IMG/VR virus record: IMGVR_UViG_3300042922_000451
Coordinates: 1-53,657 of that record
Length of the DNA: 53,657 bases
Reading direction: 5' to 3' (one strand)
Source: a virus
Taxonomy: Duplodnaviria > Caudoviricetes
Shown here: positions 1-53,657 of the stretch, piece by piece
Layout: the number at the start of each line of letters is the position of its first letter
How positions within the stretch are numbered: the first letter of the stretch is position 1
Made by a program: the position numbers and the translations under genes
The notes under the pieces: model-generated
What the model saw: the letters and a program-made list of their open reading frames with translations, nothing else
Databases searched by the model: none
Told to the model about the DNA's origin: nothing

Positions 1-127
1 ATAGGTTCTTTACTGAATAATGTTTTAAATACATATGGTTGAGCAAATTGAGCACCAGTAGCAGTCCATGTATTAATCTTTTTAGTTTTAGCAGCCCATC
101 CATATTTTGCAATGTAAACTGCGTCAT
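1..127. repeat. Terminal direct repeat, copy 1 (circular-assembly overlap)
   Basis: Identical to 53531-53657. 127 bp is a common assembler k-mer, and the repeat lies inside a continuous reading frame. Confidence 0.95.
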
Positions 128-3100
128 TTACCAAACACATTCTGCTATATGTAGCTTCATGCTCAAACTCATATCCATATCTTCTACCAAACTCCATTAC
201 AAAATCTATTATTTCTTGTGTAGCATTTGGTATCTTTATGGAGTCAGTTTTTATATGTGCAACTACAAAACCTCGCTCCTGTACTGCATGTCTCAAGTCT
301 ATCATAAACAAAGCTCCACGTTTAGCAACTATGTTATCTATATTTCTACTATCTCTGAATGGATTATCAAATTTAGCTGAGGTTAATCCATAGACAGAAT
401 TAATTGCAGTTTTTAAAGCATCTGCTAATTCTCCGGAAGTCATTTCACCGTTTAATACTTTTTGTATATATGGAGTCAATACACCATTCAGCATTTTGTT
501 TACTATATCCCATGCTTCATGTTTAATGTTAACTCTACCATCGACTATTTCTTTAAATCGTCTAGTAAATTCAACACCAAATAAAACTTCGCATATTGTG
601 CTATTAGGATGCATAGATGTTGCATCTAATAAAGCCACATCAAAATACATCCCAGGCTGAGCATATACTTCTCCACCTTCACCAACTTCTTCACCTCTAT
701 ACATACTTTTACCATTAGTATATGTATATCCATCGAAATATGGTAAAATGGATTTTTCGTCAAATGGTTTCTCCATCATCTTTGGTTTGGCTTCTTTTAG
801 AAATGCGTAGGTTTCTTCATCCAATTTAGTTACAGGTTTTGATAAATCTCTATAATTAAATTTCGATTGTGGGGACTTATTTTTTCCAAATATTATTCTT
901 GTCGATAGTGTGTTAGTCGTATCATTAACCGTCATACCTGCGATATCTGCTAATATCTGTCTAGCAGTCCAATCACCGGATAAATGATTAAATACTATTT
1001 CAGTTGCCACTACATCGTTAATACAATAATCAGCAACGGTAGTCCATAAGTCTTCTGAAACAGGCTCGTCCCATTTGAGTCCTAGTTCTTGATGATGGAT
1101 TCCTAATTCTATTTCAAATTTTTTTAAACTTTTCTTATTAACAGCAGATGCAAAATCATATACATCAGTATATGACAAATTATAAGCTTCTCCAAACATA
1201 CAATTACTACTGCCATTTATAATTCGTTGACTTAGATTATATAATTGTTCATTATTATAACCAATATAAGCCGCATATAATATATGATTGTCATATCGTC
1301 TACAATTAAATCCAACTAGTTTAAAAGACAGCAATAACTCTATATCTGATGGTTTTGGGTTTATCATCTTAACAGGTGCTTTACCTGCCATTTTCCATAC
1401 TACAACAAATAAGTTAGGAAATACTTCAACATCAAAGAACACTAAATCATCATTATTGTATTCTTCTTTATTAGCACTTATTTCCTCAGATTTTATTTTC
1501 ATTTTGCTAACTAACTTTATACAATAATCAGATTGATTACTACTATTATTAGCAAATGTTAATATAGCAGGTCGCATATCAGATATATCATATTTCAATC
1601 CAGAGTTATATGCATCTTCCAGTATTTTATTTATGAAGTCTATACTTGGTTTTGTTCCTGGATGTATTTCTTTATTCAAGTTTTTCTTAACGAGTTCTCT
1701 TAAACCTTTCTCGCTTTTTACAGCATCAAAATTGACCATCTTTTCTCCTTTCAAAGGTAATCCGGAATTTATAGTGGTGATAGGTATATTAAGACATTTT
1801 GTTAGTTTTCGTCGAAGTGAACTATTACCAGTAAATACTTTAATTTCTATTCCATCGGAATATACTCTACTAAGTTTATTAACGTCACCATCATAAATGT
1901 AATGTAAATGTATTCCAGCTCCGCTTTTACTAAACTCAACATAAGTCGCAGGCCATTTACTAGCAGCTTCTATATTTTTCTCTAATGATTTTTTTCCATT
2001 TTCATCTTTTAGGTCAAAATCCACAACTATATGATTTTTATGATTTTCAGGAAAGTAAATATAATGTATTTGAGTAGTATCTAAATCACATAATTTAGTT
2101 GTAACGTCAGACCAATATTTAGTTGGTTTTTCTGTAGCTGTAGCATATTGTGCAGGATATGAAGCACATATTTCATCGAGTATACTTTCTGTAGATTCTA
2201 AAACTAATGATGATTGATGTTCTTCTTTTTCATTAGATACTACTGTAAATTTATTAATTAGAAAACCTGAATAATAACTTCGTATTTGAGTTCCATTCAC
2301 ACGTGCTATATCTGAGAATACCTGAAAATAGTTTTTAAGTTCTTCTCTAAATTTATGTCTAGGAATTTTATATTCTACCATTGCATCTTCACAATAATTC
2401 TTATACATCTCATAAGCTTGTGATAATGTAACACCATCTTGTTCTTTAAATGAGTAGTAATTAGATTCTACGAAGTTAAAGAATACATCTGTTTGTAATA
2501 TCATATCTAGCGGTCTATACGAGTTATAGTAATTTTTACCCATCTCTCTATACACATCAAGACAATGATATGCAATCGCACCAAGTTCAAAATCAATTTG
2601 AGACATGATCGCTTGATATTTCTTCGGAGGTAGTTTCCTACCAGACGGTTTAACATCTATGAGCCTCCTTATAATACCTGATTTTGCATCGGTAATTTTT
2701 ACAGGTCTATTGGTACCCATAAACAAGAAGCAGTTAACCCTCGCCATATATGAAGGTTTATACTTCTCATTCATTGTCATCTCTTCATGAGAGATGATCG
2801 AATTGAGTTTCGTGTTGTCTTCGATTTTCGACAAGTCGCCATCATGCTGTATTGCAACCAACGGGTTGGATTTAAATACTTCGGTGGCAAAGGCATTCCC
2901 GGATGCAGTGAGAGCTTTTGCTTCAAATGTAGTGTAGTATCCCTCGAATAGTTTTTGGATAATATTAAGAATAGTTGATTTTCCTGCACCAGCTTCTCCA
3001 TAGAGCACGATAAATTTTTGTATATCTTTTGCATCTCCTGACACAATTGATCCAATTGCCCATTCGAGTTTAGCTCTCTCATCCACGTCGTATAAAGTTC

Positions 3101-3536
3101 CAATAAGTTCGTTGAATGCATCTATTTTTCCTCCTTCTAATGGATAATTTAATCTTTTACTAACATAATCTTTCTTCTTAACTTCAGTATTAAGAAATGT
3201 TAACTTCTCATCTAATTGATGAGCATTATCAGAAATGTGACTTATATAATTTCTAAATTCAGCCCACGATTTAGTTGAGAAATCACTCATCATTTTTGTA
3301 ATAACCACCCCATCGGTTCGTTGTATAACTTTTTCTCGATAAGCAATTAAATCAGAATCAACAAGTCGTTGAACATCGTATTCATCAGTAGACCATAATC
3401 CTTTCTCTTCATCCCATATCGCATAGAATGATTTTCCTCGAACCATTAAATCTTTTGAACGCCCAACTTTAAAATCTGGATATATCTCAACGACTGAATT
3501 TTTAACGCTTCTCTCTTTTATTTGATAAAAGTCCAC
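1..3536 (-). CDS. 5' part of a ~1380-aa replicase fusion (SF3-type helicase, AEP primase, 3'-5' exonuclease, family B DNA polymerase); continues across the junction into 52924-53530
   Basis: Not in the ORF track because it runs off the edge. GTG at 3536 gives MDFYQIKERSVK. Motifs read on the minus strand: Walker A GEAGAGKST (~2975-2999), AEP HIVVDFDLKD (~2020) and SKSGAGIHLHY, ExoI FFDVEVFPN (~1433), PolB LLDATSMHP (~626), KTAINSVYG and HIKTDS. Frame spot-checked at four motifs and at the junction, not at every codon. Confidence 0.88.
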   Translation of the reverse strand, partial: MDFYQIKERSVKNSVVEIYPDFKVGRSKDLMVRGKSFYAIWDEEKGLWSTDEYDVQRLVDSDLIAYREKVIQRTDGVVITKMMSDFSTKSWAEFRNYISHISDNAHQLDEKLTFLNTEVKKKDYVSKRLNYPLEGGKIDAFNELIGTLYDVDERAKLEWAIGSIVSGDAKDIQKFIVLYGEAGAGKSTILNIIQKLFEGYYTTFEAKALTASGNAFATEVFKSNPLVAIQHDGDLSKIEDNTKLNSIISHEEMTMNEKYKPSYMARVNCFLFMGTNRPVKITDAKSGIIRRLIDVKPSGRKLPPKKYQAIMSQIDFELGAIAYHCLDVYREMGKNYYNSYRPLDMILQTDVFFNFVESNYYSFKEQDGVTLSQAYEMYKNYCEDAMVEYKIPRHKFREELKNYFQVFSDIARVNGTQIRSYYSGFLINKFTVVSNEKEEHQSSLVLESTESILDEICASYPAQYATATEKPTKYWSDVTTKLCDLDTTQIHYIYFPENHKNHIVVDFDLKDENGKKSLEKNIEAASKWPATYVEFSKSGAGIHLHYIYDGDVNKLSRVYSDGIEIKVFTGNSSLRRKLTKCLNIPITTINSGLPLKGEKMVNFDAVKSEKGLRELVKKNLNKEIHPGTKPSIDFINKILEDAYNSGLKYDISDMRPAILTFANNSSNQSDYCIKLVSKMKIKSEEISANKEEYNNDDLVFFDVEVFPNLFVVVWKMAGKAPVKMINPKPSDIELLLSFKLVGFNCRRYDNHILYAAYIGYNNEQLYNLSQRIINGSSNCMFGEAYNLSYTDVYDFASAVNKKSLKKFEIELGIHHQELGLKWDEPVSEDLWTTVADYCINDVVATEIVFNHLSGDWTARQILADIAGMTVNDTTNTLSTRIIFGKNKSPQSKFNYRDLSKPVTKLDEETYAFLKEAKPKMMEKPFDEKSILPYFDGYTYTNGKSMYRGEEVGEGGEVYAQPGMYFDVALLDATSMHPNSTICEVLFGVEFTRRFKEIVDGRVNIKHEAWDIVNKMLNGVLTPYIQKVLNGEMTSGELADALKTAINSVYGLTSAKFDNPFRDSRNIDNIVAKRGALFMIDLRHAVQERGFVVAHIKTDSIKIPNATQEIIDFVMEFGRRYGYEFEHEATYSRMCLVNDAVYIAKYGWAAKTKKINTWTATGAQFAQPYVFKTLFSKEP

Positions 3537-3570
3537 ACTAACGAGTACCCCCTTTCAAGTTATGTTTATC

Positions 3571-3978
3571 TTAAGCTATATAAATAATACGACTTCCGCT
3601 TTTCAACCAAACAACTATTGCATTTGGCATATATGGGACTCCATATGTTTCAACACAAGGTCTATAATCATCTATAAGAGCTTCTTTAATTTTCATCTCT
3701 AAACGAAATTGGCGATATATATCACCATAGGTTTTTTCTTCTTTATTCCTTAAGTTTACATATTCTTTTTCACTTAAGTTTTCATGATCTATGTCACCTT
3801 TATGTTCTGTCGCTTGACGTTTACAGATCGGACACTGAACTGCATATTGAATACTCCCATATGACGATATATCTTTCCAATCTTCCTCTTGAGCTTCCAA
3901 CATGATTTCACAATTTCTGCATCTGAACATTTTTGTTACTTTCTCTTTCTTATTTTCAATTCGTATTATTTTTATCAT
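3571..3978 (-). CDS. Hypothetical protein with N-terminal zinc ribbon
   Basis: CRNC...CPIC; RBS TTGAAAGGAG. Confidence 0.7.
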   Translation of the reverse strand: MIKIIRIENKKEKVTKMFRCRNCEIMLEAQEEDWKDISSYGSIQYAVQCPICKRQATEHKGDIDHENLSEKEYVNLRNKEEKTYGDIYRQFRLEMKIKEALIDDYRPCVETYGVPYMPNAIVVWLKSGSRIIYIA

Positions 3979-4005
3979 GGTTATCTCCTTTCAAGGTATA
4001 TTAAT

Positions 4006-4227
4006 TTATTTATATTCTACTATTGCTGAGAATATAGAGAAATGTGTTCCACAATAATTACAAAGTGGCATAGCATCTCGTCTTGGATTATTCTGTTCGC
4101 CAATCCCTTGTAATTTAGTACAATCAAATCTGTCTGTAGACATTACATCTTGATTGAGTTCAAATAGTGGAGTTTTACATTGCCCACATTTATATATAGT
4201 TCCCTTTTTTATTTTGTATGATTCCAT
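4006..4227 (-). CDS. Small zinc-ribbon protein
   Basis: CGQC...CNYC; RBS AAGGAG. Confidence 0.7.
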   Translation of the reverse strand: MESYKIKKGTIYKCGQCKTPLFELNQDVMSTDRFDCTKLQGIGEQNNPRRDAMPLCNYCGTHFSIFSAIVEYK

Positions 4228-4244
4228 GTTAACACTCCTTCTAA

Positions 4245-4515
4245 AATACTCTGTGACACTTGTGACACTTTTTGTACAAGCCTAAAACTTTTATATATTA
4301 TATTTTTTCTATATAATAGTTAAGAGAAAAAAGTGTATTTTTGTCACACAAGTCTGGAAACCCGCATGAATACAGGGATAGAGCCTGTTACACTTTTTTT
4401 AAAAAGTGTCACAATGTTACACTTTTTTGTCACACTTTTCAACACTTCCAAAAAATGTCAAAAATTTTACTAAAAAAAGTGTCACACTTGTGACGTTTTT
4501 GTCACACATTTTTAG
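4245..4515. other. Putative origin of replication with iteron-like GT(C/G/T)ACA repeats
   Basis: Non-coding ~270 bp with about ten TGTCACAC/TGTGACAC/GTTACAC units in both orientations, A/T tracts and an AT-rich stretch at ~4290-4320; lies near the replicase gene. Confidence 0.65.
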
Positions 4516-4518
4516 ACT

Positions 4519-4644
4519 TTATTTTTCCAATTCCTTGACTTTTTTGCTTAATTTACAAACCTTAATGTCAACAAATCCCACATAAATTATTGCAACAACA
4601 CCAACTGCAGCTCCAATCATTCCCATCTTTTTACCATTACACAC
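4519..4644 (-). CDS. Small single-TM protein (41 aa, not in ORF track)
   Basis: Manual translation MCNGKKMGMIGAAVGVVAIIYVGFVDIKVCKLSKKVKELEK; start uncertain. Confidence 0.5.
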   Translation of the reverse strand: MCNGKKMGMIGAAVGVVAIIYVGFVDIKVCKLSKKVKELEK

Positions 4645-4645
4645 T

Positions 4646-4759
4646 TTATTTCACACCCTTTCCATTGCATTTTTTACAAGGTACCTGCACATCACAGAAC
4701 GGTTCCTTCCAAATTTTACCAGTCCCATTACAGAAATTACACTTTTTAACTGTAGCCAT
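4646..4759 (-). CDS. 37-aa DnaJ-type zinc-finger microprotein (not in ORF track)
   Basis: MATVKKCNFCNGTGKIWKEPFCDVQVPCKKCNGKGVK has two CxxCxGxG motifs; abuts both neighbours; GAGG RBS. Confidence 0.7.
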   Translation of the reverse strand: MATVKKCNFCNGTGKIWKEPFCDVQVPCKKCNGKGVK

Positions 4760-4760
4760 A

Positions 4761-5345
4761 CTACATCATATCCTCTCTATTATAGTATTTTTCAACCAAA
4801 TAAGCATTCATTTGATACCAAAGTTCTACTTTTCTTTGGTCTTTTTTAGCATTTTTAAGTGGAAATAACCCACCTTTACCGTCTTTTTCGTACGTCCTAT
4901 CTATGATTTTATTAAGAATTGAGTCAACTTTATACTCCGTTTTCGAGTCAACCCAAGCCTTATCTGAGAATTTATCTAGTCCAACATTAGACAAAAACTT
5001 CCAAAACCAGTACTTCATAGGATTATCATTACCAGTATCAGCCATCATATTTCTACATCTATAGGCTAATCCAATAATTAATTCTAACATCGAACAAGTT
5101 TCTTCATACTGTTCTTGGTCATAATATACTTTACATTCATCGCAGAATTTAATACGTAATGTCTTCCCATCAAAAGTTCTATTGTCATCATTAGGTACTG
5201 ACCATAGAAATTTCTTAAAATGTAGATATAAGATTAGATGAGTAAACTCCTCATTTTCATCAACTTGCGAATGTAACCAAGAGCTATACTTAACTCCAGC
5301 ATCTATGTTTGATAGAAACTGTAAATCAACAATTCCGTCGCTCAT
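4761..5345 (-). CDS. Hypothetical phage protein
   Basis: 194-aa ORF in operon context, ending GGLFPL...VELWYQMNAYL. Confidence 0.75.
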   Translation of the reverse strand: MSDGIVDLQFLSNIDAGVKYSSWLHSQVDENEEFTHLILYLHFKKFLWSVPNDDNRTFDGKTLRIKFCDECKVYYDQEQYEETCSMLELIIGLAYRCRNMMADTGNDNPMKYWFWKFLSNVGLDKFSDKAWVDSKTEYKVDSILNKIIDRTYEKDGKGGLFPLKNAKKDQRKVELWYQMNAYLVEKYYNREDMM

Positions 5346-5347
5346 AA

Positions 5348-6001
5348 TTATTTATAGCCCATTTGTGTTTCGGAGTAACTCTGTTTAAGCAATACTATTT
5401 CATAATCAATTCTCAATTTATTGTTACGTACGTATACGGTATTCCCTATTTCTGAGGTTAACAAGTCTATAGAATCCTTACCAACAGTCCCATTAATGTC
5501 CGCGATAACTTCCTCCGCATCAGCATCAGTTAATACTTGGTCATCTCTATAGTAATATAAAGTTACTTTTTCATTGTCTTCCATTTCCTCAGAGAACTGT
5601 TCAATGTCTATTATATAAGGTGATAAATTGGTTACGTTATTAATAGTATCTTTAGAACTCTCAGTCTTAGTACCCTTATCGAATTTAACACTACCATTAT
5701 AATCTGTAACTATTTTATTATAACGATCATTATACGCATATACTTGTTCGCCTTCATCGTCAACCACCTTTTCATCAGCAGTGTCATCGCTGCATCCTTT
5801 CATTGACTCATCTGCGTTTTTATTCACTCTAGCATATCTGTTTGCTCTAAGTGATTTTACTATTTCCTCATTCTCAAGCATAATACTCTCATTTTCAGTA
5901 GTTAATTTTTTCCTAACCACTAAAGCAGAAGCGATTCCACCTATCACCGCCCCACTTACAAAAACTAATGTTGTTTTTACTGTATTAATATTCATATTCA
6001 T
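5348..6001 (-). CDS. Hypothetical protein with N-terminal membrane anchor and acidic body
   Basis: Hydrophobic LVFVSGAVIGGIASALVV; overlaps the upstream gene. Confidence 0.75.
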   Translation of the reverse strand: MNMNINTVKTTLVFVSGAVIGGIASALVVRKKLTTENESIMLENEEIVKSLRANRYARVNKNADESMKGCSDDTADEKVVDDEGEQVYAYNDRYNKIVTDYNGSVKFDKGTKTESSKDTINNVTNLSPYIIDIEQFSEEMEDNEKVTLYYYRDDQVLTDADAEEVIADINGTVGKDSIDLLTSEIGNTVYVRNNKLRIDYEIVLLKQSYSETQMGYK

Positions 6002-6239
6002 CTTCCTCTCCTGGATAAATTAATTCAACTGGTTGACCGTCAACTCCATATACAAACATATTTTCTTTTCTATGTTTGAATAAATATAGAGTATTGGGTG
6101 TTATTATTCTAAATATATTCGTAATTTCAAAGCCATTACTATCTATAAACAAATTAGTATGTTTGTCATACCATAAAGTCATATCATTGTCTATATACAT
6201 ATCTGGACAGTAGTAATCATATCGTCTGTTAATGCTCAT
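5985..6239 (-). CDS. Hypothetical protein, paralog of 6261-6470
   Basis: Shared IF.II.PN.LYLFK..K..M.VYGV.G..V.LIYP. Confidence 0.75.
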   Translation of the reverse strand: MSINRRYDYYCPDMYIDNDMTLWYDKHTNLFIDSNGFEITNIFRIITPNTLYLFKHRKENMFVYGVDGQPVELIYPGEEDEYEY

Positions 6240-6260
6240 AATCTATCTCCCTTCGAGATA

Positions 6261-6470
6261 TTAGTCGGGATAAATTAATCCAACTAAATTACCAGTTACT
6301 CCATATACAAGCATATCTTTCTTTTTAGCTTTAAATAAATATAGTGAATTGGGAGATATAATACTAAATATGTCTACTATTTCTTCTCCTTCTTCGTCAG
6401 TGAGTAAGTTTTGTTTTTCATCATAGTAATAAGCTTTCTCCCAACAACCAATAGTATCCCCATTACTCAT
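6261..6470 (-). CDS. Hypothetical protein, paralog of 5985-6239
   Basis: Paralogy; RBS GAAGGGAG. Confidence 0.75.
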   Translation of the reverse strand: MSNGDTIGCWEKAYYYDEKQNLLTDEEGEEIVDIFSIISPNSLYLFKAKKKDMLVYGVTGNLVGLIYPD

Positions 6471-6592
6471 CTTAAATCTCCCTTCACTACTCTGTCATTA
6501 AGACGACCTCTTTCATACATGTATAAATGTGGATAATTGATAAGGTCTTGTTCTCTATAACCTGAGCCGACAGCTGATAAACCGTCCCTATC

Positions 6593-7525
6593 TCAAATCA
6601 TATCATATATAACTCCAGCTACATTAAAGTCTAGAAGTATTGATCTTTCATATCCATTCACAAAGTCTCTAACTGCCATTTTCTCACCATCGAATAGACC
6701 GAAATCTACGAAGTCATCTCCATACCCTTTAGCCCAACCTGTTATAGAACCTGCGGTAGACCTAGGAATCCCTAGCATATCGTACACTTCATTTAAGAAT
6801 ATATGTCCTCTAGAATGCAACAAATCATTAGCATAATTCTGTTGACACTTTAAGAATGTCAAATTATATTCTGGTGTATTACTCCATTGAGTGCTGCTCT
6901 CATCAAAGTATCTAGCATATTGACTAATGCCATTTGGATCTGTAGTTTCAACTACTTTTGTAACTTTCTTTTCCTTTCCGTCCTCATCAATTTCGGTTAC
7001 TTTAACTTTGTTTTGTTTAATTCCGTTTTTAAGTATCCTATCTTTCTCTGACCCAAATTCATCTACTACACGCTTTCTATAATCAGAGAAGCTAGTTTCA
7101 ACAGCTTTATAAGCCGCTATAAGAGCTATGTTACGTTTCTTCATAATACCATGAGCACCAAGTACACAACCTATAGAAGCCGCACCAAGCACTATTGATG
7201 GACCATACAATTTAACAAAATCGACCCCAGTCTGTACTGTAGCAACTGTTAAGTCTTTTTTATAATCATTTTCTGAATATTCTTCACGAGATAACTCTCC
7301 GGATTCAACTTTGCCCCATGCTTTCTTTATTTTTCCTATTTTTTCCTCGTGAGTATCAAGTACTTCATCTACCTTCAAAGTTGCTCTACATGCCAATACT
7401 GTACTAGCTACTATACCAGCAACTCCAACCGTCATCAATATCTCAGGGCTATATTTTTGTAATATAAGACCACTTCTACCTGCTGTTCTGCTTATTGTAT
7501 TTTTAACCATTTCAATTTTATTCAT
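6593..7525 (-). CDS. DUF6353-like phage protein, paralog of 10509-11339
   Basis: SPEIL..GV.G hydrophobic N-terminus, LNEVYDMLG..GW..LDF; start placed at MNKIE after GGAGG; family call from recall. Confidence 0.7.
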   Translation of the reverse strand: MNKIEMVKNTISRTAGRSGLILQKYSPEILMTVGVAGIVASTVLACRATLKVDEVLDTHEEKIGKIKKAWGKVESGELSREEYSENDYKKDLTVATVQTGVDFVKLYGPSIVLGAASIGCVLGAHGIMKKRNIALIAAYKAVETSFSDYRKRVVDEFGSEKDRILKNGIKQNKVKVTEIDEDGKEKKVTKVVETTDPNGISQYARYFDESSTQWSNTPEYNLTFLKCQQNYANDLLHSRGHIFLNEVYDMLGIPRSTAGSITGWAKGYGDDFVDFGLFDGEKMAVRDFVNGYERSILLDFNVAGVIYDMI

Positions 7526-7706
7526 TTCTCTTTCCTCCAATTTTTGTATTTGTTAAGATATTATATATTGATTCCGCTTCCGAACCAATAAATGTTTTTA
7601 CACGTTCTAATCTGTTTCCAACACGTTTATCCACAGCGATAACAGATTTATCACTATTTTTGTCAATGTCAACGCTAACTATATAACTTTGACTTGATTT
7701 TAGCAT
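7518..7706 (-). CDS. Hypothetical protein
   Basis: GGGAGG RBS; overlaps the next gene. Confidence 0.65.
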   Translation of the reverse strand: MLKSSQSYIVSVDIDKNSDKSVIAVDKRVGNRLERVKTFIGSEAESIYNILTNTKIGGKRNE

Positions 7707-7724
7707 TTTAAACCCTCCCCCATT

Positions 7725-7862
7725 TTACTTAAGTTTCTTACTCTCTAAAAACTTATGATATATAGCAATAACTTGATTGTCTGACATGTTTCGTACTTTA
7801 TTTCGCCATTTGTCTCCAGGATAAACGTTCTTAACAGCCTCCCTCATTAGTATAATCGACAT
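7725..7862 (-). CDS. 45-aa small protein (not in ORF track)
   Basis: MSIILMREAVKNVYPGDKWRNKVRNMSDNQVIAIYHKFLESKKLK; fills the gap, GGGTGGGAGG upstream. Confidence 0.65.
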   Translation of the reverse strand: MSIILMREAVKNVYPGDKWRNKVRNMSDNQVIAIYHKFLESKKLK

Positions 7863-7882
7863 ACCTCCCACCCCTTATGAGA

Positions 7883-8098
7883 TTATTCTAAAAATATTAT
7901 AATATATTCATCTGTTTTTTGAACATCTACTATTTTTTTAGGAACCCCTAAAAAATCAAATTCGCTACCTATTTTATCTACATATGCTTTTAATAAAGCT
8001 TCCTTATGACATACTATACCAGGTGCTATATTAGTATCTTTATTAGGAACACTAATGACTATTGGTTTATTTACAATCTTCTCTATAAAATTATCCAC
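7883..8098 (-). CDS. Hypothetical protein, paralog of the C-terminal half of 8110-8583
   Basis: CHKEALLKAYVDKIGS vs CSKGVLLKSYIDKIGS. Confidence 0.7.
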   Translation of the reverse strand: MDNFIEKIVNKPIVISVPNKDTNIAPGIVCHKEALLKAYVDKIGSEFDFLGVPKKIVDVQKTDEYIIIFLE

Positions 8099-8109
8099 AA
8101 TAACCTCTC

Positions 8110-8583
8110 CTATTCTAATTCAATATAAATGGTTTTCTCTGTAACTTTAACACTTACTACTTTTCTTTTCTCACCAGCGTAATCGATGCAAGAACCTATT
8201 TTGTCTATATAACTTTTCAACAATACTCCTTTAGAACAAGCAATACATTCTGTAAACCATGCATCTTCATAAGGAACTGTAAAAATAATATTCTCTCTAG
8301 CCTTATCTATTTGAGTTATTCTGAATTTATCCAAACATATTGGATCGGGTAAAGTCAATTTATAAACGCCATCCGAATTTTGCTTTATTACTGGTGGTAT
8401 GATTCTATCCCAACCATATCTAACATCCATATCTTTACCAATCCCTCCAATTATATCATAAAAATCAAATACAGATGCAACACCATATTTTATAATATTA
8501 GAATTTAAACCGTCAAGTATCAAGTCTGCATCCTTTTTATTTTCACACATTATATTACTGAAAGCCATATATCTTATATTCAT
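8110..8583 (-). CDS. Two-domain hypothetical protein
   Basis: N-half resembles the C-terminus of 8596-9312 (YG.A.V.D.Y...GWD...L.LP); C-half resembles 7883-8098. Confidence 0.7.
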   Translation of the reverse strand: MNIRYMAFSNIMCENKKDADLILDGLNSNIIKYGVASVFDFYDIIGGIGKDMDVRYGWDRIIPPVIKQNSDGVYKLTLPDPICLDKFRITQIDKARENIIFTVPYEDAWFTECIACSKGVLLKSYIDKIGSCIDYAGEKRKVVSVKVTEKTIYIELE

Positions 8584-8595
8584 TTATTTCTCCTC

Positions 8596-9312
8596 CTAAT
8601 CTAATGGTATAGCTCTTGGTAAATTCAATTGCCATCCACCACGTGCTCTACTTACTCTAACTCTACTAAGGTCATCCCAACCAAATTTATCATCTGTAAA
8701 GCTACTAGATATTCCAACCAAACCATACAAATCCGAAACAGTAGCTTGACCATAGTCAGTAATCAAATCAACCAAATGTCCAAGAACTTCTTCAGCTTCA
8801 TCATAAGATTCAAGAACTATATCATCAAACGTATGTCGACTTATATTTCTAGATGATGCTTCTCTTCTATCATCTCGTTTATTAGATGAATAGCTATTAT
8901 AACTTACATAAGATTTATTTCTATTTCCTCGACTTCTATTTCTAACAGCCTCACCAAATAAAGCAACTTCTATTCCAGTCTGAACGGCATCGAATATACC
9001 CTGAGCTATATCAGTTATAGTGCTTTTTGCTGAAGGAACTAATACATCTTTAATAATGTAATCCTTAACATTGATTATATCATCGGCTATAAATGTCTCC
9101 ATAAATCTTTTACTTAACGATTTTTTTCTAGTTATGACTTTACCCTGAGTAACTCGTTCAACTTTCTTGGGTTCTTCTTTTTCCTCTTTTTTATAGATGC
9201 TATTTGATGGATAAGAATCTTTAAGAAGTTTTTTATTACGGTCATCTAGTTCTATTCCGGCATGAGCGTCCTGTGCATAATCGCCAGCATCTATAATATC
9301 TTTCTTAGTCAT
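8596..9312 (-). CDS. Hypothetical phage protein
   Basis: 238-aa ORF, AGGAGG RBS, ATGA overlap. Confidence 0.75.
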   Translation of the reverse strand: MTKKDIIDAGDYAQDAHAGIELDDRNKKLLKDSYPSNSIYKKEEKEEPKKVERVTQGKVITRKKSLSKRFMETFIADDIINVKDYIIKDVLVPSAKSTITDIAQGIFDAVQTGIEVALFGEAVRNRSRGNRNKSYVSYNSYSSNKRDDRREASSRNISRHTFDDIVLESYDEAEEVLGHLVDLITDYGQATVSDLYGLVGISSSFTDDKFGWDDLSRVRVSRARGGWQLNLPRAIPLD

Positions 9313-9506
9313 TTGTTTTCCTCCTTTTTATTGTAATTTTGATTTCGGCAGATATCTAAACCAAACATTAACGAATAAAACCCATCGAATCTATCATGAA
9401 TACTTTTAACAGTCCCATCGCCACATACCATTTCGAATCCAGCTTCATATGCGTCCGTAGCATCACCAATAGTTAACAGTTCGTATTTCTTCCCAATCCA
9501 TTTCAT
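9309..9506 (-). CDS. Hypothetical protein
   Basis: GAGGAGG RBS; coupled to neighbours. Confidence 0.65.
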   Translation of the reverse strand: MKWIGKKYELLTIGDATDAYEAGFEMVCGDGTVKSIHDRFDGFYSLMFGLDICRNQNYNKKEENK

Positions 9507-9653
9507 TTATTTATCCTCCTCAGCATATCTTTCGCACGAATCATTTTTTGAAACGTGCTCATTATTTATTGAGCATACAACTAATCCGTCTTCCGTACAT
9601 AAATCGCAACCACATGAATAATGCCAGATACAATTCTCACATTTCTTTTTCAT
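9507..9653 (-). CDS. 48-aa Cys-rich microprotein (not in ORF track)
   Basis: MKKKCENCIWHYSCGCDLCTEDGLVVCSINNEHVSKNDSCERYAEEDK; GGAGG RBS. Confidence 0.65.
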   Translation of the reverse strand: MKKKCENCIWHYSCGCDLCTEDGLVVCSINNEHVSKNDSCERYAEEDK

Positions 9654-9807
9654 TTATAACCTCCGTAGAATCAACAAAAGCTGCTATTAAAATAGACACC
9701 CAAGACCACAATATTATTGCGCCAGTTGCTTTATTGAATTCATAAATTATCAAAGCCAACCAAACTAGTAATGCTCCAATTAATGATATCCATATACTTT
9801 TCTTCAT
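9637..9807 (-). CDS. 56-aa two-TM membrane protein (not in ORF track)
   Basis: MKKSIWISLIGALLVWLALIIYEFNKATGAIILWSWVSILIAAFVD...; AGGAGG RBS. Confidence 0.65.
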   Translation of the reverse strand: MKKSIWISLIGALLVWLALIIYEFNKATGAIILWSWVSILIAAFVDSTEVINEKEM

Positions 9808-9865
9808 AGTATATCCTCCTAAAAATCAAAAGATAAGTACCATGTTTAATGATACTTTCTCTTCA

Positions 9866-10129
9866 CTATTCGACTTCATACTTTACGTTTTCAATTATAT
9901 TTCTTATATTCTGCACATCTTCCACAACTTCGTCTATTTTACTTTCAGTATATTTTGTTGCAGCTTCGCTTATCATGCTAGTTAACACAAAACCACCAAT
10001 CCCCATACAAACTTTTGTTGCTAGTTTTAATGGTCCTGGTGTCGTATATTTAATCGCATTTTTAACAATTGCTCCAACTCCTACTGAAACTATAATATTA
10101 CTAACTGCTTTTATTGTACTTTTGTTCAT
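9866..10129 (-). CDS. Hypothetical membrane-associated cassette protein
   Basis: Start at ATG after GAAAGGTGG; the track's TTG start is part of the RBS; followed by hairpin and T-run. Confidence 0.7.
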   Translation of the reverse strand: MNKSTIKAVSNIIVSVGVGAIVKNAIKYTTPGPLKLATKVCMGIGGFVLTSMISEAATKYTESKIDEVVEDVQNIRNIIENVKYEVE

Positions 10130-10160
10130 AATAATTCCACCTTTCAAGTTTTAGTCTCTC

Positions 10161-10185
10161 ATTATAGCATATGTTTTTCATGCGA
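10161..10185 (-). promoter_or_regulatory. TCGC-box promoter copy 1
   Basis: TCGCATGAAAAACATATGCTATAAT. Confidence 0.8.
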
Positions 10186-10233
10186 TTTAAAAAATAGAAT
10201 GCTATGTAATCATAACACTCTATTTGTTGATCA

Positions 10234-10449
10234 TTAATCTTGATCATCTGGTTTTTCTGATAAATCTCCAGGTTCATTTCCTTCTTCAGAATAATCCATA
10301 TTATTTCCTACTGCCTCAACAAAGTGAATCTCTTCTGGTGTATCTTTCTTTGTAACTAATGCTAATCCTAGCAAAGCTCCTCCGATAATTAACGCCTTTT
10401 TAGCAATTTCACCTTTGTTTGATTTGATAATGTCTAATATTTTTTTCAT
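10234..10449 (-). CDS. Single-TM protein with acidic tail
   Basis: ALIIGGALLGLALV; has its own promoter and a terminator at ~10188-10226. Confidence 0.7.
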   Translation of the reverse strand: MKKILDIIKSNKGEIAKKALIIGGALLGLALVTKKDTPEEIHFVEAVGNNMDYSEEGNEPGDLSEKPDDQD

Positions 10450-10480
10450 TTTTTAATTCCACCTTTCAAATATATCTTTC

Positions 10481-10505
10481 ATTATATGGTATGTAATTTT
10501 CGCGA
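10481..10505 (-). promoter_or_regulatory. TCGC-box promoter copy 2
   Basis: TCGCGAAAATTACATACCATATAAT. Confidence 0.8.
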
Positions 10506-10508
10506 GCA

Positions 10509-11339
10509 TTAATAATCTCTAGTCACATACTTTGGTTCAGTTTCAAAATCTAATGATAAACACGGACGTCCGTCATCTGTTAAATGACTACTAAAATATG
10601 GTTTAATCAAATCACTACCAACTTGGTCTAAATGCCATCCAACAAGGTCCCCCAACTTAGTGCCTTCCAATCCAAGTTCTTGATAAACCTGACTTAATGA
10701 TATAAACATATCACTCATTAAATCTCTGCTAAGTTTATTCAAAGCAGCTCTTATTTTATCAGCATCACTTTTAAAGTATCTGCCAGACATGACATCATAA
10801 CATAAAGTCTCTCCACTTCCAGTGATTATTACTTCGTTTTTACTAACTGGATTCTTATTTATTTTATCTTGTTTAACATCGTCTGATATTTTCTGTTCTT
10901 TTGTTTTACCTACCACCTCAACTACTTTTGCTTGATATTCCTTCAGAGCAGTTTCAGATATAGAATATAAACTGACTAGAGCTGCATTTCTACGTAGGTT
11001 TATACTATTTGCACCAACAATACATGCTATTGTGGCACCCCCCATAAGAACTGTCGGTACATAGCATTTCCATGTTAGTTTAATTACTTCTTTTTTAGTG
11101 AAATCTTTTATTATTTCATTAACTGGTGGAACCATCTTAGTTTTACCATCTATAGTCACTTCCCCATCTCTTCTCTTTCTAAAGGTCTCATCCTGAAGAA
11201 TTTGTAGAGCTTTAGGGGTAGCTCTAATACCCATTATAGTAGTACCAATCATACCAGCCACACTTATGCCTGTTAATATGGTTGGTGAATTTTTAGAAGT
11301 AAAACTACCTATCGATTTAGTTAACGATTTTATATCCAT
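10509..11339 (-). CDS. DUF6353-like phage protein, paralog of 6593-7525
   Basis: NSPTILTGISVAG, RRNAALVSLY, SLSQVYQELG..VGW. Confidence 0.7.
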   Translation of the reverse strand: MDIKSLTKSIGSFTSKNSPTILTGISVAGMIGTTIMGIRATPKALQILQDETFRKRRDGEVTIDGKTKMVPPVNEIIKDFTKKEVIKLTWKCYVPTVLMGGATIACIVGANSINLRRNAALVSLYSISETALKEYQAKVVEVVGKTKEQKISDDVKQDKINKNPVSKNEVIITGSGETLCYDVMSGRYFKSDADKIRAALNKLSRDLMSDMFISLSQVYQELGLEGTKLGDLVGWHLDQVGSDLIKPYFSSHLTDDGRPCLSLDFETEPKYVTRDY

Positions 11340-11353
11340 TTGTTATTCCTCCT

Positions 11354-11668
11354 TTATAAAAATTCTTTTAACGGAATAATTTCTCCATCAGAATTAGCGA
11401 TGTTTAAATGTCCAACACTCTGTTCTAATTTCCGATAGTCATACTCCGATATACAAATTAAATTTAATCTAAATTGTGTTGCCATATTTGCGAAGTCTGG
11501 TGATTCTTTTATTGTTAGAAGATCTTGATGATTCTCTAATAATTCACGAATTAATTGTTCTATTAGAGATTCCTTAATTGAGTTCATTAAATATTCTTTA
11601 CCATGAACTAATTCTTCATTAGATATTTTTAATCGTGCTCGTATCAACTGGTGTTTTTTCATTTTCAT
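11354..11668 (-). CDS. Hypothetical protein, paralog of 11619-11999
   Basis: MKKHQLI..IS..ELV shared N-terminus. Confidence 0.7.
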   Translation of the reverse strand: MKMKKHQLIRARLKISNEELVHGKEYLMNSIKESLIEQLIRELLENHQDLLTIKESPDFANMATQFRLNLICISEYDYRKLEQSVGHLNIANSDGEIIPLKEFL

Positions 11669-11999
11669 TCTCCTTTAAAAAAAAGTTTTTTAATAATATT
11701 TTAATATCATCTATTGTCAGATCTCCAGTATCATTACATATTTGATTAATAATCCAGTTCATTCGATCATTATCATCATGTTGAATGGCTACCAAATTTA
11801 ACGTGTAAACCGTTAAATTATTTTTGAAATCTGTTTCAACTTCCATCTTTAAGAAATCACGATTTTCAGTACATAAATTTTTTATTAATTGGATTGTCAA
11901 GTAATCTTGAATGGTACTTTCAGTTAAAATAAGTGGAGCCTTTACTAATTCAGCCTCGGATATTGATGTTGTTACTTGTATTATCTGGTGTTTTTTCAT
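11619..11999 (-). CDS. Hypothetical protein, paralog of 11354-11668
   Basis: Start placed at MKKHQII after GAAAGGAG. Confidence 0.7.
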   Translation of the reverse strand: MKKHQIIQVTTSISEAELVKAPLILTESTIQDYLTIQLIKNLCTENRDFLKMEVETDFKNNLTVYTLNLVAIQHDDNDRMNWIINQICNDTGDLTIDDIKILLKNFFLKENENEKTPVDTSTIKNI

Positions 12000-12000
12000 T

Positions 12001-12231
12001 TTAGTTCTCCTTTCTAAATGCTTTATAACTAATAAATAAATCATTAACCCAATCTTTATTATTGCCTAATTCTGGATCTATAAAGCTAGCACCAATTAAA
12101 ATTTCTCTATATCCATCGCTATCCGTAACATCCCATATTTCTCTAACTATACATGTTTTTCCCTTATTTTTACCAAACAATGGACTAACGTGATTTCCGC
12201 TTTTTAAAGTTTCAAATTCTTTTAATTTCAT
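12001..12231 (-). CDS. Small KOW-like protein
   Basis: G.NKGK..IVR motif shared with 12483-12875. Confidence 0.65.
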   Translation of the reverse strand: MKLKEFETLKSGNHVSPLFGKNKGKTCIVREIWDVTDSDGYREILIGASFIDPELGNNKDWVNDLFISYKAFRKEN

Positions 12232-12254
12232 GGCGATATCCCTTTCGATTTTTA

Positions 12255-12452
12255 TTATTTATTTTTAGATTGAATAGCGAATTGATATAGTAAAAATGGC
12301 CACAATAATTCAATTACTAAGAATAAACAACACAATACCCAAACTATATGAAGTTCTGATTCATATGAATCCATCTTAAACAATACAATAATGTATAAAA
12401 TCAGACCAATTAATAGGTATATTCCTATAAACACATTTATTATAATTTGCAT
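12255..12452 (-). CDS. Two-TM membrane protein
   Basis: YLLIG...LWP pattern also seen in 17201-17431 and 17497-17691. Confidence 0.65.
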   Translation of the reverse strand: MQIIINVFIGIYLLIGLILYIIVLFKMDSYESELHIVWVLCCLFLVIELLWPFLLYQFAIQSKNK

Positions 12453-12482
12453 GGTGATTATTTCCTTTTCCTCTTTTATTTT

Positions 12483-12875
12483 TTATAAATCAATTTTTCT
12501 AATATGCATATTTACTATGTCAACGTCATCGTCATCGTCACATAATTTCATTTGTTCAAGCATTTTTTCAAGAGCATCTATAGCCTCTTGTTTAGATTCC
12601 GCAACGATCCATCCTATTATTCGATTTGGTTCAATTTCTTTTTCAATGAAATTTACTTGTGTATACTTAAACATATACCATTTGACCTTATCGATCTCAT
12701 ATTTTTTAAGTTCCTTGTTACTAAGTTCAAAACTACAATTTTTTGGTTCTAACCATACAAATCCAGTATCAGTACTTAAATGCCTAACAATACCTATTTT
12801 TCCTTTATTGCGACCGCGGTGTGTCACAATGAGTTCATCTCCAATATTTACATTTTTAAGTTGGTCTGCTTTCAT
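12483..12875 (-). CDS. KOW-like domain protein
   Basis: IGDELIVTHRGRNKGKIGIV; AAGGAG RBS. Confidence 0.65.
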   Translation of the reverse strand: MKADQLKNVNIGDELIVTHRGRNKGKIGIVRHLSTDTGFVWLEPKNCSFELSNKELKKYEIDKVKWYMFKYTQVNFIEKEIEPNRIIGWIVAESKQEAIDALEKMLEQMKLCDDDDDVDIVNMHIRKIDL

Positions 12876-12928
12876 TTTTATTAACTCCTTTCATTCTTTA
12901 CAATTATAGTAAATACTAATGATTCATT

Positions 12929-13246
12929 TTATTCACGGTACTTTTTATATAGATTTCTAATTTCATAATCTATATATGCCTGTTTATAGTTAATACTATT
13001 TTTTACTAAATCCATCACAACCATAAAATATTTAATGGCTCTAGTTAGCTCCTCAACACAAGCCCCTTTTTTCAACATATCTTTAATCAAATTAAACGCC
13101 CCACCAATCTTTGCATGGCGCATTTTAATACTTAATTCTGTCATTTCATCATAAGCTGGATAAGAAGCTTTAGGATCAAAGTTTCTAAGCTCCTCATTAT
13201 TGATTTGCATTTTGGTGATTTGTTCCAACACATTATTCTTTACCAT
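12929..13246 (-). CDS. Stand-alone paralog of an internal segment of the putative phage RNA polymerase (105 aa)
   Basis: 42/84 identical, ungapped, to residues 595-678 of 46989-49823; RBS TTGAAAGGAG before MVKNN. Confidence 0.85.
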   Translation of the reverse strand: MVKNNVLEQITKMQINNEELRNFDPKASYPAYDEMTELSIKMRHAKIGGAFNLIKDMLKKGACVEELTRAIKYFMVVMDLVKNSINYKQAYIDYEIRNLYKKYRE

Positions 13247-13270
13247 TTCATTAACTCCTTTCAATTTTAG

Positions 13271-13343
13271 AAAAAAATATAGGCATAGCACTTCTCCCAT
13301 TTCAGGGCGTTTTAACTTTTAAACTATTAACGGCTGCTATTCC
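13271..13343 (-). ncRNA. Candidate structured small RNA or terminating leader A
   Basis: Lies between promoter copy 3 and a U7 tract. AGGAAUAGCA/UGCUAUGCCU closes two inner hairpins (CGUU/AACG; CCC-UGAAAU-GGG). No ORF with an RBS. Confidence 0.55.
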
Positions 13344-13347
13344 TTTC

Positions 13348-13372
13348 ATTATATGCTATGTAATCTTCGCGA
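13348..13372 (-). promoter_or_regulatory. TCGC-box promoter copy 3
   Basis: TCGCGAAGATTACATAGCATATAAT. Confidence 0.8.
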
Positions 13373-13373
13373 G

Positions 13374-13565
13374 CTAGTCAGCAAGAAGCCAAAGTTTTCC
13401 ATAATATAATACAGCTTCATTATATAATTCCTGAGTTACCAATGTAGTTTCATTAAGTCCCTTTGCCCATAAAACAGCCCTACTAGAATACGCATATTCC
13501 TCTGGGTATATTTTTGATAATTCTATAGTGGTGTTTTGTATTAGTCTTTTTATTTTTTCATTCAT
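13374..13565 (-). CDS. Hypothetical protein, paralog of 15791-15979
   Basis: KIYPEE...SR...W...Y..A....G.LWL shared. Confidence 0.7.
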   Translation of the reverse strand: MNEKIKRLIQNTTIELSKIYPEEYAYSSRAVLWAKGLNETTLVTQELYNEAVLYYGKLWLLAD

Positions 13566-13626
13566 AATAATTCCACCTTTCAAAAAATATGATGCTAAGT
13601 TTCCTTAACATCTTTTGTAAACTAAT

Positions 13627-13815
13627 TTATTCTTTTTCAACGGTTATCCTTACGTGGTCAGCTTTACACTTTATCTTAATTGTGTCTTTAGTATTTCCTT
13701 CTTGGCTCTTATTAGGATTAGGAATTTCAAATTCCATTTCATAATTTCTAGCTTCGAATAAAACACCCTTCTTCATCAATGCAGATACAAGCATATCTTT
13801 TATATTTCCTAACAT
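13627..13815 (-). CDS. Hypothetical cassette protein
   Basis: RBS GAAAGGGG; followed by GATGTTAAG-GAAA-CTTAGCATC hairpin and T-run. Confidence 0.7.
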   Translation of the reverse strand: MLGNIKDMLVSALMKKGVLFEARNYEMEFEIPNPNKSQEGNTKDTIKIKCKADHVRITVEKE

Positions 13816-13850
13816 AATAATATCCCCTTTCAAAAATAAGTTTATCTTTC

Positions 13851-13875
13851 ATTATACCCTGTGTAATTTCTGCGA
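13851..13875 (-). promoter_or_regulatory. TCGC-box promoter copy 4
   Basis: TCGCAGAAATTACACAGGGTATAAT. Confidence 0.85.
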
Positions 13876-13877
13876 GC

Positions 13878-13994
13878 AAAAAAGAAAGAGTACTAATGGA
13901 CTCCCTCGACTAAATACTATAAACTCCACCTTATAGTTTGCGATGTTAATATCTTTCAATATTATCCTCTTAGTGTTCATTGGCTTGAACTTCT
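13878..13994 (-). ncRNA. Candidate structured small RNA B
   Basis: Lies between promoter copy 5 and terminator GAGGGAGU/ACUCUUUC-U6. Hairpins GUUCA/UGAAC, AAUAUU-GAAA-GAUAUU and ACUAUAA/UUAUAGU; ACUAA/UUAGU closes a junction. Confidence 0.6.
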
Positions 13995-13999
13995 CTTTC

Positions 14000-14024
14000 A
14001 TTATACCCTGTGTAATTTCTGCGA
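14000..14024 (-). promoter_or_regulatory. TCGC-box promoter copy 5
   Basis: TCGCAGAAATTACACAGGGTATAAT, identical to copies 4 and 8. Confidence 0.85.
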
Positions 14025-14038
14025 GCAAAAAAAGAAGA

Positions 14039-14233
14039 CTAAGCTTCTTTCGCTATAATCTCCATTTCTTTTATTTTTTGTAATCCTTTATCTATTTTTT
14101 TCTGTAAATCCTTATTTAATTCTTTTTCAGTTCTAATCTCCTTAAGTCCCTTCAAACCTTTATATATCATTACTATACCCGCTATCATTAATGCTCCGCG
14201 TAATCCTAATTCCACTTTATTGTTTGTAAACAT
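14039..14233 (-). CDS. Single-TM coiled-coil cassette protein
   Basis: AGGAGG RBS; ends KEA-stop inside the terminator. Confidence 0.75.
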   Translation of the reverse strand: MFTNNKVELGLRGALMIAGIVMIYKGLKGLKEIRTEKELNKDLQKKIDKGLQKIKEMEIIAKEA

Positions 14234-14268
14234 AATTAATTCCTCCTAAAATTCTTATTAATTCTTTC

Positions 14269-14293
14269 ATTATATACTGTGTAATTTCCGCGA
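14269..14293 (-). promoter_or_regulatory. TCGC-box promoter copy 6
   Basis: TCGCGGAAATTACACAGTATATAAT. Confidence 0.8.
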
Positions 14294-14308
14294 GGATAGA
14301 ATTATTCA

Positions 14309-14710
14309 CTATTCAGACTTTGGGTGATCCGTAGAATCAATATAGTTATAACTAACAGTCTCAGACCCATCAACTATCGGTATTCTTGAAGGTATATCTT
14401 GTAATTCTGGATGTTTTTCTTCCATCCACATAGCCCCTAATATATTCCAAGCCGCAGCAGTTAAATGGTCCTCGTCGGTTTGTCCGTCTAAATATTTTAA
14501 CAAATGTCTCATTCCACTATCAATCATAACACTAAGTGGAATTCCTTTTTCCCAATTTCTATCGGCATATTTTTTAGCACCTTCTTCATAATGTTTTGAT
14601 AATCTTAATAAAGCACACGCAGGTAATAAATCGCACCTACCCTTTCCATTAGGCATATCTCTAACCGCACCGGAACTAAATTCTCGTCTATTTCCACTAT
14701 CTTTTAACAT
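14309..14710 (-). CDS. dATP/dGTP diphosphohydrolase domain protein (DUF5664-like)
   Basis: GAVRD..GKGRCDLLP, GAKKYADRNWEKG, EDHLTAAAWN. Confidence 0.85.
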   Translation of the reverse strand: MLKDSGNRREFSSGAVRDMPNGKGRCDLLPACALLRLSKHYEEGAKKYADRNWEKGIPLSVMIDSGMRHLLKYLDGQTDEDHLTAAAWNILGAMWMEEKHPELQDIPSRIPIVDGSETVSYNYIDSTDHPKSE

Positions 14711-14734
14711 ATTATATCACCTCTGTTTTATATA

Positions 14735-15130
14735 TTATAGCATTTGATTTATTTTATACAATTGTTCGCGGTACATATCAGTATCGAAATTATGCCCGAA
14801 TCTCATCTTTCTAACCCTGGCCAAAGCCCAATCGCGCCGATCATGTTTTTTACCAATCATAAATGTTGACGCCCATGGTGTGGCATTGGGACTAATATAA
14901 AAATATAATGGTACCCATATTAATTTTCCTCCATATGAGAAGAAGTCCACAATTCCACAGAAAAGCGGTAATCTGAAACATATATACCCAAATTTTTTAG
15001 TGCTAAATGTTACACCAAAGTGCATAGCATTATCTCCAAAAATCGTTAGCTTACCAATACTAATGTGTCCGCCTATTATTCTATTTAAGAATCTACCAAT
15101 CTTTCTCTTCACAATATATTTATTAATCAT
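14735..15130 (-). CDS. Hypothetical protein
   Basis: 131-aa ORF in an operon with thyX. Confidence 0.65.
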   Translation of the reverse strand: MINKYIVKRKIGRFLNRIIGGHISIGKLTIFGDNAMHFGVTFSTKKFGYICFRLPLFCGIVDFFSYGGKLIWVPLYFYISPNATPWASTFMIGKKHDRRDWALARVRKMRFGHNFDTDMYREQLYKINQML

Positions 15131-15141
15131 ATTACCATCCC

Positions 15142-15765
15142 CTATTTCAATAATTTTACTATATCTTCAAATATTACCGGCATTACTTCATATAATTCCA
15201 TTAATAATGGTACAGTCACTTCTCTTATTTGTGGATGCGCAGCCTGTGACGTACGTAGCCTCAAGAAGTGTCTCCACTCACGTATGTTCGCTGTCATTAT
15301 TATATCTGTCTTGAGACTATTTGGTAATACCGAACGAGCTTCTTGTGGTGTTGCTCCATCATTTAATAATGATATATAATTATATTCTGCTACTTCACAC
15401 GACCTTTTCCATTTGTCATATTCTTCATCCGTCGATTCCCAGAATAATGGCTCAATAACCGTTATTTCATCAGCTTTTCCATAATTACAATATCGCGTTG
15501 ACTCTTGTGAAAATGATGCTATTCTATGACGCACTATCTCATGAGATATCCCCCTATCCACAATAAAGCGTACTGAGAAGCTAACATGTTCTAGCACAGA
15601 TTCGTGTCCTCTATTTATGATGTTTACAATAAACTTCTCAGCTGAGCTTACTGTTATTTTTTCTTCAGATTTATAACAAACTCGTCCACAAAGTTCTATT
15701 TTTTTCAGAATATCGTGCCCTTTCAATTCATCTATAATTGAGTAACTAGCTTTAATAATGTTCAT
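15142..15765 (-). CDS. thyX: Flavin-dependent thymidylate synthase
   Basis: HESVLEH, RHRIASFSQESTRY, ARSVLP, AHPQIR motifs. Confidence 0.95.
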   Translation of the reverse strand: MNIIKASYSIIDELKGHDILKKIELCGRVCYKSEEKITVSSAEKFIVNIINRGHESVLEHVSFSVRFIVDRGISHEIVRHRIASFSQESTRYCNYGKADEITVIEPLFWESTDEEYDKWKRSCEVAEYNYISLLNDGATPQEARSVLPNSLKTDIIMTANIREWRHFLRLRTSQAAHPQIREVTVPLLMELYEVMPVIFEDIVKLLK

Positions 15766-15790
15766 ATATTTTCCTCCCTATTATTTTAAT

Positions 15791-15979
15791 TTATTTTCTA
15801 GTATAAAGCCATAAGTCGCCAAAATGACTCTTAGCCTGTTCGTAAAAGTCTAGAGTTATTAAACCATCAATTAAAGCCATAGTCCACACACTCCATCTAC
15901 TGCCACCATCAGCTTCTTCCGGATATATTTTTAATAACTCAGTTGTTTTCTCATCAAAAATTTCAATATTTACTTCCAT
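15791..15979 (-). CDS. Hypothetical protein, paralog of 13374-13565
   Basis: Paralogy; GAAAGGAGG RBS. Confidence 0.7.
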   Translation of the reverse strand: MEVNIEIFDEKTTELLKIYPEEADGGSRWSVWTMALIDGLITLDFYEQAKSHFGDLWLYTRK

Positions 15980-16011
15980 GGTAATCCTCCTTTCAAAAAA
16001 TAAAAAGAAGC

Positions 16012-16170
16012 TTATTCAGCTTCCTTCTTTAAATTCTTTTTAATTTTTATTACAAATTTAATATTATCGATAAATGCATCTCCTAGATTTGTTATGTATT
16101 CTACCACCATAATAATTGTCATGATTGGTAAGTATAATAGACCTACTATAAAATATAAAATCTTTTTCAT
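16012..16170 (-). CDS. 52-aa membrane cassette protein (not in ORF track)
   Basis: MKKILYFIVGLLYLPIMTIIMVVEY...KKEAE; AGGAGG RBS; own promoter and terminator. Confidence 0.75.
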   Translation of the reverse strand: MKKILYFIVGLLYLPIMTIIMVVEYITNLGDAFIDNIKFVIKIKKNLKKEAE

Positions 16171-16196
16171 ATTAATTCCTCCTAAAAATTTATTTC

Positions 16197-16221
16197 ATTA
16201 TATGATATGTAATTTCAGCGA
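16197..16221 (-). promoter_or_regulatory. TCGC-box promoter copy 7
   Basis: TCGCTGAAATTACATATCATATAAT. Confidence 0.8.
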
Positions 16222-16223
16222 GC

Positions 16224-16333
16224 AAAAAAAAGAGCTAGGGCTGACGACCCAACGAAAATCGTCATTAGGGAGTTTCTCTGCTCCCGCCTAGTAGAGTGGA
16301 CTATTGCTCCACCACCTTCGTGTCTTACTACTC
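16224..16333 (-). ncRNA. Candidate structured small RNA C (two three-way junctions)
   Basis: GC-rich island between promoter copy 8 and U8. AGUAG/CUACU closes CAC-GAAG-GUG and GUGGA/UCCAC; CUAGG/CCUAG closes GGGAG/CUCCC and UGACGAU/GUCGUCA. Confidence 0.7.
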
Positions 16334-16337
16334 TTTC

Positions 16338-16362
16338 ATTATACCCTGTGTAATTTCTGCGA
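16338..16362 (-). promoter_or_regulatory. TCGC-box promoter copy 8
   Basis: TCGCAGAAATTACACAGGGTATAAT. Confidence 0.85.
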
Positions 16363-16393
16363 GCTAATTATTCTTCATGATAATTTATCATAT

Positions 16394-17143
16394 CTAAAAT
16401 AACCCGTTCAACAAATTAATTAATGGTATTGCTATTCTTTTATGACCGTCTTCATTTGGATGCACCCCATCTCCCTTATTAGAATAATATTTCTCAAACA
16501 TATACCCATTATTAGGATTTAATCCACTATATTTATTTGTGTCATATATAATACATCCATACAATTCAGAAATATCTCTAATAGCTTTTCTATAATCGCC
16601 TAATAAAGCTCCTGTAGCATTTTTAGTATAATCAAATACATTATCTCCGTACGTAGCAATTAACGGCGTCATTAATACTATTTTAGCCTTAGGGTACATA
16701 GCTTGCATATTATATATTGTCTCACCCAGTGCCCCTATAAATGTTTTTCTATCAGTAGAGAAGTCACCTATTGGTACATTCATCGCATAATCATTGGTAC
16801 CACCAAATATAACGATTATATCAAAGTAATCTCTAGGATATTCTTTTATGATGTCTTTATATCTATCTACAAATGCCCCATATTTAGCATTGTTATTCTC
16901 TGCAATAGTTGACTCGTTTTGTCCAAAATTATAACAGTTAGCTCCTGTTTCTTGTGCTATAATATCTATATACTTTTTAGTTCCATTCTTAGCAGTTAAG
17001 CTATCTCCTAAGAATACTATATTTTTATCACTCAATTTAGATTGGTTTTCTATTGACTCATTAGCGTTCGTACTTACCCTTGGTAACGTTGACCATAATA
17101 CCGATATAAATAACAAACCAATTGCTAATATTATTTTTCTCAT
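16394..17143 (-). CDS. Secreted SGNH/GDSL-family esterase
   Basis: Signal peptide; GDSL, GGTND and DGVHP catalytic blocks. Confidence 0.9.
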   Translation of the reverse strand: MRKIILAIGLLFISVLWSTLPRVSTNANESIENQSKLSDKNIVFLGDSLTAKNGTKKYIDIIAQETGANCYNFGQNESTIAENNNAKYGAFVDRYKDIIKEYPRDYFDIIVIFGGTNDYAMNVPIGDFSTDRKTFIGALGETIYNMQAMYPKAKIVLMTPLIATYGDNVFDYTKNATGALLGDYRKAIRDISELYGCIIYDTNKYSGLNPNNGYMFEKYYSNKGDGVHPNEDGHKRIAIPLINLLNGLF

Positions 17144-17200
17144 AATTTTACACCATCCTTTTTTAAATTATGTGATAATTTCATTAATAAAAAGGAAAGC

Positions 17201-17431
17201 CTAAGCTTCCTTATTGTTTTTATTTTCGCAATATAATCCAATATGATTTAATATTAATATAATTGACCAAAATAGTATTACTATTAGCATGCCTGTCACA
17301 CATCCCATTTTCCATCCTAAACGTTCATCTGCATCCTTCAAACCAATGTATTCATCTTTATTAAGTGATGCGCGTAAGGCCCAAATAGCATATACTACTC
17401 CTATCAATAAGTATGTAATTAATATAATCAT
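17201..17431 (-). CDS. Two-TM cassette protein
   Basis: AAGGAGG RBS; ends NKEA-stop. Confidence 0.75.
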   Translation of the reverse strand: MIILITYLLIGVVYAIWALRASLNKDEYIGLKDADERLGWKMGCVTGMLIVILFWSIILILNHIGLYCENKNNKEA

Positions 17432-17458
17432 TTTATATTCCTCCTTAAAATTTATTTC

Positions 17459-17483
17459 GTTATAGCATATGTTTCTAATGCGA
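17459..17483 (-). promoter_or_regulatory. TCGC-box promoter copy 9
   Basis: TCGCATTAGAAACATATGCTATAAC (variant -10). Confidence 0.75.
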
Positions 17484-17496
17484 GCAAAAAAGAAGA

Positions 17497-17691
17497 CTAA
17501 GCTTCTTTATTTCTCTCATTAATTAGATATATAAATGCCCATATGTTTGTTACTGGCCACACAATAGTTCCTAATACAATACTTAATACGTACCATCCAA
17601 TAAATTCTTTCTCAAATTCTTTTCGTTGATTCCATATTCCTATTCCACTATTTATTATTCCTATCACCAAGTAAATTACTATATATTTCAT
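17497..17691 (-). CDS. Two-TM cassette protein
   Basis: AAGGAG RBS; YLVIG...VWP; ends NKEA-stop. Confidence 0.75.
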   Translation of the reverse strand: MKYIVIYLVIGIINSGIGIWNQRKEFEKEFIGWYVLSIVLGTIVWPVTNIWAFIYLINERNKEA

Positions 17692-17720
17692 ATTAATACT
17701 CTCCTTTTAATTAAGATTTC

Positions 17721-17745
17721 ATTATACCCTGTGTAATTTGTGCGA
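17721..17745 (-). promoter_or_regulatory. TCGC-box promoter copy 10
   Basis: TCGCACAAATTACACAGGGTATAAT. Confidence 0.85.
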
Positions 17746-17773
17746 GCAAAAAAGAAAGCCTAAGCTTTCCTTA

Positions 17774-17884
17774 CTAATGTGTTCGTAAATATCTTATAAA
17801 TACCCATACAAGCCAAAAACCGCCTGTGAAAATAGTCATTAGTAAATCAAACATAATACCAATTCCACTTTGTTTATTTTTCAT
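17774..17884 (-). CDS. 36-aa membrane microprotein (not in ORF track)
   Basis: MKNKQSGIGIMFDLLMTIFTGGFWLVWVFIRYLRTH; GGAGG RBS; own promoter and terminator. Confidence 0.8.
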   Translation of the reverse strand: MKNKQSGIGIMFDLLMTIFTGGFWLVWVFIRYLRTH

Positions 17885-17911
17885 AATAAGCACCCTCCAT
17901 TTATTTCTTCT

Positions 17912-17936
17912 ATTATAGCATATGTTCCTGATGCGA
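17912..17936 (-). promoter_or_regulatory. TCGC-box promoter copy 11
   Basis: TCGCATCAGGAACATATGCTATAAT. Confidence 0.8.
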
Positions 17937-17966
17937 TCAAAAAAAAAAAGAAAGGCTAAGCTTTCT

Positions 17967-18299
17967 TTAAATTTGTTCTAATATCGTATCACCTTCTGCT
18001 AATATAACTTTACTGTGTTTACCTAGTATAAGTCCTATGTAATTACAGCCGTCTTTAATTATGGCAAATGATGCTTCGTCGTTATTAGCATTTAAATCTA
18101 ATGCTTTCTTAGCTGATTCTAATGATATAAAACTTCGATCTGGTCTCCAACTAATCGCATCCAATTCTTTAGGTATTAAATGAAAATTCTTATTATAGTA
18201 TCTATTTGTTAGGTATACGGCTCCAATTAATCCACCTATAATAGACCCTAATATAATTTCATTTTTATTTTCCTTAATGAATTTTTTAATTTTTGACAT
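17967..18299 (-). CDS. Single-TM cassette protein
   Basis: KIKKFIKENK..IILGSIIGGLIGAVYL. Confidence 0.75.
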   Translation of the reverse strand: MSKIKKFIKENKNEIILGSIIGGLIGAVYLTNRYYNKNFHLIPKELDAISWRPDRSFISLESAKKALDLNANNDEASFAIIKDGCNYIGLILGKHSKVILAEGDTILEQI

Positions 18300-18327
18300 A
18301 GTCAATCCACTCCTTAAAATTTATTTC

Positions 18328-18352
18328 ATTATATCATATGTATCCCTCGCGA
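18328..18352 (-). promoter_or_regulatory. TCGC-box promoter copy 12
   Basis: TCGCGAGGGATACATATGATATAAT. Confidence 0.8.
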
Positions 18353-18378
18353 CCAAAAAAGAAAGCCGAAGCTTTCGA

Positions 18379-18600
18379 TTATTTTGTATGTAATTTTATC
18401 ACTTTCTTAAGGTCTTCATTTTTTTCACATTCTTTTAATAATAGTTCTTTAAAACATTCAGCTGTGTCTTTCCATATGCCGATAACTTCATTGTTAACTT
18501 TTTTGTTTTGTTTCTCAACAATAGTTCCTCCAATTAAAGCTCCAATCATTAGAAATGGCACACCTATTAGTCCTATACCTATTATATCATTTTTGTTCAT
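18379..18600 (-). CDS. Single-TM cassette protein
   Basis: Start placed at MNKNDII after AGGAGG. Confidence 0.75.
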   Translation of the reverse strand: MNKNDIIGIGLIGVPFLMIGALIGGTIVEKQNKKVNNEVIGIWKDTAECFKELLLKECEKNEDLKKVIKLHTK

Positions 18601-18631
18601 AATATAACCTCCTAAGTTTTTAATTACTTTC

Positions 18632-18656
18632 ATTATAGGATATGTTATTTATGCGA
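18632..18656 (-). promoter_or_regulatory. TCGC-box promoter copy 13
   Basis: TCGCATAAATAACATATCCTATAAT. Confidence 0.8.
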
Positions 18657-18688
18657 CCAAAAAAGAAAGCCGAAGCTTTCCTTATTAT

Positions 18689-18874
18689 TTAGACTGCCTT
18701 TTTAAGTTGTTTAATTTCTCTTTTGAAAATCACCCTACTTAAGTAATATCCTCCAACACCGATTCCTGTTACTGCAGCCGCCGCGCCTATTATAGCTAAC
18801 GCCGGTACTATAGCAACTTCTTCGCCTACGAGTAATATTCCTTTAATGGCAATTAGTGATTTTTCCTCATCCAT
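18689..18874 (-). CDS. Small membrane cassette protein
   Basis: Start placed at MDEEKS after GAAAGGGGTG; hydrophobic core. Confidence 0.7.
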   Translation of the reverse strand: MDEEKSLIAIKGILLVGEEVAIVPALAIIGAAAAVTGIGVGGYYLSRVIFKREIKQLKKAV

Positions 18875-18901
18875 TTCTCCCACCCCTTTCAATTTAGTCT
18901 C

Positions 18902-18926
18902 ATTATAGGCTATGTTTTGGACGCGA
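18902..18926 (-). promoter_or_regulatory. TCGC-box promoter copy 14
   Basis: TCGCGTCCAAAACATAGCCTATAAT. Confidence 0.8.
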
Positions 18927-19008
18927 ATCGAGCAAAAATAAAAGGGCATGTTTTTCACACGTCCTTTTTTGGTCAGGCCCTTAATCCTTTAATGGTACAA
19001 ACTTTGGT

Positions 19009-19305
19009 TTATAATCGTCCTTTAACGACAAAACTTAATGCTTTACTAGTGATTATTCCAGCTTTCTCATATCCAAGTATCATTCCAATACCCAATAGAT
19101 TACCTGCTATTATAGCTATTGTATCTGGTTTTACATGACGAGCGTGTTCATTCTCTTTCGCCTTGTATAACTTTCCTAAATTATCAGCTATTTTAGCATA
19201 TTCCTCTGAGTCTGGATCAAATTTCTTTAGATATTCTAATACTGAATCAATCTCCTTTTCAAGATTAGTTCTTTTGTCTCTTTTGGTGACTCTTTTATTT
19301 TCCAT
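19009..19305 (-). CDS. Small phage protein with C-terminal hydrophobic segment
   Basis: DPDSEEY...PDTIAIIAGNLLGIGMILGYEK..IITSKA. Confidence 0.75.
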   Translation of the reverse strand: MENKRVTKRDKRTNLEKEIDSVLEYLKKFDPDSEEYAKIADNLGKLYKAKENEHARHVKPDTIAIIAGNLLGIGMILGYEKAGIITSKALSFVVKGRL

Positions 19306-19339
19306 TTGTTTAATCCCCTTTCAAGTTTTAATTCCTTTC

Positions 19340-19364
19340 ATTATACCATTAGTAATTCCTGCGA
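19340..19364 (-). promoter_or_regulatory. TCGC-box promoter copy 15
   Basis: TCGCAGGAATTACTAATGGTATAAT, starting immediately after the holin stop codon. Confidence 0.8.
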
Positions 19365-19688
19365 CTACTTCCTAAATTCAGTTGTATTAGTTGGCTCTAT
19401 TTTCTCAGGTGGAGGTAGTTGCTGAAGATCGTCTTTTTTGATTCCTTCCATAGTTTGCTTATATAATTGATTACCAGATATAGTCATACCCCATAATACA
19501 AACGCTTGAATTATAGAGTCTATACTAAGACCCATAACCCCTACACAAAATGCTACGGCGAACGTCAACAATATTAAAGGTATTAACCAATTAGGAATTA
19601 TACTATTTTGTTTAATAACATTTCCTATTGCCCACATTACTGGTATTAATATTAACAATCTAGGATCTAAGAATTGTGATAAATCCAT
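19365..19688 (-). CDS. Phage holin
   Basis: Multi-TM, LILIPV..IG..IK..IP..L...NQLYKQ pattern; adjacent to the endolysin. Confidence 0.8.
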   Translation of the reverse strand: MDLSQFLDPRLLILIPVMWAIGNVIKQNSIIPNWLIPLILLTFAVAFCVGVMGLSIDSIIQAFVLWGMTISGNQLYKQTMEGIKKDDLQQLPPPEKIEPTNTTEFRK

Positions 19689-19700
19689 ATTACATTCCTC

Positions 19701-20594
19701 CTATTTCTTGAATAATTCAGTCATTGTATTTTTACCAATTATACCGTCATCTTCAAGTTGTCTGGACCTTTGGAAGTCTATTACCGCTCTTTCAGTCTCT
19801 CCTCCAGAACTCATTTCTCCATCAGCTCCATATCTCTGAAGGTTAAATCCTAAACTCATAAGTCTTTTCTGGATAACCTCAATTAGTAACCCTTTTGCAT
19901 TACCTTTAATAAACACCTTACTCATGGCTTGATTGGAGCAATCTCCTAAATATCCGTCAACCTCTAAAGAATTTCCGTTATTATCGGTTACACCCCACAC
20001 ATTTAAAGCCACTTGAAGTTCTTTAGCTACATCACCCTGAACAAACATTTCATATATTTTACTACTTGGTGTTGTATTTGGAATAGTAGTATCTATAGGA
20101 TAATCTATATATGGGCATTTTAACCAATGAGTCCATCCTGGAGAAGTAGGACCCTTAAGTGATGAGTCTATAACTCCTTGAAAAGTTCCCCTAGCTTCAA
20201 TGACTTGACCTCCTCCGCAATATACTCCAATATGTCCTTTCTTCCATAGACATATACCTGGAATTTCAGGAATGGTATCAATTGTTCCTTTTTCAGTAGC
20301 AAGATTAAACATACCATCAGCTGATACGTCCGTAGAAGGTTCATATCTTAAATTTCCATCTATTGTCCAATATGCACCTTTTATAAGTCCAACACAATCT
20401 GCAACTTTTCTATTCATCCAATTTCTGGATATAAATTCTACTTTTCCACCAACTTCTGTTGGATATTGTCGAGCCTTCTGAGTTAATAAGTCTATAGTTA
20501 AGACTTGACCAAACGTTCCCCAAACATAGCCCCAGCAATCATTAAGCGCATTCTTGACGAATCCTACTAATTCTTCATTATTCAATATGTACAC
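19701..20594 (-). CDS. Endolysin (NlpC/P60-like catalytic domain plus peptidoglycan-binding repeats)
   Basis: YVWG, DCVGL (Cys), GHIGVY (His); VDGYLG, GADG and DDGIIG PG-binding motifs. Confidence 0.85.
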   Translation of the reverse strand: MYILNNEELVGFVKNALNDCWGYVWGTFGQVLTIDLLTQKARQYPTEVGGKVEFISRNWMNRKVADCVGLIKGAYWTIDGNLRYEPSTDVSADGMFNLATEKGTIDTIPEIPGICLWKKGHIGVYCGGGQVIEARGTFQGVIDSSLKGPTSPGWTHWLKCPYIDYPIDTTIPNTTPSSKIYEMFVQGDVAKELQVALNVWGVTDNNGNSLEVDGYLGDCSNQAMSKVFIKGNAKGLLIEVIQKRLMSLGFNLQRYGADGEMSSGGETERAVIDFQRSRQLEDDGIIGKNTMTELFKK

Positions 20595-20603
20595 CTCACT
20601 TAT

Positions 20604-20894
20604 TTATTTTTCTTTTTCGATTCCTAATAGTTCTATTAAATAGTCAATATCTTCTTGCATTTTTGGAATGACCTTCATGTTACTACTTATTTCCTGAAGA
20701 CTTGTATTGTATTTATCAAGCTGATGCATAAGTTTATCTTCTCGTTCCTTCGATTCCGTCCGAACTTCTGTTACTAAATTTTGAAAGCTCTGTTGTTCTT
20801 TATTTCGACTATCGACATAGTTCTTCAATAGGAAACCAAGTACTACAACAAGAGCTACTGCTGGACTTACATTAGCTAATAGTTCATAAGGCAT
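20604..20894 (-). CDS. BhlA/UviB-like holin-type protein
   Basis: N-terminal TM, SKEREDKLM coiled coil; directly upstream of the endolysin. Confidence 0.7.
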   Translation of the reverse strand: MPYELLANVSPAVALVVVLGFLLKNYVDSRNKEQQSFQNLVTEVRTESKEREDKLMHQLDKYNTSLQEISSNMKVIPKMQEDIDYLIELLGIEKEK

Positions 20895-20897
20895 TTA

Positions 20898-21221
20898 TTA
20901 AACCCCCAACCTATCCTTTAAATTTTCAAAAGTCTTTTCTCCAATAATGTTCACTAAATCATATATTGATATATATGGTCTATTGTCAATTATTTTTTGG
21001 GCTTTTATTTCTCCTATATTATACAACGATTCAAGTTCTTTTTTAGTCGCTGTATTTATATTTACTTTATCTTTTGTAGATTCGGTGTTAACATTGACAT
21101 TCTGGTTAACGTGTTGATTCACTATTGGAATTGTGGATTCTCTTATATTTCCAATAAAATAACCAAGAAGCACTGCTATTATAATAATCATTATGACCAA
21201 TATTATATTTTTATTTTGCAT
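20898..21221 (-). CDS. Membrane-anchored ComEA-like helix-hairpin-helix DNA-binding protein
   Basis: N-terminal TM; KVNINTATKKELESLYNIGEIKAQKII..R, IGEKTFENLK. Confidence 0.85.
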   Translation of the reverse strand: MQNKNIILVIMIIIIAVLLGYFIGNIRESTIPIVNQHVNQNVNVNTESTKDKVNINTATKKELESLYNIGEIKAQKIIDNRPYISIYDLVNIIGEKTFENLKDRLGV

Positions 21222-21248
21222 ATTACACCGCCTCTAATACTGTGAGAC

Positions 21249-21479
21249 TTAGATTAAATTTTCCTGCACTACCTGAATGAATTCATTATATCTTTCCTTA
21301 TATAATATCATATTTTCTGGACTTTTTTCTATAACTTCTTTTTCGGTAACAGTTATATTTATATTATGATTCATTTTATTTTCGCCTATATTAGCTGTGA
21401 ATACCGCGACTACTTTGTTAAGTCCCTCATCTTCAATTCTTACGGTAGCATTCAAAGTTACTGATTTATTTATTTCCAA
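21249..21479 (-). CDS. Hypothetical protein
   Basis: Coupled ORF with GGAGG RBS and TTG start. Confidence 0.6.
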   Translation of the reverse strand: MEINKSVTLNATVRIEDEGLNKVVAVFTANIGENKMNHNINITVTEKEVIEKSPENMILYKERYNEFIQVVQENLI

Positions 21480-21654
21480 TATTATTCACCTCCAATCTCT
21501 GTTTAGTGATAGTAGCTCTAGTTTGCTCTGCCACTTCTCCTGTTAATTCTTTTAATATCATAAGCATTACAGTTATTGGAAGTCCACTCTCATTAAGGTC
21601 TTTTATCAATAATGCTTTTGTATCCTCAACTAATAAATCGAATGATTTGTCCAT
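21466..21654 (-). CDS. Hypothetical protein
   Basis: Coupled ORF after Tal. Confidence 0.65.
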   Translation of the reverse strand: MDKSFDLLVEDTKALLIKDLNESGLPITVMLMILKELTGEVAEQTRATITKQRLEVNNIGNK

Positions 21655-21657
21655 ATT

Positions 21658-23400
21658 TTAACCTCCTAACGCAGTCACTCTTGACTGAAGATCTGATATC
21701 ATTGAATATACGCCATTAAATTGAATGCCAACACTGTTAAATTCGTTATTAACAGTAGTTTTATCCGCGTATTGACTATGTGTATGATATGTAGATGCCC
21801 ATGGTGGACTAATACATGAAATACTATTGCAACTTATATCCGCGGCACTTAAATCCTGATTACAAGACAATCTTTCACATAAAATAAGGCCACCAAATGT
21901 GGGAGTACCATCATCATATATTACTACTTTATTGTAAGCTGTTTTCAGAAACTTATTATCTATAGTTAAGAATACTGTTCCATCTGTTGCGTATAATTTC
22001 TTAGCTATAATTTCGCCATTGTTTATAGTTACGTTACCACTCGGGTCCATTACTACTAAACCAGCTTGTGAAATCATAACCTTAGGGCTAATATTATTGA
22101 AATACAACTTAACATCAGTTGGGTTTTGTTGTATCAAACTCATTACTTCACCGCTTGACACTTTTGATGAAATTTGACCCGCTTGAATAGTTATTTGTGA
22201 TTGTAAATTGGCTGTTTTATTAGTAACTTCTTGTAAAATTTGGTCTTCGGATAATTCTATTTTAGAAGTTAATCTAGCATCTAATGATGATACACTAAGT
22301 TCTATTTTTTGTTTTGTGAATTCAATTTGAGCTAAGGTCTTATTCATAACTATATTTATATCTTTCTTGATTATGCCTAATACTATTTTTTTATATTTTT
22401 TAAGTATACAATCATATTCATAACTTATGATACGTCCGTCAAGGTCTATATTCATTTTAAGATGTCTTATTTTGACTTTATCACCAAGATTAAGACTTAT
22501 TAAATTCTTAAATTGCTCATATTCTCTTGTATTACCAAGATGCTCAAATTCTATTTCATAGTTGAAAGACGGTTGGTCTACATGCTTTTCGGAATATAAT
22601 AAATTTACTAAATCTCTTAATTGTTGTAAAGCTGTAGCTTCGGTCGTGTTCTCGTTAACTGTTATAGAATCAAATGTCATATGGCGCACTATTGGTTGAG
22701 GATAAGAACTTACAAGCGGCGAATCTATATAATATTCAGGAAGCAACAATTCATCTGCGCCTTGCGGAACTATTCTAGTCGCCAAAGTATCCATATCTAA
22801 AGTTTCTGTTATACCGATTAGATTTTTACCATAACTTATTATATATCCACTGTTGACACCTATTTCATCTTTAACAATAATATTAAAGTTATTAAAATCA
22901 AATTCGCCACCCCAACGAGTAAGTATGCTGTTATCATCATCTGAAAATATAGCTGATATAGGATTTTTTCTAACTATTCTCGCATTATCTATTGGCTCAG
23001 TAGTATCACCAGACGCAGTAAATATGTGAGGATTTAAAGTATTATTTAATATTTGTTGAACAGCTTGAAGTCTATTTTTCCCAACTATGTTCGTATCAGG
23101 GACGAAATTATCCATCAAATCAAATACTATATGTTTCGCATAGACAATGATAGTATGAGGTTCTTTTTCAGTTTTTTGAATTCTAAATAATTGATAGCCT
23201 GAAGGAGTTGGAACTTTTATAATTCTATAATTTTGAAGTTCTTTATATATTGTTTTCCCTCCGCCATACATTGGATACTCAAGCTCTAAATACCAAACAC
23301 CATTAAGTTCTCTTGATATATCAGCCCTTATACATTCATTTAAAACACCTATACCATTGTGTTGGAAGTTAGTTTCTGTGCTATTGTATAAAGTTATCAA
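21658..23400 (-). CDS. Tail hub/spike (Tal, prophage endopeptidase-type)
   Basis: NG.G.L, LELEYP, QLFRI, WGGEF, YGKNL.G, LGD.V.I.H motifs and a coiled-coil extension. Confidence 0.85.
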   Translation of the reverse strand: MITLYNSTETNFQHNGIGVLNECIRADISRELNGVWYLELEYPMYGGGKTIYKELQNYRIIKVPTPSGYQLFRIQKTEKEPHTIIVYAKHIVFDLMDNFVPDTNIVGKNRLQAVQQILNNTLNPHIFTASGDTTEPIDNARIVRKNPISAIFSDDDNSILTRWGGEFDFNNFNIIVKDEIGVNSGYIISYGKNLIGITETLDMDTLATRIVPQGADELLLPEYYIDSPLVSSYPQPIVRHMTFDSITVNENTTEATALQQLRDLVNLLYSEKHVDQPSFNYEIEFEHLGNTREYEQFKNLISLNLGDKVKIRHLKMNIDLDGRIISYEYDCILKKYKKIVLGIIKKDINIVMNKTLAQIEFTKQKIELSVSSLDARLTSKIELSEDQILQEVTNKTANLQSQITIQAGQISSKVSSGEVMSLIQQNPTDVKLYFNNISPKVMISQAGLVVMDPSGNVTINNGEIIAKKLYATDGTVFLTIDNKFLKTAYNKVVIYDDGTPTFGGLILCERLSCNQDLSAADISCNSISCISPPWASTYHTHSQYADKTTVNNEFNSVGIQFNGVYSMISDLQSRVTALGG

Positions 23401-23485
23401 TAGTTCACCTCCTTGTGGTATTGTGAAGTAATACCGAGTCTTATTAACTCAGTATCACCCCACAAGTTTTTAAAGTAGTCATTTA

Positions 23486-23632
23486 TCAAACATGATTAGC
23501 TAAATATTCTGCAACTGGTAGTACATAGTTGGTTGGAACTACAGGCCTTTCATCACCATCTATAGGCTCTAAAAGATATACGCCTGATCTAACAAGGATT
23601 GCGTAAGATACTACTAAGTACTGTTTTATCAT
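23486..23632 (-). CDS. 48-aa XkdX/CD1375-like tail-fibre-associated protein (not in ORF track)
   Basis: MIKQYLVVSYAILVRSGVYLLEP...VPTNY..PVAEYL; follows the fibre-chaperone-like gene; family call from recall. Confidence 0.65.
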   Translation of the reverse strand: MIKQYLVVSYAILVRSGVYLLEPIDGDERPVVPTNYVLPVAEYLANHV

Positions 23633-23633
23633 A

Positions 23634-23900
23634 TTAGTCACCACCCTTCGCTTCTAATATAGCCATCCTGGCATCTAAATCTATAATAGCTTCTGCCATA
23701 GCAACCTTTTCCCAGTCAACAGGCTCTTCGACATAAATAGGTTCTTCCGAGGTCGGTTTACCATCTGGATATAACTCTCTCCATTCTTTGAAGAGTTCTC
23801 TTTCTTCTTCGTTAGCTAACTCTTCAGGAGTGATTTTAATTTCACCATCTAGCTGTATTATAAGTGTATTATCTATTATATTTACATTTGATAAATCCAA
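23634..23900 (-). CDS. Putative tail fibre chaperone
   Basis: Acidic small protein ending AMAEAIIDLDAR, downstream of the fibre gene. Confidence 0.55.
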   Translation of the reverse strand: MDLSNVNIIDNTLIIQLDGEIKITPEELANEEERELFKEWRELYPDGKPTSEEPIYVEEPVDWEKVAMAEAIIDLDARMAILEAKGGD

Positions 23901-26705
23901 TTAAATCACTCCTCTACAATCAGCTATAATTTTTACAGTCATAGCTGTATTTTGAGCTCTCACTAAGGCACCATCTACTGCATCCACAATTCTAAAAGTT
24001 AGCATTACAGAGTCGGTATCTACTTTTATTAGAGAAGCGTATGGTGAGAATTTGGCTGTTAGGTCTGTGCCTAAGTAGGCTAAAAGTATCTTTAGATTTT
24101 TAAGACTTATTCTTGGTACCGCGTTCTTTTTAACCTTGAATGGCACTACTATCTGTACAAAAGCAACTCCAGCACCGTCAGAAGTCATAGTACAAAATGC
24201 TCCGTTAACATTTATCTCTTCATATACGCTTAAATCAACTACTCTATCTAAAGCTAAATTGCTTTTCTGTCTGCTCTCTAAAGCATTCGCTACGCTTGTA
24301 ACTCCAGATACTAAATCTTGTTTAAAGGTTAGAGCTATAGTTCCTGCGTTTGGAGCTACGGTATCTAATATTTTGTAGTCTATTGTGTATATGGCATTTG
24401 CGTCTAGAGTAGCCGTAGTCATATTAGCCCCCACTCTGTCGTAATAGCCATCGGCAGCTGCACTGATAGTCCAAGAATTACTATCATATATTTCGTTCTT
24501 TAATATATCTATAATGTTATTAGCTCTATTTTTTAGGGCACTTTCTGGATAAGTGGTATGATTTATACGACTCCAACCGCCCCCAGAGCCAACTATTGCA
24601 ATCTCCCCTAATACCATGCCACTATCTACATATACATAATTGTCTCCCGTATCTATCTTTGGTATGTCTCCGACTATCTTAGTATTTGCGTCAGTTATAG
24701 GCTCAGGATTAGCTAATTTATAATGTAACTGATATCCTTCATAACCAGGAGCTACATTGTTTTTGCACCAAGTAAGTAGAGATACGTTTGTAGTTCCGTT
24801 GTCTGATCGTATTATTGATGCGCCACTACTTATAGCAGATATTAAGTTACTCGACATAGTTACAGCGTTAGTGCTCTTACTTTGTACAGCATATGTATTC
24901 CAAGCACCTGCTGAATTTTTTACAGTTATTAAATCACCGACATTGAATTGTGAAGCATCTGTAAAATTTATTACTGCTTGACCTGCACTAGCGGCACTAG
25001 CTACGGTGGTAGTTAGCCCACCTGCTGGTAGTACATTTCCGTCTACTACAGATACCCACACAACGTATCTTGAGCCATAAGCACCTGCAGCTTTCCAACC
25101 ATTCATAAAGGCTTTAATTTCATCTGCATTAGGGTTAGTGGCATCTAACCACCCCGAGTCTGTAGTAGAAATAGATACCCACAAAGTTCCGTTTGGTCTG
25201 TCAGAAGTGATTTGATCTACATCAGTAATAGTTCCTGCAGGTAAAATCTTTTCATCATACTTAATAGCCGCAAGAGCATATCTACCATCTGTGAGTATAT
25301 CAACTCCTGGCATACATGAATTTAATCTAACAACTTTCCTTCCTGTAGTTGTTGATGAATAAATCCAATCATAATCTTTACCGTATAAAGTTTTGTGCTT
25401 CCAGTTAATTAACCCTTCAGCTTTACCGTTCTTAAGAGTTACTGTATCTCCATCACCGAATTTACCCTCTATGACACATCTTTCCATCCTACAAGGTTTA
25501 TAGGAAGGAGTTGATGAGCCTTCAACAATCATAGCTTCTTTATGGTAAGCTACACCTGTGTCGGCTACAATACTACCCGATATCATACTAACTCTTAAGC
25601 GTTTGGTATCTGAACTTGTTGTGACTGTAGCTGATATTTTTGTGTCCGTAGTATTAGTTGTAGTTACATTAGCTAGCAATGCATTTGTATCGGCGTCTAA
25701 TATTTGAATTCTAGCGGCAGTGGCTGTCCCTCTTTTGCAAACTGTTGAAAAAGTATACTGAGTATTAGGTTTACAGGGGACAATTTGATTATAACCGTTA
25801 TTGGCAGAAGCATTGTTGTCTTCCACTACAAAATATCCATTTTCTATACGAGGATTAGTATTTCCATAACTTAAGCTCCACCAGTTAATACCTTCTTCAC
25901 CATTACCGTTCCTTACGAGGTTGTCATGCCTTATCTCAATATAAGGATTAGTAAGTATACCATAAGAATCAACATATGAGTACTTTTCTAAGAGCTGCTC
26001 TACAGTAAGATTGTTGTATTCTTCCGCTGTAATTTCGTTAACTTGTACACCATCCATATATGCATATTGACCTATTGAGCCGAGTAGGTGCATGCCCATA
26101 GCAGGCATAGAAGTAACTGTTGCCGCAGGCAATTTAAGTCCTACTCTAGTAAAATTTATTGTATCTGTAACATAGCCGGTATATAGATTTGCTTGACCTA
26201 TTCCATCCGTATTCCAATACCCTCTAACGCCTGAACTAAGATTACCATTCTTTAGATACACACTAAAGAACAAATATTTACCAGTTATTTTCGGTATTAG
26301 CTCATTTCTTACTGTTCCTGATAGATCTGTGTAACCCCCTGCACTTGTAAGTATTCCTTTTAGACTACTTAACCCAAAGACTTTATTGCTGATATCTGAA
26401 GACAGGGTTAAGCCTCCTTGAGTCCACTTACTTACATCTTCACAATTTCCATCTTTACCCAACAAGTTAACATAGTGCCTTCCACTCCAAGCTACCTCAG
26501 GTATAACTGGAACTTTAACAGGGTTAACGATTTTACTATTCATTCCATAACTTAAGGTCAGAGTCGCTACAACTCCACTACCGAGAACATCATCAATTTC
26601 CTTAAATTTAACATCCACACTGTCAAAATTGTCATTAATATCTTTTATATCCGCTGGGTCAGTGTAATCCGGTTTTTTATAATTATAATTAAGTGTGTAT
26701 TTCAT
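23901..26705 (-). CDS. Tail fibre / receptor-binding protein with carbohydrate-binding-like domains
   Basis: N-terminal KPD..D.ADI..INDNFD..D anchor; NLLGKDGNCE and NLVRNGNGEEG..W...KPNTQYTFS CBM-like starts. Confidence 0.75.
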   Translation of the reverse strand: MKYTLNYNYKKPDYTDPADIKDINDNFDSVDVKFKEIDDVLGSGVVATLTLSYGMNSKIVNPVKVPVIPEVAWSGRHYVNLLGKDGNCEDVSKWTQGGLTLSSDISNKVFGLSSLKGILTSAGGYTDLSGTVRNELIPKITGKYLFFSVYLKNGNLSSGVRGYWNTDGIGQANLYTGYVTDTINFTRVGLKLPAATVTSMPAMGMHLLGSIGQYAYMDGVQVNEITAEEYNNLTVEQLLEKYSYVDSYGILTNPYIEIRHDNLVRNGNGEEGINWWSLSYGNTNPRIENGYFVVEDNNASANNGYNQIVPCKPNTQYTFSTVCKRGTATAARIQILDADTNALLANVTTTNTTDTKISATVTTSSDTKRLRVSMISGSIVADTGVAYHKEAMIVEGSSTPSYKPCRMERCVIEGKFGDGDTVTLKNGKAEGLINWKHKTLYGKDYDWIYSSTTTGRKVVRLNSCMPGVDILTDGRYALAAIKYDEKILPAGTITDVDQITSDRPNGTLWVSISTTDSGWLDATNPNADEIKAFMNGWKAAGAYGSRYVVWVSVVDGNVLPAGGLTTTVASAASAGQAVINFTDASQFNVGDLITVKNSAGAWNTYAVQSKSTNAVTMSSNLISAISSGASIIRSDNGTTNVSLLTWCKNNVAPGYEGYQLHYKLANPEPITDANTKIVGDIPKIDTGDNYVYVDSGMVLGEIAIVGSGGGWSRINHTTYPESALKNRANNIIDILKNEIYDSNSWTISAAADGYYDRVGANMTTATLDANAIYTIDYKILDTVAPNAGTIALTFKQDLVSGVTSVANALESRQKSNLALDRVVDLSVYEEINVNGAFCTMTSDGAGVAFVQIVVPFKVKKNAVPRISLKNLKILLAYLGTDLTAKFSPYASLIKVDTDSVMLTFRIVDAVDGALVRAQNTAMTVKIIADCRGVI

Positions 26706-26965
26706 TTAACCACCTCCACGTAAATACGCGCTTTTAGTATTTCAGGTCCTATCCTATATATAAAATCACAATAAAATGCACCTATATTTAATCCAGAAAA
26801 TAAAGTTGAAATTCGTTTATTGTCAACCATTGCTGACCCATTTTCTACTTCATTTCCATTGATATCTGTGATTTTATAATCAGCTGATGTTATAACAAAA
26901 TCCTGCTTAACTTGACTTAATACTTCAATTCCTATTTGTCGTACTTCCCCTTTTCTTATAATCAC
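26702..26965 (-). CDS. Small beta-rich structural protein
   Basis: Tail-module context, overlapping neighbours. Confidence 0.6.
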   Translation of the reverse strand: MIIRKGEVRQIGIEVLSQVKQDFVITSADYKITDINGNEVENGSAMVDNKRISTLFSGLNIGAFYCDFIYRIGPEILKARIYVEVVK

Positions 26966-27279
26966 ATTATCAACTCCCTGTACGAATAAGTTAATTCATG
27001 ATGGAGGTCACTAAATATTGGTTCATACTGTCTATAGCTAAAACCCTCACTATTTTGAATGATATCATAATTGTCCATAATTATTCTAACCTCCAGTTTT
27101 AAATAATCAATTTTTATAAATATATTGTTATAATAAGTCATATTACCAGCAGAATCTCTAGCATGCAATTCTAATATGTATACTCCACTATTTTGTTTTG
27201 GTATTTCAGCAGTAAAAGTATTAGGTGGAAGGAAGTCAAAACTGACCTCCACTCCATCTAAAAAACCTATTAGCTGCAT
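26962..27279 (-). CDS. Small Ig-like domain protein
   Basis: G.Y..EL.ARDSAGN motif. Confidence 0.65.
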   Translation of the reverse strand: MQLIGFLDGVEVSFDFLPPNTFTAEIPKQNSGVYILELHARDSAGNMTYYNNIFIKIDYLKLEVRIIMDNYDIIQNSEGFSYRQYEPIFSDLHHELTYSYRELIM

Positions 27280-27280
27280 T

Positions 27281-28207
27281 TTACACGTCCGTAACAGTTA
27301 CTGAGATTGTGAATGTAGCGCCTCCAGTAACTGGATTTGGTGTTATAGTAACTGCTGTAATTGCTGGAGGAGTAGTATCTAATGTAACAACTCTTGTGAC
27401 TTCACTATATTTACCAGCCGAATCAGTAGACCTTATTGCAATAGTGTTAGACCCTTGAGCTAATGTTATGGCTTTACTGAAGCTTCCTGATGAAACAGTA
27501 ACTGAGCCTTGGTCTGCATCATTGAGTTTAATAGTAACACTGACTGGAGATGAAGTTGCGTCATTAGTCGTTCCAGAGACAGTTAAAGAAGCATTATTAG
27601 TTATTAGACCTTCAGAAGGATTGCTAATATTAAGTACTGGTGGAACAGTATCTACTGTAAATGTAGTAGATGCAGTATTTGAAGTGTTATCATCATTATC
27701 CTGTATAGTAATCGTTATGGTATGACTTCCTTCACCTAAAGCCGATTGAACTACATATGTGCAATTATATCCATTAGTAACGGAAGTGCAAGTCATTCCT
27801 GTAGCGGCATTTCCTATAGATGAACCTCCATCTATTTTGAGAGAAAGTGTAGCAATATCTATACCAGAACCACCAGCTTCATCCCTAACTTGGAATGTAA
27901 TAGTTGGACTAGCTGAAGTAAGCTTTGCGCCGGACGAAGGTGATGTGATAGAAATTGTTGGTTTTGTTGTTTCCTTTACTTGTAATTTCAAACTACTACC
28001 TAACGTAGCATCAGCATCCGTTTTAGTTGTAGTATTACCCGCCTCATCGGTAGCTTGAACTTGTACTGGATAATAATGTCCAGCATTCACGTTATAAGAC
28101 GTTACACTTGGAGCGGTTATGGTTTTCTCATATTTACCTGTGGAACCATTGTAAATTAAGTCATAGGTTTGACCGTTGATAGTGACTCTAACTGTATTAA
28201 CAGCCAT
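27281..28207 (-). CDS. Multi-Ig-like-domain virion protein
   Basis: Thr/Ser-rich repeats ATDEAGN, DTVPPVL, DTTPPAI. Confidence 0.85.
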   Translation of the reverse strand: MAVNTVRVTINGQTYDLIYNGSTGKYEKTITAPSVTSYNVNAGHYYPVQVQATDEAGNTTTKTDADATLGSSLKLQVKETTKPTISITSPSSGAKLTSASPTITFQVRDEAGGSGIDIATLSLKIDGGSSIGNAATGMTCTSVTNGYNCTYVVQSALGEGSHTITITIQDNDDNTSNTASTTFTVDTVPPVLNISNPSEGLITNNASLTVSGTTNDATSSPVSVTIKLNDADQGSVTVSSGSFSKAITLAQGSNTIAIRSTDSAGKYSEVTRVVTLDTTPPAITAVTITPNPVTGGATFTISVTVTDV

Positions 28208-28220
28208 TTATATTCCTCCT

Positions 28221-28481
28221 CTATAAATTAGTTAATTTAATATTTTTCCATGAATTAATAGGGATTGACCCCCAAACTTTATCTTTCGTAGTGCTCCAAG
28301 TTTGTAGGTTAACTGGTCTTGTTTTAGTTAGAATCCAACTCTCATCCAAGGATATATCCCATGATTTGTTTAATTGATTCCCCCAGGTAGCCATAACTTC
28401 TTCTATAGTTACTGACATTATAAATGTTTCATTAGTATTAACTGGTCTTTTACTGTATTCTATATTTTGAATAACTAACAT
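28221..28481 (-). CDS. Hypothetical tail protein with Trp-spaced repeats
   Basis: PVNTNETFIMSVTI resembles the 27281 C-terminus (PVTGGATFTISVTV); W roughly every 8 residues. Confidence 0.6.
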   Translation of the reverse strand: MLVIQNIEYSKRPVNTNETFIMSVTIEEVMATWGNQLNKSWDISLDESWILTKTRPVNLQTWSTTKDKVWGSIPINSWKNIKLTNL

Positions 28482-28485
28482 CCAA

Positions 28486-28953
28486 TCACCTACCTACAAA
28501 ATTCCCCCAAGTAGGCATCCTAATATCCTGTAATTCTCTGATAGTTTGCTGTAGGATATCAAATTCCTCCCTAGCCTCTACGGCTTCATCACTGTAGACA
28601 CTCTCTTCAACTTTAATGCTAAATGTTGCCGAGCTTATTTTATTAAGACCTTCAAAAATGCTTACATCAGCCTCAACTATACCAGCCTTATCAAGGACTT
28701 CATAAAGCACATTAATCTTTGCTTCACCTGTTGACGCGTTCGTAATAGTTACACCAGTTGTACTATCTTGATATCTGCTAACCTTGTCTGGTCTTTTAAA
28801 GTTGGCTCTTAAACTTAATCCAGTTAAAGATAATGGCACCGAATCTTGTATTAATTTTAAATATATTACTAATTTGTCGCCTCTTTTTATTCCAGTAAAG
28901 GTTTCAATTTTTTCGCGTTTAGTATCCAATTTGACTATTAAAGGTTTTTCCAT
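28486..28953 (-). CDS. BppU-family baseplate upper protein
   Basis: PLSLTG...FKRPD...G.VEA.V.I...S.TF.I.V.ES. Confidence 0.8.
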   Translation of the reverse strand: MEKPLIVKLDTKREKIETFTGIKRGDKLVIYLKLIQDSVPLSLTGLSLRANFKRPDKVSRYQDSTTGVTITNASTGEAKINVLYEVLDKAGIVEADVSIFEGLNKISSATFSIKVEESVYSDEAVEAREEFDILQQTIRELQDIRMPTWGNFVGR

Positions 28954-29651
28954 TATAACCACCTCCATCTAGGAGTTATCTCGATTTTTGTAACAGACCC
29001 ACTCCAACTTATTGAATTTTCATTTGGTTGTAATTTCGGAAATTCACCAATCATTTGATTGTTGAGCAATGTGGTACTTTTATAACATTCTTCAGCTTCT
29101 GAATCTAGTTCTATATACGAAGAAACTCCAGTTAAATTGATAGTCGTACCATTGATGATTAAATCTATATTGCCAGTTCCAAATATTTTTATATACGGAG
29201 TGCTGACGTACGTACCCGGATTATATACTGTTGATGGTGATGTTAAAGTTAATTCATCATTTGAATATATAAATGGGTCACACGTGAAAGTAGCAGTAAA
29301 CCTGCCCAAAACTATTAGAGTTCTTTCTATATTAGTGCATGAAACCGATTTTACTTTATAATAGTTATTATCATCATCACTAAATATAAGCCTATTATCT
29401 ATAATTTTGCTAACAATCCATTTTCTTATAAGTCTAGCTTTATCATGCATGTTGTTAAAATCAACTACTCCAAAATCTATCGGTATTTCTATATCACCAT
29501 ATGTTTCTTCATCCTCAGTTAAACTCCCGTTTCTTCCTGGGATTATTAATTGATTGGAATTTCTTTTAGGGATAGGAATTATAGGCCTATGTTCCATAAC
29601 TAATCCCAAATCTTCAAAACTATTAGAATTATTAAAATTAATACTAAGCAT
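28953..29651 (-). CDS. Distal tail protein (Dit)
   Basis: IPGRNG, FTCDPF.Y, NPGT..S.P, GEFP.L.P.EN.I, PRWRWL; follows the tape measure gene. Confidence 0.9.
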   Translation of the reverse strand: MLSINFNNSNSFEDLGLVMEHRPIIPIPKRNSNQLIIPGRNGSLTEDEETYGDIEIPIDFGVVDFNNMHDKARLIRKWIVSKIIDNRLIFSDDDNNYYKVKSVSCTNIERTLIVLGRFTATFTCDPFIYSNDELTLTSPSTVYNPGTYVSTPYIKIFGTGNIDLIINGTTINLTGVSSYIELDSEAEECYKSTTLLNNQMIGEFPKLQPNENSISWSGSVTKIEITPRWRWL

Positions 29652-29655
29652 AAGT

Positions 29656-32600
29656 CTATCCTCCTATCAAACTTTTCCGTCTGTTTATATTGTATAATTC
29701 CTCACTCATTGCCGGAGCAGTCGCTTTTGCTATTTGTCGTCCATCTAATTCACTAACTACTGTTATATTTAATCCTTTTAAAATTTCATTAACATTACCA
29801 TTCGATGAACCTGAATTTGAACTATTATTTGAGATTCCATTTACTCCGGAAGCAAATTGGCTTGCTATTATAGATGCTTTACCATTAGCATTATCGACAG
29901 ATATACTTCTATTGGAGTTGAATAAGGAATTCATAGCGCCAACTCCTGATGTCACATCCTCTAAATCTAGAACTGGACGGATTGTTGGATTCATGTCCAT
30001 ATTACCACTAACAATATCAGATATATTTTTCATTGCATTGGATAACGAATTTATCGCATTATATCCAACACCTTCACTGGCATCTGTAACTAAACCTGAA
30101 AATTTAGTCATACCATTTGCTAGACCTATGTCTGTGTTCATACCCATCCACTCAAACACTTTTGAAGGTGAATGTATGTCAAGTATACTTTTAGCACCAT
30201 CTATTACATTATCGATAACTCCTTTAGTGGATTCGGCTACTTTTCCGGCTGTGGATTTAATTCCATCAGCAAGACCCTTCATTATATTTCCTCCGATATC
30301 AAAGAAACTTTTAATAGTGTCTTTAAAACCGTCAATCATTGCGTCTATAAGATTAGCTATTGCATCATTCACTAAAGGTGTGTTTTCTCTTATAGAATCT
30401 GCTATACCATTTATTAAATTGATTACCATTTTGAAGCCAGCGTCCACTATTCTAGGATACTCATTACCAATAGCCTCTAAGAAATTAACAACGATGTCAA
30501 CAGCTGTTTTTACAACCTCACCAATATTGTCAGCTATTCCTTTTAAGAATGCTATTATAATTTTCATTCCAGCGTCTACTAATTCAGGTACAAATTTCAC
30601 AATTTCTTTTAACAAAGATGATAAAAGTACATACGCAGCTTCTATAATATTAGGCGTTATTTCTATAATAGCTTTAAGAAAACCATTAACAATTGCTATA
30701 ACTGCATCTACAATTTTTGGAGTTAATTCTATAATTTTGTCCAATATTGCGACTAATATTTTAGCTATTGCTCCTACTATTTCCGCGGCACCATTACCTA
30801 TAGCTTTTACAAATTCAACTATACCATCACCCAAAGTTTTAAATACAAAAGGTATTAAACTAAGAATTGCGGTTATAGCTAATACTATTCCAGCTGAGCC
30901 AAGTGTTGCAGCCGCCGCTAAAGCTGTAATACCTGCAGCGAATGCTATCATACCAGCTCCAACTGCTAAACAACCTATTCCAAATAAAGCCACAGCCGCA
31001 GCTATGCCTAAGATAATAGGAGTTATAGGACCTAAAATTAATCCAGCTAATCCAATAACCGCAAATGCTCCAGCTAAGGCAATCAAACCTTTTACTATTT
31101 CAGAAAGTGACATTGAGCCGAGAGTTACTAAAACTGGAGCTAATATTGCTAATGCCGCTGATATTATCAATAATGCAGCTGCTCCTGGTAATGCTCCTGT
31201 CATGGCACTCATTGCTACTGCAATTATTGTTAATGACCCAGCAAGTGTAACTAATCCTTTTGCCACTTCGTCCCATGTCATTCCACCCATTTTAGATAAG
31301 GCTTCTGATAAAATAACTAAGGCACTAGCTACAATAACTAATGCTGAACCAGTCACAAGCATATTTTTCGGCATAAATTTCATAGCTATAGCAATTTCAG
31401 TTAACGCTATCGCCATTGCTAATAAACCTTTTCCAATTTGAGCTAACGACATTTGTCCCATTTTACCAATAGCTTCCGCAAATATAAGCATAGCTGCACC
31501 AAGAATAGTTAAACCTACAGCTGTCGATATAACTCTCTTTGAATCTCCTGTTAGAGTTATAAATACTCCAATTTCAGTCAAAACTATTCCCATACCAATA
31601 AGACCTTGTATCATTGCTCCTGTATCAAGCGCTGCGAATTTTCCTACAGCATCGGCTAATATAGATATTGCACCAGCTAATGCCAATAAACCAATTCCTT
31701 TCAATACGCCAATTCCATCTAGGTCTGCTATTTTTGTGAATAAAGCTAACTCTGCAGCTAATACACCAACTCCAACTAACCCTTTAATTAAATCGTCCGT
31801 ATCCAATGCTCCAAGTTTTCCAACAGCATCGGCTAGTACATTTATGGCAGCTGCAAATATCACAAATCCTAAAGAACCTTTTATTAAACTTCCGGAGTTA
31901 GCTGATAATAGTTTAGCAGTTCCAATTAATACTCCACTTAGAACTGTTACTGATACTAAACCTTTAGCTATACCATTCCAATCAAGCTCTGCTAGGTTCT
32001 TCATAGCTATTGATAATATTAAAATGGCTGCAGATAAAGTTATCATAGCTCTTGTTATTTTTCCCATGGATTTAAATCCGGAACTACCCATTATTTTCTC
32101 AAATACAGCCATTGAGCCAAATAATTCAACAAACATTGTTGTCATAGCAGTTAAAGCTAAAGTTAATTTATCAGAATCAATGAGTGATAAAGCTACAAGA
32201 GCGGCGACTAATATTGCTATGGCACTAGCTATTTTTAATAAAGTTCCGGCTTTTAAAGAAGATTGATAAGCTTCCAAACTACCTTTAACTCCATCAAGAA
32301 TTCCTTTTATTCCATTTAAGAATCCACCAGCGCCATCGGCAACATTCCCTAAAGACTTAACGAATTCCCTTATTCCAAATAATATTCCTGCGAATAATCC
32401 TCCATTTACAATATCAAATATTGAATTAAATTCAGCATTGTCGAGGGCGTTCATTATATTAGTTCTTAACTTATCAAAAGCTCCGCCAATTAAATCTGCT
32501 AATTTTAAAAATATAGGTGATAATTCTGTTAATACATCGGCTATTTTTGAGAATACATTCTGTATAAACTCACCCATTTTAGTAAATGGTTTAAATCTAG

Positions 32601-35262
32601 CATCTACTCGTTCTGAGAAGGAATCAAGACCTGATAAATCAACATCACCAAACGACGCAAATGTAGATATTATAATTCCAATAGAATCTTTTACAGCATC
32701 GGCTATAGGTTTCATGAAACTTCCTAGTTTTTCTATAATAACATTAAACGCATCCGTCTTCTTTATAGCCTCATCTATTGATACAAAGAAATCACCGACG
32801 GAACCTGTTACGGAAAGAAGTCCATCACCAACTGGAAGTAAATATCCAATTAAATCGCTTATACCTCCAACTATTGCAAATAGCGCCTCTTTACCTATGT
32901 CAATAATAGCAAATAAACCTTTAAAAGTACGTTTTAGATTATCTGCAGTAGTTTCCCCTATTTTGAAGTTTGAAGTAAGACTTTGTATCGCTTTCGATAT
33001 ATCAACAAGTTGTTGTCCGGTTGTAGCAGGAAATACTTCTCTGAATGCTTCGCCTATAGGTTTTAATATGGATTGTAGTCCAATGAAGGCATTTGAAAGT
33101 GATTCTATTATTGCAGTACGACCACCATTAGCACTCCAAAAAGCAAGCATTTCATTTCTAGCATCCGATGATGAACCTACTATTGACTCAAAGCCATCGT
33201 TAATTGTTGTGAATAATTTGGTAGCCTCGTCCTTATTACCTATTATGTATTCCCAAGTTTTAGCCCATCCGGATTGAACCGACTCTTTCATTGTATCAAG
33301 TAATTGAGTTAAAGTTTTAACTTCAGTAGCTGCTTTAATCAAAGATTCGTCTTCAGCAAATTTGGATAGAGTCTTGGTTAGTACTTCAGTTGTTATCCAA
33401 CCTTTTTCTAATGATTCCCTAAATGATACTGACATATCACGTCCGTGACCTAATTCCTCAGCTGTCTTTTCTAAAGCTCTCTGGAATAATTGACCGCCCA
33501 TGCCAGCATTTACTACTGAATTCCAATCTTGAAGTTTAACAGAACCTGCCGCTAAAGCTTGAGATAACTGATACATCGCGGTCGATGCTTGTTGAGTGGT
33601 TGAACCTGAACCTGCAGCAAGATTAGCAATACCTTTAATTGAAGTTACAGATGTGTCTAAGTCTACTCCAGCGGCTGTAAAAGTTCCAATATTTTTAGCC
33701 ATATCTGCAAAGTTATAAATGGTTTTATCAGAATATTTATTAAGTTCATCTAAAGCTTTAGTAACATCTTCTAAATTAGAACCCTTAGTCAATTCTCCGG
33801 AATCGGACGCAACTTGTGCTTGGGCACTTCTTTGAGCTTCTATACCCTTCAAAGCTGCTGAATTACGTTTATTAATGGCGTCAATTTCATTATCTTGTTG
33901 TTCCTTAAGAATATCTTTTTGTAATGTTTGACGCTCTTTAATAAAGTCTACTTCTTCTTGATGTGTCTTGTTTAGAGCTTTAGTCTTTTCATCTTGCTCT
34001 TCTTTCAGCATATCTTTTTGTAATGTCTGTCTTTCTTTTAAGAGATCTTTTTCTTCTTGATATGTATTTTTTAAAGCGTCTTTCTTTTCATCTTGCTCTT
34101 CTTTTAATTTATCGGAAGACAGTTTATAAAGCTCATTTTCAGTGTCTTTATTCTGAATATATTCAGTTTTTATTTGTTCTTTCTTTAGGTCATATTCTTC
34201 TTTTATACTATCTTTACTAGTTTTAAGATTATCAATTTGGTCCTGACGTTCTTTTAAAAGTTGCTTACGGCGAAGACTTTCTTGATACTCTGAAAGCTCT
34301 TTAGATGCAGCAAGTCTATCTTCGCTAGTGGTAGCCGAATTGACTTTATTTTGTAAATCAGCGAGTTTCGCTTGTTGTTTTTGTAATTCTAATGCTTCCT
34401 CTTCGGATTTGGTTAAACCATTAATAGATTTTATCTCATCGTCTATGGCTTTTATTTTATTATATCGTTCTTCATCTATAGCTTTGAGTTTACTCATATA
34501 CTCTTCTTCATATAAATCTAATTTGTATTGATGAGCATCACTGAGTGCTTTATTTTCATCAGTGATTGATTTTTCTAAAGCTTTAGATTGTTCTTCGTAT
34601 TTGTTATCAAGAATTTTACTTTCCTCATCAGCAATCTTTTGATATTCTTTAAGATTTTGAGCTTGTGTTTTTCTCAATGCATCTGATTCATCTTCTTGAC
34701 GCTCTTTGACCGCATCAAGTTCATTATCAGCAAGTTTTTGAACTTCTTTTAATTTTTGTTCATTAGTTTTTCTTAAATCTTTTAATGACTCTTCATTAGC
34801 CTCTTTCATTGATTCCATTGCGGAGGCATTTGATTCTCTAGTGGATGCTATTGCCCCCTGAGTAACCTTTTTTTGACCACCCTGAGTATTGGTTAAGATA
34901 GTTTGAATAGCTCCCATCTTAGTTTCATACTCTCTAAATCCCATTTTGATAGGATCTATTGTTAACGAGGACACTAACTGTTTACCAGTATTTATAACTG
35001 AATTAGTTAGATTTTGTAATGCTGTTATAGCTATAATACTAAAAGCAGAGAACTTAGTTGTTATCTTTTCAACACTTTCAGATATATTAGACAATGAAAA
35101 TGATCTACCTGCTCGCTCCAAATCGGATAATCCTCTAGAAGCTCCTTCTAAATTCAAACCTTTCTTTAACTCGTCAAGTGAATTAATACTTGTTTGTATT
35201 CCAGTTTCAAATTGTTTATTGTCAAATTTCATTTGTACAATACGTTCGTCGACTGTGCTCAT
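29656..35262 (-). CDS. Tape measure protein (~1868 aa)
   Basis: VDERIVQMKFDN start, AMYQLSQALAAG.V..QDWNSV tape-measure motif, long Ala/Gly/Leu-rich repeats. Confidence 0.95.
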   Translation of the reverse strand: MSTVDERIVQMKFDNKQFETGIQTSINSLDELKKGLNLEGASRGLSDLERAGRSFSLSNISESVEKITTKFSAFSIIAITALQNLTNSVINTGKQLVSSLTIDPIKMGFREYETKMGAIQTILTNTQGGQKKVTQGAIASTRESNASAMESMKEANEESLKDLRKTNEQKLKEVQKLADNELDAVKERQEDESDALRKTQAQNLKEYQKIADEESKILDNKYEEQSKALEKSITDENKALSDAHQYKLDLYEEEYMSKLKAIDEERYNKIKAIDDEIKSINGLTKSEEEALELQKQQAKLADLQNKVNSATTSEDRLAASKELSEYQESLRRKQLLKERQDQIDNLKTSKDSIKEEYDLKKEQIKTEYIQNKDTENELYKLSSDKLKEEQDEKKDALKNTYQEEKDLLKERQTLQKDMLKEEQDEKTKALNKTHQEEVDFIKERQTLQKDILKEQQDNEIDAINKRNSAALKGIEAQRSAQAQVASDSGELTKGSNLEDVTKALDELNKYSDKTIYNFADMAKNIGTFTAAGVDLDTSVTSIKGIANLAAGSGSTTQQASTAMYQLSQALAAGSVKLQDWNSVVNAGMGGQLFQRALEKTAEELGHGRDMSVSFRESLEKGWITTEVLTKTLSKFAEDESLIKAATEVKTLTQLLDTMKESVQSGWAKTWEYIIGNKDEATKLFTTINDGFESIVGSSSDARNEMLAFWSANGGRTAIIESLSNAFIGLQSILKPIGEAFREVFPATTGQQLVDISKAIQSLTSNFKIGETTADNLKRTFKGLFAIIDIGKEALFAIVGGISDLIGYLLPVGDGLLSVTGSVGDFFVSIDEAIKKTDAFNVIIEKLGSFMKPIADAVKDSIGIIISTFASFGDVDLSGLDSFSERVDARFKPFTKMGEFIQNVFSKIADVLTELSPIFLKLADLIGGAFDKLRTNIMNALDNAEFNSIFDIVNGGLFAGILFGIREFVKSLGNVADGAGGFLNGIKGILDGVKGSLEAYQSSLKAGTLLKIASAIAILVAALVALSLIDSDKLTLALTAMTTMFVELFGSMAVFEKIMGSSGFKSMGKITRAMITLSAAILILSIAMKNLAELDWNGIAKGLVSVTVLSGVLIGTAKLLSANSGSLIKGSLGFVIFAAAINVLADAVGKLGALDTDDLIKGLVGVGVLAAELALFTKIADLDGIGVLKGIGLLALAGAISILADAVGKFAALDTGAMIQGLIGMGIVLTEIGVFITLTGDSKRVISTAVGLTILGAAMLIFAEAIGKMGQMSLAQIGKGLLAMAIALTEIAIAMKFMPKNMLVTGSALVIVASALVILSEALSKMGGMTWDEVAKGLVTLAGSLTIIAVAMSAMTGALPGAAALLIISAALAILAPVLVTLGSMSLSEIVKGLIALAGAFAVIGLAGLILGPITPIILGIAAAVALFGIGCLAVGAGMIAFAAGITALAAAATLGSAGIVLAITAILSLIPFVFKTLGDGIVEFVKAIGNGAAEIVGAIAKILVAILDKIIELTPKIVDAVIAIVNGFLKAIIEITPNIIEAAYVLLSSLLKEIVKFVPELVDAGMKIIIAFLKGIADNIGEVVKTAVDIVVNFLEAIGNEYPRIVDAGFKMVINLINGIADSIRENTPLVNDAIANLIDAMIDGFKDTIKSFFDIGGNIMKGLADGIKSTAGKVAESTKGVIDNVIDGAKSILDIHSPSKVFEWMGMNTDIGLANGMTKFSGLVTDASEGVGYNAINSLSNAMKNISDIVSGNMDMNPTIRPVLDLEDVTSGVGAMNSLFNSNRSISVDNANGKASIIASQFASGVNGISNNSSNSGSSNGNVNEILKGLNITVVSELDGRQIAKATAPAMSEELYNINRRKSLIGG

Positions 35263-35636
35263 AGTTTTGTTACCTCCCTCCATAATTCATTTGCTATTTT
35301 ATCAAATATGGGTTGGAGTGCTGGGTTTATATAATCTTTTCCTGAAACATACCCTCCATTTCTTGAAACATGCCCATATTGTATAATTATGGCTATAGGA
35401 ACTCCATTTACTATATTAGAGTTAGTCCATGTTATGGATGCCCCCCCTTTAGTAAAATTTATTTTATACCCCCAAGAATTCGCAGTCTTTCCGGAGTCCA
35501 TAGGTGTTGCGGAGCGTAATGCTGATACTCCTTCTTGACCATATCTATCTAATATACGTACGTAATCGGAGCTAGCAATATTTTTAAAGAATTTATCAGT
35601 CTTATCAAAATTACCTTTTTGACTTATAGATATCAT
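35259..35636 (-). CDS. HK97 gp10-like neck/tail completion protein
   Basis: ATPMDSGKTANSW, IQYGH, DYINPAL. Confidence 0.75.
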   Translation of the reverse strand: MISISQKGNFDKTDKFFKNIASSDYVRILDRYGQEGVSALRSATPMDSGKTANSWGYKINFTKGGASITWTNSNIVNGVPIAIIIQYGHVSRNGGYVSGKDYINPALQPIFDKIANELWREVTKL

Positions 35637-35640
35637 TTAA

Positions 35641-36180
35641 TCACCCCTTAGTACGTAATTCTTTTTTACGTGCAGCGTTTAAAGCAGCATTTCTGCTCAT
35701 AGTTTCTTTTTTACCAATAGGTTTGGATGGGGAATTCTTAATATTACATACATTAATCAATGTTAATAATCTATTAAGATGCCACTTTTGGCAATCGAAC
35801 GGTATATTTAAAGCTATCATCCAATAATAAATGATTTCAGCTGTTATTGTCTCTTTATTAATCGTTTTTTTTTGATTTGAAAACGTAGTTGCAGTCATTT
35901 CATGTTCGATATATTTTTTAACTTGATTTATATTATCATTAGTTATATATTCATATACTTCATCGTCAATGTTTTGAGTTATAGTCATGCATTTAATATA
36001 GTCAATTGTTTCTTTTACTGATTTATCTTCTTTTTTAAGAAATGGTTTTTGCCACTTCGACTCCCATTTTGAAAGGGAGACTAGTGAATGTTCCAAACAT
36101 AATGTATGTTCTTTTGTTGATTTAAATTCATTGGTTTTTTCATCAAATAATTCTATAGATGGTATTACAATTTTTAACAT
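35641..36180 (-). CDS. Putative tail assembly chaperone
   Basis: Position; EHSLVSLSKWESKW, WHLNRLLTLI. Confidence 0.6.
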   Translation of the reverse strand: MLKIVIPSIELFDEKTNEFKSTKEHTLCLEHSLVSLSKWESKWQKPFLKKEDKSVKETIDYIKCMTITQNIDDEVYEYITNDNINQVKKYIEHEMTATTFSNQKKTINKETITAEIIYYWMIALNIPFDCQKWHLNRLLTLINVCNIKNSPSKPIGKKETMSRNAALNAARKKELRTKG

Positions 36181-36200
36181 TTCACTAACCTCCTTTTATA

Positions 36201-36566
36201 TTATTTATCCATTTGTGGTAAAATACCATTAACGAAAGCTACTGCCATATCAGCTTTAGTAGCCAGTTCCATAAACAACTCACTATAAGCTTCTGTTTGC
36301 ATGAATGCCTCACTAAGTTCTTTAGATTTAATGAATCTTTTACCATCCAATGATTTTTCGCCATATGATTTAGAAATAAGATCTTCAAAAGTTTCTATAA
36401 TCCTTTTTGAATCTTTTGTGTCTACGATTTTTTGTAAACTAACCCCTAATCCACCATTCGTAGACAGCTCCATTTTAGTTACTTCAGCCTTTGTGAGATT
36501 GAAGTAAAAATCCTCAGTTATTTCATTTCCATCAAAATCCGTATAAGTAATTTTTTTTCTTAACAT
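36201..36566 (-). CDS. Putative tail assembly chaperone
   Basis: ITYTDFDG..EDFYFNLTKAE; lies between major tail and tape measure genes. Confidence 0.65.
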   Translation of the reverse strand: MLRKKITYTDFDGNEITEDFYFNLTKAEVTKMELSTNGGLGVSLQKIVDTKDSKRIIETFEDLISKSYGEKSLDGKRFIKSKELSEAFMQTEAYSELFMELATKADMAVAFVNGILPQMDK

Positions 36567-36596
36567 AGTTAGTTATCTCCTTTCAATATTTACAGT

Positions 36597-37064
36597 TTAT
36601 TCTAAAATTATCCAGTCTTCAGCTAAACAGTCATTTATAGACGGAACCCACATTGAATGTGATCCATTAACCATTTTTATTTGCAAATAAGGTTCACATC
36701 TAAATAAATCCCCTCGATTAAGCCCCCATGCTATAGCAGTTTGTTCATTGCAAGGTATGCCATTAGGATAGGCTTTTTGGTAAACCACAAACATATTTTT
36801 ACCATTCCATCCTTTTCGAGCAACTTTGAATCCTTTTTTCAAAGCTTCTAAAGCTAATCCAAATGTAAGGTCATCAATTCTTTTACATGAATCAATAAAA
36901 TTAGATTTCGGACACCATGACACATATCCATCAGAATATCTAACCAACATTCCTTCATCATCTGGATTTTCATTTTTAGTAATAGTCGATCCTTTAAATT
37001 TATGATATTCGCCTCTTGACATTGGTCTAGCTTCTACCACTTTTATGCTTAAATATTTTTCCAT
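36597..37064 (-). CDS. DUF2829/Tad2-like anti-defence sponge candidate with an extra N-terminal domain
   Basis: FGLALEALKKGFKVARKGWNGKNMFV...WVPSINDCLAEDW; N-terminal VRYSDGYVSWCPK domain; start at MEKYL after GAAAGGAG. Confidence 0.8.
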   Translation of the reverse strand: MEKYLSIKVVEARPMSRGEYHKFKGSTITKNENPDDEGMLVRYSDGYVSWCPKSNFIDSCKRIDDLTFGLALEALKKGFKVARKGWNGKNMFVVYQKAYPNGIPCNEQTAIAWGLNRGDLFRCEPYLQIKMVNGSHSMWVPSINDCLAEDWIILE

Positions 37065-37131
37065 TTTGAACTCCTTTCTATAATAAAAATAAGGAGGCCC
37101 TGTTTTCCAGAGCACTCCCCTAAGAGGGCAA

Positions 37132-38088
37132 TTAAGCAGTTGTGAATTTCTTGATTACAGGGGTAAGGGTTTGTGAATAGATATCAGCAACGCCAACGAG
37201 AGCTACGAGATAAGTAGTAGCTGCAGTTAAGTTTGCAGTCGGATCTATAGTAAGTATCTTACCAGTGGCATCCCAAGTCTTTGAAGCTGGTATAATAACT
37301 CCAGCAGCAGAAGATACTATGATTGATTCTTCAAGTATCTTGTTATTAAATGTTATAACAATATTAGCACCAACGGCAATTGCTGTAGCGGCATCAGCTG
37401 GAACTATAGTTGACATAGCTAAAGCCGTAGGAGCTGCAGTTGCAAATATAGAAGCTATTTCATCAGGCAATGGTAAACGAGGTTCAACACCAGTATTACC
37501 ATAGAGAATTAATTCAAGAGCCGCTAATTTAGCAGAATCAACTTTTGTTGAGTCTATGGTTATTGATGCTGTTGGTTTCTTATTAGTAACCTCAACAGGA
37601 GTTGTTTCTATTTCCCATGAGAAAGTTATAGCTTCTGGAGAATCATTTATAGTGCTATATGCTTTCTCCGAAGGAGCTGCAGTTGCACCATATATTAAAT
37701 GAAGTTTATATCCGTAATCTATATTTTCAACATCATTACCAATAGCGGTTCTGTAAGCTAAACCAAAAGTTTTCCTTGACTGTTGTCCTATTCTAACTCC
37801 AGTTGATAATTCAGCGCTACCATCGCAATCTGCGAATTCCTCTGGATATGTGTAGGCCTCTATTGTAGCTCCAAATTCTTCAGTCGATCTTATATTTACA
37901 TATTTGATATCATCAGCATACAATGGCGAACTTTCGGCACCAGTCGGACTTTCGGTTACAGCTGTTAACCCATTCCATGCAATACCTAATGGGTATATAC
38001 CACTCCCATTTTGAGGATATAGTACTCCCATTTTAACGCCAGTCTCATAAACTCGTTCCCCAATTTTGTCCCAAATTAATTTTGACAT
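37132..38088 (-). CDS. Major tail protein with C-terminal Ig-like domain
   Basis: YETGV..GVLY, WNGLTAVTESP, YADDIKY; C-terminal P.D.AT..I.ITFN..LTIDP..L...TTY. Confidence 0.9.
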   Translation of the reverse strand: MSKLIWDKIGERVYETGVKMGVLYPQNGSGIYPLGIAWNGLTAVTESPTGAESSPLYADDIKYVNIRSTEEFGATIEAYTYPEEFADCDGSAELSTGVRIGQQSRKTFGLAYRTAIGNDVENIDYGYKLHLIYGATAAPSEKAYSTINDSPEAITFSWEIETTPVEVTNKKPTASITIDSTKVDSAKLAALELILYGNTGVEPRLPLPDEIASIFATAAPTALAMSTIVPADAATAIAVGANIVITFNNKILEESIIVSSAAGVIIPASKTWDATGKILTIDPTANLTAATTYLVALVGVADIYSQTLTPVIKKFTTA

Positions 38089-38102
38089 TATGTTTCCTCC
38101 CT

Positions 38103-38408
38103 TTAATAGAATATAGTATAGACATTATAATTTAAATTATCTTTTGTATAATGTCTATTAAATTTACACATTTGCAATGACTCTACTTTTTCCAAAATCT
38201 GACTGTCTGGATCATTATCAATCACCTGCAGTTGATAACCAATGCGCTTGTTATAAATAGAATCATCAGCATATTTTACATCATCTGATATCCTAGAATA
38301 AATTATACATGGGTATTGGATTTTAAAATTTTCTGGAGGCTGAAAATATACAGCATTCGGCATGATTAAATTTTTTAAAAGTTCATGAAATTCAAGTCGT
38401 TTTGCCAT
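38103..38408 (-). CDS. Putative tail terminator
   Basis: VYFQPP..YPCIIY; directly before the major tail gene. Confidence 0.7.
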   Translation of the reverse strand: MAKRLEFHELLKNLIMPNAVYFQPPENFKIQYPCIIYSRISDDVKYADDSIYNKRIGYQLQVIDNDPDSQILEKVESLQMCKFNRHYTKDNLNYNVYTIFY

Positions 38409-38715
38409 TATATATACCTCCAATTGATAAAATTAGACGGGGTCGTTGAACATCAACCTTAGTGATTTTCCACAATGCCCCCATCCATTTTATGTATTTC
38501 ATACTATAAAAATTTTCATAGGCAAATGGGTCGGCTACAATACTAAATTCATTGTTCAATGTCAAATCATCGTTTAAGTTATCCCCAGTTTGCCAACGTC
38601 TTGATAATCTAATAACATCTCCATAATAATTTCGCTCAGTTACTTCTTCAGTCCATACACCAGGAGATGTTTCAACAGTTTTAGAGTAGCCTATTGTCCC
38701 ATAAAATCTTGCCAT
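38392..38715 (-). CDS. Putative head-tail adaptor/stopper
   Basis: Follows capsid; PGVW.E..TER.YYGD, W.G..WK. Confidence 0.7.
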   Translation of the reverse strand: MARFYGTIGYSKTVETSPGVWTEEVTERNYYGDVIRLSRRWQTGDNLNDDLTLNNEFSIVADPFAYENFYSMKYIKWMGALWKITKVDVQRPRLILSIGGIYNGKTT

Positions 38716-38734
38716 TTTGATTTTCTCCTAACTA

Positions 38735-40486
38735 CTAACCTGCAGCAACTTCTTTGGATTCTATAACAAGAGCTGAGTATGGTTTTGTTAAAGCACCACT
38801 TGCACGCGTTTCAATAAGATACTTTTGAGCATTATAATCTATATCGAAATCGTCAAACATATTAACTGCTCCACCTTTGTCTGCACCAACATTATAATCG
38901 TCAAGATTTACAACTATTCCATGAAGAGTTAATGTATCACTTCCAACTACCCTAGTCTTATTTTCCATAACAGCAACAGTTATTATTTCTCTAACTCTAA
39001 GAGTTGTAGCTAACTTAGTAACTGAATCATATATAATACGACCAGTTGTATCTTCTAGAAGTAAACAATCTGTTAGCATATCTTCAGTGATAAATAATAC
39101 AGGATCGCCTGAACCTTTATAGTTCTTTCTAGATTTAATTGTAGCACGAATAAATGCTTTTGCTCTTTGATCAGCAGTGGAGTCCGCAGTTACATCAAAA
39201 GTAGCTTTAACTGAATATAGAGCCTCATCTTTCCATATAGGTCTTATGCTATCTTCTTTGATCTTTTCATCAGATGAAGATAAACGTCCGTCACCTATAA
39301 GGAAAGCCCTAGCAAGTTCCTCATCAAGCATCATTCTCATTTCAGACTTTAACCAAGCAACAACATCGAAATCAGTAATATCAATAACATCATCTCTATC
39401 TAACTTCTGCTTCTTATACACAGTAGTTGGGGATGTAGTTCTCTTCAATAATGAGAACACTTCATCTTTTTTAACATCACCTTTTATATAACCTTTAGCT
39501 CTAGCATCTTCTTCAGTAATATCGGCTAATACGGATTTGATTCTAGAGAAAGGAGTATGATGAACAGCTCCCATAACTTTTTGAACCCAACCAGTGTCTC
39601 TCTTTACAAATTGTGGGGTTCCATCAATAGCAGTTGCTTCCGGGAATAAGTAATCAATATTGGTTATACCATGAGCTAAGGCACTATCCTTTAAACTTCC
39701 ATAACGTTTAGCATCTGCAAAGACCGCAGCTACATCTGCATGACTAATAGTATCTTTTGAGTTTGTTTCCTTGTCGAAAATATTCTTTTTCATTTTGTAT
39801 CCTCCCTTATTTGAGTGCTCTATATTTTCTTTTTTATTGTCAGTTTCTTCCGGATTTTCTTTCTTTTTGATATCTTCTTCCGGATTTTCTGGTTCTTCAC
39901 TTCCAAGAGCATGAGCTATCATTGCATAGCATACATTTTTTTGCTCTTCATTCATAGTATCGAATACATCTTTCATTGTTTTGTCATTATCATTTTTATC
40001 TGCATGTTCTATATCAGTTAAAGAAATATCTTCATCTGTATATATGATAGCCTCAGTATCATCAGTAGTATAAGTACCATCACCATGCTTGAAACTTAGA
40101 TTATCGATAAACGCTCCAGGATTAGCTCCGGCTAATACCAAACTCACCTCCTTAATATCTCCATGGATTACATCATTAACTTTTTGCTGCAATTGATTTG
40201 CGAAAATGGATAATCTATTGATATCTCCATGTTCAACTAATTCTTTAGCATTCTTTCCTGCATCTGTATTATTAAAAGTACAATATGCATATACTCCATC
40301 TGGTCTATTTTCCAGAAGAGCATGTCCAAGAATATTTGCAGGGTCATTGTGTATATGTTGCCATACCAATGGGACAGTTTGTCCGTCATTGTGTTTAAAT
40401 GCATCTTTACGGATTATTCTTCCATCAGAGCATTTAAGGTCTGCTTTAGTAGCATAGCCACTAAAATCAAATTTCTTTTTTGTCAT
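38735..40486 (-). CDS. Prohead protease / major capsid protein fusion
   Basis: HK97-type protease motifs PLVWQH, LGHALL, EVSLVLAGANPGA; acidic linker; capsid-like C-terminal domain. Confidence 0.9.
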   Translation of the reverse strand: MTKKKFDFSGYATKADLKCSDGRIIRKDAFKHNDGQTVPLVWQHIHNDPANILGHALLENRPDGVYAYCTFNNTDAGKNAKELVEHGDINRLSIFANQLQQKVNDVIHGDIKEVSLVLAGANPGAFIDNLSFKHGDGTYTTDDTEAIIYTDEDISLTDIEHADKNDNDKTMKDVFDTMNEEQKNVCYAMIAHALGSEEPENPEEDIKKKENPEETDNKKENIEHSNKGGYKMKKNIFDKETNSKDTISHADVAAVFADAKRYGSLKDSALAHGITNIDYLFPEATAIDGTPQFVKRDTGWVQKVMGAVHHTPFSRIKSVLADITEEDARAKGYIKGDVKKDEVFSLLKRTTSPTTVYKKQKLDRDDVIDITDFDVVAWLKSEMRMMLDEELARAFLIGDGRLSSSDEKIKEDSIRPIWKDEALYSVKATFDVTADSTADQRAKAFIRATIKSRKNYKGSGDPVLFITEDMLTDCLLLEDTTGRIIYDSVTKLATTLRVREIITVAVMENKTRVVGSDTLTLHGIVVNLDDYNVGADKGGAVNMFDDFDIDYNAQKYLIETRASGALTKPYSALVIESKEVAAG

Positions 40487-41729
40487 TTTGATTATCTCCC
40501 TTCGATTTTTCATCAGGCTCGGTCGGAGTATTCTCCGAAGTCTTAGCATTTGTCGGATTTAAATTCTTGTTTCTTAATTCATCAGCACGTGGATCTTTTG
40601 ATGGACTATAACCAATAACTCCTCTAAACTCATTGGAAGTAAGAATTTCATTTCTTGTTAATTTATCGGCTATTTCTGCTAATTCGCTGACTGGTACCAA
40701 TTTAAATGGATCTTTAAAATATTCTATAGACTGCTTTTGTGTTCTAGCAGTTTTAGTTAGGAATTTTCTTTTCATCTCATCAACTATGGCTGAAACAAAA
40801 GGTTCTACGGACCGAGTATAGTAATTAAGCATTGTCTTCTCATCAGCAGTTCCATCTAATATACTTTGTGTGATTCCTAACTGGCTATATAGCATACTCG
40901 TTAGAAACTGTATTTGACCCATTAGATTATTTTCCACTGGACGATTCAACTGTGTAACTTTTTCAGTACCATCGGTATATGCAATTCCATATCTAGAACC
41001 AGCCAATTGATCTTCTATGTCTTTTCTACGTTGTTCAGCTTGTAGTTTTTTAGCCTCGGTTTTTATAACATAAGGTAGTTGAATTATCATGTCCAATTTA
41101 CCAGATCCACTTTGTTGATCAATGCTATCCAATAAGTTTAGCTTTGAAATTAATCTTTGCATTGTGGAATTTGGTTCATTAATAACTAAATATAAAGGAT
41201 TTTCTATAATTCCAACCATTTTCTTTGGTAAGTCAATATCTTCTTGTATTCCTGTTCGTTCATTATAAACTCTAACTTTAACATATTCAGGATACCAAGC
41301 TACTATCTTGCCTGTTCTCATATTCAAAATATCAAAAGAACCTACTACTTTCGGATCAAGGGATGTTTCAACTGGGACTATAGCTACACAACCTTCATCT
41401 AACATAGATATAACTACATCTTGTATAAATGATCTCCCAGTTTGATCTATATTGGATTCTAAGTTTAAACAATTATTTAAACCTGAATCAATTGTCGATA
41501 TAAAACTATCGTTATCATCTAATCGAACATGTTTTATCGATATGGCTGATACATCCATAGCTATTCGGTTATATATGGGTGTTATTATAGATCGATCATT
41601 ACCACGAGTTAATCTAGGTCGATCTGGTCGATACGAATATCCCATTCCTCGATCCTTATAAGGTGTTGGATCTTTGTTTAGGAATGCGTTCCATGCGTGT
41701 TGTAATCTATCTTTAAAACGTATATCCAC
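40467..41729 (-). CDS. Portal protein
   Basis: Upstream of the protease-capsid gene; LN.E.N..QT, ILTSNEFR..IG..P. Confidence 0.9.
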   Translation of the reverse strand: MDIRFKDRLQHAWNAFLNKDPTPYKDRGMGYSYRPDRPRLTRGNDRSIITPIYNRIAMDVSAISIKHVRLDDNDSFISTIDSGLNNCLNLESNIDQTGRSFIQDVVISMLDEGCVAIVPVETSLDPKVVGSFDILNMRTGKIVAWYPEYVKVRVYNERTGIQEDIDLPKKMVGIIENPLYLVINEPNSTMQRLISKLNLLDSIDQQSGSGKLDMIIQLPYVIKTEAKKLQAEQRRKDIEDQLAGSRYGIAYTDGTEKVTQLNRPVENNLMGQIQFLTSMLYSQLGITQSILDGTADEKTMLNYYTRSVEPFVSAIVDEMKRKFLTKTARTQKQSIEYFKDPFKLVPVSELAEIADKLTRNEILTSNEFRGVIGYSPSKDPRADELRNKNLNPTNAKTSENTPTEPDEKSKGDNQNDKKEI

Positions 41730-41743
41730 TTTTTCACTCCTTT

Positions 41744-42391
41744 TTATTGTTTATTAATATCTTGTATTTCTTTGATAGAAAGAGATTTCCTTCGATCAAA
41801 TATAATAACTGGAGCAGATGATAATCCGCCATTAATATCAGCATCATCCATAATCATAGAATATCCCTGTTTTTCTAACTGCTTAAAGTACGGATCTCTT
41901 AAATCTCGTTGAGACACCAACAAATATGAAAATTTGTTATAAGCTTTTTGTGCTTGTGCTGGATCATCGAGTTTATTAAGTCTATTTTTTGGCATGAATA
42001 ATATTGGATTTCTCGTGGCCTTAATCATAGCATCTCTTGCTTTTGGATTGGAATCCATTAATTTTATAAACTCATCAACTCTCTTTTTTTCAGATGGGGA
42101 GATAATATTATGTTTAGCCTTAAACGTCATATCAACATAATTATTTCCACCACCAAACATTTTAGCGAAGTTTTTATATTGTTTAACATCCTCTGGTTTA
42201 AATGAAGCATAAGCATGACCAGAATATGTTTTTTCTTTTTCAAGCCAAGATTTTGGTATGACACGATGAATTTCAGATCCTTTTTTAATCATAATTTCGT
42301 CGGAGGAATGTTCTTTTTTACGAACACCCCATTTCATACCTTTAACACCGACATGAGCTATAAAATATTCATTATTGTTAATTATGATCAC
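41744..42391 (-). CDS. HxGxxGMKWG-motif protein, possible ADP-ribosyltransferase-like fold
   Basis: IAHVGVKGMKWGVRK N-terminus; IHR, YAS, GYSMIMD, PVIIFD; fold call tentative. Confidence 0.6.
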   Translation of the reverse strand: MIIINNNEYFIAHVGVKGMKWGVRKKEHSSDEIMIKKGSEIHRVIPKSWLEKEKTYSGHAYASFKPEDVKQYKNFAKMFGGGNNYVDMTFKAKHNIISPSEKKRVDEFIKLMDSNPKARDAMIKATRNPILFMPKNRLNKLDDPAQAQKAYNKFSYLLVSQRDLRDPYFKQLEKQGYSMIMDDADINGGLSSAPVIIFDRRKSLSIKEIQDINKQ

Positions 42392-42393
42392 CC

Positions 42394-44139
42394 CTATTCA
42401 AAAGAATCTTTATTCAATTTATAAGCTACATACGCATCCATCAATGCTGATACACTATCTATTTTTCTATCACGGCGGCCTTTATACAGTTTTCTGTTTC
42501 CATTAGTATCTTCTAATGTTATAGAATTACCCATACAAAATGACATAAGTTCTTCATAAAATATAAGCATTCTTTCTTCGGCTAGTGTTTTGATTTCACC
42601 TAATGGAACTGATTCTGTTTTAGCTCCTTGTATTACTTTATCTACTCCATATGGACCATTCTCACTCACCCAACGATCAACGAACTCTTTTGCGTTGTAT
42701 GGATCAAACCCAAAACTCATTACATCATATTGTTCGTTTAATATGAAGTTGTCTAAATCATCATACACCTCATTGCTATCTAAAACTGTTCCCGGTAACA
42801 CTATTAGACTACCTTCATTTATAAAATTCTCATATTTAGAACGCATTGCTCCCGGTAATTTCTTTAAGGTTAATTCTGTAATATAACATCTAGCTTTAAC
42901 CCCAAATGAGCCATTACTCAATGGAAATAAAAAAGTAAATGCCCAGAAATCATCACCCTGTGATGCGTCCATCCCAAGTGAACATGACATAGACCAGAAT
43001 TTTCTTTTTCGATGGGCTTGAGTTTCTTCGTACGTAAAGAAATAAGTGTATCCTTCCATTGGAAGACCAAAACGTTTTGCTAAAATGTCGTTTCTAGTAG
43101 CTGGAGCTTTTTCAGCTCTTTCAACATCTAATTGATATACTTCATATGAAACAGTTTTATCAATATTTGGTTGGGCTTTAGGCCATGTGGAAGGGTCAGC
43201 TATTTCTTTAATATCATCTAGTTTATACCACCAAATAGAAACATGTGGATTTATGTATTCACCTTTTAAAATATCCATCAATTCCATTTTAATTGTATCG
43301 CCGCTACCATTTCTAACTGTTCCTTCGGAACTTACTGCTATTATTAGATAATCATCTAATTTAGAAGCGCCTTGCTCTATTGCACCTATCACATCTTCTC
43401 GAACATCTCCAGATAACCATTCGTCAACAGTGGATACTTTTGGTCTATATCCTTGTAATTTATCAATCGTCATTGGTAACACTTCTATTACAGAATTAGT
43501 TAAGAAGTTGACAATTCCTTTTTTTGTTTTAGCTAATTTAACACGATTCATTAACGAGCCAGTTGTATTTTGTAGTGAACCTTCCGTTAAAAATTGAAAT
43601 AATGGACCTCTAGCTCTAGTTATGGCAGTCGTGATTGGGGCTATAACTTCATTGGCTTGTTTCATTGTTGGAGCAGTTGTTAATTGAAAAGTAGTACTTG
43701 TATCCACGTTTTGAAAATACGATTGTATAAAAGATAAATATAGCGACTTAGCAGCGCCTCTTCCGACAATTAAGTATTGTTTTGTTATTAGACGTTTTTT
43801 AATTCTTTTACGTACGTATCTTCCTCCATGATTATTTGGAGATGGTTCATATACACTACGTTCCACATAATAGTACCAACCAAATATTTGTTCAGACCAA
43901 AGTTTAAAGGTGTCAAGTAGTGTTAAATCTGAGCCATCGGTAAGAGTTAATTCGCTCTCACAATATTTTATAAAGCCTTCAACAACTTCATCATCATAAT
44001 ATATACCAGGATTGGCTATTAAATCGTCTATACGATTCATCTCCATGGATACTTCTTTACAAACTGGTATATCTCCTCTTATAACTGCATCGCGAAACTC
44101 TCCATAATATTTAGGTACTGCTGTATTTGATAATGCCAT
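42394..44139 (-). CDS. terL: Terminase large subunit
   Basis: Walker A VGRGAAKS, Walker B VDE, nuclease GMDAS..DD, FDPYNA, KIDSVSA. Confidence 0.95.
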   Translation of the reverse strand: MALSNTAVPKYYGEFRDAVIRGDIPVCKEVSMEMNRIDDLIANPGIYYDDEVVEGFIKYCESELTLTDGSDLTLLDTFKLWSEQIFGWYYYVERSVYEPSPNNHGGRYVRKRIKKRLITKQYLIVGRGAAKSLYLSFIQSYFQNVDTSTTFQLTTAPTMKQANEVIAPITTAITRARGPLFQFLTEGSLQNTTGSLMNRVKLAKTKKGIVNFLTNSVIEVLPMTIDKLQGYRPKVSTVDEWLSGDVREDVIGAIEQGASKLDDYLIIAVSSEGTVRNGSGDTIKMELMDILKGEYINPHVSIWWYKLDDIKEIADPSTWPKAQPNIDKTVSYEVYQLDVERAEKAPATRNDILAKRFGLPMEGYTYFFTYEETQAHRKRKFWSMSCSLGMDASQGDDFWAFTFLFPLSNGSFGVKARCYITELTLKKLPGAMRSKYENFINEGSLIVLPGTVLDSNEVYDDLDNFILNEQYDVMSFGFDPYNAKEFVDRWVSENGPYGVDKVIQGAKTESVPLGEIKTLAEERMLIFYEELMSFCMGNSITLEDTNGNRKLYKGRRDRKIDSVSALMDAYVAYKLNKDSFE

Positions 44140-44149
44140 ATTATATCCC

Positions 44150-44473
44150 TCATTTGACTACTTTAAAAAGCTGATCTAATTCTTTAGTAGCATATTTTGT
44201 AATGTAGTTAGCCGCTACTTGTTTCGCAGTGCTGGTTAACAAATCATTAACAAATTTTTTCCCAGGATTAATTTCTGATTGAGTTAATTGTTTATACTGT
44301 CGTTCTAACTGTAATCGTTCATTAAATGATTTTAATTCAGCATTGGTCATCTCATTTATTTTTTTACCTTTTAAACTAACTTTTTTATTATGATCATCAC
44401 TGGTTCTAACTTTTTTACGTCCCCATTTCATTCCTAAAATTCCAACATGTTCTAAAAATTCATTGTCATTCAA
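44150..44473 (-). CDS. HxGxxGMKWG-motif basic protein
   Basis: FLEHVGILGMKWG; MTNAELK..NERLQLE.QY; TTG start after GGAGG. Confidence 0.7.
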   Translation of the reverse strand: MNDNEFLEHVGILGMKWGRKKVRTSDDHNKKVSLKGKKINEMTNAELKSFNERLQLERQYKQLTQSEINPGKKFVNDLLTSTAKQVAANYITKYATKELDQLFKVVK

Positions 44474-44474
44474 T

Positions 44475-44825
44475 TTATACACCTCCTTCCACTGTTTGTG
44501 TACTCTGTGCATTAATTCTCCATTCTGCTTCGATTATTTGTCTTTCTATCGATTTTATTAGAGATTCATTTGTTGGGGGGTCAAATAATAAACGAACTTT
44601 TAGATATACGTATGTTTTTACAGCTGATAAATCTTTTCTATCACCAAATAAATCTGTCCATGTTTCTTCTTCACCTGTTATTTCAAAACCATCTGATGGA
44701 CCTACTCCTAGTTGATTTAAAGATAACATAACTGAATTTATAAATAATATTATATCTGGATCAAATTGTGTGAAATCTTGTTCATACCCTAATAATTTTT
44801 TGGTTGATATAAGTATACTATTCAT
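44475..44825 (-). CDS. Putative head-tail connector protein
   Basis: SIL.STKKLLG..FD.DII..IN..L.QLGVG...FDPP..EWRI. Confidence 0.6.
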   Translation of the reverse strand: MNSILISTKKLLGYEQDFTQFDPDIILFINSVMLSLNQLGVGPSDGFEITGEEETWTDLFGDRKDLSAVKTYVYLKVRLLFDPPTNESLIKSIERQIIEAEWRINAQSTQTVEGGV

Positions 44826-45138
44826 GAAGGTCAAGTTCTGTCACCTCCTTTATATAGATTCTCATAACATAACCACTTATATTATTTGTATGAATATACG
44901 CCCATTCGGAATCTACATTTTGATTCGAATGTAATTCTATTATAGTATCTTTATTTAAAACACCTAAAACTTCAGAATTTTTATCTTGAGATTTTCTTAT
45001 ATTTAATTTTGTGGCAACAACTATTGCCTTTGATAATATTTTAGGTGGATTAATTTTGTCAGCAGTGGTCGTAATTTGTTCATCCATAATACTAATTGTT
45101 GGTTTATTTCGTGTATGCATCTTATTATATTCTTTCAT
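44818..45138 (-). CDS. Bacterial SH3-domain protein
   Basis: LNIR......SEVLGVL...EW..I....GYV...YI. Confidence 0.8.
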   Translation of the reverse strand: MKEYNKMHTRNKPTISIMDEQITTTADKINPPKILSKAIVVATKLNIRKSQDKNSEVLGVLNKDTIIELHSNQNVDSEWAYIHTNNISGYVMRIYIKEVTELDLHE

Positions 45139-45142
45139 ATTA

Positions 45143-45559
45143 TCACCTCCATGGACAAGTATCATTAGGTTTTCGTTCTACAGGCATTTTGAATAATAGC
45201 GATTCATTACTAAAATGTATAGCCTTATGAGTATTATCAGAACTGCTTATTAAAAATTCATGATTAAAAACTATTGGACTTTCATTTTCTATATCTTCTA
45301 TAGTTATTGGATTCATATGATGAACGAATATACTACCATAAATTTCAAAATCTATAAGTCCAAGATCACAAGCATTATCACGTATAATAATATCGTCTCT
45401 TATTTTCTTCCATTTTCTAGAATTATATAATAATTGATTTAAATATCTATCAAATCCAAAAGTACTTTCTCCAACAGTTCCACCTAAACGCAGATAATTA
45501 TATCGTTCTTCGAAAGTTTTAAATTTTATTAATTCAGTATAAGTTCTAATCTTCATCAT
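45143..45559 (-). CDS. HNH endonuclease (packaging-associated)
   Basis: W...R..IIIRD..CD, VHHMNP, TH.AIH; located among the terminase genes. Confidence 0.8.
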   Translation of the reverse strand: MMKIRTYTELIKFKTFEERYNYLRLGGTVGESTFGFDRYLNQLLYNSRKWKKIRDDIIIRDNACDLGLIDFEIYGSIFVHHMNPITIEDIENESPIVFNHEFLISSSDNTHKAIHFSNESLLFKMPVERKPNDTCPWR

Positions 45560-45884
45560 TGGAATCTCCTTTACCACTATAAGATTTCATGGCATTTAGA
45601 GCATTCTTATATAATTCTTCGACTCGCTTCTGTGAAGCAATTGCTTCGGTTTTGGCTTTTAGAAGTTTATTTTCCTGTTCGAGTTTTTCTATTTCTTTTC
45701 TTTCTCTAGTAGACGCCAATTTTAAATAATGTGCTAGTACTTGAGAAGATGCTGTTCCTTCAGAAAGTTGTTTTTCAGCCAAATCGACAGCAAGAGTTAT
45801 TAATTGATTTTCACGTGCTTCAGGAGTTAAAGCTGGAGGACGACGTCTTTTTGGAGATTCTTCTTTCTTACTAGTTGACATCAT
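45546..45884 (-). CDS. Putative terminase small subunit
   Basis: Helical protein ahead of HNH/terL near the candidate cos site; function inferred from position. Confidence 0.55.
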   Translation of the reverse strand: MMSTSKKEESPKRRRPPALTPEARENQLITLAVDLAEKQLSEGTASSQVLAHYLKLASTRERKEIEKLEQENKLLKAKTEAIASQKRVEELYKNALNAMKSYSGKGDSNDED

Positions 45885-45894
45885 TTTCTCCTTT

Positions 45895-46512
45895 CTAAAA
45901 TTGTTCCGCTTTAGATAGAACTGATTTTGCGTAATAACTTATATTGCCTTCACGATATAATTTGAATGCTGAGTCATGATTCATATTATATAACATGAGA
46001 ACTAATTTTATATCTTTATACTGATTCATTAATTCGGATAAATAGTCGACACCTAATAATATATTTCCATATGGGTCATAAAAATTTGTAACTCCTAATT
46101 TAGACGCTCTGTCTTTATGCCATCGCATACTTATTTGCATTAATCCAACACAATCTCCATTTGTTGTATTTGGATTATATGTGGATTCATGAAAGATTAC
46201 ACTTTTAACTAGAGCTTGTCCCACATTAGAATAGCGTGTGCAAATATCGTCAACATATGAATTGATTTCTTCATATGGGTCTTTAACGATTTCAATTTTA
46301 GGTTGAGTCGCTTCAGGGATTTCAATTTTAGGTTGAACCACCTCAGGGATTACTATCTCCTCTACAATTATATTTTCATTGTCTACTATTTGTATGTATT
46401 CGATAGTATTATTATCAGTTGACATGACTTTAACCTCCTGAAAATTAATTAGCATAAAAATCAAATTAAGTATTAATAGACTTTTAAATATTTTCATCTT
46501 TGATAAGGACAT
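45895..46512 (-). CDS. Lytic transglycosylase (SLT domain) with N-terminal signal/TM
   Basis: VIFHES, GLMQI, DPYGNILLG..YL, LYN; 10-aa tandem repeat IPE..QPKIE. Confidence 0.9.
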   Translation of the reverse strand: MSLSKMKIFKSLLILNLIFMLINFQEVKVMSTDNNTIEYIQIVDNENIIVEEIVIPEVVQPKIEIPEATQPKIEIVKDPYEEINSYVDDICTRYSNVGQALVKSVIFHESTYNPNTTNGDCVGLMQISMRWHKDRASKLGVTNFYDPYGNILLGVDYLSELMNQYKDIKLVLMLYNMNHDSAFKLYREGNISYYAKSVLSKAEQF

Positions 46513-46538
46513 ATTATCACCCCTTTTCGTATAGTTTT

Positions 46539-46649
46539 TGAGTGCTTTTACATATGGAGTCGGGTCTTTATAGATAAACTTGAAAGGAGAACAGGATCAC
46601 CACAACCTGTTTGGAAGTAAAGACCCGGCACCATATGTAAAAGCACTCA
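46539..46649. repeat. 32-bp inverted repeat enclosing a 47-nt loop with an inner hairpin
   Basis: Arms 46539-46570 and 46618-46649 are 30/32 complementary; inner AACAGG/CCTGTT. Confidence 0.9.
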
Positions 46650-46678
46650 GAAAAATGACCTCCGGAGAATTTTTTAGG

Positions 46679-46687
46679 AGGCACGCG
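46679..46687 (-). other. Candidate cos site (CGCGTGCCT)
   Basis: GC-rich island in the gap upstream of the packaging genes; resembles, from recall, the 9-nt CGC...CT 3' overhangs of actinophages with this gene order. Confidence 0.5.
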
Positions 46688-46746
46688 ATAGAGATGGGGG
46701 GTCTTTTCTGCGAGACCCTCCCCCTATACCATAAACAATTATAAAA

Positions 46747-46983
46747 TTAATCTTTAGATACTTTTCTGTAGATTCCAATAATATTGAATTTAACTATTTC
46801 ATCAATAGCCAACTCAATAGCAAGTTCTTCGTCTTCTTGACTTAACTCATCAGATGTCTTAGTTATCCTGGCAAGATACGAACAAGTATTATATCCTTTA
46901 TTTGTATCATACGCATACCATTCATCGAATTGAATGAATGGATTAAATGGATTGTCAATAGTTGTCAGCATTGATTGTTTCAT
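46747..46983 (-). CDS. Small hypothetical protein coupled to the RNAP gene
   Basis: MLTTIDNPFNPF.QFDEW..YD..KGY.T..YLAR; GAAAGGAG RBS. Confidence 0.75.
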   Translation of the reverse strand: MKQSMLTTIDNPFNPFIQFDEWYAYDTNKGYNTCSYLARITKTSDELSQEDEELAIELAIDEIVKFNIIGIYRKVSKD

Positions 46984-46988
46984 TAAAC

Positions 46989-49823
46989 TCAACTCCTTTC
47001 AAATATTTTAGCTATAGTACTTGTAGATACACCTAAAGCATCTGCAATCTCAGCTTGCGTATACCCAGCTTCAACCATCATTTTAGCTTTTTGTTGTTTA
47101 CCATCACTAACACCTTTATTAGTTCTAGGTGTAGCTAATTGTTTAACTTTATCAAGGTCAGTGTTACTAAGTATTTGTGTTAGAATGTTGGTACTAACAG
47201 CTCCAGCTTGTATAGCTTCCCATTCTTTATCAGAGATAGTCACTAATGTTTTTTTAGCATCAACTCTAGTACGAGCTTCTGCCATAGCTTGACCTCTTAT
47301 CTTTTTTAAATCTTCTTTAGTCATATTAGGATTAGCTGATTTTTTCATTGATACTATAGTATTACCTATAATTTGCGCTTGTCTTTCTAAAGGCGCATTC
47401 TTTAAAGCTATGTTCAAACTGGCTTTTAACGAATTAACTTCTGATTCGTATACTTGTTTAGCTGAAGGTGAATAGGGTACATACTGTGTAGTAATAGATG
47501 CTTTTCTAGCTTCATTAGCTAGACTTTTTAATTTATTAGCATGTTGAGCATACACTGTTTCCATAGGGGTACCAGATGATAATTCAAAGGCATCTTGTGC
47601 CTCAGCCATTTTAGTTGACGATATAGTACGGGGTTGTTCTTTTCCTTTCGCATCGATATATGTTTCATTTGTATATGTGTATATTTTTTTACCTGTCTTT
47701 GGATCTATTGTTTCTTTTCTTACGCCAACTCTTTCATCAGAAGACGCTTTTGATATTAATGTAGAAGATCCACTTCGTTCACTACCTTGATATCTTTTCT
47801 TTAATTCAGCAATCCCATTGTCTATATAGGACTGCTTATAATTAAGATTGTGTTTTTCAGAATCGATAACCACCATTGAATGTCTAACAGCTGCGGCTAT
47901 TTCATCATCGTTTGCTCCTTTTATGGTCATGTCGGTTATAAGATTAGATACATCCCCCATTTTCATTTGCTTAGTTCTAGGACTTATTTTAGTCATACCT
48001 TCATATGCTGGGTACGAAATTTTAGGATCAAAATTAGCAAGACCCTTTAATGGAGATGATACTTTTATTTCTCCTTTTGGATTAGGAATTACTAATACTG
48101 TATCGCCGTCAGCATCGGCACCTGATAATGTTTGAAAAGTTTTAGGATGTATTCCGATTGCATCTTTAGCATTTTTAAATAGATTATTTCCAGTTTTATT
48201 TTTATTATTTACAGTAAGTTGAGGTATTTCAAATATACCTCCATGTGGATATCTAATCAAAACTACAGTTTCACCATTTCTATAATTTGGTGCGTATACT
48301 TCATTTTTTTTGATATCTACAATTGGAAGCAATACATGTGCTGCTTGTCGTGGAAGGGCAGCTGCTTTTAGATGAACTGATGATGAATCGCAATCATCAG
48401 CGAAGGAATCAAGTAATCTTTTTTTAACAGCTGGATTAGTTAAGGACATTATCTCATCAAATTCTTCTTTCTTAATATCAAATGCTAACCCTAACTGTTT
48501 TTTAGCTAGTGCTGGAGTTTGTTTGGAAAGCATCTGTGAAGATAATGTTTTAGACCATTTACCCCAATCTCCTTCTTCGTTTACTATATTTAATGATGAT
48601 AGTTTTTTATCACCATTAGAATCTATATAATGTTTTTGCCTGACACTAGCTCCGAATGGATTATCAGGATCTGGTTTTATAGAACCATCACTTACTCCTT
48701 TTTTAATCAAATCATCTTTTTCATCTTTGGATATATTTAATTCTAGAATCGATTTAACTTTAGGATCAGTCATATCTGCAGCCATAGTTTTAAATACTTT
48801 ACTTTTATCTGTTCCTAATTTCTTATTTGTATTATATATCATGTCAACTCCATCAGGCATGTTATCCGCATATATGGCCATACCTTTCATATAATGACGG
48901 TCATCAACGCCTATACGAACTTGTGCATATTTAGCGTTACCTAAAGATATATCATCAACACCTCTTCTTAATTCAACAACTCCATCTTTATCGACTCCAC
49001 CATCGTCGGCATATCTAATCATAACTCTTTTAGAATCAACACTTCTTATTGGTTCTAAACCCAAAACAGACCTTCCACCATCTTCTGAGTAGTCAGTTAT
49101 AAGTTTAACATTATTTTTATTTTTATATACATCAGAAAAGGAATCTTTTATTAAAGATTTTACATCATCCTCACTTATTCCTAATTCTTTAGATATATCA
49201 GATTCGGACATTTTTTTATTAAATAGTTTTATAACTTCAGTTGCTTCTTTTGTTTTCGGTTTAGATAACACCATTACTGTTGTATTTTTCCCTGTTCCTA
49301 ATTGTTCCACTTGAGTATATGTTACTAAATATCCTTCTTCCTCCAACATGGCTATCGATGTTTTTAATTTATTTCTAGGTATTCCAATATGTCTTTCTAC
49401 ACCAATACCAACATCAATATAACCTTTTTTTTCAACATTTTCTTTTAACATATTAGCAATCGTATCAGTTATTTCAGAACGTTCTTTAAGAGCAGGATCT
49501 AATAACGCCCTTACTGATGATTCATTAATTCCCATTCTTTCACCAATAGCAACATTTGAATATCCTTTATCTTTCAGTCTAAGAGCTTCTGCTAAATCAG
49601 CTTTTCTTTGTTCAGCTTTAGCTATAGATTTTTTATTTCTAAGTTGAGATGTTGTCATACCCATACCTTTTGCTATTTCAACTTCACTAATACCTTTTTT
49701 TCTTAAATCATCAACATAGCCTAAAAAACTTTTATTTCTTTGTTCTGGACTATCGCCCGACCCCCATGGATATCTACCAGAGTGACGAGGAGTTCCATAG
49801 TGGAGTATAATGTTATTAGCCAT
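46989..49823 (-). CDS. Putative single-chain two-barrel (DPBB) DNA-dependent RNA polymerase with flanking HTH domains
   Basis: YMKGM, LIRYPH, and LSGADADGDTV (DxDGD at 48102-48116); HTH-like segments GYSNVAIGERMGINESSVR and GYTQAEIADALGVSTSTI. Confidence 0.75.
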   Translation of the reverse strand: MANNIILHYGTPRHSGRYPWGSGDSPEQRNKSFLGYVDDLRKKGISEVEIAKGMGMTTSQLRNKKSIAKAEQRKADLAEALRLKDKGYSNVAIGERMGINESSVRALLDPALKERSEITDTIANMLKENVEKKGYIDVGIGVERHIGIPRNKLKTSIAMLEEEGYLVTYTQVEQLGTGKNTTVMVLSKPKTKEATEVIKLFNKKMSESDISKELGISEDDVKSLIKDSFSDVYKNKNNVKLITDYSEDGGRSVLGLEPIRSVDSKRVMIRYADDGGVDKDGVVELRRGVDDISLGNAKYAQVRIGVDDRHYMKGMAIYADNMPDGVDMIYNTNKKLGTDKSKVFKTMAADMTDPKVKSILELNISKDEKDDLIKKGVSDGSIKPDPDNPFGASVRQKHYIDSNGDKKLSSLNIVNEEGDWGKWSKTLSSQMLSKQTPALAKKQLGLAFDIKKEEFDEIMSLTNPAVKKRLLDSFADDCDSSSVHLKAAALPRQAAHVLLPIVDIKKNEVYAPNYRNGETVVLIRYPHGGIFEIPQLTVNNKNKTGNNLFKNAKDAIGIHPKTFQTLSGADADGDTVLVIPNPKGEIKVSSPLKGLANFDPKISYPAYEGMTKISPRTKQMKMGDVSNLITDMTIKGANDDEIAAAVRHSMVVIDSEKHNLNYKQSYIDNGIAELKKRYQGSERSGSSTLISKASSDERVGVRKETIDPKTGKKIYTYTNETYIDAKGKEQPRTISSTKMAEAQDAFELSSGTPMETVYAQHANKLKSLANEARKASITTQYVPYSPSAKQVYESEVNSLKASLNIALKNAPLERQAQIIGNTIVSMKKSANPNMTKEDLKKIRGQAMAEARTRVDAKKTLVTISDKEWEAIQAGAVSTNILTQILSNTDLDKVKQLATPRTNKGVSDGKQQKAKMMVEAGYTQAEIADALGVSTSTIAKIFERS

Positions 49824-49825
49824 GA

Positions 49826-50380
49826 TTATTCCCCCATCTTCATTTTATCTATTTGTCTATCAAATACTATTATCTTATTCATTATATATAATATATCTTC
49901 GACATTAGGATTATATATTTCAACATCATCTAGTTGGTATATTCTTAGCTCTATTTTAATCGAGTTTGGATCTATGTCATATTCTAAACAGAATAGAGCA
50001 GTATATATTTCTAATTGTCGCATCGAAGTCGGACTCTCTCCAGTTTTTAAATCATGAATTCGTAGGAGATTTTGCTTAAAAGAAATAGCATCGGCTGTTC
50101 CGAAACAATTTTCAGAATAATATAATGGTTGTTCTGTTTGCATTTTAAAACCTATGGCATCATTAACATACATATTTAATGTAATTTTACTTTTAGGTAA
50201 TTTAATTCCTAACTTTATTAATTCGGAAGCTAACTCATGTTTTCTAGTTCCTAATTGAGCTGCTCGATATTTATTGAAGGATGTTTCTAATTTTTCTTCA
50301 TCATAGTTAACCCAATGATATTTACTAGCGCTTAGAAACGCATGCAATCCTTCTAACTCGAAATGCTTTTTGAAGTTCAT
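49826..50380 (-). CDS. PD-(D/E)XK RecB/Cas4-like exonuclease
   Basis: LSAS, GT..H, EQPL, GTAD, DLKTG, QLEIY. Confidence 0.8.
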   Translation of the reverse strand: MNFKKHFELEGLHAFLSASKYHWVNYDEEKLETSFNKYRAAQLGTRKHELASELIKLGIKLPKSKITLNMYVNDAIGFKMQTEQPLYYSENCFGTADAISFKQNLLRIHDLKTGESPTSMRQLEIYTALFCLEYDIDPNSIKIELRIYQLDDVEIYNPNVEDILYIMNKIIVFDRQIDKMKMGE

Positions 50381-50642
50381 TTATTATTTCCTCCTTATTT
50401 TCAGGATATATGACACTAGCAAATGACATTTCATCAAGTAAATCTAAATAATATTCTTGATTTGGTTGATATGTAGAATATGCATTCTGTTTACATTCTA
50501 AGGCCGCCCAAGTATTATTAAATAAAATTAATAAATCAGGAAAGCCTTGAATATAATTCGCATCGTTTTTTAAAATGACACAACCTTCAAATATTTCTTT
50601 AAGTTCTTTAATAAGATTGGCTTGAAATTTACTTTCTAACAT
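50325..50642 (-). CDS. VRR-NUC domain nuclease
   Basis: LESKFQ, GFPDL, ALECK, PNQ. Confidence 0.85.
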   Translation of the reverse strand: MLESKFQANLIKELKEIFEGCVILKNDANYIQGFPDLLILFNNTWAALECKQNAYSTYQPNQEYYLDLLDEMSFASVIYPENKEEIINELQKAFRVRRIACVSKR

Positions 50643-50694
50643 CGAGCGACCTCCTTTTTAAAAAATTATAAGACAGGCGTATCCTATCTCTTCT

Positions 50695-50719
50695 ATTATA
50701 GCATACGATTTTCACGCGA
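50695..50719 (-). promoter_or_regulatory. TCGC-box promoter copy 16, upstream of the nuclease-RNAP operon
   Basis: TCGCGTGAAAATCGTATGCTATAAT. Confidence 0.75.
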
Positions 50720-50728
50720 GCATATTAT

Positions 50729-50932
50729 TTAACCATTCATTACTTGTCTAGCATCTCTTAGTCCATCAAATCCCATTTGTTTTAATCTTTTTCCAATTGT
50801 GTACTGACTTACACCCATCGCAATTTGTAAACTAATTGAATTTTTTCCAGAAGATATTTCTTTTAACAATTTCTCATCCAATTCCTTATTCCATATCTTA
50901 TGATTTTTACCTATCCCTGACATTTCCATCAC
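50729..50932 (-). CDS. Small HTH protein
   Basis: W..E.DE.L...MGVSQYTIGKRLKQMG. Confidence 0.65.
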   Translation of the reverse strand: MMEMSGIGKNHKIWNKELDEKLLKEISSGKNSISLQIAMGVSQYTIGKRLKQMGFDGLRDARQVMNG

Positions 50933-51144
50933 TCCTTAATAAACGCTTTAATTATTGGAAGTGGATAAATACTATACATATGACGAAGAATCTGATGCTC
51001 TTTATCGGGATTGTTAAGAATTACACATTTCTTTCGACGACCATTATCCATAATAGAATTTATTTTCATTTCAACTATATTTCCTTTGCACACAGTAAGA
51101 ACTTTATCACCAATAGAGAGTTTTACAAATTCTAATTGATCCAT
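50929..51144 (-). CDS. Hypothetical protein
   Basis: Coupled ORF with AAGGAG RBS. Confidence 0.6.
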   Translation of the reverse strand: MDQLEFVKLSIGDKVLTVCKGNIVEMKINSIMDNGRRKKCVILNNPDKEHQILRHMYSIYPLPIIKAFIKE

Positions 51145-51148
51145 CTCA

Positions 51149-52372
51149 TCACTCCTTAATAAATTTTATCATATTGAAATTTTTCTTATTCTTTAAACTT
51201 TTTGATATAGCTAAATCTATAACAGAATTAGATATAAGATGATAATAATATAATTCTTTAAATGGAGTATTGAGTCTATCTATTCTTCCGGCGGATTGAA
51301 CCATTATTTTATAAGAATAATTCTGAGAATAGAAAATTATAGCATTAGTTGTTATGCAATTCCAACCTTCAGCTCCTGCAGTATATTGAACTAAATATAA
51401 CCAAGTATTGTCGTCTGGTACTGTCTGGTGTATATGTCCATTCCATTCATGTGTTTTAGTATTTAATGATTCACCTAATATTTTTAGCATTTCTAATTCA
51501 TAATCGAAGTTATAAAATATTATAATCTTTCGATGTTTTTGTAATATGTCTTTTATAGCTTCAAGTCTAGAACTGTCACTATTAACAACTTTCCTCATAA
51601 GATATCCTAATTCACCGATAGAATTAATTGGTTTATTTTTAAAGATATTCCAACGTTTAATATACACTTTATCGAGTAGTTCTTTATCATATTTAACATT
51701 TATTATTTCATTATGTGAAATAGTTGGTCTTTCGTAATGCATAGTCACAATGATACTATCTCTAAGTTTACATAAATGTGAAACTTCAATATATTTTTCA
51801 ACTTTTGGGTATTTAGTGAATCTATTATATACTGCATGGCGCCTAAGAAATTCAGTACGATTTTTATAAAAATTATTTGCGACGAATACGGGAATATAAT
51901 CACCCCATGTATCACCTGGCGTAGCACTTAAAAGAATCCATCTATTTACTTTTACTATTTTTAGAAAAGTTTTAACCCATGCGCCTGAACCAACTAATCT
52001 TTGCTCATCAAAAATAAAGAATGAGTTTTTTATATTTTTGTATTTTGTAATGTTATTCCATGAATCGACTACAACTTTCACACCACTAATACTTAATTGT
52101 GATTTTGTTGATATCATAAATGGAGCACATTCTTGTTCCCATTCTAAACTATCTCTCTTTTTTGCAGTGGTGATAATGTAAAGGTCTTTTGGTTTTTTCA
52201 TTTCACCGAACTCACCTTTACCATTAATTTTTATTTCACCCTGACATTCTTTTATGAAATAATAAGCTAAAGAAGTTCTAGATTTACCTGAGCCCACTCC
52301 ACCACAAAGGATGGAGCCAGACTTCAGTTTATTTACTGCTTCTTTCTGATAGTTATATAGTTCTATAGCCAT
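51149..52372 (-). CDS. SF2 DNA helicase
   Basis: GGVGSGKS, IFDEQ, LSATP, QSAGRIDR. Confidence 0.9.
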   Translation of the reverse strand: MAIELYNYQKEAVNKLKSGSILCGGVGSGKSRTSLAYYFIKECQGEIKINGKGEFGEMKKPKDLYIITTAKKRDSLEWEQECAPFMISTKSQLSISGVKVVVDSWNNITKYKNIKNSFFIFDEQRLVGSGAWVKTFLKIVKVNRWILLSATPGDTWGDYIPVFVANNFYKNRTEFLRRHAVYNRFTKYPKVEKYIEVSHLCKLRDSIIVTMHYERPTISHNEIINVKYDKELLDKVYIKRWNIFKNKPINSIGELGYLMRKVVNSDSSRLEAIKDILQKHRKIIIFYNFDYELEMLKILGESLNTKTHEWNGHIHQTVPDDNTWLYLVQYTAGAEGWNCITTNAIIFYSQNYSYKIMVQSAGRIDRLNTPFKELYYYHLISNSVIDLAISKSLKNKKNFNMIKFIKE

Positions 52373-52908
52373 TATTTATCATGTTCACAATGACCATCAC
52401 ATTGGTCACAATTTCCACATCCACCTATTGAATCGACGGCACTATCAGGCACGTCATAATATTTAGATTCAAATTTGTCTTCATGAATGGTAACATACAT
52501 TGATTTAATATATGCTTTAACTCCACTTTTTTCATTTCGTGTTCCTTCATGAAGAGTCCAATTATATGGTCTTATTATTAAATCGACTTCTTTTATTTCT
52601 GCCCAATCAAGAATCGATATTGATTCTTCATCAAGTACAGTTTTACCTTTACTGGATATTATTACTATTTTTGGTGGAATATTACCGAAGCTAACTGTTA
52701 CTTGTAAGTATGCTTGCTTTTCTTCATTACTATCTTTCGGTTCTAGCCACCTCACATTCCAACCATCATTTTCTAATGTTTGACCAAGGTCACTATCTAT
52801 GAACACACAAAAGTTTTTTCTTCCTGCCGGATTATACTTTCCTTCTTTTCCACTAAAATTACGAAACCCTATTTTTGCATTTTCAATAACAATATTATTT
52901 TTTACCAT
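52372..52908 (-). CDS. Putative single-stranded DNA-binding protein with Cys-rich tail
   Basis: Between polymerase and helicase; beta-rich, aromatic (FRNFSG, PYNW, KAY), acidic C-terminal part; function inferred. Confidence 0.6.
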   Translation of the reverse strand: MVKNNIVIENAKIGFRNFSGKEGKYNPAGRKNFCVFIDSDLGQTLENDGWNVRWLEPKDSNEEKQAYLQVTVSFGNIPPKIVIISSKGKTVLDEESISILDWAEIKEVDLIIRPYNWTLHEGTRNEKSGVKAYIKSMYVTIHEDKFESKYYDVPDSAVDSIGGCGNCDQCDGHCEHDK

Positions 52909-52923
52909 TATTAATATCCTCCT

Positions 52924-53657
52924 CTAAAATGGAGCACAATCGTGCCCTAGTTTACATTCATTTGGACCTGATAGTTTATTATCAATAAAATATTCACAAT
53001 TAAAACAATTCCCATTACAACGGCGGTCCATATATCCATCTATTAATGCTGACATTCTACTGTTAATTGGTTTATCATCGCTAACAAACATTTCGAAATC
53101 ACCATATTTAGATATATCATTTATAGCTCTGTCAACTAATTCATTATAGTATGCTCTTTCTATATCATCCTGTTTATTTAATGTTTTAACCATTTCTGAC
53201 TCGAGCCATCTATATCCTTTACTTCCAGTAGCAGCATAAAATTTACCATCTTTTTCTCTTAATAATTCACCTCCACCTTTTCCAGGTTTAATTGGACAGA
53301 AAGAACCAACTTTACCAACAAAATGATAGTTATGACCTCTATTTATTAATACCCTAAGTTCTACTAGTTTATCATCATTAACATTTGGTAATAATCCTAA
53401 TGAATCTGTATTTTTTCTAATCCATAGATCTAATTCCTTTTCATATCTAGATACATCTTCTAAATCTTCATTCATATCTAAATATAACGCCGATGTTACA
53501 GATTTAGTTTCACACATATCTTCAAACATAATAGGTTCTTTACTGAATAATGTTTTAAATACATATGGTTGAGCAAATTGAGCACCAGTAGCAGTCCATG
53601 TATTAATCTTTTTAGTTTTAGCAGCCCATCCATATTTTGCAATGTAAACTGCGTCAT
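52924..53657 (-). CDS. 3' part of the replicase fusion (PolB C-terminus), continuous with 1-3536
   Basis: Junction reads ...KEPIMFEDMCETK in frame; Cys-rich tail CNGNCFNC...C...HDC. Confidence 0.85.
   Translation of the reverse strand, partial: DAVYIAKYGWAAKTKKINTWTATGAQFAQPYVFKTLFSKEPIMFEDMCETKSVTSALYLDMNEDLEDVSRYEKELDLWIRKNTDSLGLLPNVNDDKLVELRVLINRGHNYHFVGKVGSFCPIKPGKGGGELLREKDGKFYAATGSKGYRWLESEMVKTLNKQDDIERAYYNELVDRAINDISKYGDFEMFVSDDKPINSRMSALIDGYMDRRCNGNCFNCEYFIDNKLSGPNECKLGHDCAPF
53531..53657. repeat. Terminal direct repeat, copy 2
   Basis: Identical to 1-127. Confidence 0.95.

What the first reader, a model, noticed from the sequence alone, without database searches (positions are those of the whole stretch)
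12929..13246. Free-standing 105-aa copy of an internal subdomain of the phage's own RNA polymerase
Seen: residues LRNFDPKASYPAYDEMT...NYKQAYIDYEIRNLYKKY align without gaps, 42/84 identical, to RNAP residues 595-678 (LANFDPKISYPAYEGMT...NYKQSYIDNGIAELKKRY, 47790-48041). That segment starts about 20 residues after the DADGD motif, and the copy lacks the catalytic aspartates. It has a strong RBS, an intact frame, many conservative substitutions and lies 35 kb from the parent gene, which suggests a maintained protein and not debris. Inference: it may be a dominant-negative or switch subunit for the phage RNAP, a superinfection-exclusion factor, or a decoy for a host defence sensor that detects the RNAP. 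I do not know of a described example.
Basis: partly seen in the sequence, partly recalled or inferred. Interest (0 to 1): 0.88.

Follow-up and report, generated by a model that had tools for sequence, protein, structure and literature searches.

The report
Free-standing copy of polymerase active-site helices
A soil phage carries, far from its own RNA polymerase gene, a small separate gene that copies only the helical module sitting next to the polymerase's catalytic centre, and similar small genes turn up in a few other phages, so it looks like a kept protein whose job is still unknown.

Summary
The 105-aa ORF at 12929-13246 (minus strand) aligns without gaps to residues 595-679 of the phage's 944-aa protein: 42/85 identical, E 1e-25.

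The parent is a QDE-1/YonO-like two-barrel putative RNA polymerase.

By position, helix pattern and motif spacing, the copied piece matches the helical 'flap' subdomain of QDE-1. That subdomain follows the aspartate barrel and holds the bridge helix and trigger loop. This assignment is inferred, not superposed.

The small protein lacks both barrels and the Asp triad, so it cannot polymerise.

It is not a singleton. An exhaustive HMMER search found 14 other 96-132-aa proteins with the same boundaries, plus four fusions to other small domains. One lies in a second phage record that also has an intact polymerase.

Several results argue for a maintained gene:
- It folds confidently (pLDDT 90.6).
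- It has a Shine-Dalgarno site and a repeated phage promoter motif upstream.
- Its divergence from the parent is codon-position-biased, with dN/dS about 0.2-0.26 (saturated).

Function is untested. My best guess is a soluble mimic of the polymerase's active-site module that acts on phage transcription in trans.

Two literature searches found no description. The scan has no matching note on other DNA.

The parts
12929..13246 (-). 105-aa gene including stop: free-standing copy of the polymerase's post-barrel helical module. Residues 1-19 are a unique N-terminal helix. Residues 20-104 are homologous to polymerase residues 595-679.
   Evidence: AF2 model: pLDDT 90.6, pTM 0.84, helices 2-16, 40-59, 64-79, 87-93, 96-104. 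phrog_4291 profile positions 533-630 only, E 4e-19. No Pfam family.
13255..13261 (-). Shine-Dalgarno-like AAAGGAG, 8 nt before the ATG at 13246
   Evidence: Read directly. The next gene downstream (ATG at 12875) has the same GAAAGGAGTTAAT context.
13348..13372 (-). One copy of the repeated promoter-like motif TCGC-N15-TATAAT, 102 nt upstream of the ATG
   Evidence: 15 exact copies, all on the minus strand, against 0.16 expected. Fourteen lie between 10161 and 19364 and one at 50695-50719, upstream of the nuclease/polymerase genes.
13271..13344 (-). Leader between the promoter motif and the gene: a long-range stem (13344-13281) followed by a U7 run (13277-13271). It may be an attenuator or terminator. 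It is not statistically unusual.
   Evidence: MFE -18.1 kcal/mol, z-score -0.61, 56 of 200 shuffles fold as well. Not called by the terminator scan.
47787..48041 (-). Parent segment: polymerase residues 595-679, predicted helices 615-634, 639-658, 662-668, 671-679. It holds 8 of the family's 33 invariant columns (M622 G623 N627 L628 D631 D654 K657 H658).
46989..49823 (-). 944-aa parent gene: HTH-flanked single-chain two-barrel putative RNA polymerase (phage-1706/actinophage type, QDE-1/YonO-like)
   Evidence: phrog_4291 E 0, 1237 bits. HTH Pfam hits at both ends. Invariant G568 A569 D570 D572 G573 D574 in 106 sequences. AF2 pLDDT 88.8. Foldseek top hits QDE-1 (E 1.4e-8), phage P74 gp62 / P32 gp64 polymerases and plant RDR2.

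Best explanation
The 105-aa gene encodes a soluble, independently folding copy of the helical module that follows the aspartate-bearing barrel of the phage's own two-barrel RNA polymerase.

By order in the chain, helix pattern and motif spacing, that module corresponds to the QDE-1 'flap' subdomain. The flap contains the bridge helix and trigger loop and, together with the barrels, lines the putative NTP entry tunnel.

The copy has no barrels and no Asp triad, so it cannot make RNA.

It keeps the hydrophobic core and part of the polar residues: G48, N52, D56, D79 and K82, equivalent to G623, N627, D631, D654 and K657. It has lost others that are invariant or nearly so in polymerases: M622 to I, H658 to N, S649 to F, I653 to M, A655 to L, Q679 to R. 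It has gained its own N-terminal helix.

It sits first behind a promoter motif of the same class as the one upstream of the polymerase operon, so it is probably made together with the polymerase.

I propose that it works in trans as a mimic of that module. Either it binds the polymerase and tunes or switches its activity, or it soaks up something (a protein or small molecule) that would otherwise bind the polymerase's own bridge-helix/trigger-loop module.

Shown: homology, boundaries, predicted fold, family, co-occurrence with an intact polymerase in two records, sequence constraint.
Inferred: the bridge-helix/trigger-loop identity (about 0.65-0.7), that the protein is made and functional (about 0.75), and the trans-acting mimic role (about 0.45 overall, with no way here to choose between regulator and decoy).
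For: Homology and boundaries.

Parent is a two-barrel polymerase homologue. Published bioinformatic descriptions of this family: 10.1101/842583 (passages read) and PMC2919709 (passages read).

Module identity:
- In QDE-1, DPBB2 (916-1018) is followed by a separate, mainly helical flap subdomain (1025-1161) that forms a tunnel with the barrels (PMC1750930, passages read).
- Bridge-helix residues L1082 G1083 M1084 N1087 R1091 and the trigger loop 1102-1136 with K1119 lie inside it (PMC9508822, section 17 and passages read).
- In the window's polymerase the invariant M622-G623-x3-N627 has the same G-to-N spacing. The invariant K657/H658 lie 34-35 residues after the Gly, against 36 in QDE-1, at the end of a 20-residue helix before a 3-residue loop.

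Independent fold: pLDDT 90.6, pTM 0.84, with helices in register with the parent at offset 575.

Family:
- 14 of the 149 non-self hits listed (of 585 at E<=1e-3) are 96-132 aa, start with Met and carry the module with at most about 20 further residues after its closing KY motif.
- Four more hits are fusions to other small domains. One further 116-aa member appeared.
- The best BFVD structural match is a 190-aa deposited phage protein, TMq 0.81, E 6.5e-6.
- P0004 joins the polymerase's N-terminal winged-HTH region (117-174, E 2e-8) directly to the module (598-679, E 6e-25) with both barrels missing.

Co-occurrence: record G042 (55093 bp, 93% complete) has a 916-aa polymerase frame and the small gene 13 kb away.

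Constraint:
- 14 positions are conserved in both polymerases and small proteins. Seven are conserved in polymerases only.
- Codon-position identity is 0.73/0.69/0.46. dN/dS is 0.185 (NG86) and 0.26 (LWL85).

Expression signals.
Against: No result here shows that the protein is made or that it binds anything.

The bridge-helix/trigger-loop assignment rests on order, secondary structure and a short motif. I had no model coordinates and no residue-level superposition. At the position of QDE-1 R1091 the phage family has an invariant Asp (D631), so the match is imperfect.

Small forms are rare:
- 0 of 41 related IMG/VR records searched whole had a second copy.
- 249 deposited phage records gave 250 places with the small protein as query.
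- Each small-protein cluster has 1-2 members.

An intramolecular module has a very large advantage over a free copy for docking onto its own barrels, which weakens the simple dominant-negative version.

A stem plus U7 lies between the promoter motif and the gene and could terminate transcription.

This genome carries other partial-domain paralogues, so partial duplication happens here as a matter of course.

dS is saturated, so dN/dS is only a rough upper-level indication. It also averages the strongly constrained polymerase branch with the small gene's branch. The small protein's terminal branch is about 8 times longer than its parent's in the tree (1.08 against 0.13).
Confidence: 0.45

Rival explanations
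1. Neofunctionalised helical protein. The module was copied from a polymerase gene but now serves as a generic small helical scaffold with a role unrelated to transcription, for example in replication, host takeover or another conflict. The fusions to other small domains would reflect this new use.
For: The gene lies among early and replication-side genes in both records, not next to the polymerase. Polymerase-invariant residues are relaxed in the small set: M622 kept in 4 of 19, N627, D631 and H658 each in 13 of 19. Fusion partners are unrelated to polymerases, with weak DpnD/PcfM-like, DUF7736 and zinc-ribbon hits. The small proteins have long branches.
Against: D654 and K657 equivalents are still kept in 16 and 17 of 19. 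P0004 keeps a second polymerase piece, the winged HTH, together with the module. In the two records that could be examined, the small gene's most similar polymerase of 107 is the one in its own genome. The margin is small and a control with shared rare residues was weak.
Confidence: 0.25
2. Non-functional or nearly neutral by-product of partial gene duplication in a genome prone to it. An ORF that happens to be open and is carried along in an early operon.
For: Eight paralogous ORF pairs were found among 97 minus-strand ORFs. They include two further cases where a small ORF copies only part of a neighbour: 8110-8583 against 8596-9312, and 7883-8098 against 8110-8583. Small forms are rare and each cluster is tiny. 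There is no close relative of this phage to test conservation; the nearest polymerase is 66% identical.
Against: Third-position identity (0.46) is close to the random level (0.32), while first and second positions stay at 0.73 and 0.69. A neutral copy of that age would have decayed or acquired stops. At least 15 separate small proteins share the same start and end of homology. The fold is predicted with high confidence, including the added N-terminal helix. A proper ribosome-binding site is present. GC of 30.2% matches the genome's 32.7%.
Confidence: 0.15
3. Inter-phage weapon. The free module poisons the polymerase of a co-infecting or superinfecting related phage (exclusion) rather than acting on the phage's own enzyme.
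For: The copied segment is among the most conserved parts of the enzyme. Median identity between polymerases is 58% over the segment, and 70.6% between the window's and G042's polymerases. One mimic could therefore fit many relatives. Early-region placement fits an exclusion gene.
Against: There is the same docking disadvantage against an intramolecular module. The phage's own polymerase would have to be immune, and no compensating difference was identified.
Confidence: 0.1

Closest known systems
QDE-1 'flap' subdomain (residues 1025-1161) with bridge helix and trigger loop (PMC1750930, PMC9508822; passages and section 17 read)
   Same: It lies immediately after the aspartate-bearing barrel and is mainly helical. 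The [L/M]-G-x3-N motif is shared, with a Lys 34-36 residues later. It is described as a separate subdomain that forms the putative NTP tunnel with the barrels.
   Different: In QDE-1 it is part of the enzyme chain. Here it is a separate gene product in addition to an intact enzyme. The phage module is shorter (85 against 137 residues) and has Asp where QDE-1 has R1091. Equivalence was not checked by superposition.
Phage-1706 / actinophage HTH-flanked YonO-like putative RNA polymerases (phrog_4291; 10.1101/842583 and PMC2919709, passages read)
   Same: The small protein matches profile positions 533-630 of 909 (E 4e-19). It is 43-49% identical to that stretch in many members.
   Different: It lacks both barrels, the DxDGD loop and the HTH ends, so it is not a polymerase. 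The deposited 190-aa relative labelled 'RNA-dependent RNA polymerase' is in my reading likewise only this module plus an extension.
YonO of Bacillus prophage SPbeta (PMC5467207, passages read)
   Same: A single-chain two-barrel phage polymerase shown to transcribe late genes. It is a model for what the 944-aa parent may do.
   Different: The authors report no detectable homology to the trigger loop in YonO. No free-standing module is described there.
Small domain-mimic proteins: plant/animal 'microProteins' and the poxvirus K3L pseudosubstrate (recalled from general knowledge, not from any call)
   Same: A short protein homologous to one domain of a larger protein, acting by competing for that domain's partners.
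   Different: Those mimic interaction or substrate domains with known partners. Here the copied piece is an active-site module of the phage's own enzyme, and no partner is known.
Naturally split largest subunits of cellular polymerases, archaeal A'/A'' and cyanobacterial gamma/beta' (recalled, not from any call)
   Same: They show that parts of the active-site region can be supplied on separate polypeptides.
   Different: Those are obligatory halves of one enzyme. Here the enzyme is complete and the small gene is an extra copy. The apparent 'C-terminal half' proteins in my search were gene-calling artefacts where checked.

Membership tests
[quoted passage not shown] | Aspartate triad DxDGD in a double-psi beta-barrel | tested here: not met
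   Homology starts 21 residues after D574 of the parent. The model is all-helical.
[quoted passage not shown] | Invariant DxDGD, two barrels, fold similarity to solved members | tested here: met
   D570, D572, G573 and D574 are invariant in 106 sequences. Foldseek: QDE-1 E 1.4e-8 prob 1.00, P74 gp62 5e-6, RDR2 1.8e-5. TM-scores are low (0.3), as expected for a multi-domain model. Catalytic activity was not tested.
QDE-1 flap (bridge helix + trigger loop) module | Helical subdomain directly after the aspartate barrel | tested here: met
   Parent helices 615-634, 639-658, 662-668 and 671-679 follow strand 575-580. The small protein has the same helices at offset 575.
QDE-1 flap (bridge helix + trigger loop) module | Bridge-helix motif [L/M]-G-x3-N and a trigger-loop Lys about 36 residues after the Gly | tested here: met
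   M622, G623, N627 and K657 are invariant in polymerases. The window's small protein has I47, G48, N52 and K82. In 19 small or fused proteins, G is kept in 15, N in 13 and K in 17. The motif is short, so this is weak evidence.
QDE-1 flap (bridge helix + trigger loop) module | Three-dimensional superposition on the solved bridge helix and trigger loop | not testable with these tools
   No coordinates or residue-level structural alignments are returned. The small model alone has no PDB match below E 1.
Domain-mimic ('microProtein'-like) regulator or decoy | Small protein homologous to one domain of a larger protein | tested here: met
Domain-mimic ('microProtein'-like) regulator or decoy | Binds the parent protein or the parent domain's partner and alters its activity | not testable with these tools
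   This needs biochemistry. See Tried and rejected for the one computational attempt.

The most novel reading that the evidence does not exclude
A family of phage proteins consists of nothing but the bridge-helix/trigger-loop module of a two-barrel RNA polymerase. It is made alongside the intact enzyme and acts in trans on the enzyme's active-site entrance. It could be a built-in timer or switch of phage transcription, or a decoy that protects the polymerase's most conserved and vulnerable module from a host or rival inhibitor. That would be a way of controlling or shielding a polymerase not described for any RNA polymerase.
Probability: 0.3. Interest if true: 0.85.

Novelty: new variant of a known kind. 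Interest (0 to 1): 0.62.

Why it matters
The bridge helix and trigger loop are the moving parts at the heart of all two-barrel RNA polymerases. They are the targets of several antibiotics and regulators.

A natural protein that is only this module, kept next to an intact enzyme in at least two distant phages, would give a simple handle on two questions. One is how these little-studied phage polymerases are controlled or attacked. The other is whether the module folds and binds on its own.

It would also correct database labels: at least one deposited 190-aa 'RNA-dependent RNA polymerase' is, in my reading, such a fragment-sized protein.

If the gene turns out to have no function, it is still a clean example of how phage genomes spin off single domains of large proteins.

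Tried and rejected
Singleton idea rejected. The word-index search found only the query itself among proteins of 57-184 aa. The exhaustive HMMER search then found the family. A profile run on the word index recovered only 7, so the word index is simply insensitive here.

Independent origins not shown. The free tree scattered the small proteins, needing 7 changes (126 rows, 85 columns). An AU test on a reduced set did not reject one clade: p 0.689, with the constrained tree 14.9 log-likelihood units better than the quick free search. That set had 52 rows: all 19 small or fused rows, and 33 of 107 polymerase rows (every fourth, plus 7 chosen neighbours, plus the two own polymerases; 74 left out). 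The full-set test did not finish.

Origin from the resident polymerase is only weakly suggested. It ranks 1 of 107 in both records, but the shared rare residues are not exceptional for the window.

Naturally split polymerases rejected. Proteins of about 365-394 aa that seem to start at the module boundary include P0122, which is an internal TTG start call inside a full 922-aa frame.

'Structured terminating RNA' upstream: the fold is no better than shuffles.

Complex prediction of the polymerase core (228-944) with the small protein returned no verdict: score 0.00, controls not run. It counts neither way.

Sequencing runs: two soil DNA runs hold the stretch (possible sources) and no RNA holder is listed. 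The second run's contigs show no difference inside the small gene, so no polymorphism test was possible.

No match in plasmids. ESM Atlas gave no usable hit. A PDB sequence search with the polymerase and with its profile found only HTH matches. The small model against PDB gave nothing below E 1.

Neighbour gene 12483-12875 has no relative in IMG/VR by pattern scan. Megablast of 10000-16000 against deposited phages found no match.

Literature: 'two-barrel' + 'RNA polymerase' + 'actinobacteriophage' gave 0 papers. 'bridge helix' + 'trigger loop' + 'phage' + 'stand-alone' gave 0 papers. One search listed only the preprint already used.

Supplementary files were not opened. The supplementary alignments of PMC10770324 (Supplementary Fig. 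9), PMC9508822, PMC1750930 (Fig. S1) and 10.1101/842583 (Fig. S1) may hold the residue-level bridge-helix and trigger-loop alignments that I could not see.

Full report
**What the window is.** The window is a complete IMG/VR virus record of 53657 bp with direct terminal repeats; I measured a 127-bp repeat. GC content is 32.7%, and all long ORFs lie on the minus strand. Two soil metagenome DNA runs hold the stretch. The nearest polymerase relative in IMG/VR is 66% identical, and deposited phages reach at most 53%. No close relative of this phage has therefore been sampled.

- The ORF at 12929-13246 (minus) aligns without gaps to residues 595-679 of the 944-aa ORF at 46989-49823 (minus): 42 of 85 identical, E 1e-25.
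- These are the only two places in the record that match.
- A Shine-Dalgarno-like AAAGGAG lies 8 nt before the ATG at 13246. The longer in-frame start at 13300 has none.

**The parent protein.**
- It matches phrog_4291 over nearly its whole length (E 0) and has HTH domains at both ends.
- In an alignment of 106 family members, G568 A569 D570 D572 G573 D574 are invariant.
- The AlphaFold model is confident (pLDDT 88.8, pTM 0.82).
- Its best PDB matches are QDE-1 (E 1.4e-8), the non-virion polymerases of Thermus phages (P74 gp62, P32 gp64) and plant RDR2.
- This is the family that a preprint on actinophage/Firmicutes phage kinship (10.1101/842583, passages read) and an earlier review (PMC2919709, passages read) called putative YonO-like polymerases. 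I found no experimental work on it.

**Which part was copied.** In the model, the strand ending the aspartate barrel (575-580) is followed by:
- a loop with a short helix;
- two 20-residue helices (615-634 and 639-658);
- a three-residue turn;
- two short helices (662-668 and 671-679).

The small protein is predicted to have exactly these helices at an offset of 575, preceded by a helix of its own at residues 2-16 (pLDDT 90.6, pTM 0.84).

The 85-residue stretch holds 8 of the 33 invariant columns of the polymerase family: M622 G623 N627 L628 D631 D654 K657 H658.

In QDE-1, the barrel with the aspartates (916-1018) is followed by a separate, mainly helical 'flap' subdomain (1025-1161). With the barrels it forms the putative NTP tunnel (PMC1750930, passages read). 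Later complex structures place two elements inside it (PMC9508822, section 17 and passages read):
- the bridge-helix residues L1082 G1083 M1084 N1087 R1091;
- the trigger loop 1102-1136, with K1119 on the NTP gamma-phosphate.

The phage family shares the [L/M]-G-x3-N spacing. It has its invariant K657/H658 34-35 residues after the Gly, against 36 in QDE-1, at the tip of a helix-turn-helix.

I therefore read the copied piece as the bridge-helix/trigger-loop module, with a probability of about 0.65-0.7. The caveats are:
- there is no superposition, because no coordinates are given;
- the motif is short;
- D631 stands where QDE-1 has R1091.

**Not a singleton.** The fast word-index search saw only the query. 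The exhaustive HMMER search of 1.84 billion representatives gave 585 hits at E<=1e-3.
- Among the 149 non-self hits listed, 105 are 860-1030-aa polymerases.
- 14 are proteins of 96-132 aa that begin with Met and carry the module with at most about 20 further residues after its closing KY motif. One more appeared.
- Four others fuse the module to something else: an N-terminal copy of the polymerase's own winged-HTH region (P0004: 117-174 at E 2e-8 plus 598-679 at E 6e-25, with no barrels), a weak DpnD/PcfM-like domain (P0043), a C-terminal CxxC...CxxC ribbon (P0109), and a DUF7736-like extension (P0127).
- The best structural match of the small model among viral proteins is a deposited 190-aa 'RNA-dependent RNA polymerase' of an uncultured siphovirus (TMq 0.81, E 6.5e-6).

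Each cluster is tiny, with 1-2 members on 1-5 contigs.

**Genomic context elsewhere.** P0071 lies in a 55093-bp IMG/VR record (93% complete). That record also has an intact 916-aa polymerase frame 13 kb away. There the small gene follows the polymerase/primase gene and probably starts at an internal ATG behind GAGGAGG, giving about 93 aa without an added N-terminal helix.

The small copy co-occurs with an intact polymerase in 2 of the 2 records that could be checked.

The form is rare:
- 0 of 41 related IMG/VR records searched whole have a second copy, although only 4 of these are at least 90% complete.
- 249 deposited phage records gave 250 places.
- Three pattern scans of IMG/VR returned only polymerases apart from the window's own record and that second one.

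**Constraint.**
- Across 107 polymerase segments and 19 small or fused proteins, 14 positions are conserved in both. These are mostly core hydrophobics, plus D654 and K657.
- Seven positions are conserved only in polymerases: L595 M622 S649 M650 I653 A655 Q679. G623, N627, D631 and H658 are kept in 13-15 of 19.
- The window's copy keeps 6 of the 8 invariant residues.
- Against its parent, nucleotide identity by codon position is 0.73/0.69/0.46, with about 0.30-0.32 expected by chance. dN/dS is 0.185 (NG86) or 0.26 (LWL85), with dS saturated.
- The small protein's terminal branch is much longer than the polymerase's (1.08 against 0.13). It therefore evolves faster but not freely.

**History.** The free tree scatters the small proteins among polymerases. 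The P0071 group is sister to its own record's polymerase with 89% support. An AU test on a 52-row subset does not reject a single clade (p 0.689). Each of the two examined small proteins is most similar to its own genome's polymerase out of 107, but a control with shared rare residues is weak. One origin or several remains open.

**Expression signals.**
- The motif TCGC-N15-TATAAT occurs 15 times, always on the minus strand, against 0.16 expected.
- Fourteen copies lie between 10161 and 19364, and one lies at 50695 upstream of the nuclease and polymerase genes.
- One copy sits 102 nt upstream of the small gene. The next copy downstream is at 10481-10505, just upstream of the ORF at 10234-10449.
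- The small gene is therefore the first of about seven genes in that unit.
- Between the motif and the gene lie a stem and a U7 run, whose fold is not better than shuffles.

**How it may work.** The protein cannot polymerise. It is most simply a soluble mimic of the enzyme's active-site module, made from the same promoter class as the enzyme. Two versions fit.
- It docks on a polymerase and tunes or switches it.
- It titrates a factor or compound that targets the module.

The first version faces the objection that the enzyme's own module is tethered. The second has no identified ligand. Which face the added N-terminal helix covers would help to choose between them. The rival readings are a new, unrelated role (0.25), a nearly neutral by-product in a genome that makes partial-domain paralogues (0.15), and exclusion of related phages (0.1).

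**Verdict.** This is a real, probably maintained gene and a member of a rare, undescribed set of free-standing polymerase-module proteins. Its mechanism is open. Interest is 0.62.

Noticed in passing
window 10161-19364 and 50695-50719, minus strand: Fifteen exact copies of TCGC-N15-TATAAT, all on one strand (0.16 expected). Several share a longer core (AAATTACACAGGGTATAAT). One precedes the nuclease/polymerase genes. This is probably the phage's early/middle promoter class. Which polymerase reads it is unknown.
   Followed up: partly
window 7883-8098, 8110-8583, 8596-9312 (minus): Two more partial-domain paralogues. The N-terminus of the 157-aa ORF copies the C-terminal part of the neighbouring full phrog_4079 protein. 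The 71-aa ORF copies the C-terminus of the 157-aa ORF.
   Followed up: partly
window 13374-13583 / 15791-15979; 11354-11668 / 11619-12044; 5985-6239 / 6261-6470; 10509-11339 / 6593-7540 (minus): Further paralogous ORF pairs in the early region. The last pair are both phrog_2152 proteins of unknown function.
   Followed up: no
window 41744-42391 and 44150-44512 (minus): Two head-module proteins share a 29-residue N-terminal stretch (59% identical, E 9e-6). BLAST did not link the polymerase to these two.
   Followed up: no
protein P0004 (212 aa, metagenomic): A 'mini-polymerase' that joins the family's winged-HTH region (equivalent to window polymerase residues 117-174) directly to the helical module (598-679), with both barrels absent.
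   Followed up: partly
locus L134 3348-6116: The 371-aa database protein P0122, which seemed to be a polymerase C-terminal half starting at the module boundary, corresponds to an internal TTG inside a full 922-aa polymerase frame. It is a gene-calling artefact.
   Followed up: yes
window 12524, 14515, 17939, 9308: A second soil run carries a near-identical variant. It has a 6-base deletion in the Asp-run of the neighbouring 130-aa gene, a 15-base deletion in the MazG-like gene region, a 1-base indel and one G>A change. There is no change in the small gene.
   Followed up: no
window 14309-14710, 15142-15765, 49826-50380, 51149-52372 (minus): Routine annotations seen on the way: a MazG-like pyrophosphohydrolase-type protein, thymidylate synthase, an exonuclease just upstream of the polymerase, and a helicase.
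   Followed up: no

Follow-up and report, generated by a model that had tools for sequence, protein, structure and literature searches.

A predicted terminator-like leader RNA between a recurrent promoter box and a putative read-through operon in a phage with a single-chain two-barrel RNA polymerase

Genome organization and genes at the leader locus

The window, by which we mean the whole stretch of DNA analysed (53,657 nt), represents a whole phage genome whose terminal repeat is 127 bp long; IMG/VR classes it as bearing direct terminal repeats and as 100% complete. Its G+C content is 32.7%, and all called genes lie on the - strand. Read along that strand, the replication genes are followed by an endonuclease-exonuclease-polymerase operon (50642-46989), a highly structured gap of 234 nt, the structural and lysis genes, and finally a 10-kb block of small genes (19364-9800). 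The features of the leader locus, which lies in this last block, and the polymerase gene are as follows.

46989..49823, - strand: single-chain two-barrel RNA polymerase, 944 aa (phrog_4291, DADGD loop)
13374..13565, - strand: upstream gene, 63 aa, with its stop codon 1 nt before the promoter box
13348..13372, - strand: promoter box copy (TCGC 13372-13369, TATAAT 13353-13348), one of 16 same-strand copies
13271..13347, - strand: predicted leader RNA, from its presumed start to the end of the U run
13335..13344, - strand: 5' strand of the closing stem, (A)GGAAUAGCA, from duplex and pair-probability analysis
13296..13307, - strand: inner hairpin CCC/GGG, the sole inner helix in the centroid fold
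13281..13290, - strand: 3' strand of the closing stem, UGCUAUGCC(U), from duplex and pair-probability analysis
13271..13277, - strand: U7 run, preceded by UAUA (13281-13278); one of 21 T6+ runs and of the 5 placed directly ahead of an RBS
13255..13260, - strand: RBS AAGGAG, read from the sequence within a recurrent TTGAAAGGAG context
12929..13246, - strand: polymerase-fragment gene, 105 aa, ATG at 13246; paralog of polymerase residues 595-679
10509..12875, - strand: six further genes, the last encoding DUF6353 (10509-11339), with no same-class box between them
10481..10505, - strand: next promoter box copy, with 2 mismatches in 26 against the 13372 copy

The 944-aa polymerase matches phrog_4291 over its full length (E 0), and its DADGD loop was read from the coding DNA. 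HTH repeats occupy the N-terminal part, and a sigma-70 region-4-like HTH is found at residues 915-943. The best named relatives belong to Arthrobacter phages (53% identity), and no match was found among PDB sequences. According to a preprint, polymerases of this kind are the signature gene of a supercluster that includes actinobacteriophages, Lactococcus phage 1706 and Faecalibacterium phage FP_oengus (bioRxiv 10.1101/842583); the available portion of that preprint is silent about promoters.

The promoter box, TCGC-N15-TATAAT (25 bases), occurs in 15 strict copies in the window, all on the - strand, compared to 1.3 expected; a sixteenth copy at about 17483 is a TATAAC variant. The first-pass annotation had placed a promoter copy directly ahead of the leader, and this copy (13372-13348) is indeed one of the 16, and its leave-one-out score of 33.6 bits falls near the middle of the range of 5.9-52.8. 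It is a 25-base match on the coding strand, upstream of an RNA unit and an RBS, as expected of a box-type promoter. No site above 15 bits was found when the + strand was scanned with the same matrix. The next copy, which had been put 2.8 kb downstream, lies at 10505, a distance of 2867 nt, and the box-class scan detected none between 13348 and 10505. The seven genes from 13246 to 10509 therefore need read-through, as had been proposed. No terminator was found between the 63-aa upstream gene and the 13372 box, so that transcripts from the box at 13875 would also enter the leader stem and U7.

An independent promoter at 13250-13275 had been named as an observation that would count against dependence on read-through, and the box-class scan gave no match in that interval. 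Two sigma-70-like 9-of-12 matches, at 13305-13276 and 13264-13235, were rejected as occurring at chance frequency (54 such sites found, 53.8 expected). A single TAAAAT at 13269-13264 was also discarded, as its start would fall within the RBS.

The RBS (AAGGAG, 13260-13255) and the ATG at 13246 come directly after the U run, in agreement with the earlier description, and the product of this gene is 49% identical (42/85, E 9e-26) to residues 595-679 of the polymerase, which in the alignment are the helical segment directly after the DADGD loop. The fragment retains 24 columns that are invariant among the polymerases of seven relatives, so the name "RNAP-fragment gene" is correct. A structural model of the fragment is a confident helical domain (pLDDT 86.7) with no match among PDB folds at E up to 0.001. 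The model of the full polymerase is poor (pLDDT 63.6, pTM 0.38, from an 8-row alignment), and the place of the duplicated segment within the enzyme is therefore not readable from it.

The fragment has no stand-alone relative in the collections searched. In a set of 5.8 billion proteins, the sole match of 57-184 aa was the fragment itself. A scan of viral contigs gave 5 matches, and the 3 with ORFs examined sit inside polymerases of 889-909 aa; a metagenome scan gave 4 matches (43-62% identity). Protein searches of four related genomes found a second copy in none of them (0/4). In three of these (G001, G003 and G004), the sole tblastn match of the fragment lies within the polymerase match of the genome, and the fourth (G002, 35% complete) gave no tblastn match. 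The fragment gene and five neighboring small genes are absent from the relatives, which indicates a recent rearrangement at the leader locus. By these comparisons the fragment gene, which entered behind the leader recently and in this phage alone, is a singleton, and its link to the leader is incidental. That the fragment acts as a decoy or modulator of the polymerase is speculation.

Fold of the leader and terminator-like signals in the genome

On the - strand, TATAAT is followed by GAA and then by (A)GGAAUAGCA at 13344-13335. The leader would be approximately 70-77 nt long if transcription starts at or just after G13347. The segment 13343-13335 pairs with 13290-13282 at 8 of 9 positions, or at 9 of 10 if the optional A13344-U13281 pair is counted, and U7 follows at 13277-13271; the closing stem and U run of the first-pass annotation are thus confirmed. 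The stem contains 4 G-C pairs and one mismatch, its core pairs have probabilities of 0.99-1.0, and 62 nt lie between its ends. It encloses about 44-46 nt, mostly A/U, with weak inner helices. The three-way junction that had been drawn within it did not hold up: the inner helices are 3-4 bp long, only the CCC/GGG hairpin is present in the centroid, and the energy is at the level of shuffled sequences.

The predicted energy of the leader is -13.4 kcal/mol, compared to -5.8 for the best fold lacking the closing stem, a difference of 7.6 kcal/mol. For the leader as a whole, shuffled sequences give -11.9 +/- 2.7 kcal/mol, and z-scores are -0.56, -0.23 and +0.41 for starts at nt 1, 5 and 7 after TATAAT. 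Of random 18-mers drawn from the genome, 0.15% reach the energy of the duplex between the 5' end and the segment before the U run (-10.9 kcal/mol), as do 0.12% of shuffles; the corresponding p of about 0.0015 is post hoc and, allowing for the approximately 16 leaders in the genome, is nearer 0.02. The chance of a U7 within 5 nt of a given point is about 0.002. The tract after the stem, UAUA and then U7, is A or U at 11 of 11 bases, with the first four interrupted. A sigma-70-like start (13341, 7 nt after TATAAT) would cost both G-C pairs and leave a 6-bp A/U-rich stem, 7 nt from the U run.

Canonical terminators have a G-C stem, a loop of 3-8 nt and a U tract, and Y-shaped variants exist. The leader resembles rho-independent terminators in its stable, G-C-containing stem and U-rich tract, and the same type of signal ends 10 units in this genome. 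It differs from them in its loop (46 nt rather than about 3-8), its one mismatch, the UAUA before U7 and its location in a 5' leader, and a scan for consensus terminators did not call the site. A terminator-like element appears to separate a real promoter copy from the RBS, as had been noted. Because the stem closes over 46 nt and UAUA precedes U7, we would expect termination to be partial.

The leader shows no sign of a switch, another suggestion of the first-pass annotation: it contains no known aptamer and no mutually exclusive antiterminator fold, and the closing stem has no rival among alternative folds. Rfam searches gave no matches at the gathering score in the whole window and none in 13200-16400 at E up to 1; three matches in 13100-13500 at E up to 10 are all at chance level, and none is to a tRNA model. 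ARAGORN predicted no tRNA genes in the window and no cloverleaf in the leader. Searches of the phage collection (megablast, blastn), the rest of the genome and 16 DUF6353 loci found no homolog of the leader interior. The sequencing runs listed with this sequence include two of DNA and none of RNA. Contigs from two DNA sequencing runs, which perhaps represent source samples, are identical over the leader, so that covariation in the closing stem is not readable from them. The contig of one run carries a 6-base deletion at 12524.

Similar signals are common elsewhere in the genome. The - strand contains 21 T6+ runs, of which 9 lie 2-3 nt before a box and 5 directly before an RBS; the remainder are in coding sequence (4) or in one repeat array (3). 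Depletion of T runs on the coding strand was considered and rejected (21 observed versus 24.5 +/- 4.8 in a first-order Markov simulation), and the idea that U tracts of the leader type are systematically more interrupted than those between units was not upheld by the census. Between 19500 and 9300, 10 hairpin-plus-T-tract sites stand directly before the next box, if the TATAAC variant is counted, which makes it very likely that the polymerase reading these units stops at such signals. At four others (17212, 16028, 13614 and 9859), the signal is followed by an RBS rather than by another box, and read-through operons therefore appear to be normal in the early region. Two units, at 16362 (116 nt, z -1.5) and 14024 (124 nt, z -2.2), consist of a box, an RNA and a terminator followed by another box, and from these the phage seems to make small RNAs. 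The leader of the phage's own polymerase operon has a hairpin within 50694-50655 (z -3.4).

Recurrence of the box and leader layout in relatives

Four related contigs were found by the box pattern; their polymerases are 68, 63 and 49% identical to that of the window. They contain 7, 11, 5 and 15 copies of the box, all on the coding strand. Among the 53 strict boxes of the five genomes, including the window, about 41 are followed by leaders of 12-41 nt, 4 by an RNA unit and then the next box, and 7 by a long leader whose T run leads to an RBS rather than to another box. All of the long RNA units that were folded (12/12) have a closing stem that runs from nt 1-5 after TATAAT to the U tract. The most stable is G003-29301 (z -5.2).

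Orthologs of the DUF6353 gene, which ends the operon behind the leader, were identified in G003, in G004 and in 16 viral contigs. In G003 and L130, the last box before this gene is followed by a tRNA-like RNA, a U run and an RBS. ARAGORN calls the G003 RNA an 88-nt "tRNA-Pro" and the L130 RNA a "tRNA-???" with a two-base anticodon; counting G001, tRNA-like RNAs predicted by this program are positional counterparts of the leader in three genomes. The closest relative, L120, whose DUF6353 protein is 59% identical, has at this place a 5'-closed RNA with a hairpin that by eye resembles a tRNA T-arm. Before the DUF6353 gene of Arthrobacter phage Mudcat there is a 5' hairpin and a Y-shaped fold with an 8-bp closure and a U run. 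A module behind the last box before DUF6353 is also present in G000, and G004, L121 and L124-126 have short leaders there. These arrangements suggest that the leader holds an "RNA slot" that heads the DUF6353 operon, to which the fragment gene and five small genes appear to have been added in this phage only. The tRNA-like RNAs of the relatives have abnormal anticodon loops and lie directly behind the same box.

The layout was also surveyed at polymerase operons. The endonuclease has 525 relatives, of which 80 loci were retained, giving 60 distinct upstream regions, and 49 of the 60 contain a box-like sequence. At least 28 of these 49 show a hairpin, a T tract and an RBS by a strict automatic criterion (hairpin start no more than 6 nt from the hexamer and its end no more than 4 nt from the T tract, then the RBS), and several of the misses are artefacts of the T-tract rule. 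The stems differ widely in sequence between loci. Three of these leaders, folded individually, have z-scores of -2.3 to -3.4. The box pattern is unmatched in Lactococcus phage 1706, which has a different repeat upstream of its polymerase.

Since the layout heads operons that have no fragment gene, the module is not specific to that gene. The feedback circuit of polymerase, promoter motif, leader RNA and fragment that had been proposed is not supported, as the fragment has no stand-alone relative and fragment-free operons carry the same layout. The related check, conservation of the linkage between RNA and fragment gene, fails because the fragment gene is in no relative.

Function of the leader and the polymerase that reads the box

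We favor, at about an even level of confidence, the explanation that the leader is a promoter-proximal, leaky terminator-like module, which would release an RNA of approximately 70 nt and by read-through feed the seven genes behind it. Transcripts would start at TATAAT or a few bases after it. The segment 13344-13335 would then pair with 13290-13281 around about 46 weakly structured nt, with UAUAU7 next. Part of the polymerases would stop at the U tract, giving an RNA of about 70 nt with paired 5' and 3' ends, and the remainder would read through into the fragment gene and the six genes to DUF6353. In the read-through mRNA, the closing stem would cap the 5' end, and the U run could pair with the RBS. 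The leader would thus be one case of a class of modules in this phage group, consisting of a box, a 5'-closed RNA, a U tract and an RBS. The rarity of the closing duplex and its dominance in the ensemble argue for this explanation, as do the placement of the T6+ runs and the recurrence of the layout in related genomes, at the DUF6353 operon and at polymerase operons. The shuffle-level energy, the 46-nt enclosed loop, the negative consensus terminator scan, the UAUA gap, the weaker stem that a sigma-70-like start would leave, the post hoc nature of the p-value and the lack of a homolog or covariation count against it.

The same stem and U7 might instead form a regulated attenuator, stopping one polymerase, or an unmodified one, while a second polymerase or an antiterminator passes. 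Such a device would time expression of the fragment operon, and the fragment might in turn feed back on the polymerase. Many relatives keep a hairpin and T tract between the box and the RBS ahead of the polymerase operon, a sign that control of dosage or timing may have been selected, and the phage has its own polymerase with a sigma-70 region-4-like and other HTH domains. The available part of the YonO paper remarks that the flap domain, which is absent from this enzyme class, controls hairpin-dependent pausing and termination (PMC5467207), a remark that also speaks for this option. We nevertheless consider a regulated attenuator unlikely. No fold competes with the closing stem (-13.4 versus -5.8 kcal/mol), there is no match to an Rfam leader family, and neither an antiterminator family nor a separate sigma family turned up in a Pfam scan of 63 proteins. 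Because this phage alone has the fragment gene, a circuit including it cannot be conserved, and the same layout heads operons unrelated to transcription.

We assign a similarly low likelihood to a trans-acting or decoy small RNA as the main product, with downstream expression as a by-product. The leader would then be a third RNA gene and the positional successor of the tRNA-like RNAs of the relatives. This option, raised in the first-pass annotation, is a reasonable one given the RNA-only units at 16362 and 14024 and the presence of tRNA-like RNAs directly behind the same box at the syntenic place in relatives. Stable small RNAs typically have their 5' and 3' ends paired, as is predicted for the leader. 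Against this, the interior is A/U-rich, weakly folded and conserved at none of the loci searched. When the interior was scanned for duplexes with 81 start regions, the result was unconvincing: 5% of 60 shuffles reached the best value, -20.6 kcal/mol. In addition, unlike the two RNA-only units, the leader is not followed by a new box, and seven genes must be reached by passing it.

Somewhat less probable still is a non-terminating 5'-UTR device, in which the stem guards the mRNA against 5' exonuclease, and pairing of the U tract at the RBS tunes translation. The stem begins 3 nt from the presumed 5' end, and 5'-closed hairpins directly after the box recur in relatives. In the read-through RNA, the U run can pair with GAAAGGAGU at the RBS, in 9 pairs (3 of them G-U) that add 4.7 kcal/mol. 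However, at the 16000 and 13587 sites the U run adjoins the RBS with no loop, so that pairing of U run and Shine-Dalgarno sequence is not general. Stabilization would not need a U run, yet one is present in nearly all analogous leaders, and identical hairpin-plus-U signals end the units before 10 boxes of this genome.

A chance or relic arrangement with no function, such as a terminator left downstream of a box after gene insertion, would fit the shuffle-level fold energy, the lack of a homolog or covariation and the recent rearrangement indicated by the fragment and five small genes missing in relatives, but it is improbable in view of the rarity of the stem and of a U7 so close to it, and of the recurrence of the layout at the syntenic position in distant relatives.

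The leaky terminator-like module that we favor can be compared with several known systems. At lambda PR', the intrinsic terminator tR' lies close behind the promoter, 6S RNA is made, and downstream expression needs antitermination by Q. The leader is similar in having a terminator-like element close behind its promoter, a predicted short RNA and a need for read-through downstream. It differs in that no Q-like or N-like gene was found by Pfam among the 63 proteins, many of which are small phage proteins with no assigned family, and in that no qut-like or nut-like site was found. Moreover, its stem encloses the whole short RNA, and its promoter is probably read by a phage polymerase. The T7 gene 10 leader has a 5' stem-loop from +1, an A/U-rich spacer and a strong RBS. 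The likeness extends to a promoter that ends at +1, a 5'-end hairpin, a U-rich spacer and a strong RBS, but the T7 element does not resemble a terminator, and the polymerase families are unrelated. Phage tRNA genes in early operons are comparable insofar as the tRNA-like RNAs of the relatives occupy the position of the leader, with the same box, U run and RBS; the leader itself has no tRNA features (none by ARAGORN, and no tRNA model at E up to 10). YonO of SPbeta is also a single-chain two-barrel phage polymerase with a non-coding RNA before the first gene and a promoter undefined in print, but it is a distant relative only, and the yonO-type unit is a late operon. Inspection by eye of the 1.7-kb yonN-yonK gap of SPbeta revealed no box-like motif.

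It seems fairly probable that the box is read by the phage's own polymerase. Phage Mudcat, which infects an actinobacterium, has 7 copies on its + (coding) strand and none on the - strand, of nearly the same sequence, spacer included, and placed as in the window, in a small-gene block and before the polymerase operon; this conservation counts for a phage polymerase. Sigma-70-type -10 elements need an A at position 2. Among the 49 box-bearing regions of the relatives, the last hexamer reads TCTAAT 12 times and TTTTAT 11 times, and the lack of this A in both argues for a phage polymerase as well. RNA stems and the 5' ends of tRNA-like RNAs begin only 1-5 nt beyond the hexamer, too close for a start 7 nt downstream. 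The sigma-70 region-4-like HTH of the polymerase, with no separate sigma found among the phage proteins, points in the same direction. At the -35 place the 13372 copy has TAGCTC (2/6 matches to TTGACA). On the other side, its TATAAT is perfect, and TGn or TRTG stands ahead of TATAAT in several copies, which makes use by the host conceivable. The position of the polymerase's own operon behind such a box also counts against the phage enzyme as reader, as does the record of phage 1706, in which other proteins but not the polymerase are marked as structural.

A broader proposal can be offered only tentatively: the box may be an undescribed promoter of HTH-fused two-barrel (YonO/QDE-1-type) polymerases, with +1 directly after TATAAT, and the 5'-closed hairpin-plus-U modules may be its terminators or attenuators, conserved from Arthrobacter phages to low-GC phages of soil and gut. 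The leader would then gate an operon whose first gene encodes a free copy of the helical domain following the catalytic loop, a possible decoy or modulator.

By itself the leader is a modest piece of phage gene control. It is of interest mainly as part of what appears to be a conserved, undescribed promoter-and-leader system in phages with HTH-fused two-barrel polymerases, and its value is as a handle on that larger question. In its available part, the paper of Forrest et al. (2017) leaves open the promoters and terminators of single-chain two-barrel phage polymerases (PMC5467207). Our literature search, which covered publications without their supplementary files, found no work on this phage group, nothing on promoters of phage 1706 and nothing on intergenic motifs of Arthrobacter phages with this polymerase. 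The group offers a 25-base box shared across host phyla and small RNA units that mark likely start and stop points. The segment 13400-13200 is a compact test template, with which promoter specificity, start and termination by recombinant enzyme become testable. Further leads are the tRNA-like RNAs with abnormal anticodon loops in the slot of the relatives and the singleton paralog of a polymerase domain.

Conservation of the promoter box and the polymerase leader

The 25-base promoter motif of the window phage (TCGC-N15-TATAAT, the box) has close counterparts in Arthrobacter phage Mudcat, whose host is an actinobacterium. Seven copies of a 24-25-base box occur on the coding strand of this genome and none on the opposite strand:

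NC_031224, 26670-32030 and 55497 (loci L112-L118), coding strand: Mudcat box copies

The Mudcat box is nearly identical to that of the low-GC window phage, and its placement matches that in the window genome. That the box is kept across host phyla suggests that a phage protein recognises it.

In the window, the box also stands at the head of the leader of the endonuclease-exonuclease-polymerase operon:

50655-50719, minus strand: box, 5'-terminal hairpin, T tract and RBS, in that order (folding z, relative to shuffled sequences, -3.4)

Among the relatives (loci L029-L108), 49 carry a box, and at least 28 of these have a like arrangement upstream of the polymerase operon; the stem sequences of the hairpins diverge widely. 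The leader is a conserved element and probably serves to limit or time expression of the polymerase.

RNAs behind the box and internal terminator-like signals

Relatives carry tRNA-like RNAs directly after the box, each followed by a U run:

18757-18844 of L020 (contig G003)
855-927 of L027 (contig G001)
2211-2282 and about 1197-1290 of L130

ARAGORN assigns them abnormal anticodon loops, with two-base "anticodons", or an 88-nt form, and an encoded CCA is absent from all those listed. They may mimic tRNAs instead of serving in decoding.

The window itself contains two units in which an RNA and a terminator are enclosed by boxes, and two strong local hairpins within operons:

16222-16362 and 13876-14024, minus strand: box-RNA-terminator-box units
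13589-13614 and 16002-16028, minus strand: hairpins with AUUUUUUG, adjoining the next RBS

The RNAs of the two units (116 and 124 nt; z -1.5 and -2.2, respectively) match no Rfam family and lack a convincing ORF; the units are candidate small RNA genes. The stretch 13877-14028 is missing from one DNA contig, which may be a mere effect of the identical flanking boxes. The hairpins (-11.4 and -11.8 kcal/mol, respectively) are followed by no box and are internal terminator-like signals.

Other non-coding regions

46513-46746, minus strand: G+C-rich intergenic region of 234 nt, with the polymerase operon on one side and the first structural genes on the other
4250-4520: repeats of a AAAAAGTGTCACA-like word (about 10 copies, both orientations) in a non-coding stretch that lies among replication genes

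The first region, which contains a hairpin of about 30 bp, has a folding energy of -86 kcal/mol (z -7.2). Its possible roles are those of a packaging site or of the leader or promoter region of a late operon. The array includes three T runs and probably represents an origin or an operator array. A different repeat array lies upstream of the polymerase gene in phage 1706.

Polymerase-fragment and DUF6353 paralogs

12929-13246, minus strand: 105-aa paralog of the polymerase segment after the catalytic loop
6593-7525 and 10509-11339, minus strand: two DUF6353 paralogs

The 105-aa protein, for which a helical structure is confidently predicted, retains 24 invariant polymerase columns. Its gene is a singleton, with no stand-alone relative found in any collection searched. 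Two DUF6353 genes are also present in relatives G003 and G004, and in G003 a structured leader precedes both.

Follow-up and report, generated by a model that had tools for sequence, protein, structure and literature searches.

A likely new family of pseudoknotted structured RNAs, found next to a promoter-like motif in phages of Bacillota and Actinomycetota hosts

RESULTS

The window, by which we mean the whole stretch of DNA analyzed here (53,657 bp), is one complete phage genome with direct terminal repeats; its GC content is ~32%, every gene lies on the minus strand, and the phage packages with a TerL-type terminase. At 16337-16224 (-), a 114-nt stretch that is enriched in GC relative to its surroundings holds no open reading frame led by a ribosome-binding site (RBS) and has a U8 tract as its 3' end (16231-16224), in agreement with an earlier note, made from the sequence alone, that had pointed to a non-coding, GC-rich stretch ending in U8 at 16224-16333. 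The motif GCTCGC-N15-TATAAT (16364-16338) precedes this stretch, and a second similar copy (16223-16197) stands between it and an ORF for a 52-aa membrane protein. The region around the RNA is mosaic, and a second non-coding cassette lies at 14026-13878 of the window. Two DNA sequencing runs contain the stretch and may be its origin, and no RNA run is listed as containing it. The elements of the window copy and the genes and sites discussed with it are listed below.

16338..16364 (-): promoter-like motif specific to these phages, GCTCGC-N15-TATAAT, immediately before the RNA
16343-16338 (-): TATAAT hexamer
16224..16337 (-): very probable RNA gene, 114 nt, from the first base past TATAAT to the end of U8 (135.0 bits with covariance model R1, 109.8 bits with model R2; homologs in alignment A6)
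16331..16337 (-): 5' strand of helix P0, GAAAGAG, pairing with 16234-16228; 7 of 7 pairs changed on both sides, 79.8% of cells paired
16326..16330 (-): 5' strand of helix P1, UAGUA, pairing with 16293-16289; 5 of 5 pairs changed on both sides, 99.6% of cells paired
16313..16325 (-): conserved internal loop AGACACGAAGGUG, in which CACGAA (16322-16317) is the 5' strand of the pseudoknot
16296..16312 (-): hairpin P1b, GUGGA-GCAAUAG-UCCAC, stem 16312-16308 with 16300-16296; 5 of 5 pairs changed on both sides, 94.5% paired
16289..16293 (-): 3' strand of P1, UACUA (homolog alignment)
16286..16288 (-): 5' strand of helix P2, GGC, pairing with GCC at 16241-16239; 3 of 3 pairs changed on both sides, 82.3% paired
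16268..16285 (-): hairpin P2a, GGGAG-CAGAGAAA-CUCCC, stem 16285-16281 with 16272-16268; 5 of 5 pairs changed on both sides, 100% paired where present
16242..16264 (-): hairpin P2b, UGACGA-UUUUCGUUGGG-UCGUCA, stem 16264-16259 with 16247-16242; 7 of 8 stem pairs changed on both sides, 97.6% paired
16256-16250 (-): P2b loop bases forming the 3' strand of the pseudoknot
16235..16238 (-): unpaired linker CUAG between P2 and P0, CYAG in most relatives (homolog alignment)
16224..16234 (-): 3' strand of P0, CUCUUUU, running into U8; probable transcript end (terminator-like site listed; U-runs in homologs)
16253-16234 (-): terminator-like site (scan)
16197..16223 (-): next copy of the promoter-like motif, ahead of the 52-aa membrane-protein ORF (16170-16012)
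14026-14001 and 13877-13852 (-): recurrences of the 26-nt motif copy
46989..49823 (-): homolog of single-chain two-barrel RNA polymerases, 944 aa (phrog_4291, E = 0, 1237 bits)

Folded by itself, the RNA has a minimum free energy of -36.3 kcal/mol (z -1.05), and 27 of 200 shuffled sequences are equally stable, so that its nearly complete pairability, which had been thought remarkable, does not exceed chance for a single sequence. Since the lone-sequence fold is at chance level, we count the structure as real because of comparative evidence only.

An exact 18-mer taken from the RNA matched 23 loci, of which two, on viral contigs L003 and L010, hold true homologs; the flanks of the remaining 21 are unrelated, and 20 of these loci are one recurring sequence. 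Between the window copy and these two homologs, every difference in a helix is compensatory or yields a G.U pair, and another hairpin takes the place of P2a in register. R1, a covariance model of the three copies, recognized three divergent copies among 27 related viral records that had been gathered via the promoter-like motif. Two motifs that are invariant in all six early copies were made into a gapped pattern for a wider scan, which matched 79 viral loci, with R1 confirming 58 of the 74 new ones. The same pattern matched 77 loci in bacterial assemblies, a number close to chance expectation by our own estimate, and five of these were confirmed by the model, Clostridiales bacterium CCNA10 and Muriventricola aceti being among the carriers. 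A scan with the promoter pattern, in which the RNA motifs were not fixed, gave 79 loci and contributed eight further members.

Blastn with one member of the family matched 18 Gordonia and 12 Arthrobacter phage records, the matched DNA being intergenic and unannotated. A second model (R2) located the RNA in the phages Kerry (Gordonia) and ReqiPepy6 (Rhodococcus) and gave no hit in P118 (Lactococcus), Scarif (Streptomyces), Mudcat (Arthrobacter), Caudovirus D_HF4_2 and DizzyRudy (Microbacterium). The 109.8 bits that the window copy attains with R2 come from a model built mostly from other sequences, and the copy of Arthrobacter phage CastorTray, which scores only 15.3 bits, was recognized by eye. 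Members are ~90-120 nt long and occur in phages of Bacillota and Actinomycetota hosts. The RNA is present in 8 of 38 related records, and a core function is therefore excluded by this patchy occurrence. None of 80 loci with ThyX relatives carries the RNA. Blastn of a 301-nt region against phage records aligned only 65 nt of an AT-rich RBS/start region (AR9/PBS1-type phages), which is not the RNA and which we read as low complexity.

Alignment A6 comprises 61 hits, 55 of them distinct, fitted to the model, which favors structure; with that proviso, 93.1% of its cells are paired, against 69.7 +/- 0.7% after shuffling (0 of 500 shuffles reach the observed value), and 36 of its 39 pairs are changed on both sides. 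Slid controls are 36-46% paired, and an earlier set of 41 sequences gave 91.4% paired against 63.3%. The strand was assigned because of the many U.G pairs.

The fold predicted from this alignment is a three-way junction of P0, P1 and P2, with a kissing pseudoknot that ties together the far ends of two arms. The structure drawn in the earlier note proves about half right. Covariation among the homologs upholds its helices GUGGA/UCCAC, GGGAG/CUCCC and UGACGA/UCGUCA, and the remainder of the drawing has to be replaced. AGUAG/CUACU, proposed to close the first domain, gives way to UAGUA/UACUA (16330-16326 with 16293-16289), in whose register the nearest relatives show U>C plus A>G changes; in place of CUAGG/CCUAG, proposed to close the second domain, only GGC and GCC pair (16288-16286 with 16241-16239), and CUAG is unpaired. 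The small hairpin CAC-GAAG-GUG shows zero covariation, its outer C-G pairs being invariant and its middle pair being A-U in 15 of 41 sequences and A.C in 26 of 41, and the CAC side pairs instead with the P2b loop in the pseudoknot. The outer helix P0, formed by GAAAGAG (16337-16331) and CUCUUUU (16234-16228), had been missed. Two three-way junctions had been envisaged: one stands, as P0/P1/P2, and the second, P2/P2a/P2b, is optional in the family, P2a being missing from L141, L145 and the subfamily with a long P1b. The P1b loop is variable among homologs, and the P2b stem is lengthened by UU/GG wobble pairs, the U1-R11 pair being UG in 35 cases, UA in 19 and GC in 1. A tag-peptide reading frame in the long P1b insertion was considered and rejected, the insertion being a small covarying hairpin.

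The pseudoknot, of 6 bp with one bulge, joins the conserved internal loop AGACACGAA to the P2b loop UUUUCGUUGG; in the window, CACGAA of the internal loop faces UUCG(U)UG of the P2b loop. Within A6, four of its six pairs show double changes and 98.5% of the cells are paired. A:U is replaced by C:G in L306 and by G:C in ReqiPepy6, G:C by U:A in L352 and Kerry and by C:G in L335, and C:G by U:A in L335 and L375; mismatches are seen in L346 (two) and L375 (one). These covarying changes come from six lineages, all from members gathered without fixing the motifs (14 of 55); about 41 of the 55 sequences were gathered by the pattern that fixes both conserved motifs, and the invariance of the motifs in them is partly a collection artefact. 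Invariant unpaired bases (AGA, KGY, UAA and CYAG) surround the pseudoknot contacts. The only alternative pairing seen, the CAC/GUG mini-hairpin in competition with the pseudoknot, does not involve P0.

Comparison with known families returned no match. ARAGORN reports no tRNA or tmRNA in the window, and the Rfam tRNA family RF00005 does not match at the site at E <= 10; in relatives, only the neighboring true tRNAs match RF00005. As regards tmRNA, the apparent stop codons in the P1b loop are not conserved. With Rfam 15, the window has no match at gathering scores, and over the RNA there is none at E <= 10 either; 8 loci at the gathering threshold and 8 members at E <= 1 were equally without a match. 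The families left unmatched include 6S, pRNA, riboswitches and the hammerhead, twister, pistol, hatchet and HDV-like ribozymes. Two weak Rfam hits, snoZ7 and CRISPR-DR6, lie outside the RNA and are at chance level. A hammerhead, twister or HDV-like core, mimicry of the 5S-like or SRP-Alu-like kind and a boxB-like P1b loop were likewise considered and dropped. P0 followed by U8 has the makings of an intrinsic terminator, and a U-run occurs in 52 of the 55 homologs, but the conserved interior indicates more than a terminator. The window copy possesses P0, P1, P1b, P2, P2b, the AGACACGAA and UUUUCGUUGG pseudoknot motifs and the promoter-like motif upstream. With its own promoter-like motif, its U-run, strong covariation and no match in Rfam 15, the proposal of a phage sRNA of an unrecognized family gains substance, and we consider it very probable that the stretch is a genuine gene for a structured RNA and that this RNA represents a new family. 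Of the roles suggested for it in the earlier note, a protein decoy, an antitoxin mimic or an RNAP ligand, none gains specific support and none is contradicted.

The earlier note had also placed a full-consensus promoter ahead of the RNA. The hexamer TATAAT is present, yet a scan for sigma-70-type promoters lists no site there, and the motif is specific to these phages. Allowing at most one mismatch, TCGC-N7-ACA-N5-TATAAT has 15 copies in the window, which are confined to the minus strand and lie between 10.1 and 19.4 kb, against 0 for a reversed-pattern control. Copies were also counted in Kerry (11), CastorTray (10), Scarif (12), ReqiPepy6 (16), Mudcat (7), D_HF4_2 (3) and DizzyRudy (5), on the coding strand only, and neither the opposite strand nor the reversed pattern gave any copy in the window or these seven phages. 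The motif is absent from P118 and SPbeta.

The window ORF at 46989-49823 has homologs in 250 phage records. Its product carries helix-turn-helix domains at both ends and the sequence DADGD at residue 570, and a PDB sequence search with it gave no match at E <= 1. In the part available to us, a preprint identifies the protein as a YonO/crAss-like RNA polymerase and describes it as the signature of this supercluster of phages of Actinobacteria and Firmicutes (10.1101/842583). All phages tested for the motif encode a homolog of the window polymerase except SPbeta, which has its own single-chain polymerase, YonO. Among nine polymerase-bearing records tested, the window included, eight carry the motif, with hosts from two phyla; the exception is P118, in which the homolog is present and the motif absent. 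Hosts of the phages with the motif and polymerase include Gordonia, Arthrobacter, Rhodococcus and Streptomyces. Two of the five bacterial genomes holding the RNA have a homolog of the polymerase. The record of ReqiPepy6 carries a note that likens its polymerase homolog to a structural protein of Lactococcus phage 1706.

Upstream of the RNA, a loose regular expression finds the motif in 38 of 55 copies and a strict one in 25 of 55, against 136 of 5000 random windows; the 17 copies outside the loose expression comprise 14 variant motifs recognized by eye and 3 that lie behind a T-arm-like hairpin. In 17 of the 38 copies with a motif matching the expression, P0 or a 5' hairpin, and with it the model, begins no more than 1 nt from where the hexamer ends. 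We favor a transcription start right after the hexamer because P0 begins and covaries at that point; a sigma-70-type start, ~7 nt downstream, would remove most of P0.

DISCUSSION

Because the motif is kept across hosts of two phyla together with the enzyme, we read it as a polymerase promoter: the best explanation is that it is presumably the promoter of the YonO/crAss-like polymerase of the phage. An upstream box and an ACA box, followed by a TATA-like box that abuts a purine-rich start, recall the promoters of phage single-subunit polymerases. The motif points to a likely promoter for the poorly understood single-chain two-barrel phage polymerases; for YonO, their prototype, the promoter was reported as unknown in the accessible part of the work on that enzyme (PMC5467207). 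In cluster AU phages, the same repeat has been described, in the portion of the study available, only as a 32-bp "boundary" sequence promoting recombination (10.1101/2020.01.10.891226), and our literature search found no description of the RNA, nor of the motif as a promoter.

Our best reading of the whole is that the RNA belongs to a new family, is made by the phage polymerase, is stable and acts in trans; we hold it tentatively, at a probability of about 0.45. The YonO/crAss-like single-chain polymerase of the phage would transcribe the RNA from the phage-specific promoter, starting at the first base or two past the TATAAT-like element, and the transcript would be released at the U-run behind P0. 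The P2b loop would then pair with the P1 internal loop and lock the two arms side by side, and the product would be a discrete, compact and nuclease-resistant molecule. Through the invariant unpaired bases around its pseudoknot it may, in the infected cell, bind a protein, or possibly a small ligand, and sequester or redirect it, which would make it an accessory, "moron"-type RNA, comparable to the RNAs of phage tRNA clusters.

We regard action in trans as more likely than the cis models, in which the RNA would be a leader whose fold decides between a stop at the P0/U-run and read-through, either as a riboswitch-like attenuator sensing a ligand or protein or by antitermination of the put type, in which the nascent RNA would carry the polymerase past the numerous hairpin terminators of this block of genes. 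The arrangement lends itself to such a scheme: the RNA begins at a promoter-like motif and ends in a helix and U-run (lying -8 to +25 nt from where the model ends in the 52 homologs that have one) whose stem needs the whole fold, and in ~60% of members the next ORF, with its RBS, follows directly and without an intervening promoter. Of 47 loci, 23 have a DUF6353-like gene on the downstream side (median +398 nt, usually not adjacent), and the window has a terminator at 16028-16002 ahead of four genes, which include ThyX and a MazG-like gene, the next promoter motif being at 14295. A junction combined with a pseudoknot between a hairpin loop and an internal loop is typical of aptamers; the THF-I-type riboswitch aptamers, for instance, have a three-way junction and such a pseudoknot, and the present RNA resembles them in overall architecture and in the invariant unpaired bases around the tertiary contact. 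Several observations nevertheless make a cis-acting leader somewhat unlikely. A regular expression places a further promoter no more than 120 nt behind the RNA in at least 11 of 54 copies, the window included, and more are recognized by eye, so that control of read-through would matter little there; three members would be cotranscribed behind tRNA-like elements, and the three homologs that lack the U-run continue into tRNA-like sequence. Furthermore, tRNA genes of the same phages share the layout of promoter, leader-trailer helix and U-run, and we found no alternative antiterminator pairing. The genes immediately downstream are mutually unrelated and functionally incoherent, so that the conserved, covarying, aptamer-like fold of a riboswitch or leader is there without a constant 5' UTR place before related genes, and no Rfam riboswitch matches. 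The put RNA of HK022 is a cis-acting antiterminator made of two simple stem-loops that act on the host polymerase; the likeness, a promoter-proximal structured phage RNA in a terminator-punctuated region, is one of layout only, whereas the RNA described here combines a closed three-way junction, a pseudoknot and a U-run, and in many members it presumably forms a transcription unit by itself. Clustering of the neighboring genes revealed synteny only (holin-like genes upstream, DUF6353-like genes downstream), with no gene specific to the RNA and no co-occurring partner gene.

The vicinity of tRNAs suggests another role, in tRNA biology, as a tRNA-like decoy or substrate mimic aimed at host enzymes or nucleases that act on tRNAs, or as a processing element, possibly self-cleaving, of polycistronic small-RNA transcripts. 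Cassettes for tRNAs or tRNA-like elements, of the same promoter, leader-trailer and U-run design, adjoin the RNA in L003, CastorTray, ReqiPepy6 and L193, and CastorTray has an array of three RNA cassettes; 5 of 53 loci have a tRNA on the same strand at a distance of up to ~530 nt, 3 of 55 copies are immediately preceded by T-arm-like hairpins, and P0 (7 bp) and P1 (5 bp) could stack like the minihelix of an acceptor and T-stem. This role is distinctly unlikely in our estimation, given that 48 of the 53 loci have no tRNA nearby, that neither a T-loop, nor conservation of an anticodon loop, nor a CCA or discriminator context is found, and that, besides the negative ARAGORN result at the site, no Rfam tRNA or ribozyme model matches in 9 members at E <= 1 (E <= 10 for the window).

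It seems to us highly improbable that the RNA lacks a function of its own and is just a complicated terminator or insulator, or else what is left of a decaying element between two copies of a repeat prone to recombination. The flanking 32-bp repeat, read as a recombination boundary in cluster AU phages in what is accessible of that study (10.1101/2020.01.10.891226), the mosaic character of the region and the second non-coding cassette (14026-13878) would all suit it, but compensatory changes keep the internal helices and the long-range pseudoknot across phages of Bacillota and Actinomycetota hosts, and the invariant unpaired bases are something for which a plain terminator has no need.

More specific roles can be imagined. 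The RNA might be a dedicated, promoter-proximal partner of the polymerase that binds the enzyme, either in cis while emerging from it or in trans, and switches it to a terminator-resistant or otherwise reprogrammed state or, equally, a free-standing aptamer that soaks up a small molecule such as a host immune signaling nucleotide; we rate this proposal as unlikely. If it were true as regards the polymerase, the RNA would be the first RNA regulator of a two-barrel single-chain polymerase, and a decoy, a polymerase regulator or an aptamer would each represent a new RNA-based layer in phage takeover or counter-defense. Whatever its role, a well-supported structured RNA with a long-range pseudoknot, absent from Rfam, occurs in phages of two bacterial phyla, and its function is directly testable, since cultured carriers exist among the phages of two non-pathogenic laboratory hosts, Gordonia terrae 3612 and Arthrobacter sp. 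ATCC 21022.

Two published data sets bear on the family. A survey of structured RNAs in IMG/VR listed 8495 unnamed "DNAVirus_X" candidates (Fremin et al. 2023, PMC10690425), and the present family may be among them; the main text of that article, to which our comparison is confined, contains no description of the present motif, of the pseudoknot or of a link to a polymerase promoter. Forrest et al. (2017, PMC5467207) reported an unannotated non-coding RNA of SPbeta that lies past the start site of YonO, and, as far as the accessible part of that article goes, the likeness consists in a non-coding RNA directly after the start site of a single-chain two-barrel phage polymerase. No similarity between the two was found: R2 reaches no more than 9.5 bits (E 0.086) in the yonK-yonN gap, and SPbeta lacks the promoter motif.

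Similarities with classical phage RNAs are also apparent. The pRNA of phi29 has ~120 nt, a three-way junction, paired 5' and 3' ends and a loop-mediated tertiary pairing, and the present RNA has size, junction, paired ends and loop pairing in common with it; however, the Rfam pRNA model is unmatched, the window phage has a TerL-type terminase, and the RNA is accessory (8 of 38 relatives). In T4, the tRNA cluster also encodes the RNAs named "species 1" and "species 2", which are highly structured, ~100-140 nt long, located beside or among tRNA genes, dispensable and accessory. By description only, they can be likened to the present family as phage-encoded structured small RNAs beside tRNA genes, and the latter differs by its own presumed phage-polymerase promoter, its closing helix and U-run, its kissing pseudoknot and its occurrence in siphoviruses of Gram-positive hosts.

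A candidate promoter for the single-chain RNA polymerase

The non-coding RNA genes of the window share their upstream sequence with a set of repeated elements on the coding strand:

10161-19364, minus strand: 15 copies of a TCGC-N7-ACA-N5-TATAAT motif (~26-32 nt), then a purine-rich start

The same motif was found in seven isolate phages, with 3-16 copies per phage and on the coding strand only. The seven comprise phages that infect Gordonia, Arthrobacter, Streptomyces, Rhodococcus and Microbacterium, and one oral siphovirus; no copy was present in Lactococcus P118 or SPbeta. We propose TCGC-N7-ACA-N5-TATAAT as a candidate promoter for the single-chain two-barrel RNA polymerase, of the YonO/crAss-like type, that is common to these phages.

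Cassettes of candidate promoter and RNA

A second non-coding cassette of the window is built on an identical copy of this candidate promoter:

14026-13878, minus strand: promoter copy and AT-rich RNA of ~115 nt

Its elements follow one another as promoter copy, RNA with paired ends (GAAAGAG/CUCUUUC), U6 and next promoter, and an in-frame ORF devoid of an RBS traverses the whole. The RNA has an MFE of -25.3 kcal/mol (z -2.32), with 3 of 200 shuffled sequences folding equally well, and a search among the collected loci returned no homolog.

In Arthrobacter phage CastorTray, the 391-nt gap between gp40 and gp41 is empty according to the annotation, yet it houses three such units:

L296 (CastorTray) 2410-2740: three promoter-RNA cassettes in tandem

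The first RNA is tRNA-like with a canonical T-arm, the second is a compact variant of the pseudoknotted phage RNA family, and the third is a different RNA, rich in hairpins and with a GCAA tetraloop. Phage tRNA genes of two further loci, viral contig L003 and record L422 (Rhodococcus phage ReqiPepy6), are built to the same plan of motif, purine-rich leader, tRNA, complementary trailer and U-run:

L003 4504-4574, minus strand: gene resembling tRNA-Ile(AAU), marginal at 30.2 bits in Rfam; CCA not encoded
L422 907-979: "tRNA-OTHER" of ReqiPepy6; the family RNA of this phage lies 61 nt downstream

A subfamily with a long P1b hairpin

Three related loci (L199, L149, L260) and their relatives define a subfamily of the family RNA that lacks the P2a hairpin and carries an additional 5' hairpin. 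Their P1b is lengthened by 25 inserted nt, within which a mini-hairpin shows covariation (AAGU/ACUU versus ACGU/ACGU). Copies of this subfamily, together with a polymerase homolog, occur in the Clostridia genomes Clostridiales bacterium CCNA10 and Muriventricola aceti.

Genes beyond the terminator and other elements

Four genes of the window lie downstream of a terminator, all on the minus strand:

16028-16002: terminator, hairpin and U-run
following the terminator: 62-aa ORF
15765-15142: ThyX
between ThyX and the MazG-like gene: 131-aa ORF
14710-14309: MazG-like dATP/dGTP diphosphohydrolase N-domain protein

Since all four lack an individual promoter motif within 16028-14309, their expression seems to require read-through of the terminator.

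Two additional elements were recorded:

L159 (related viral contig) 13144-13206: pistol ribozyme match (40.1 bits versus a gathering score of 34.5)
window 3-3536 and 52924-53529, minus strand: large DNA polymerase of the primase-polymerase type (phrog_4210)

The pistol match lies ~10 kb away from the L159 copy of the family RNA. The phrog_4210 gene is divided between the two record ends, as expected if a terminally redundant genome was opened inside the gene.
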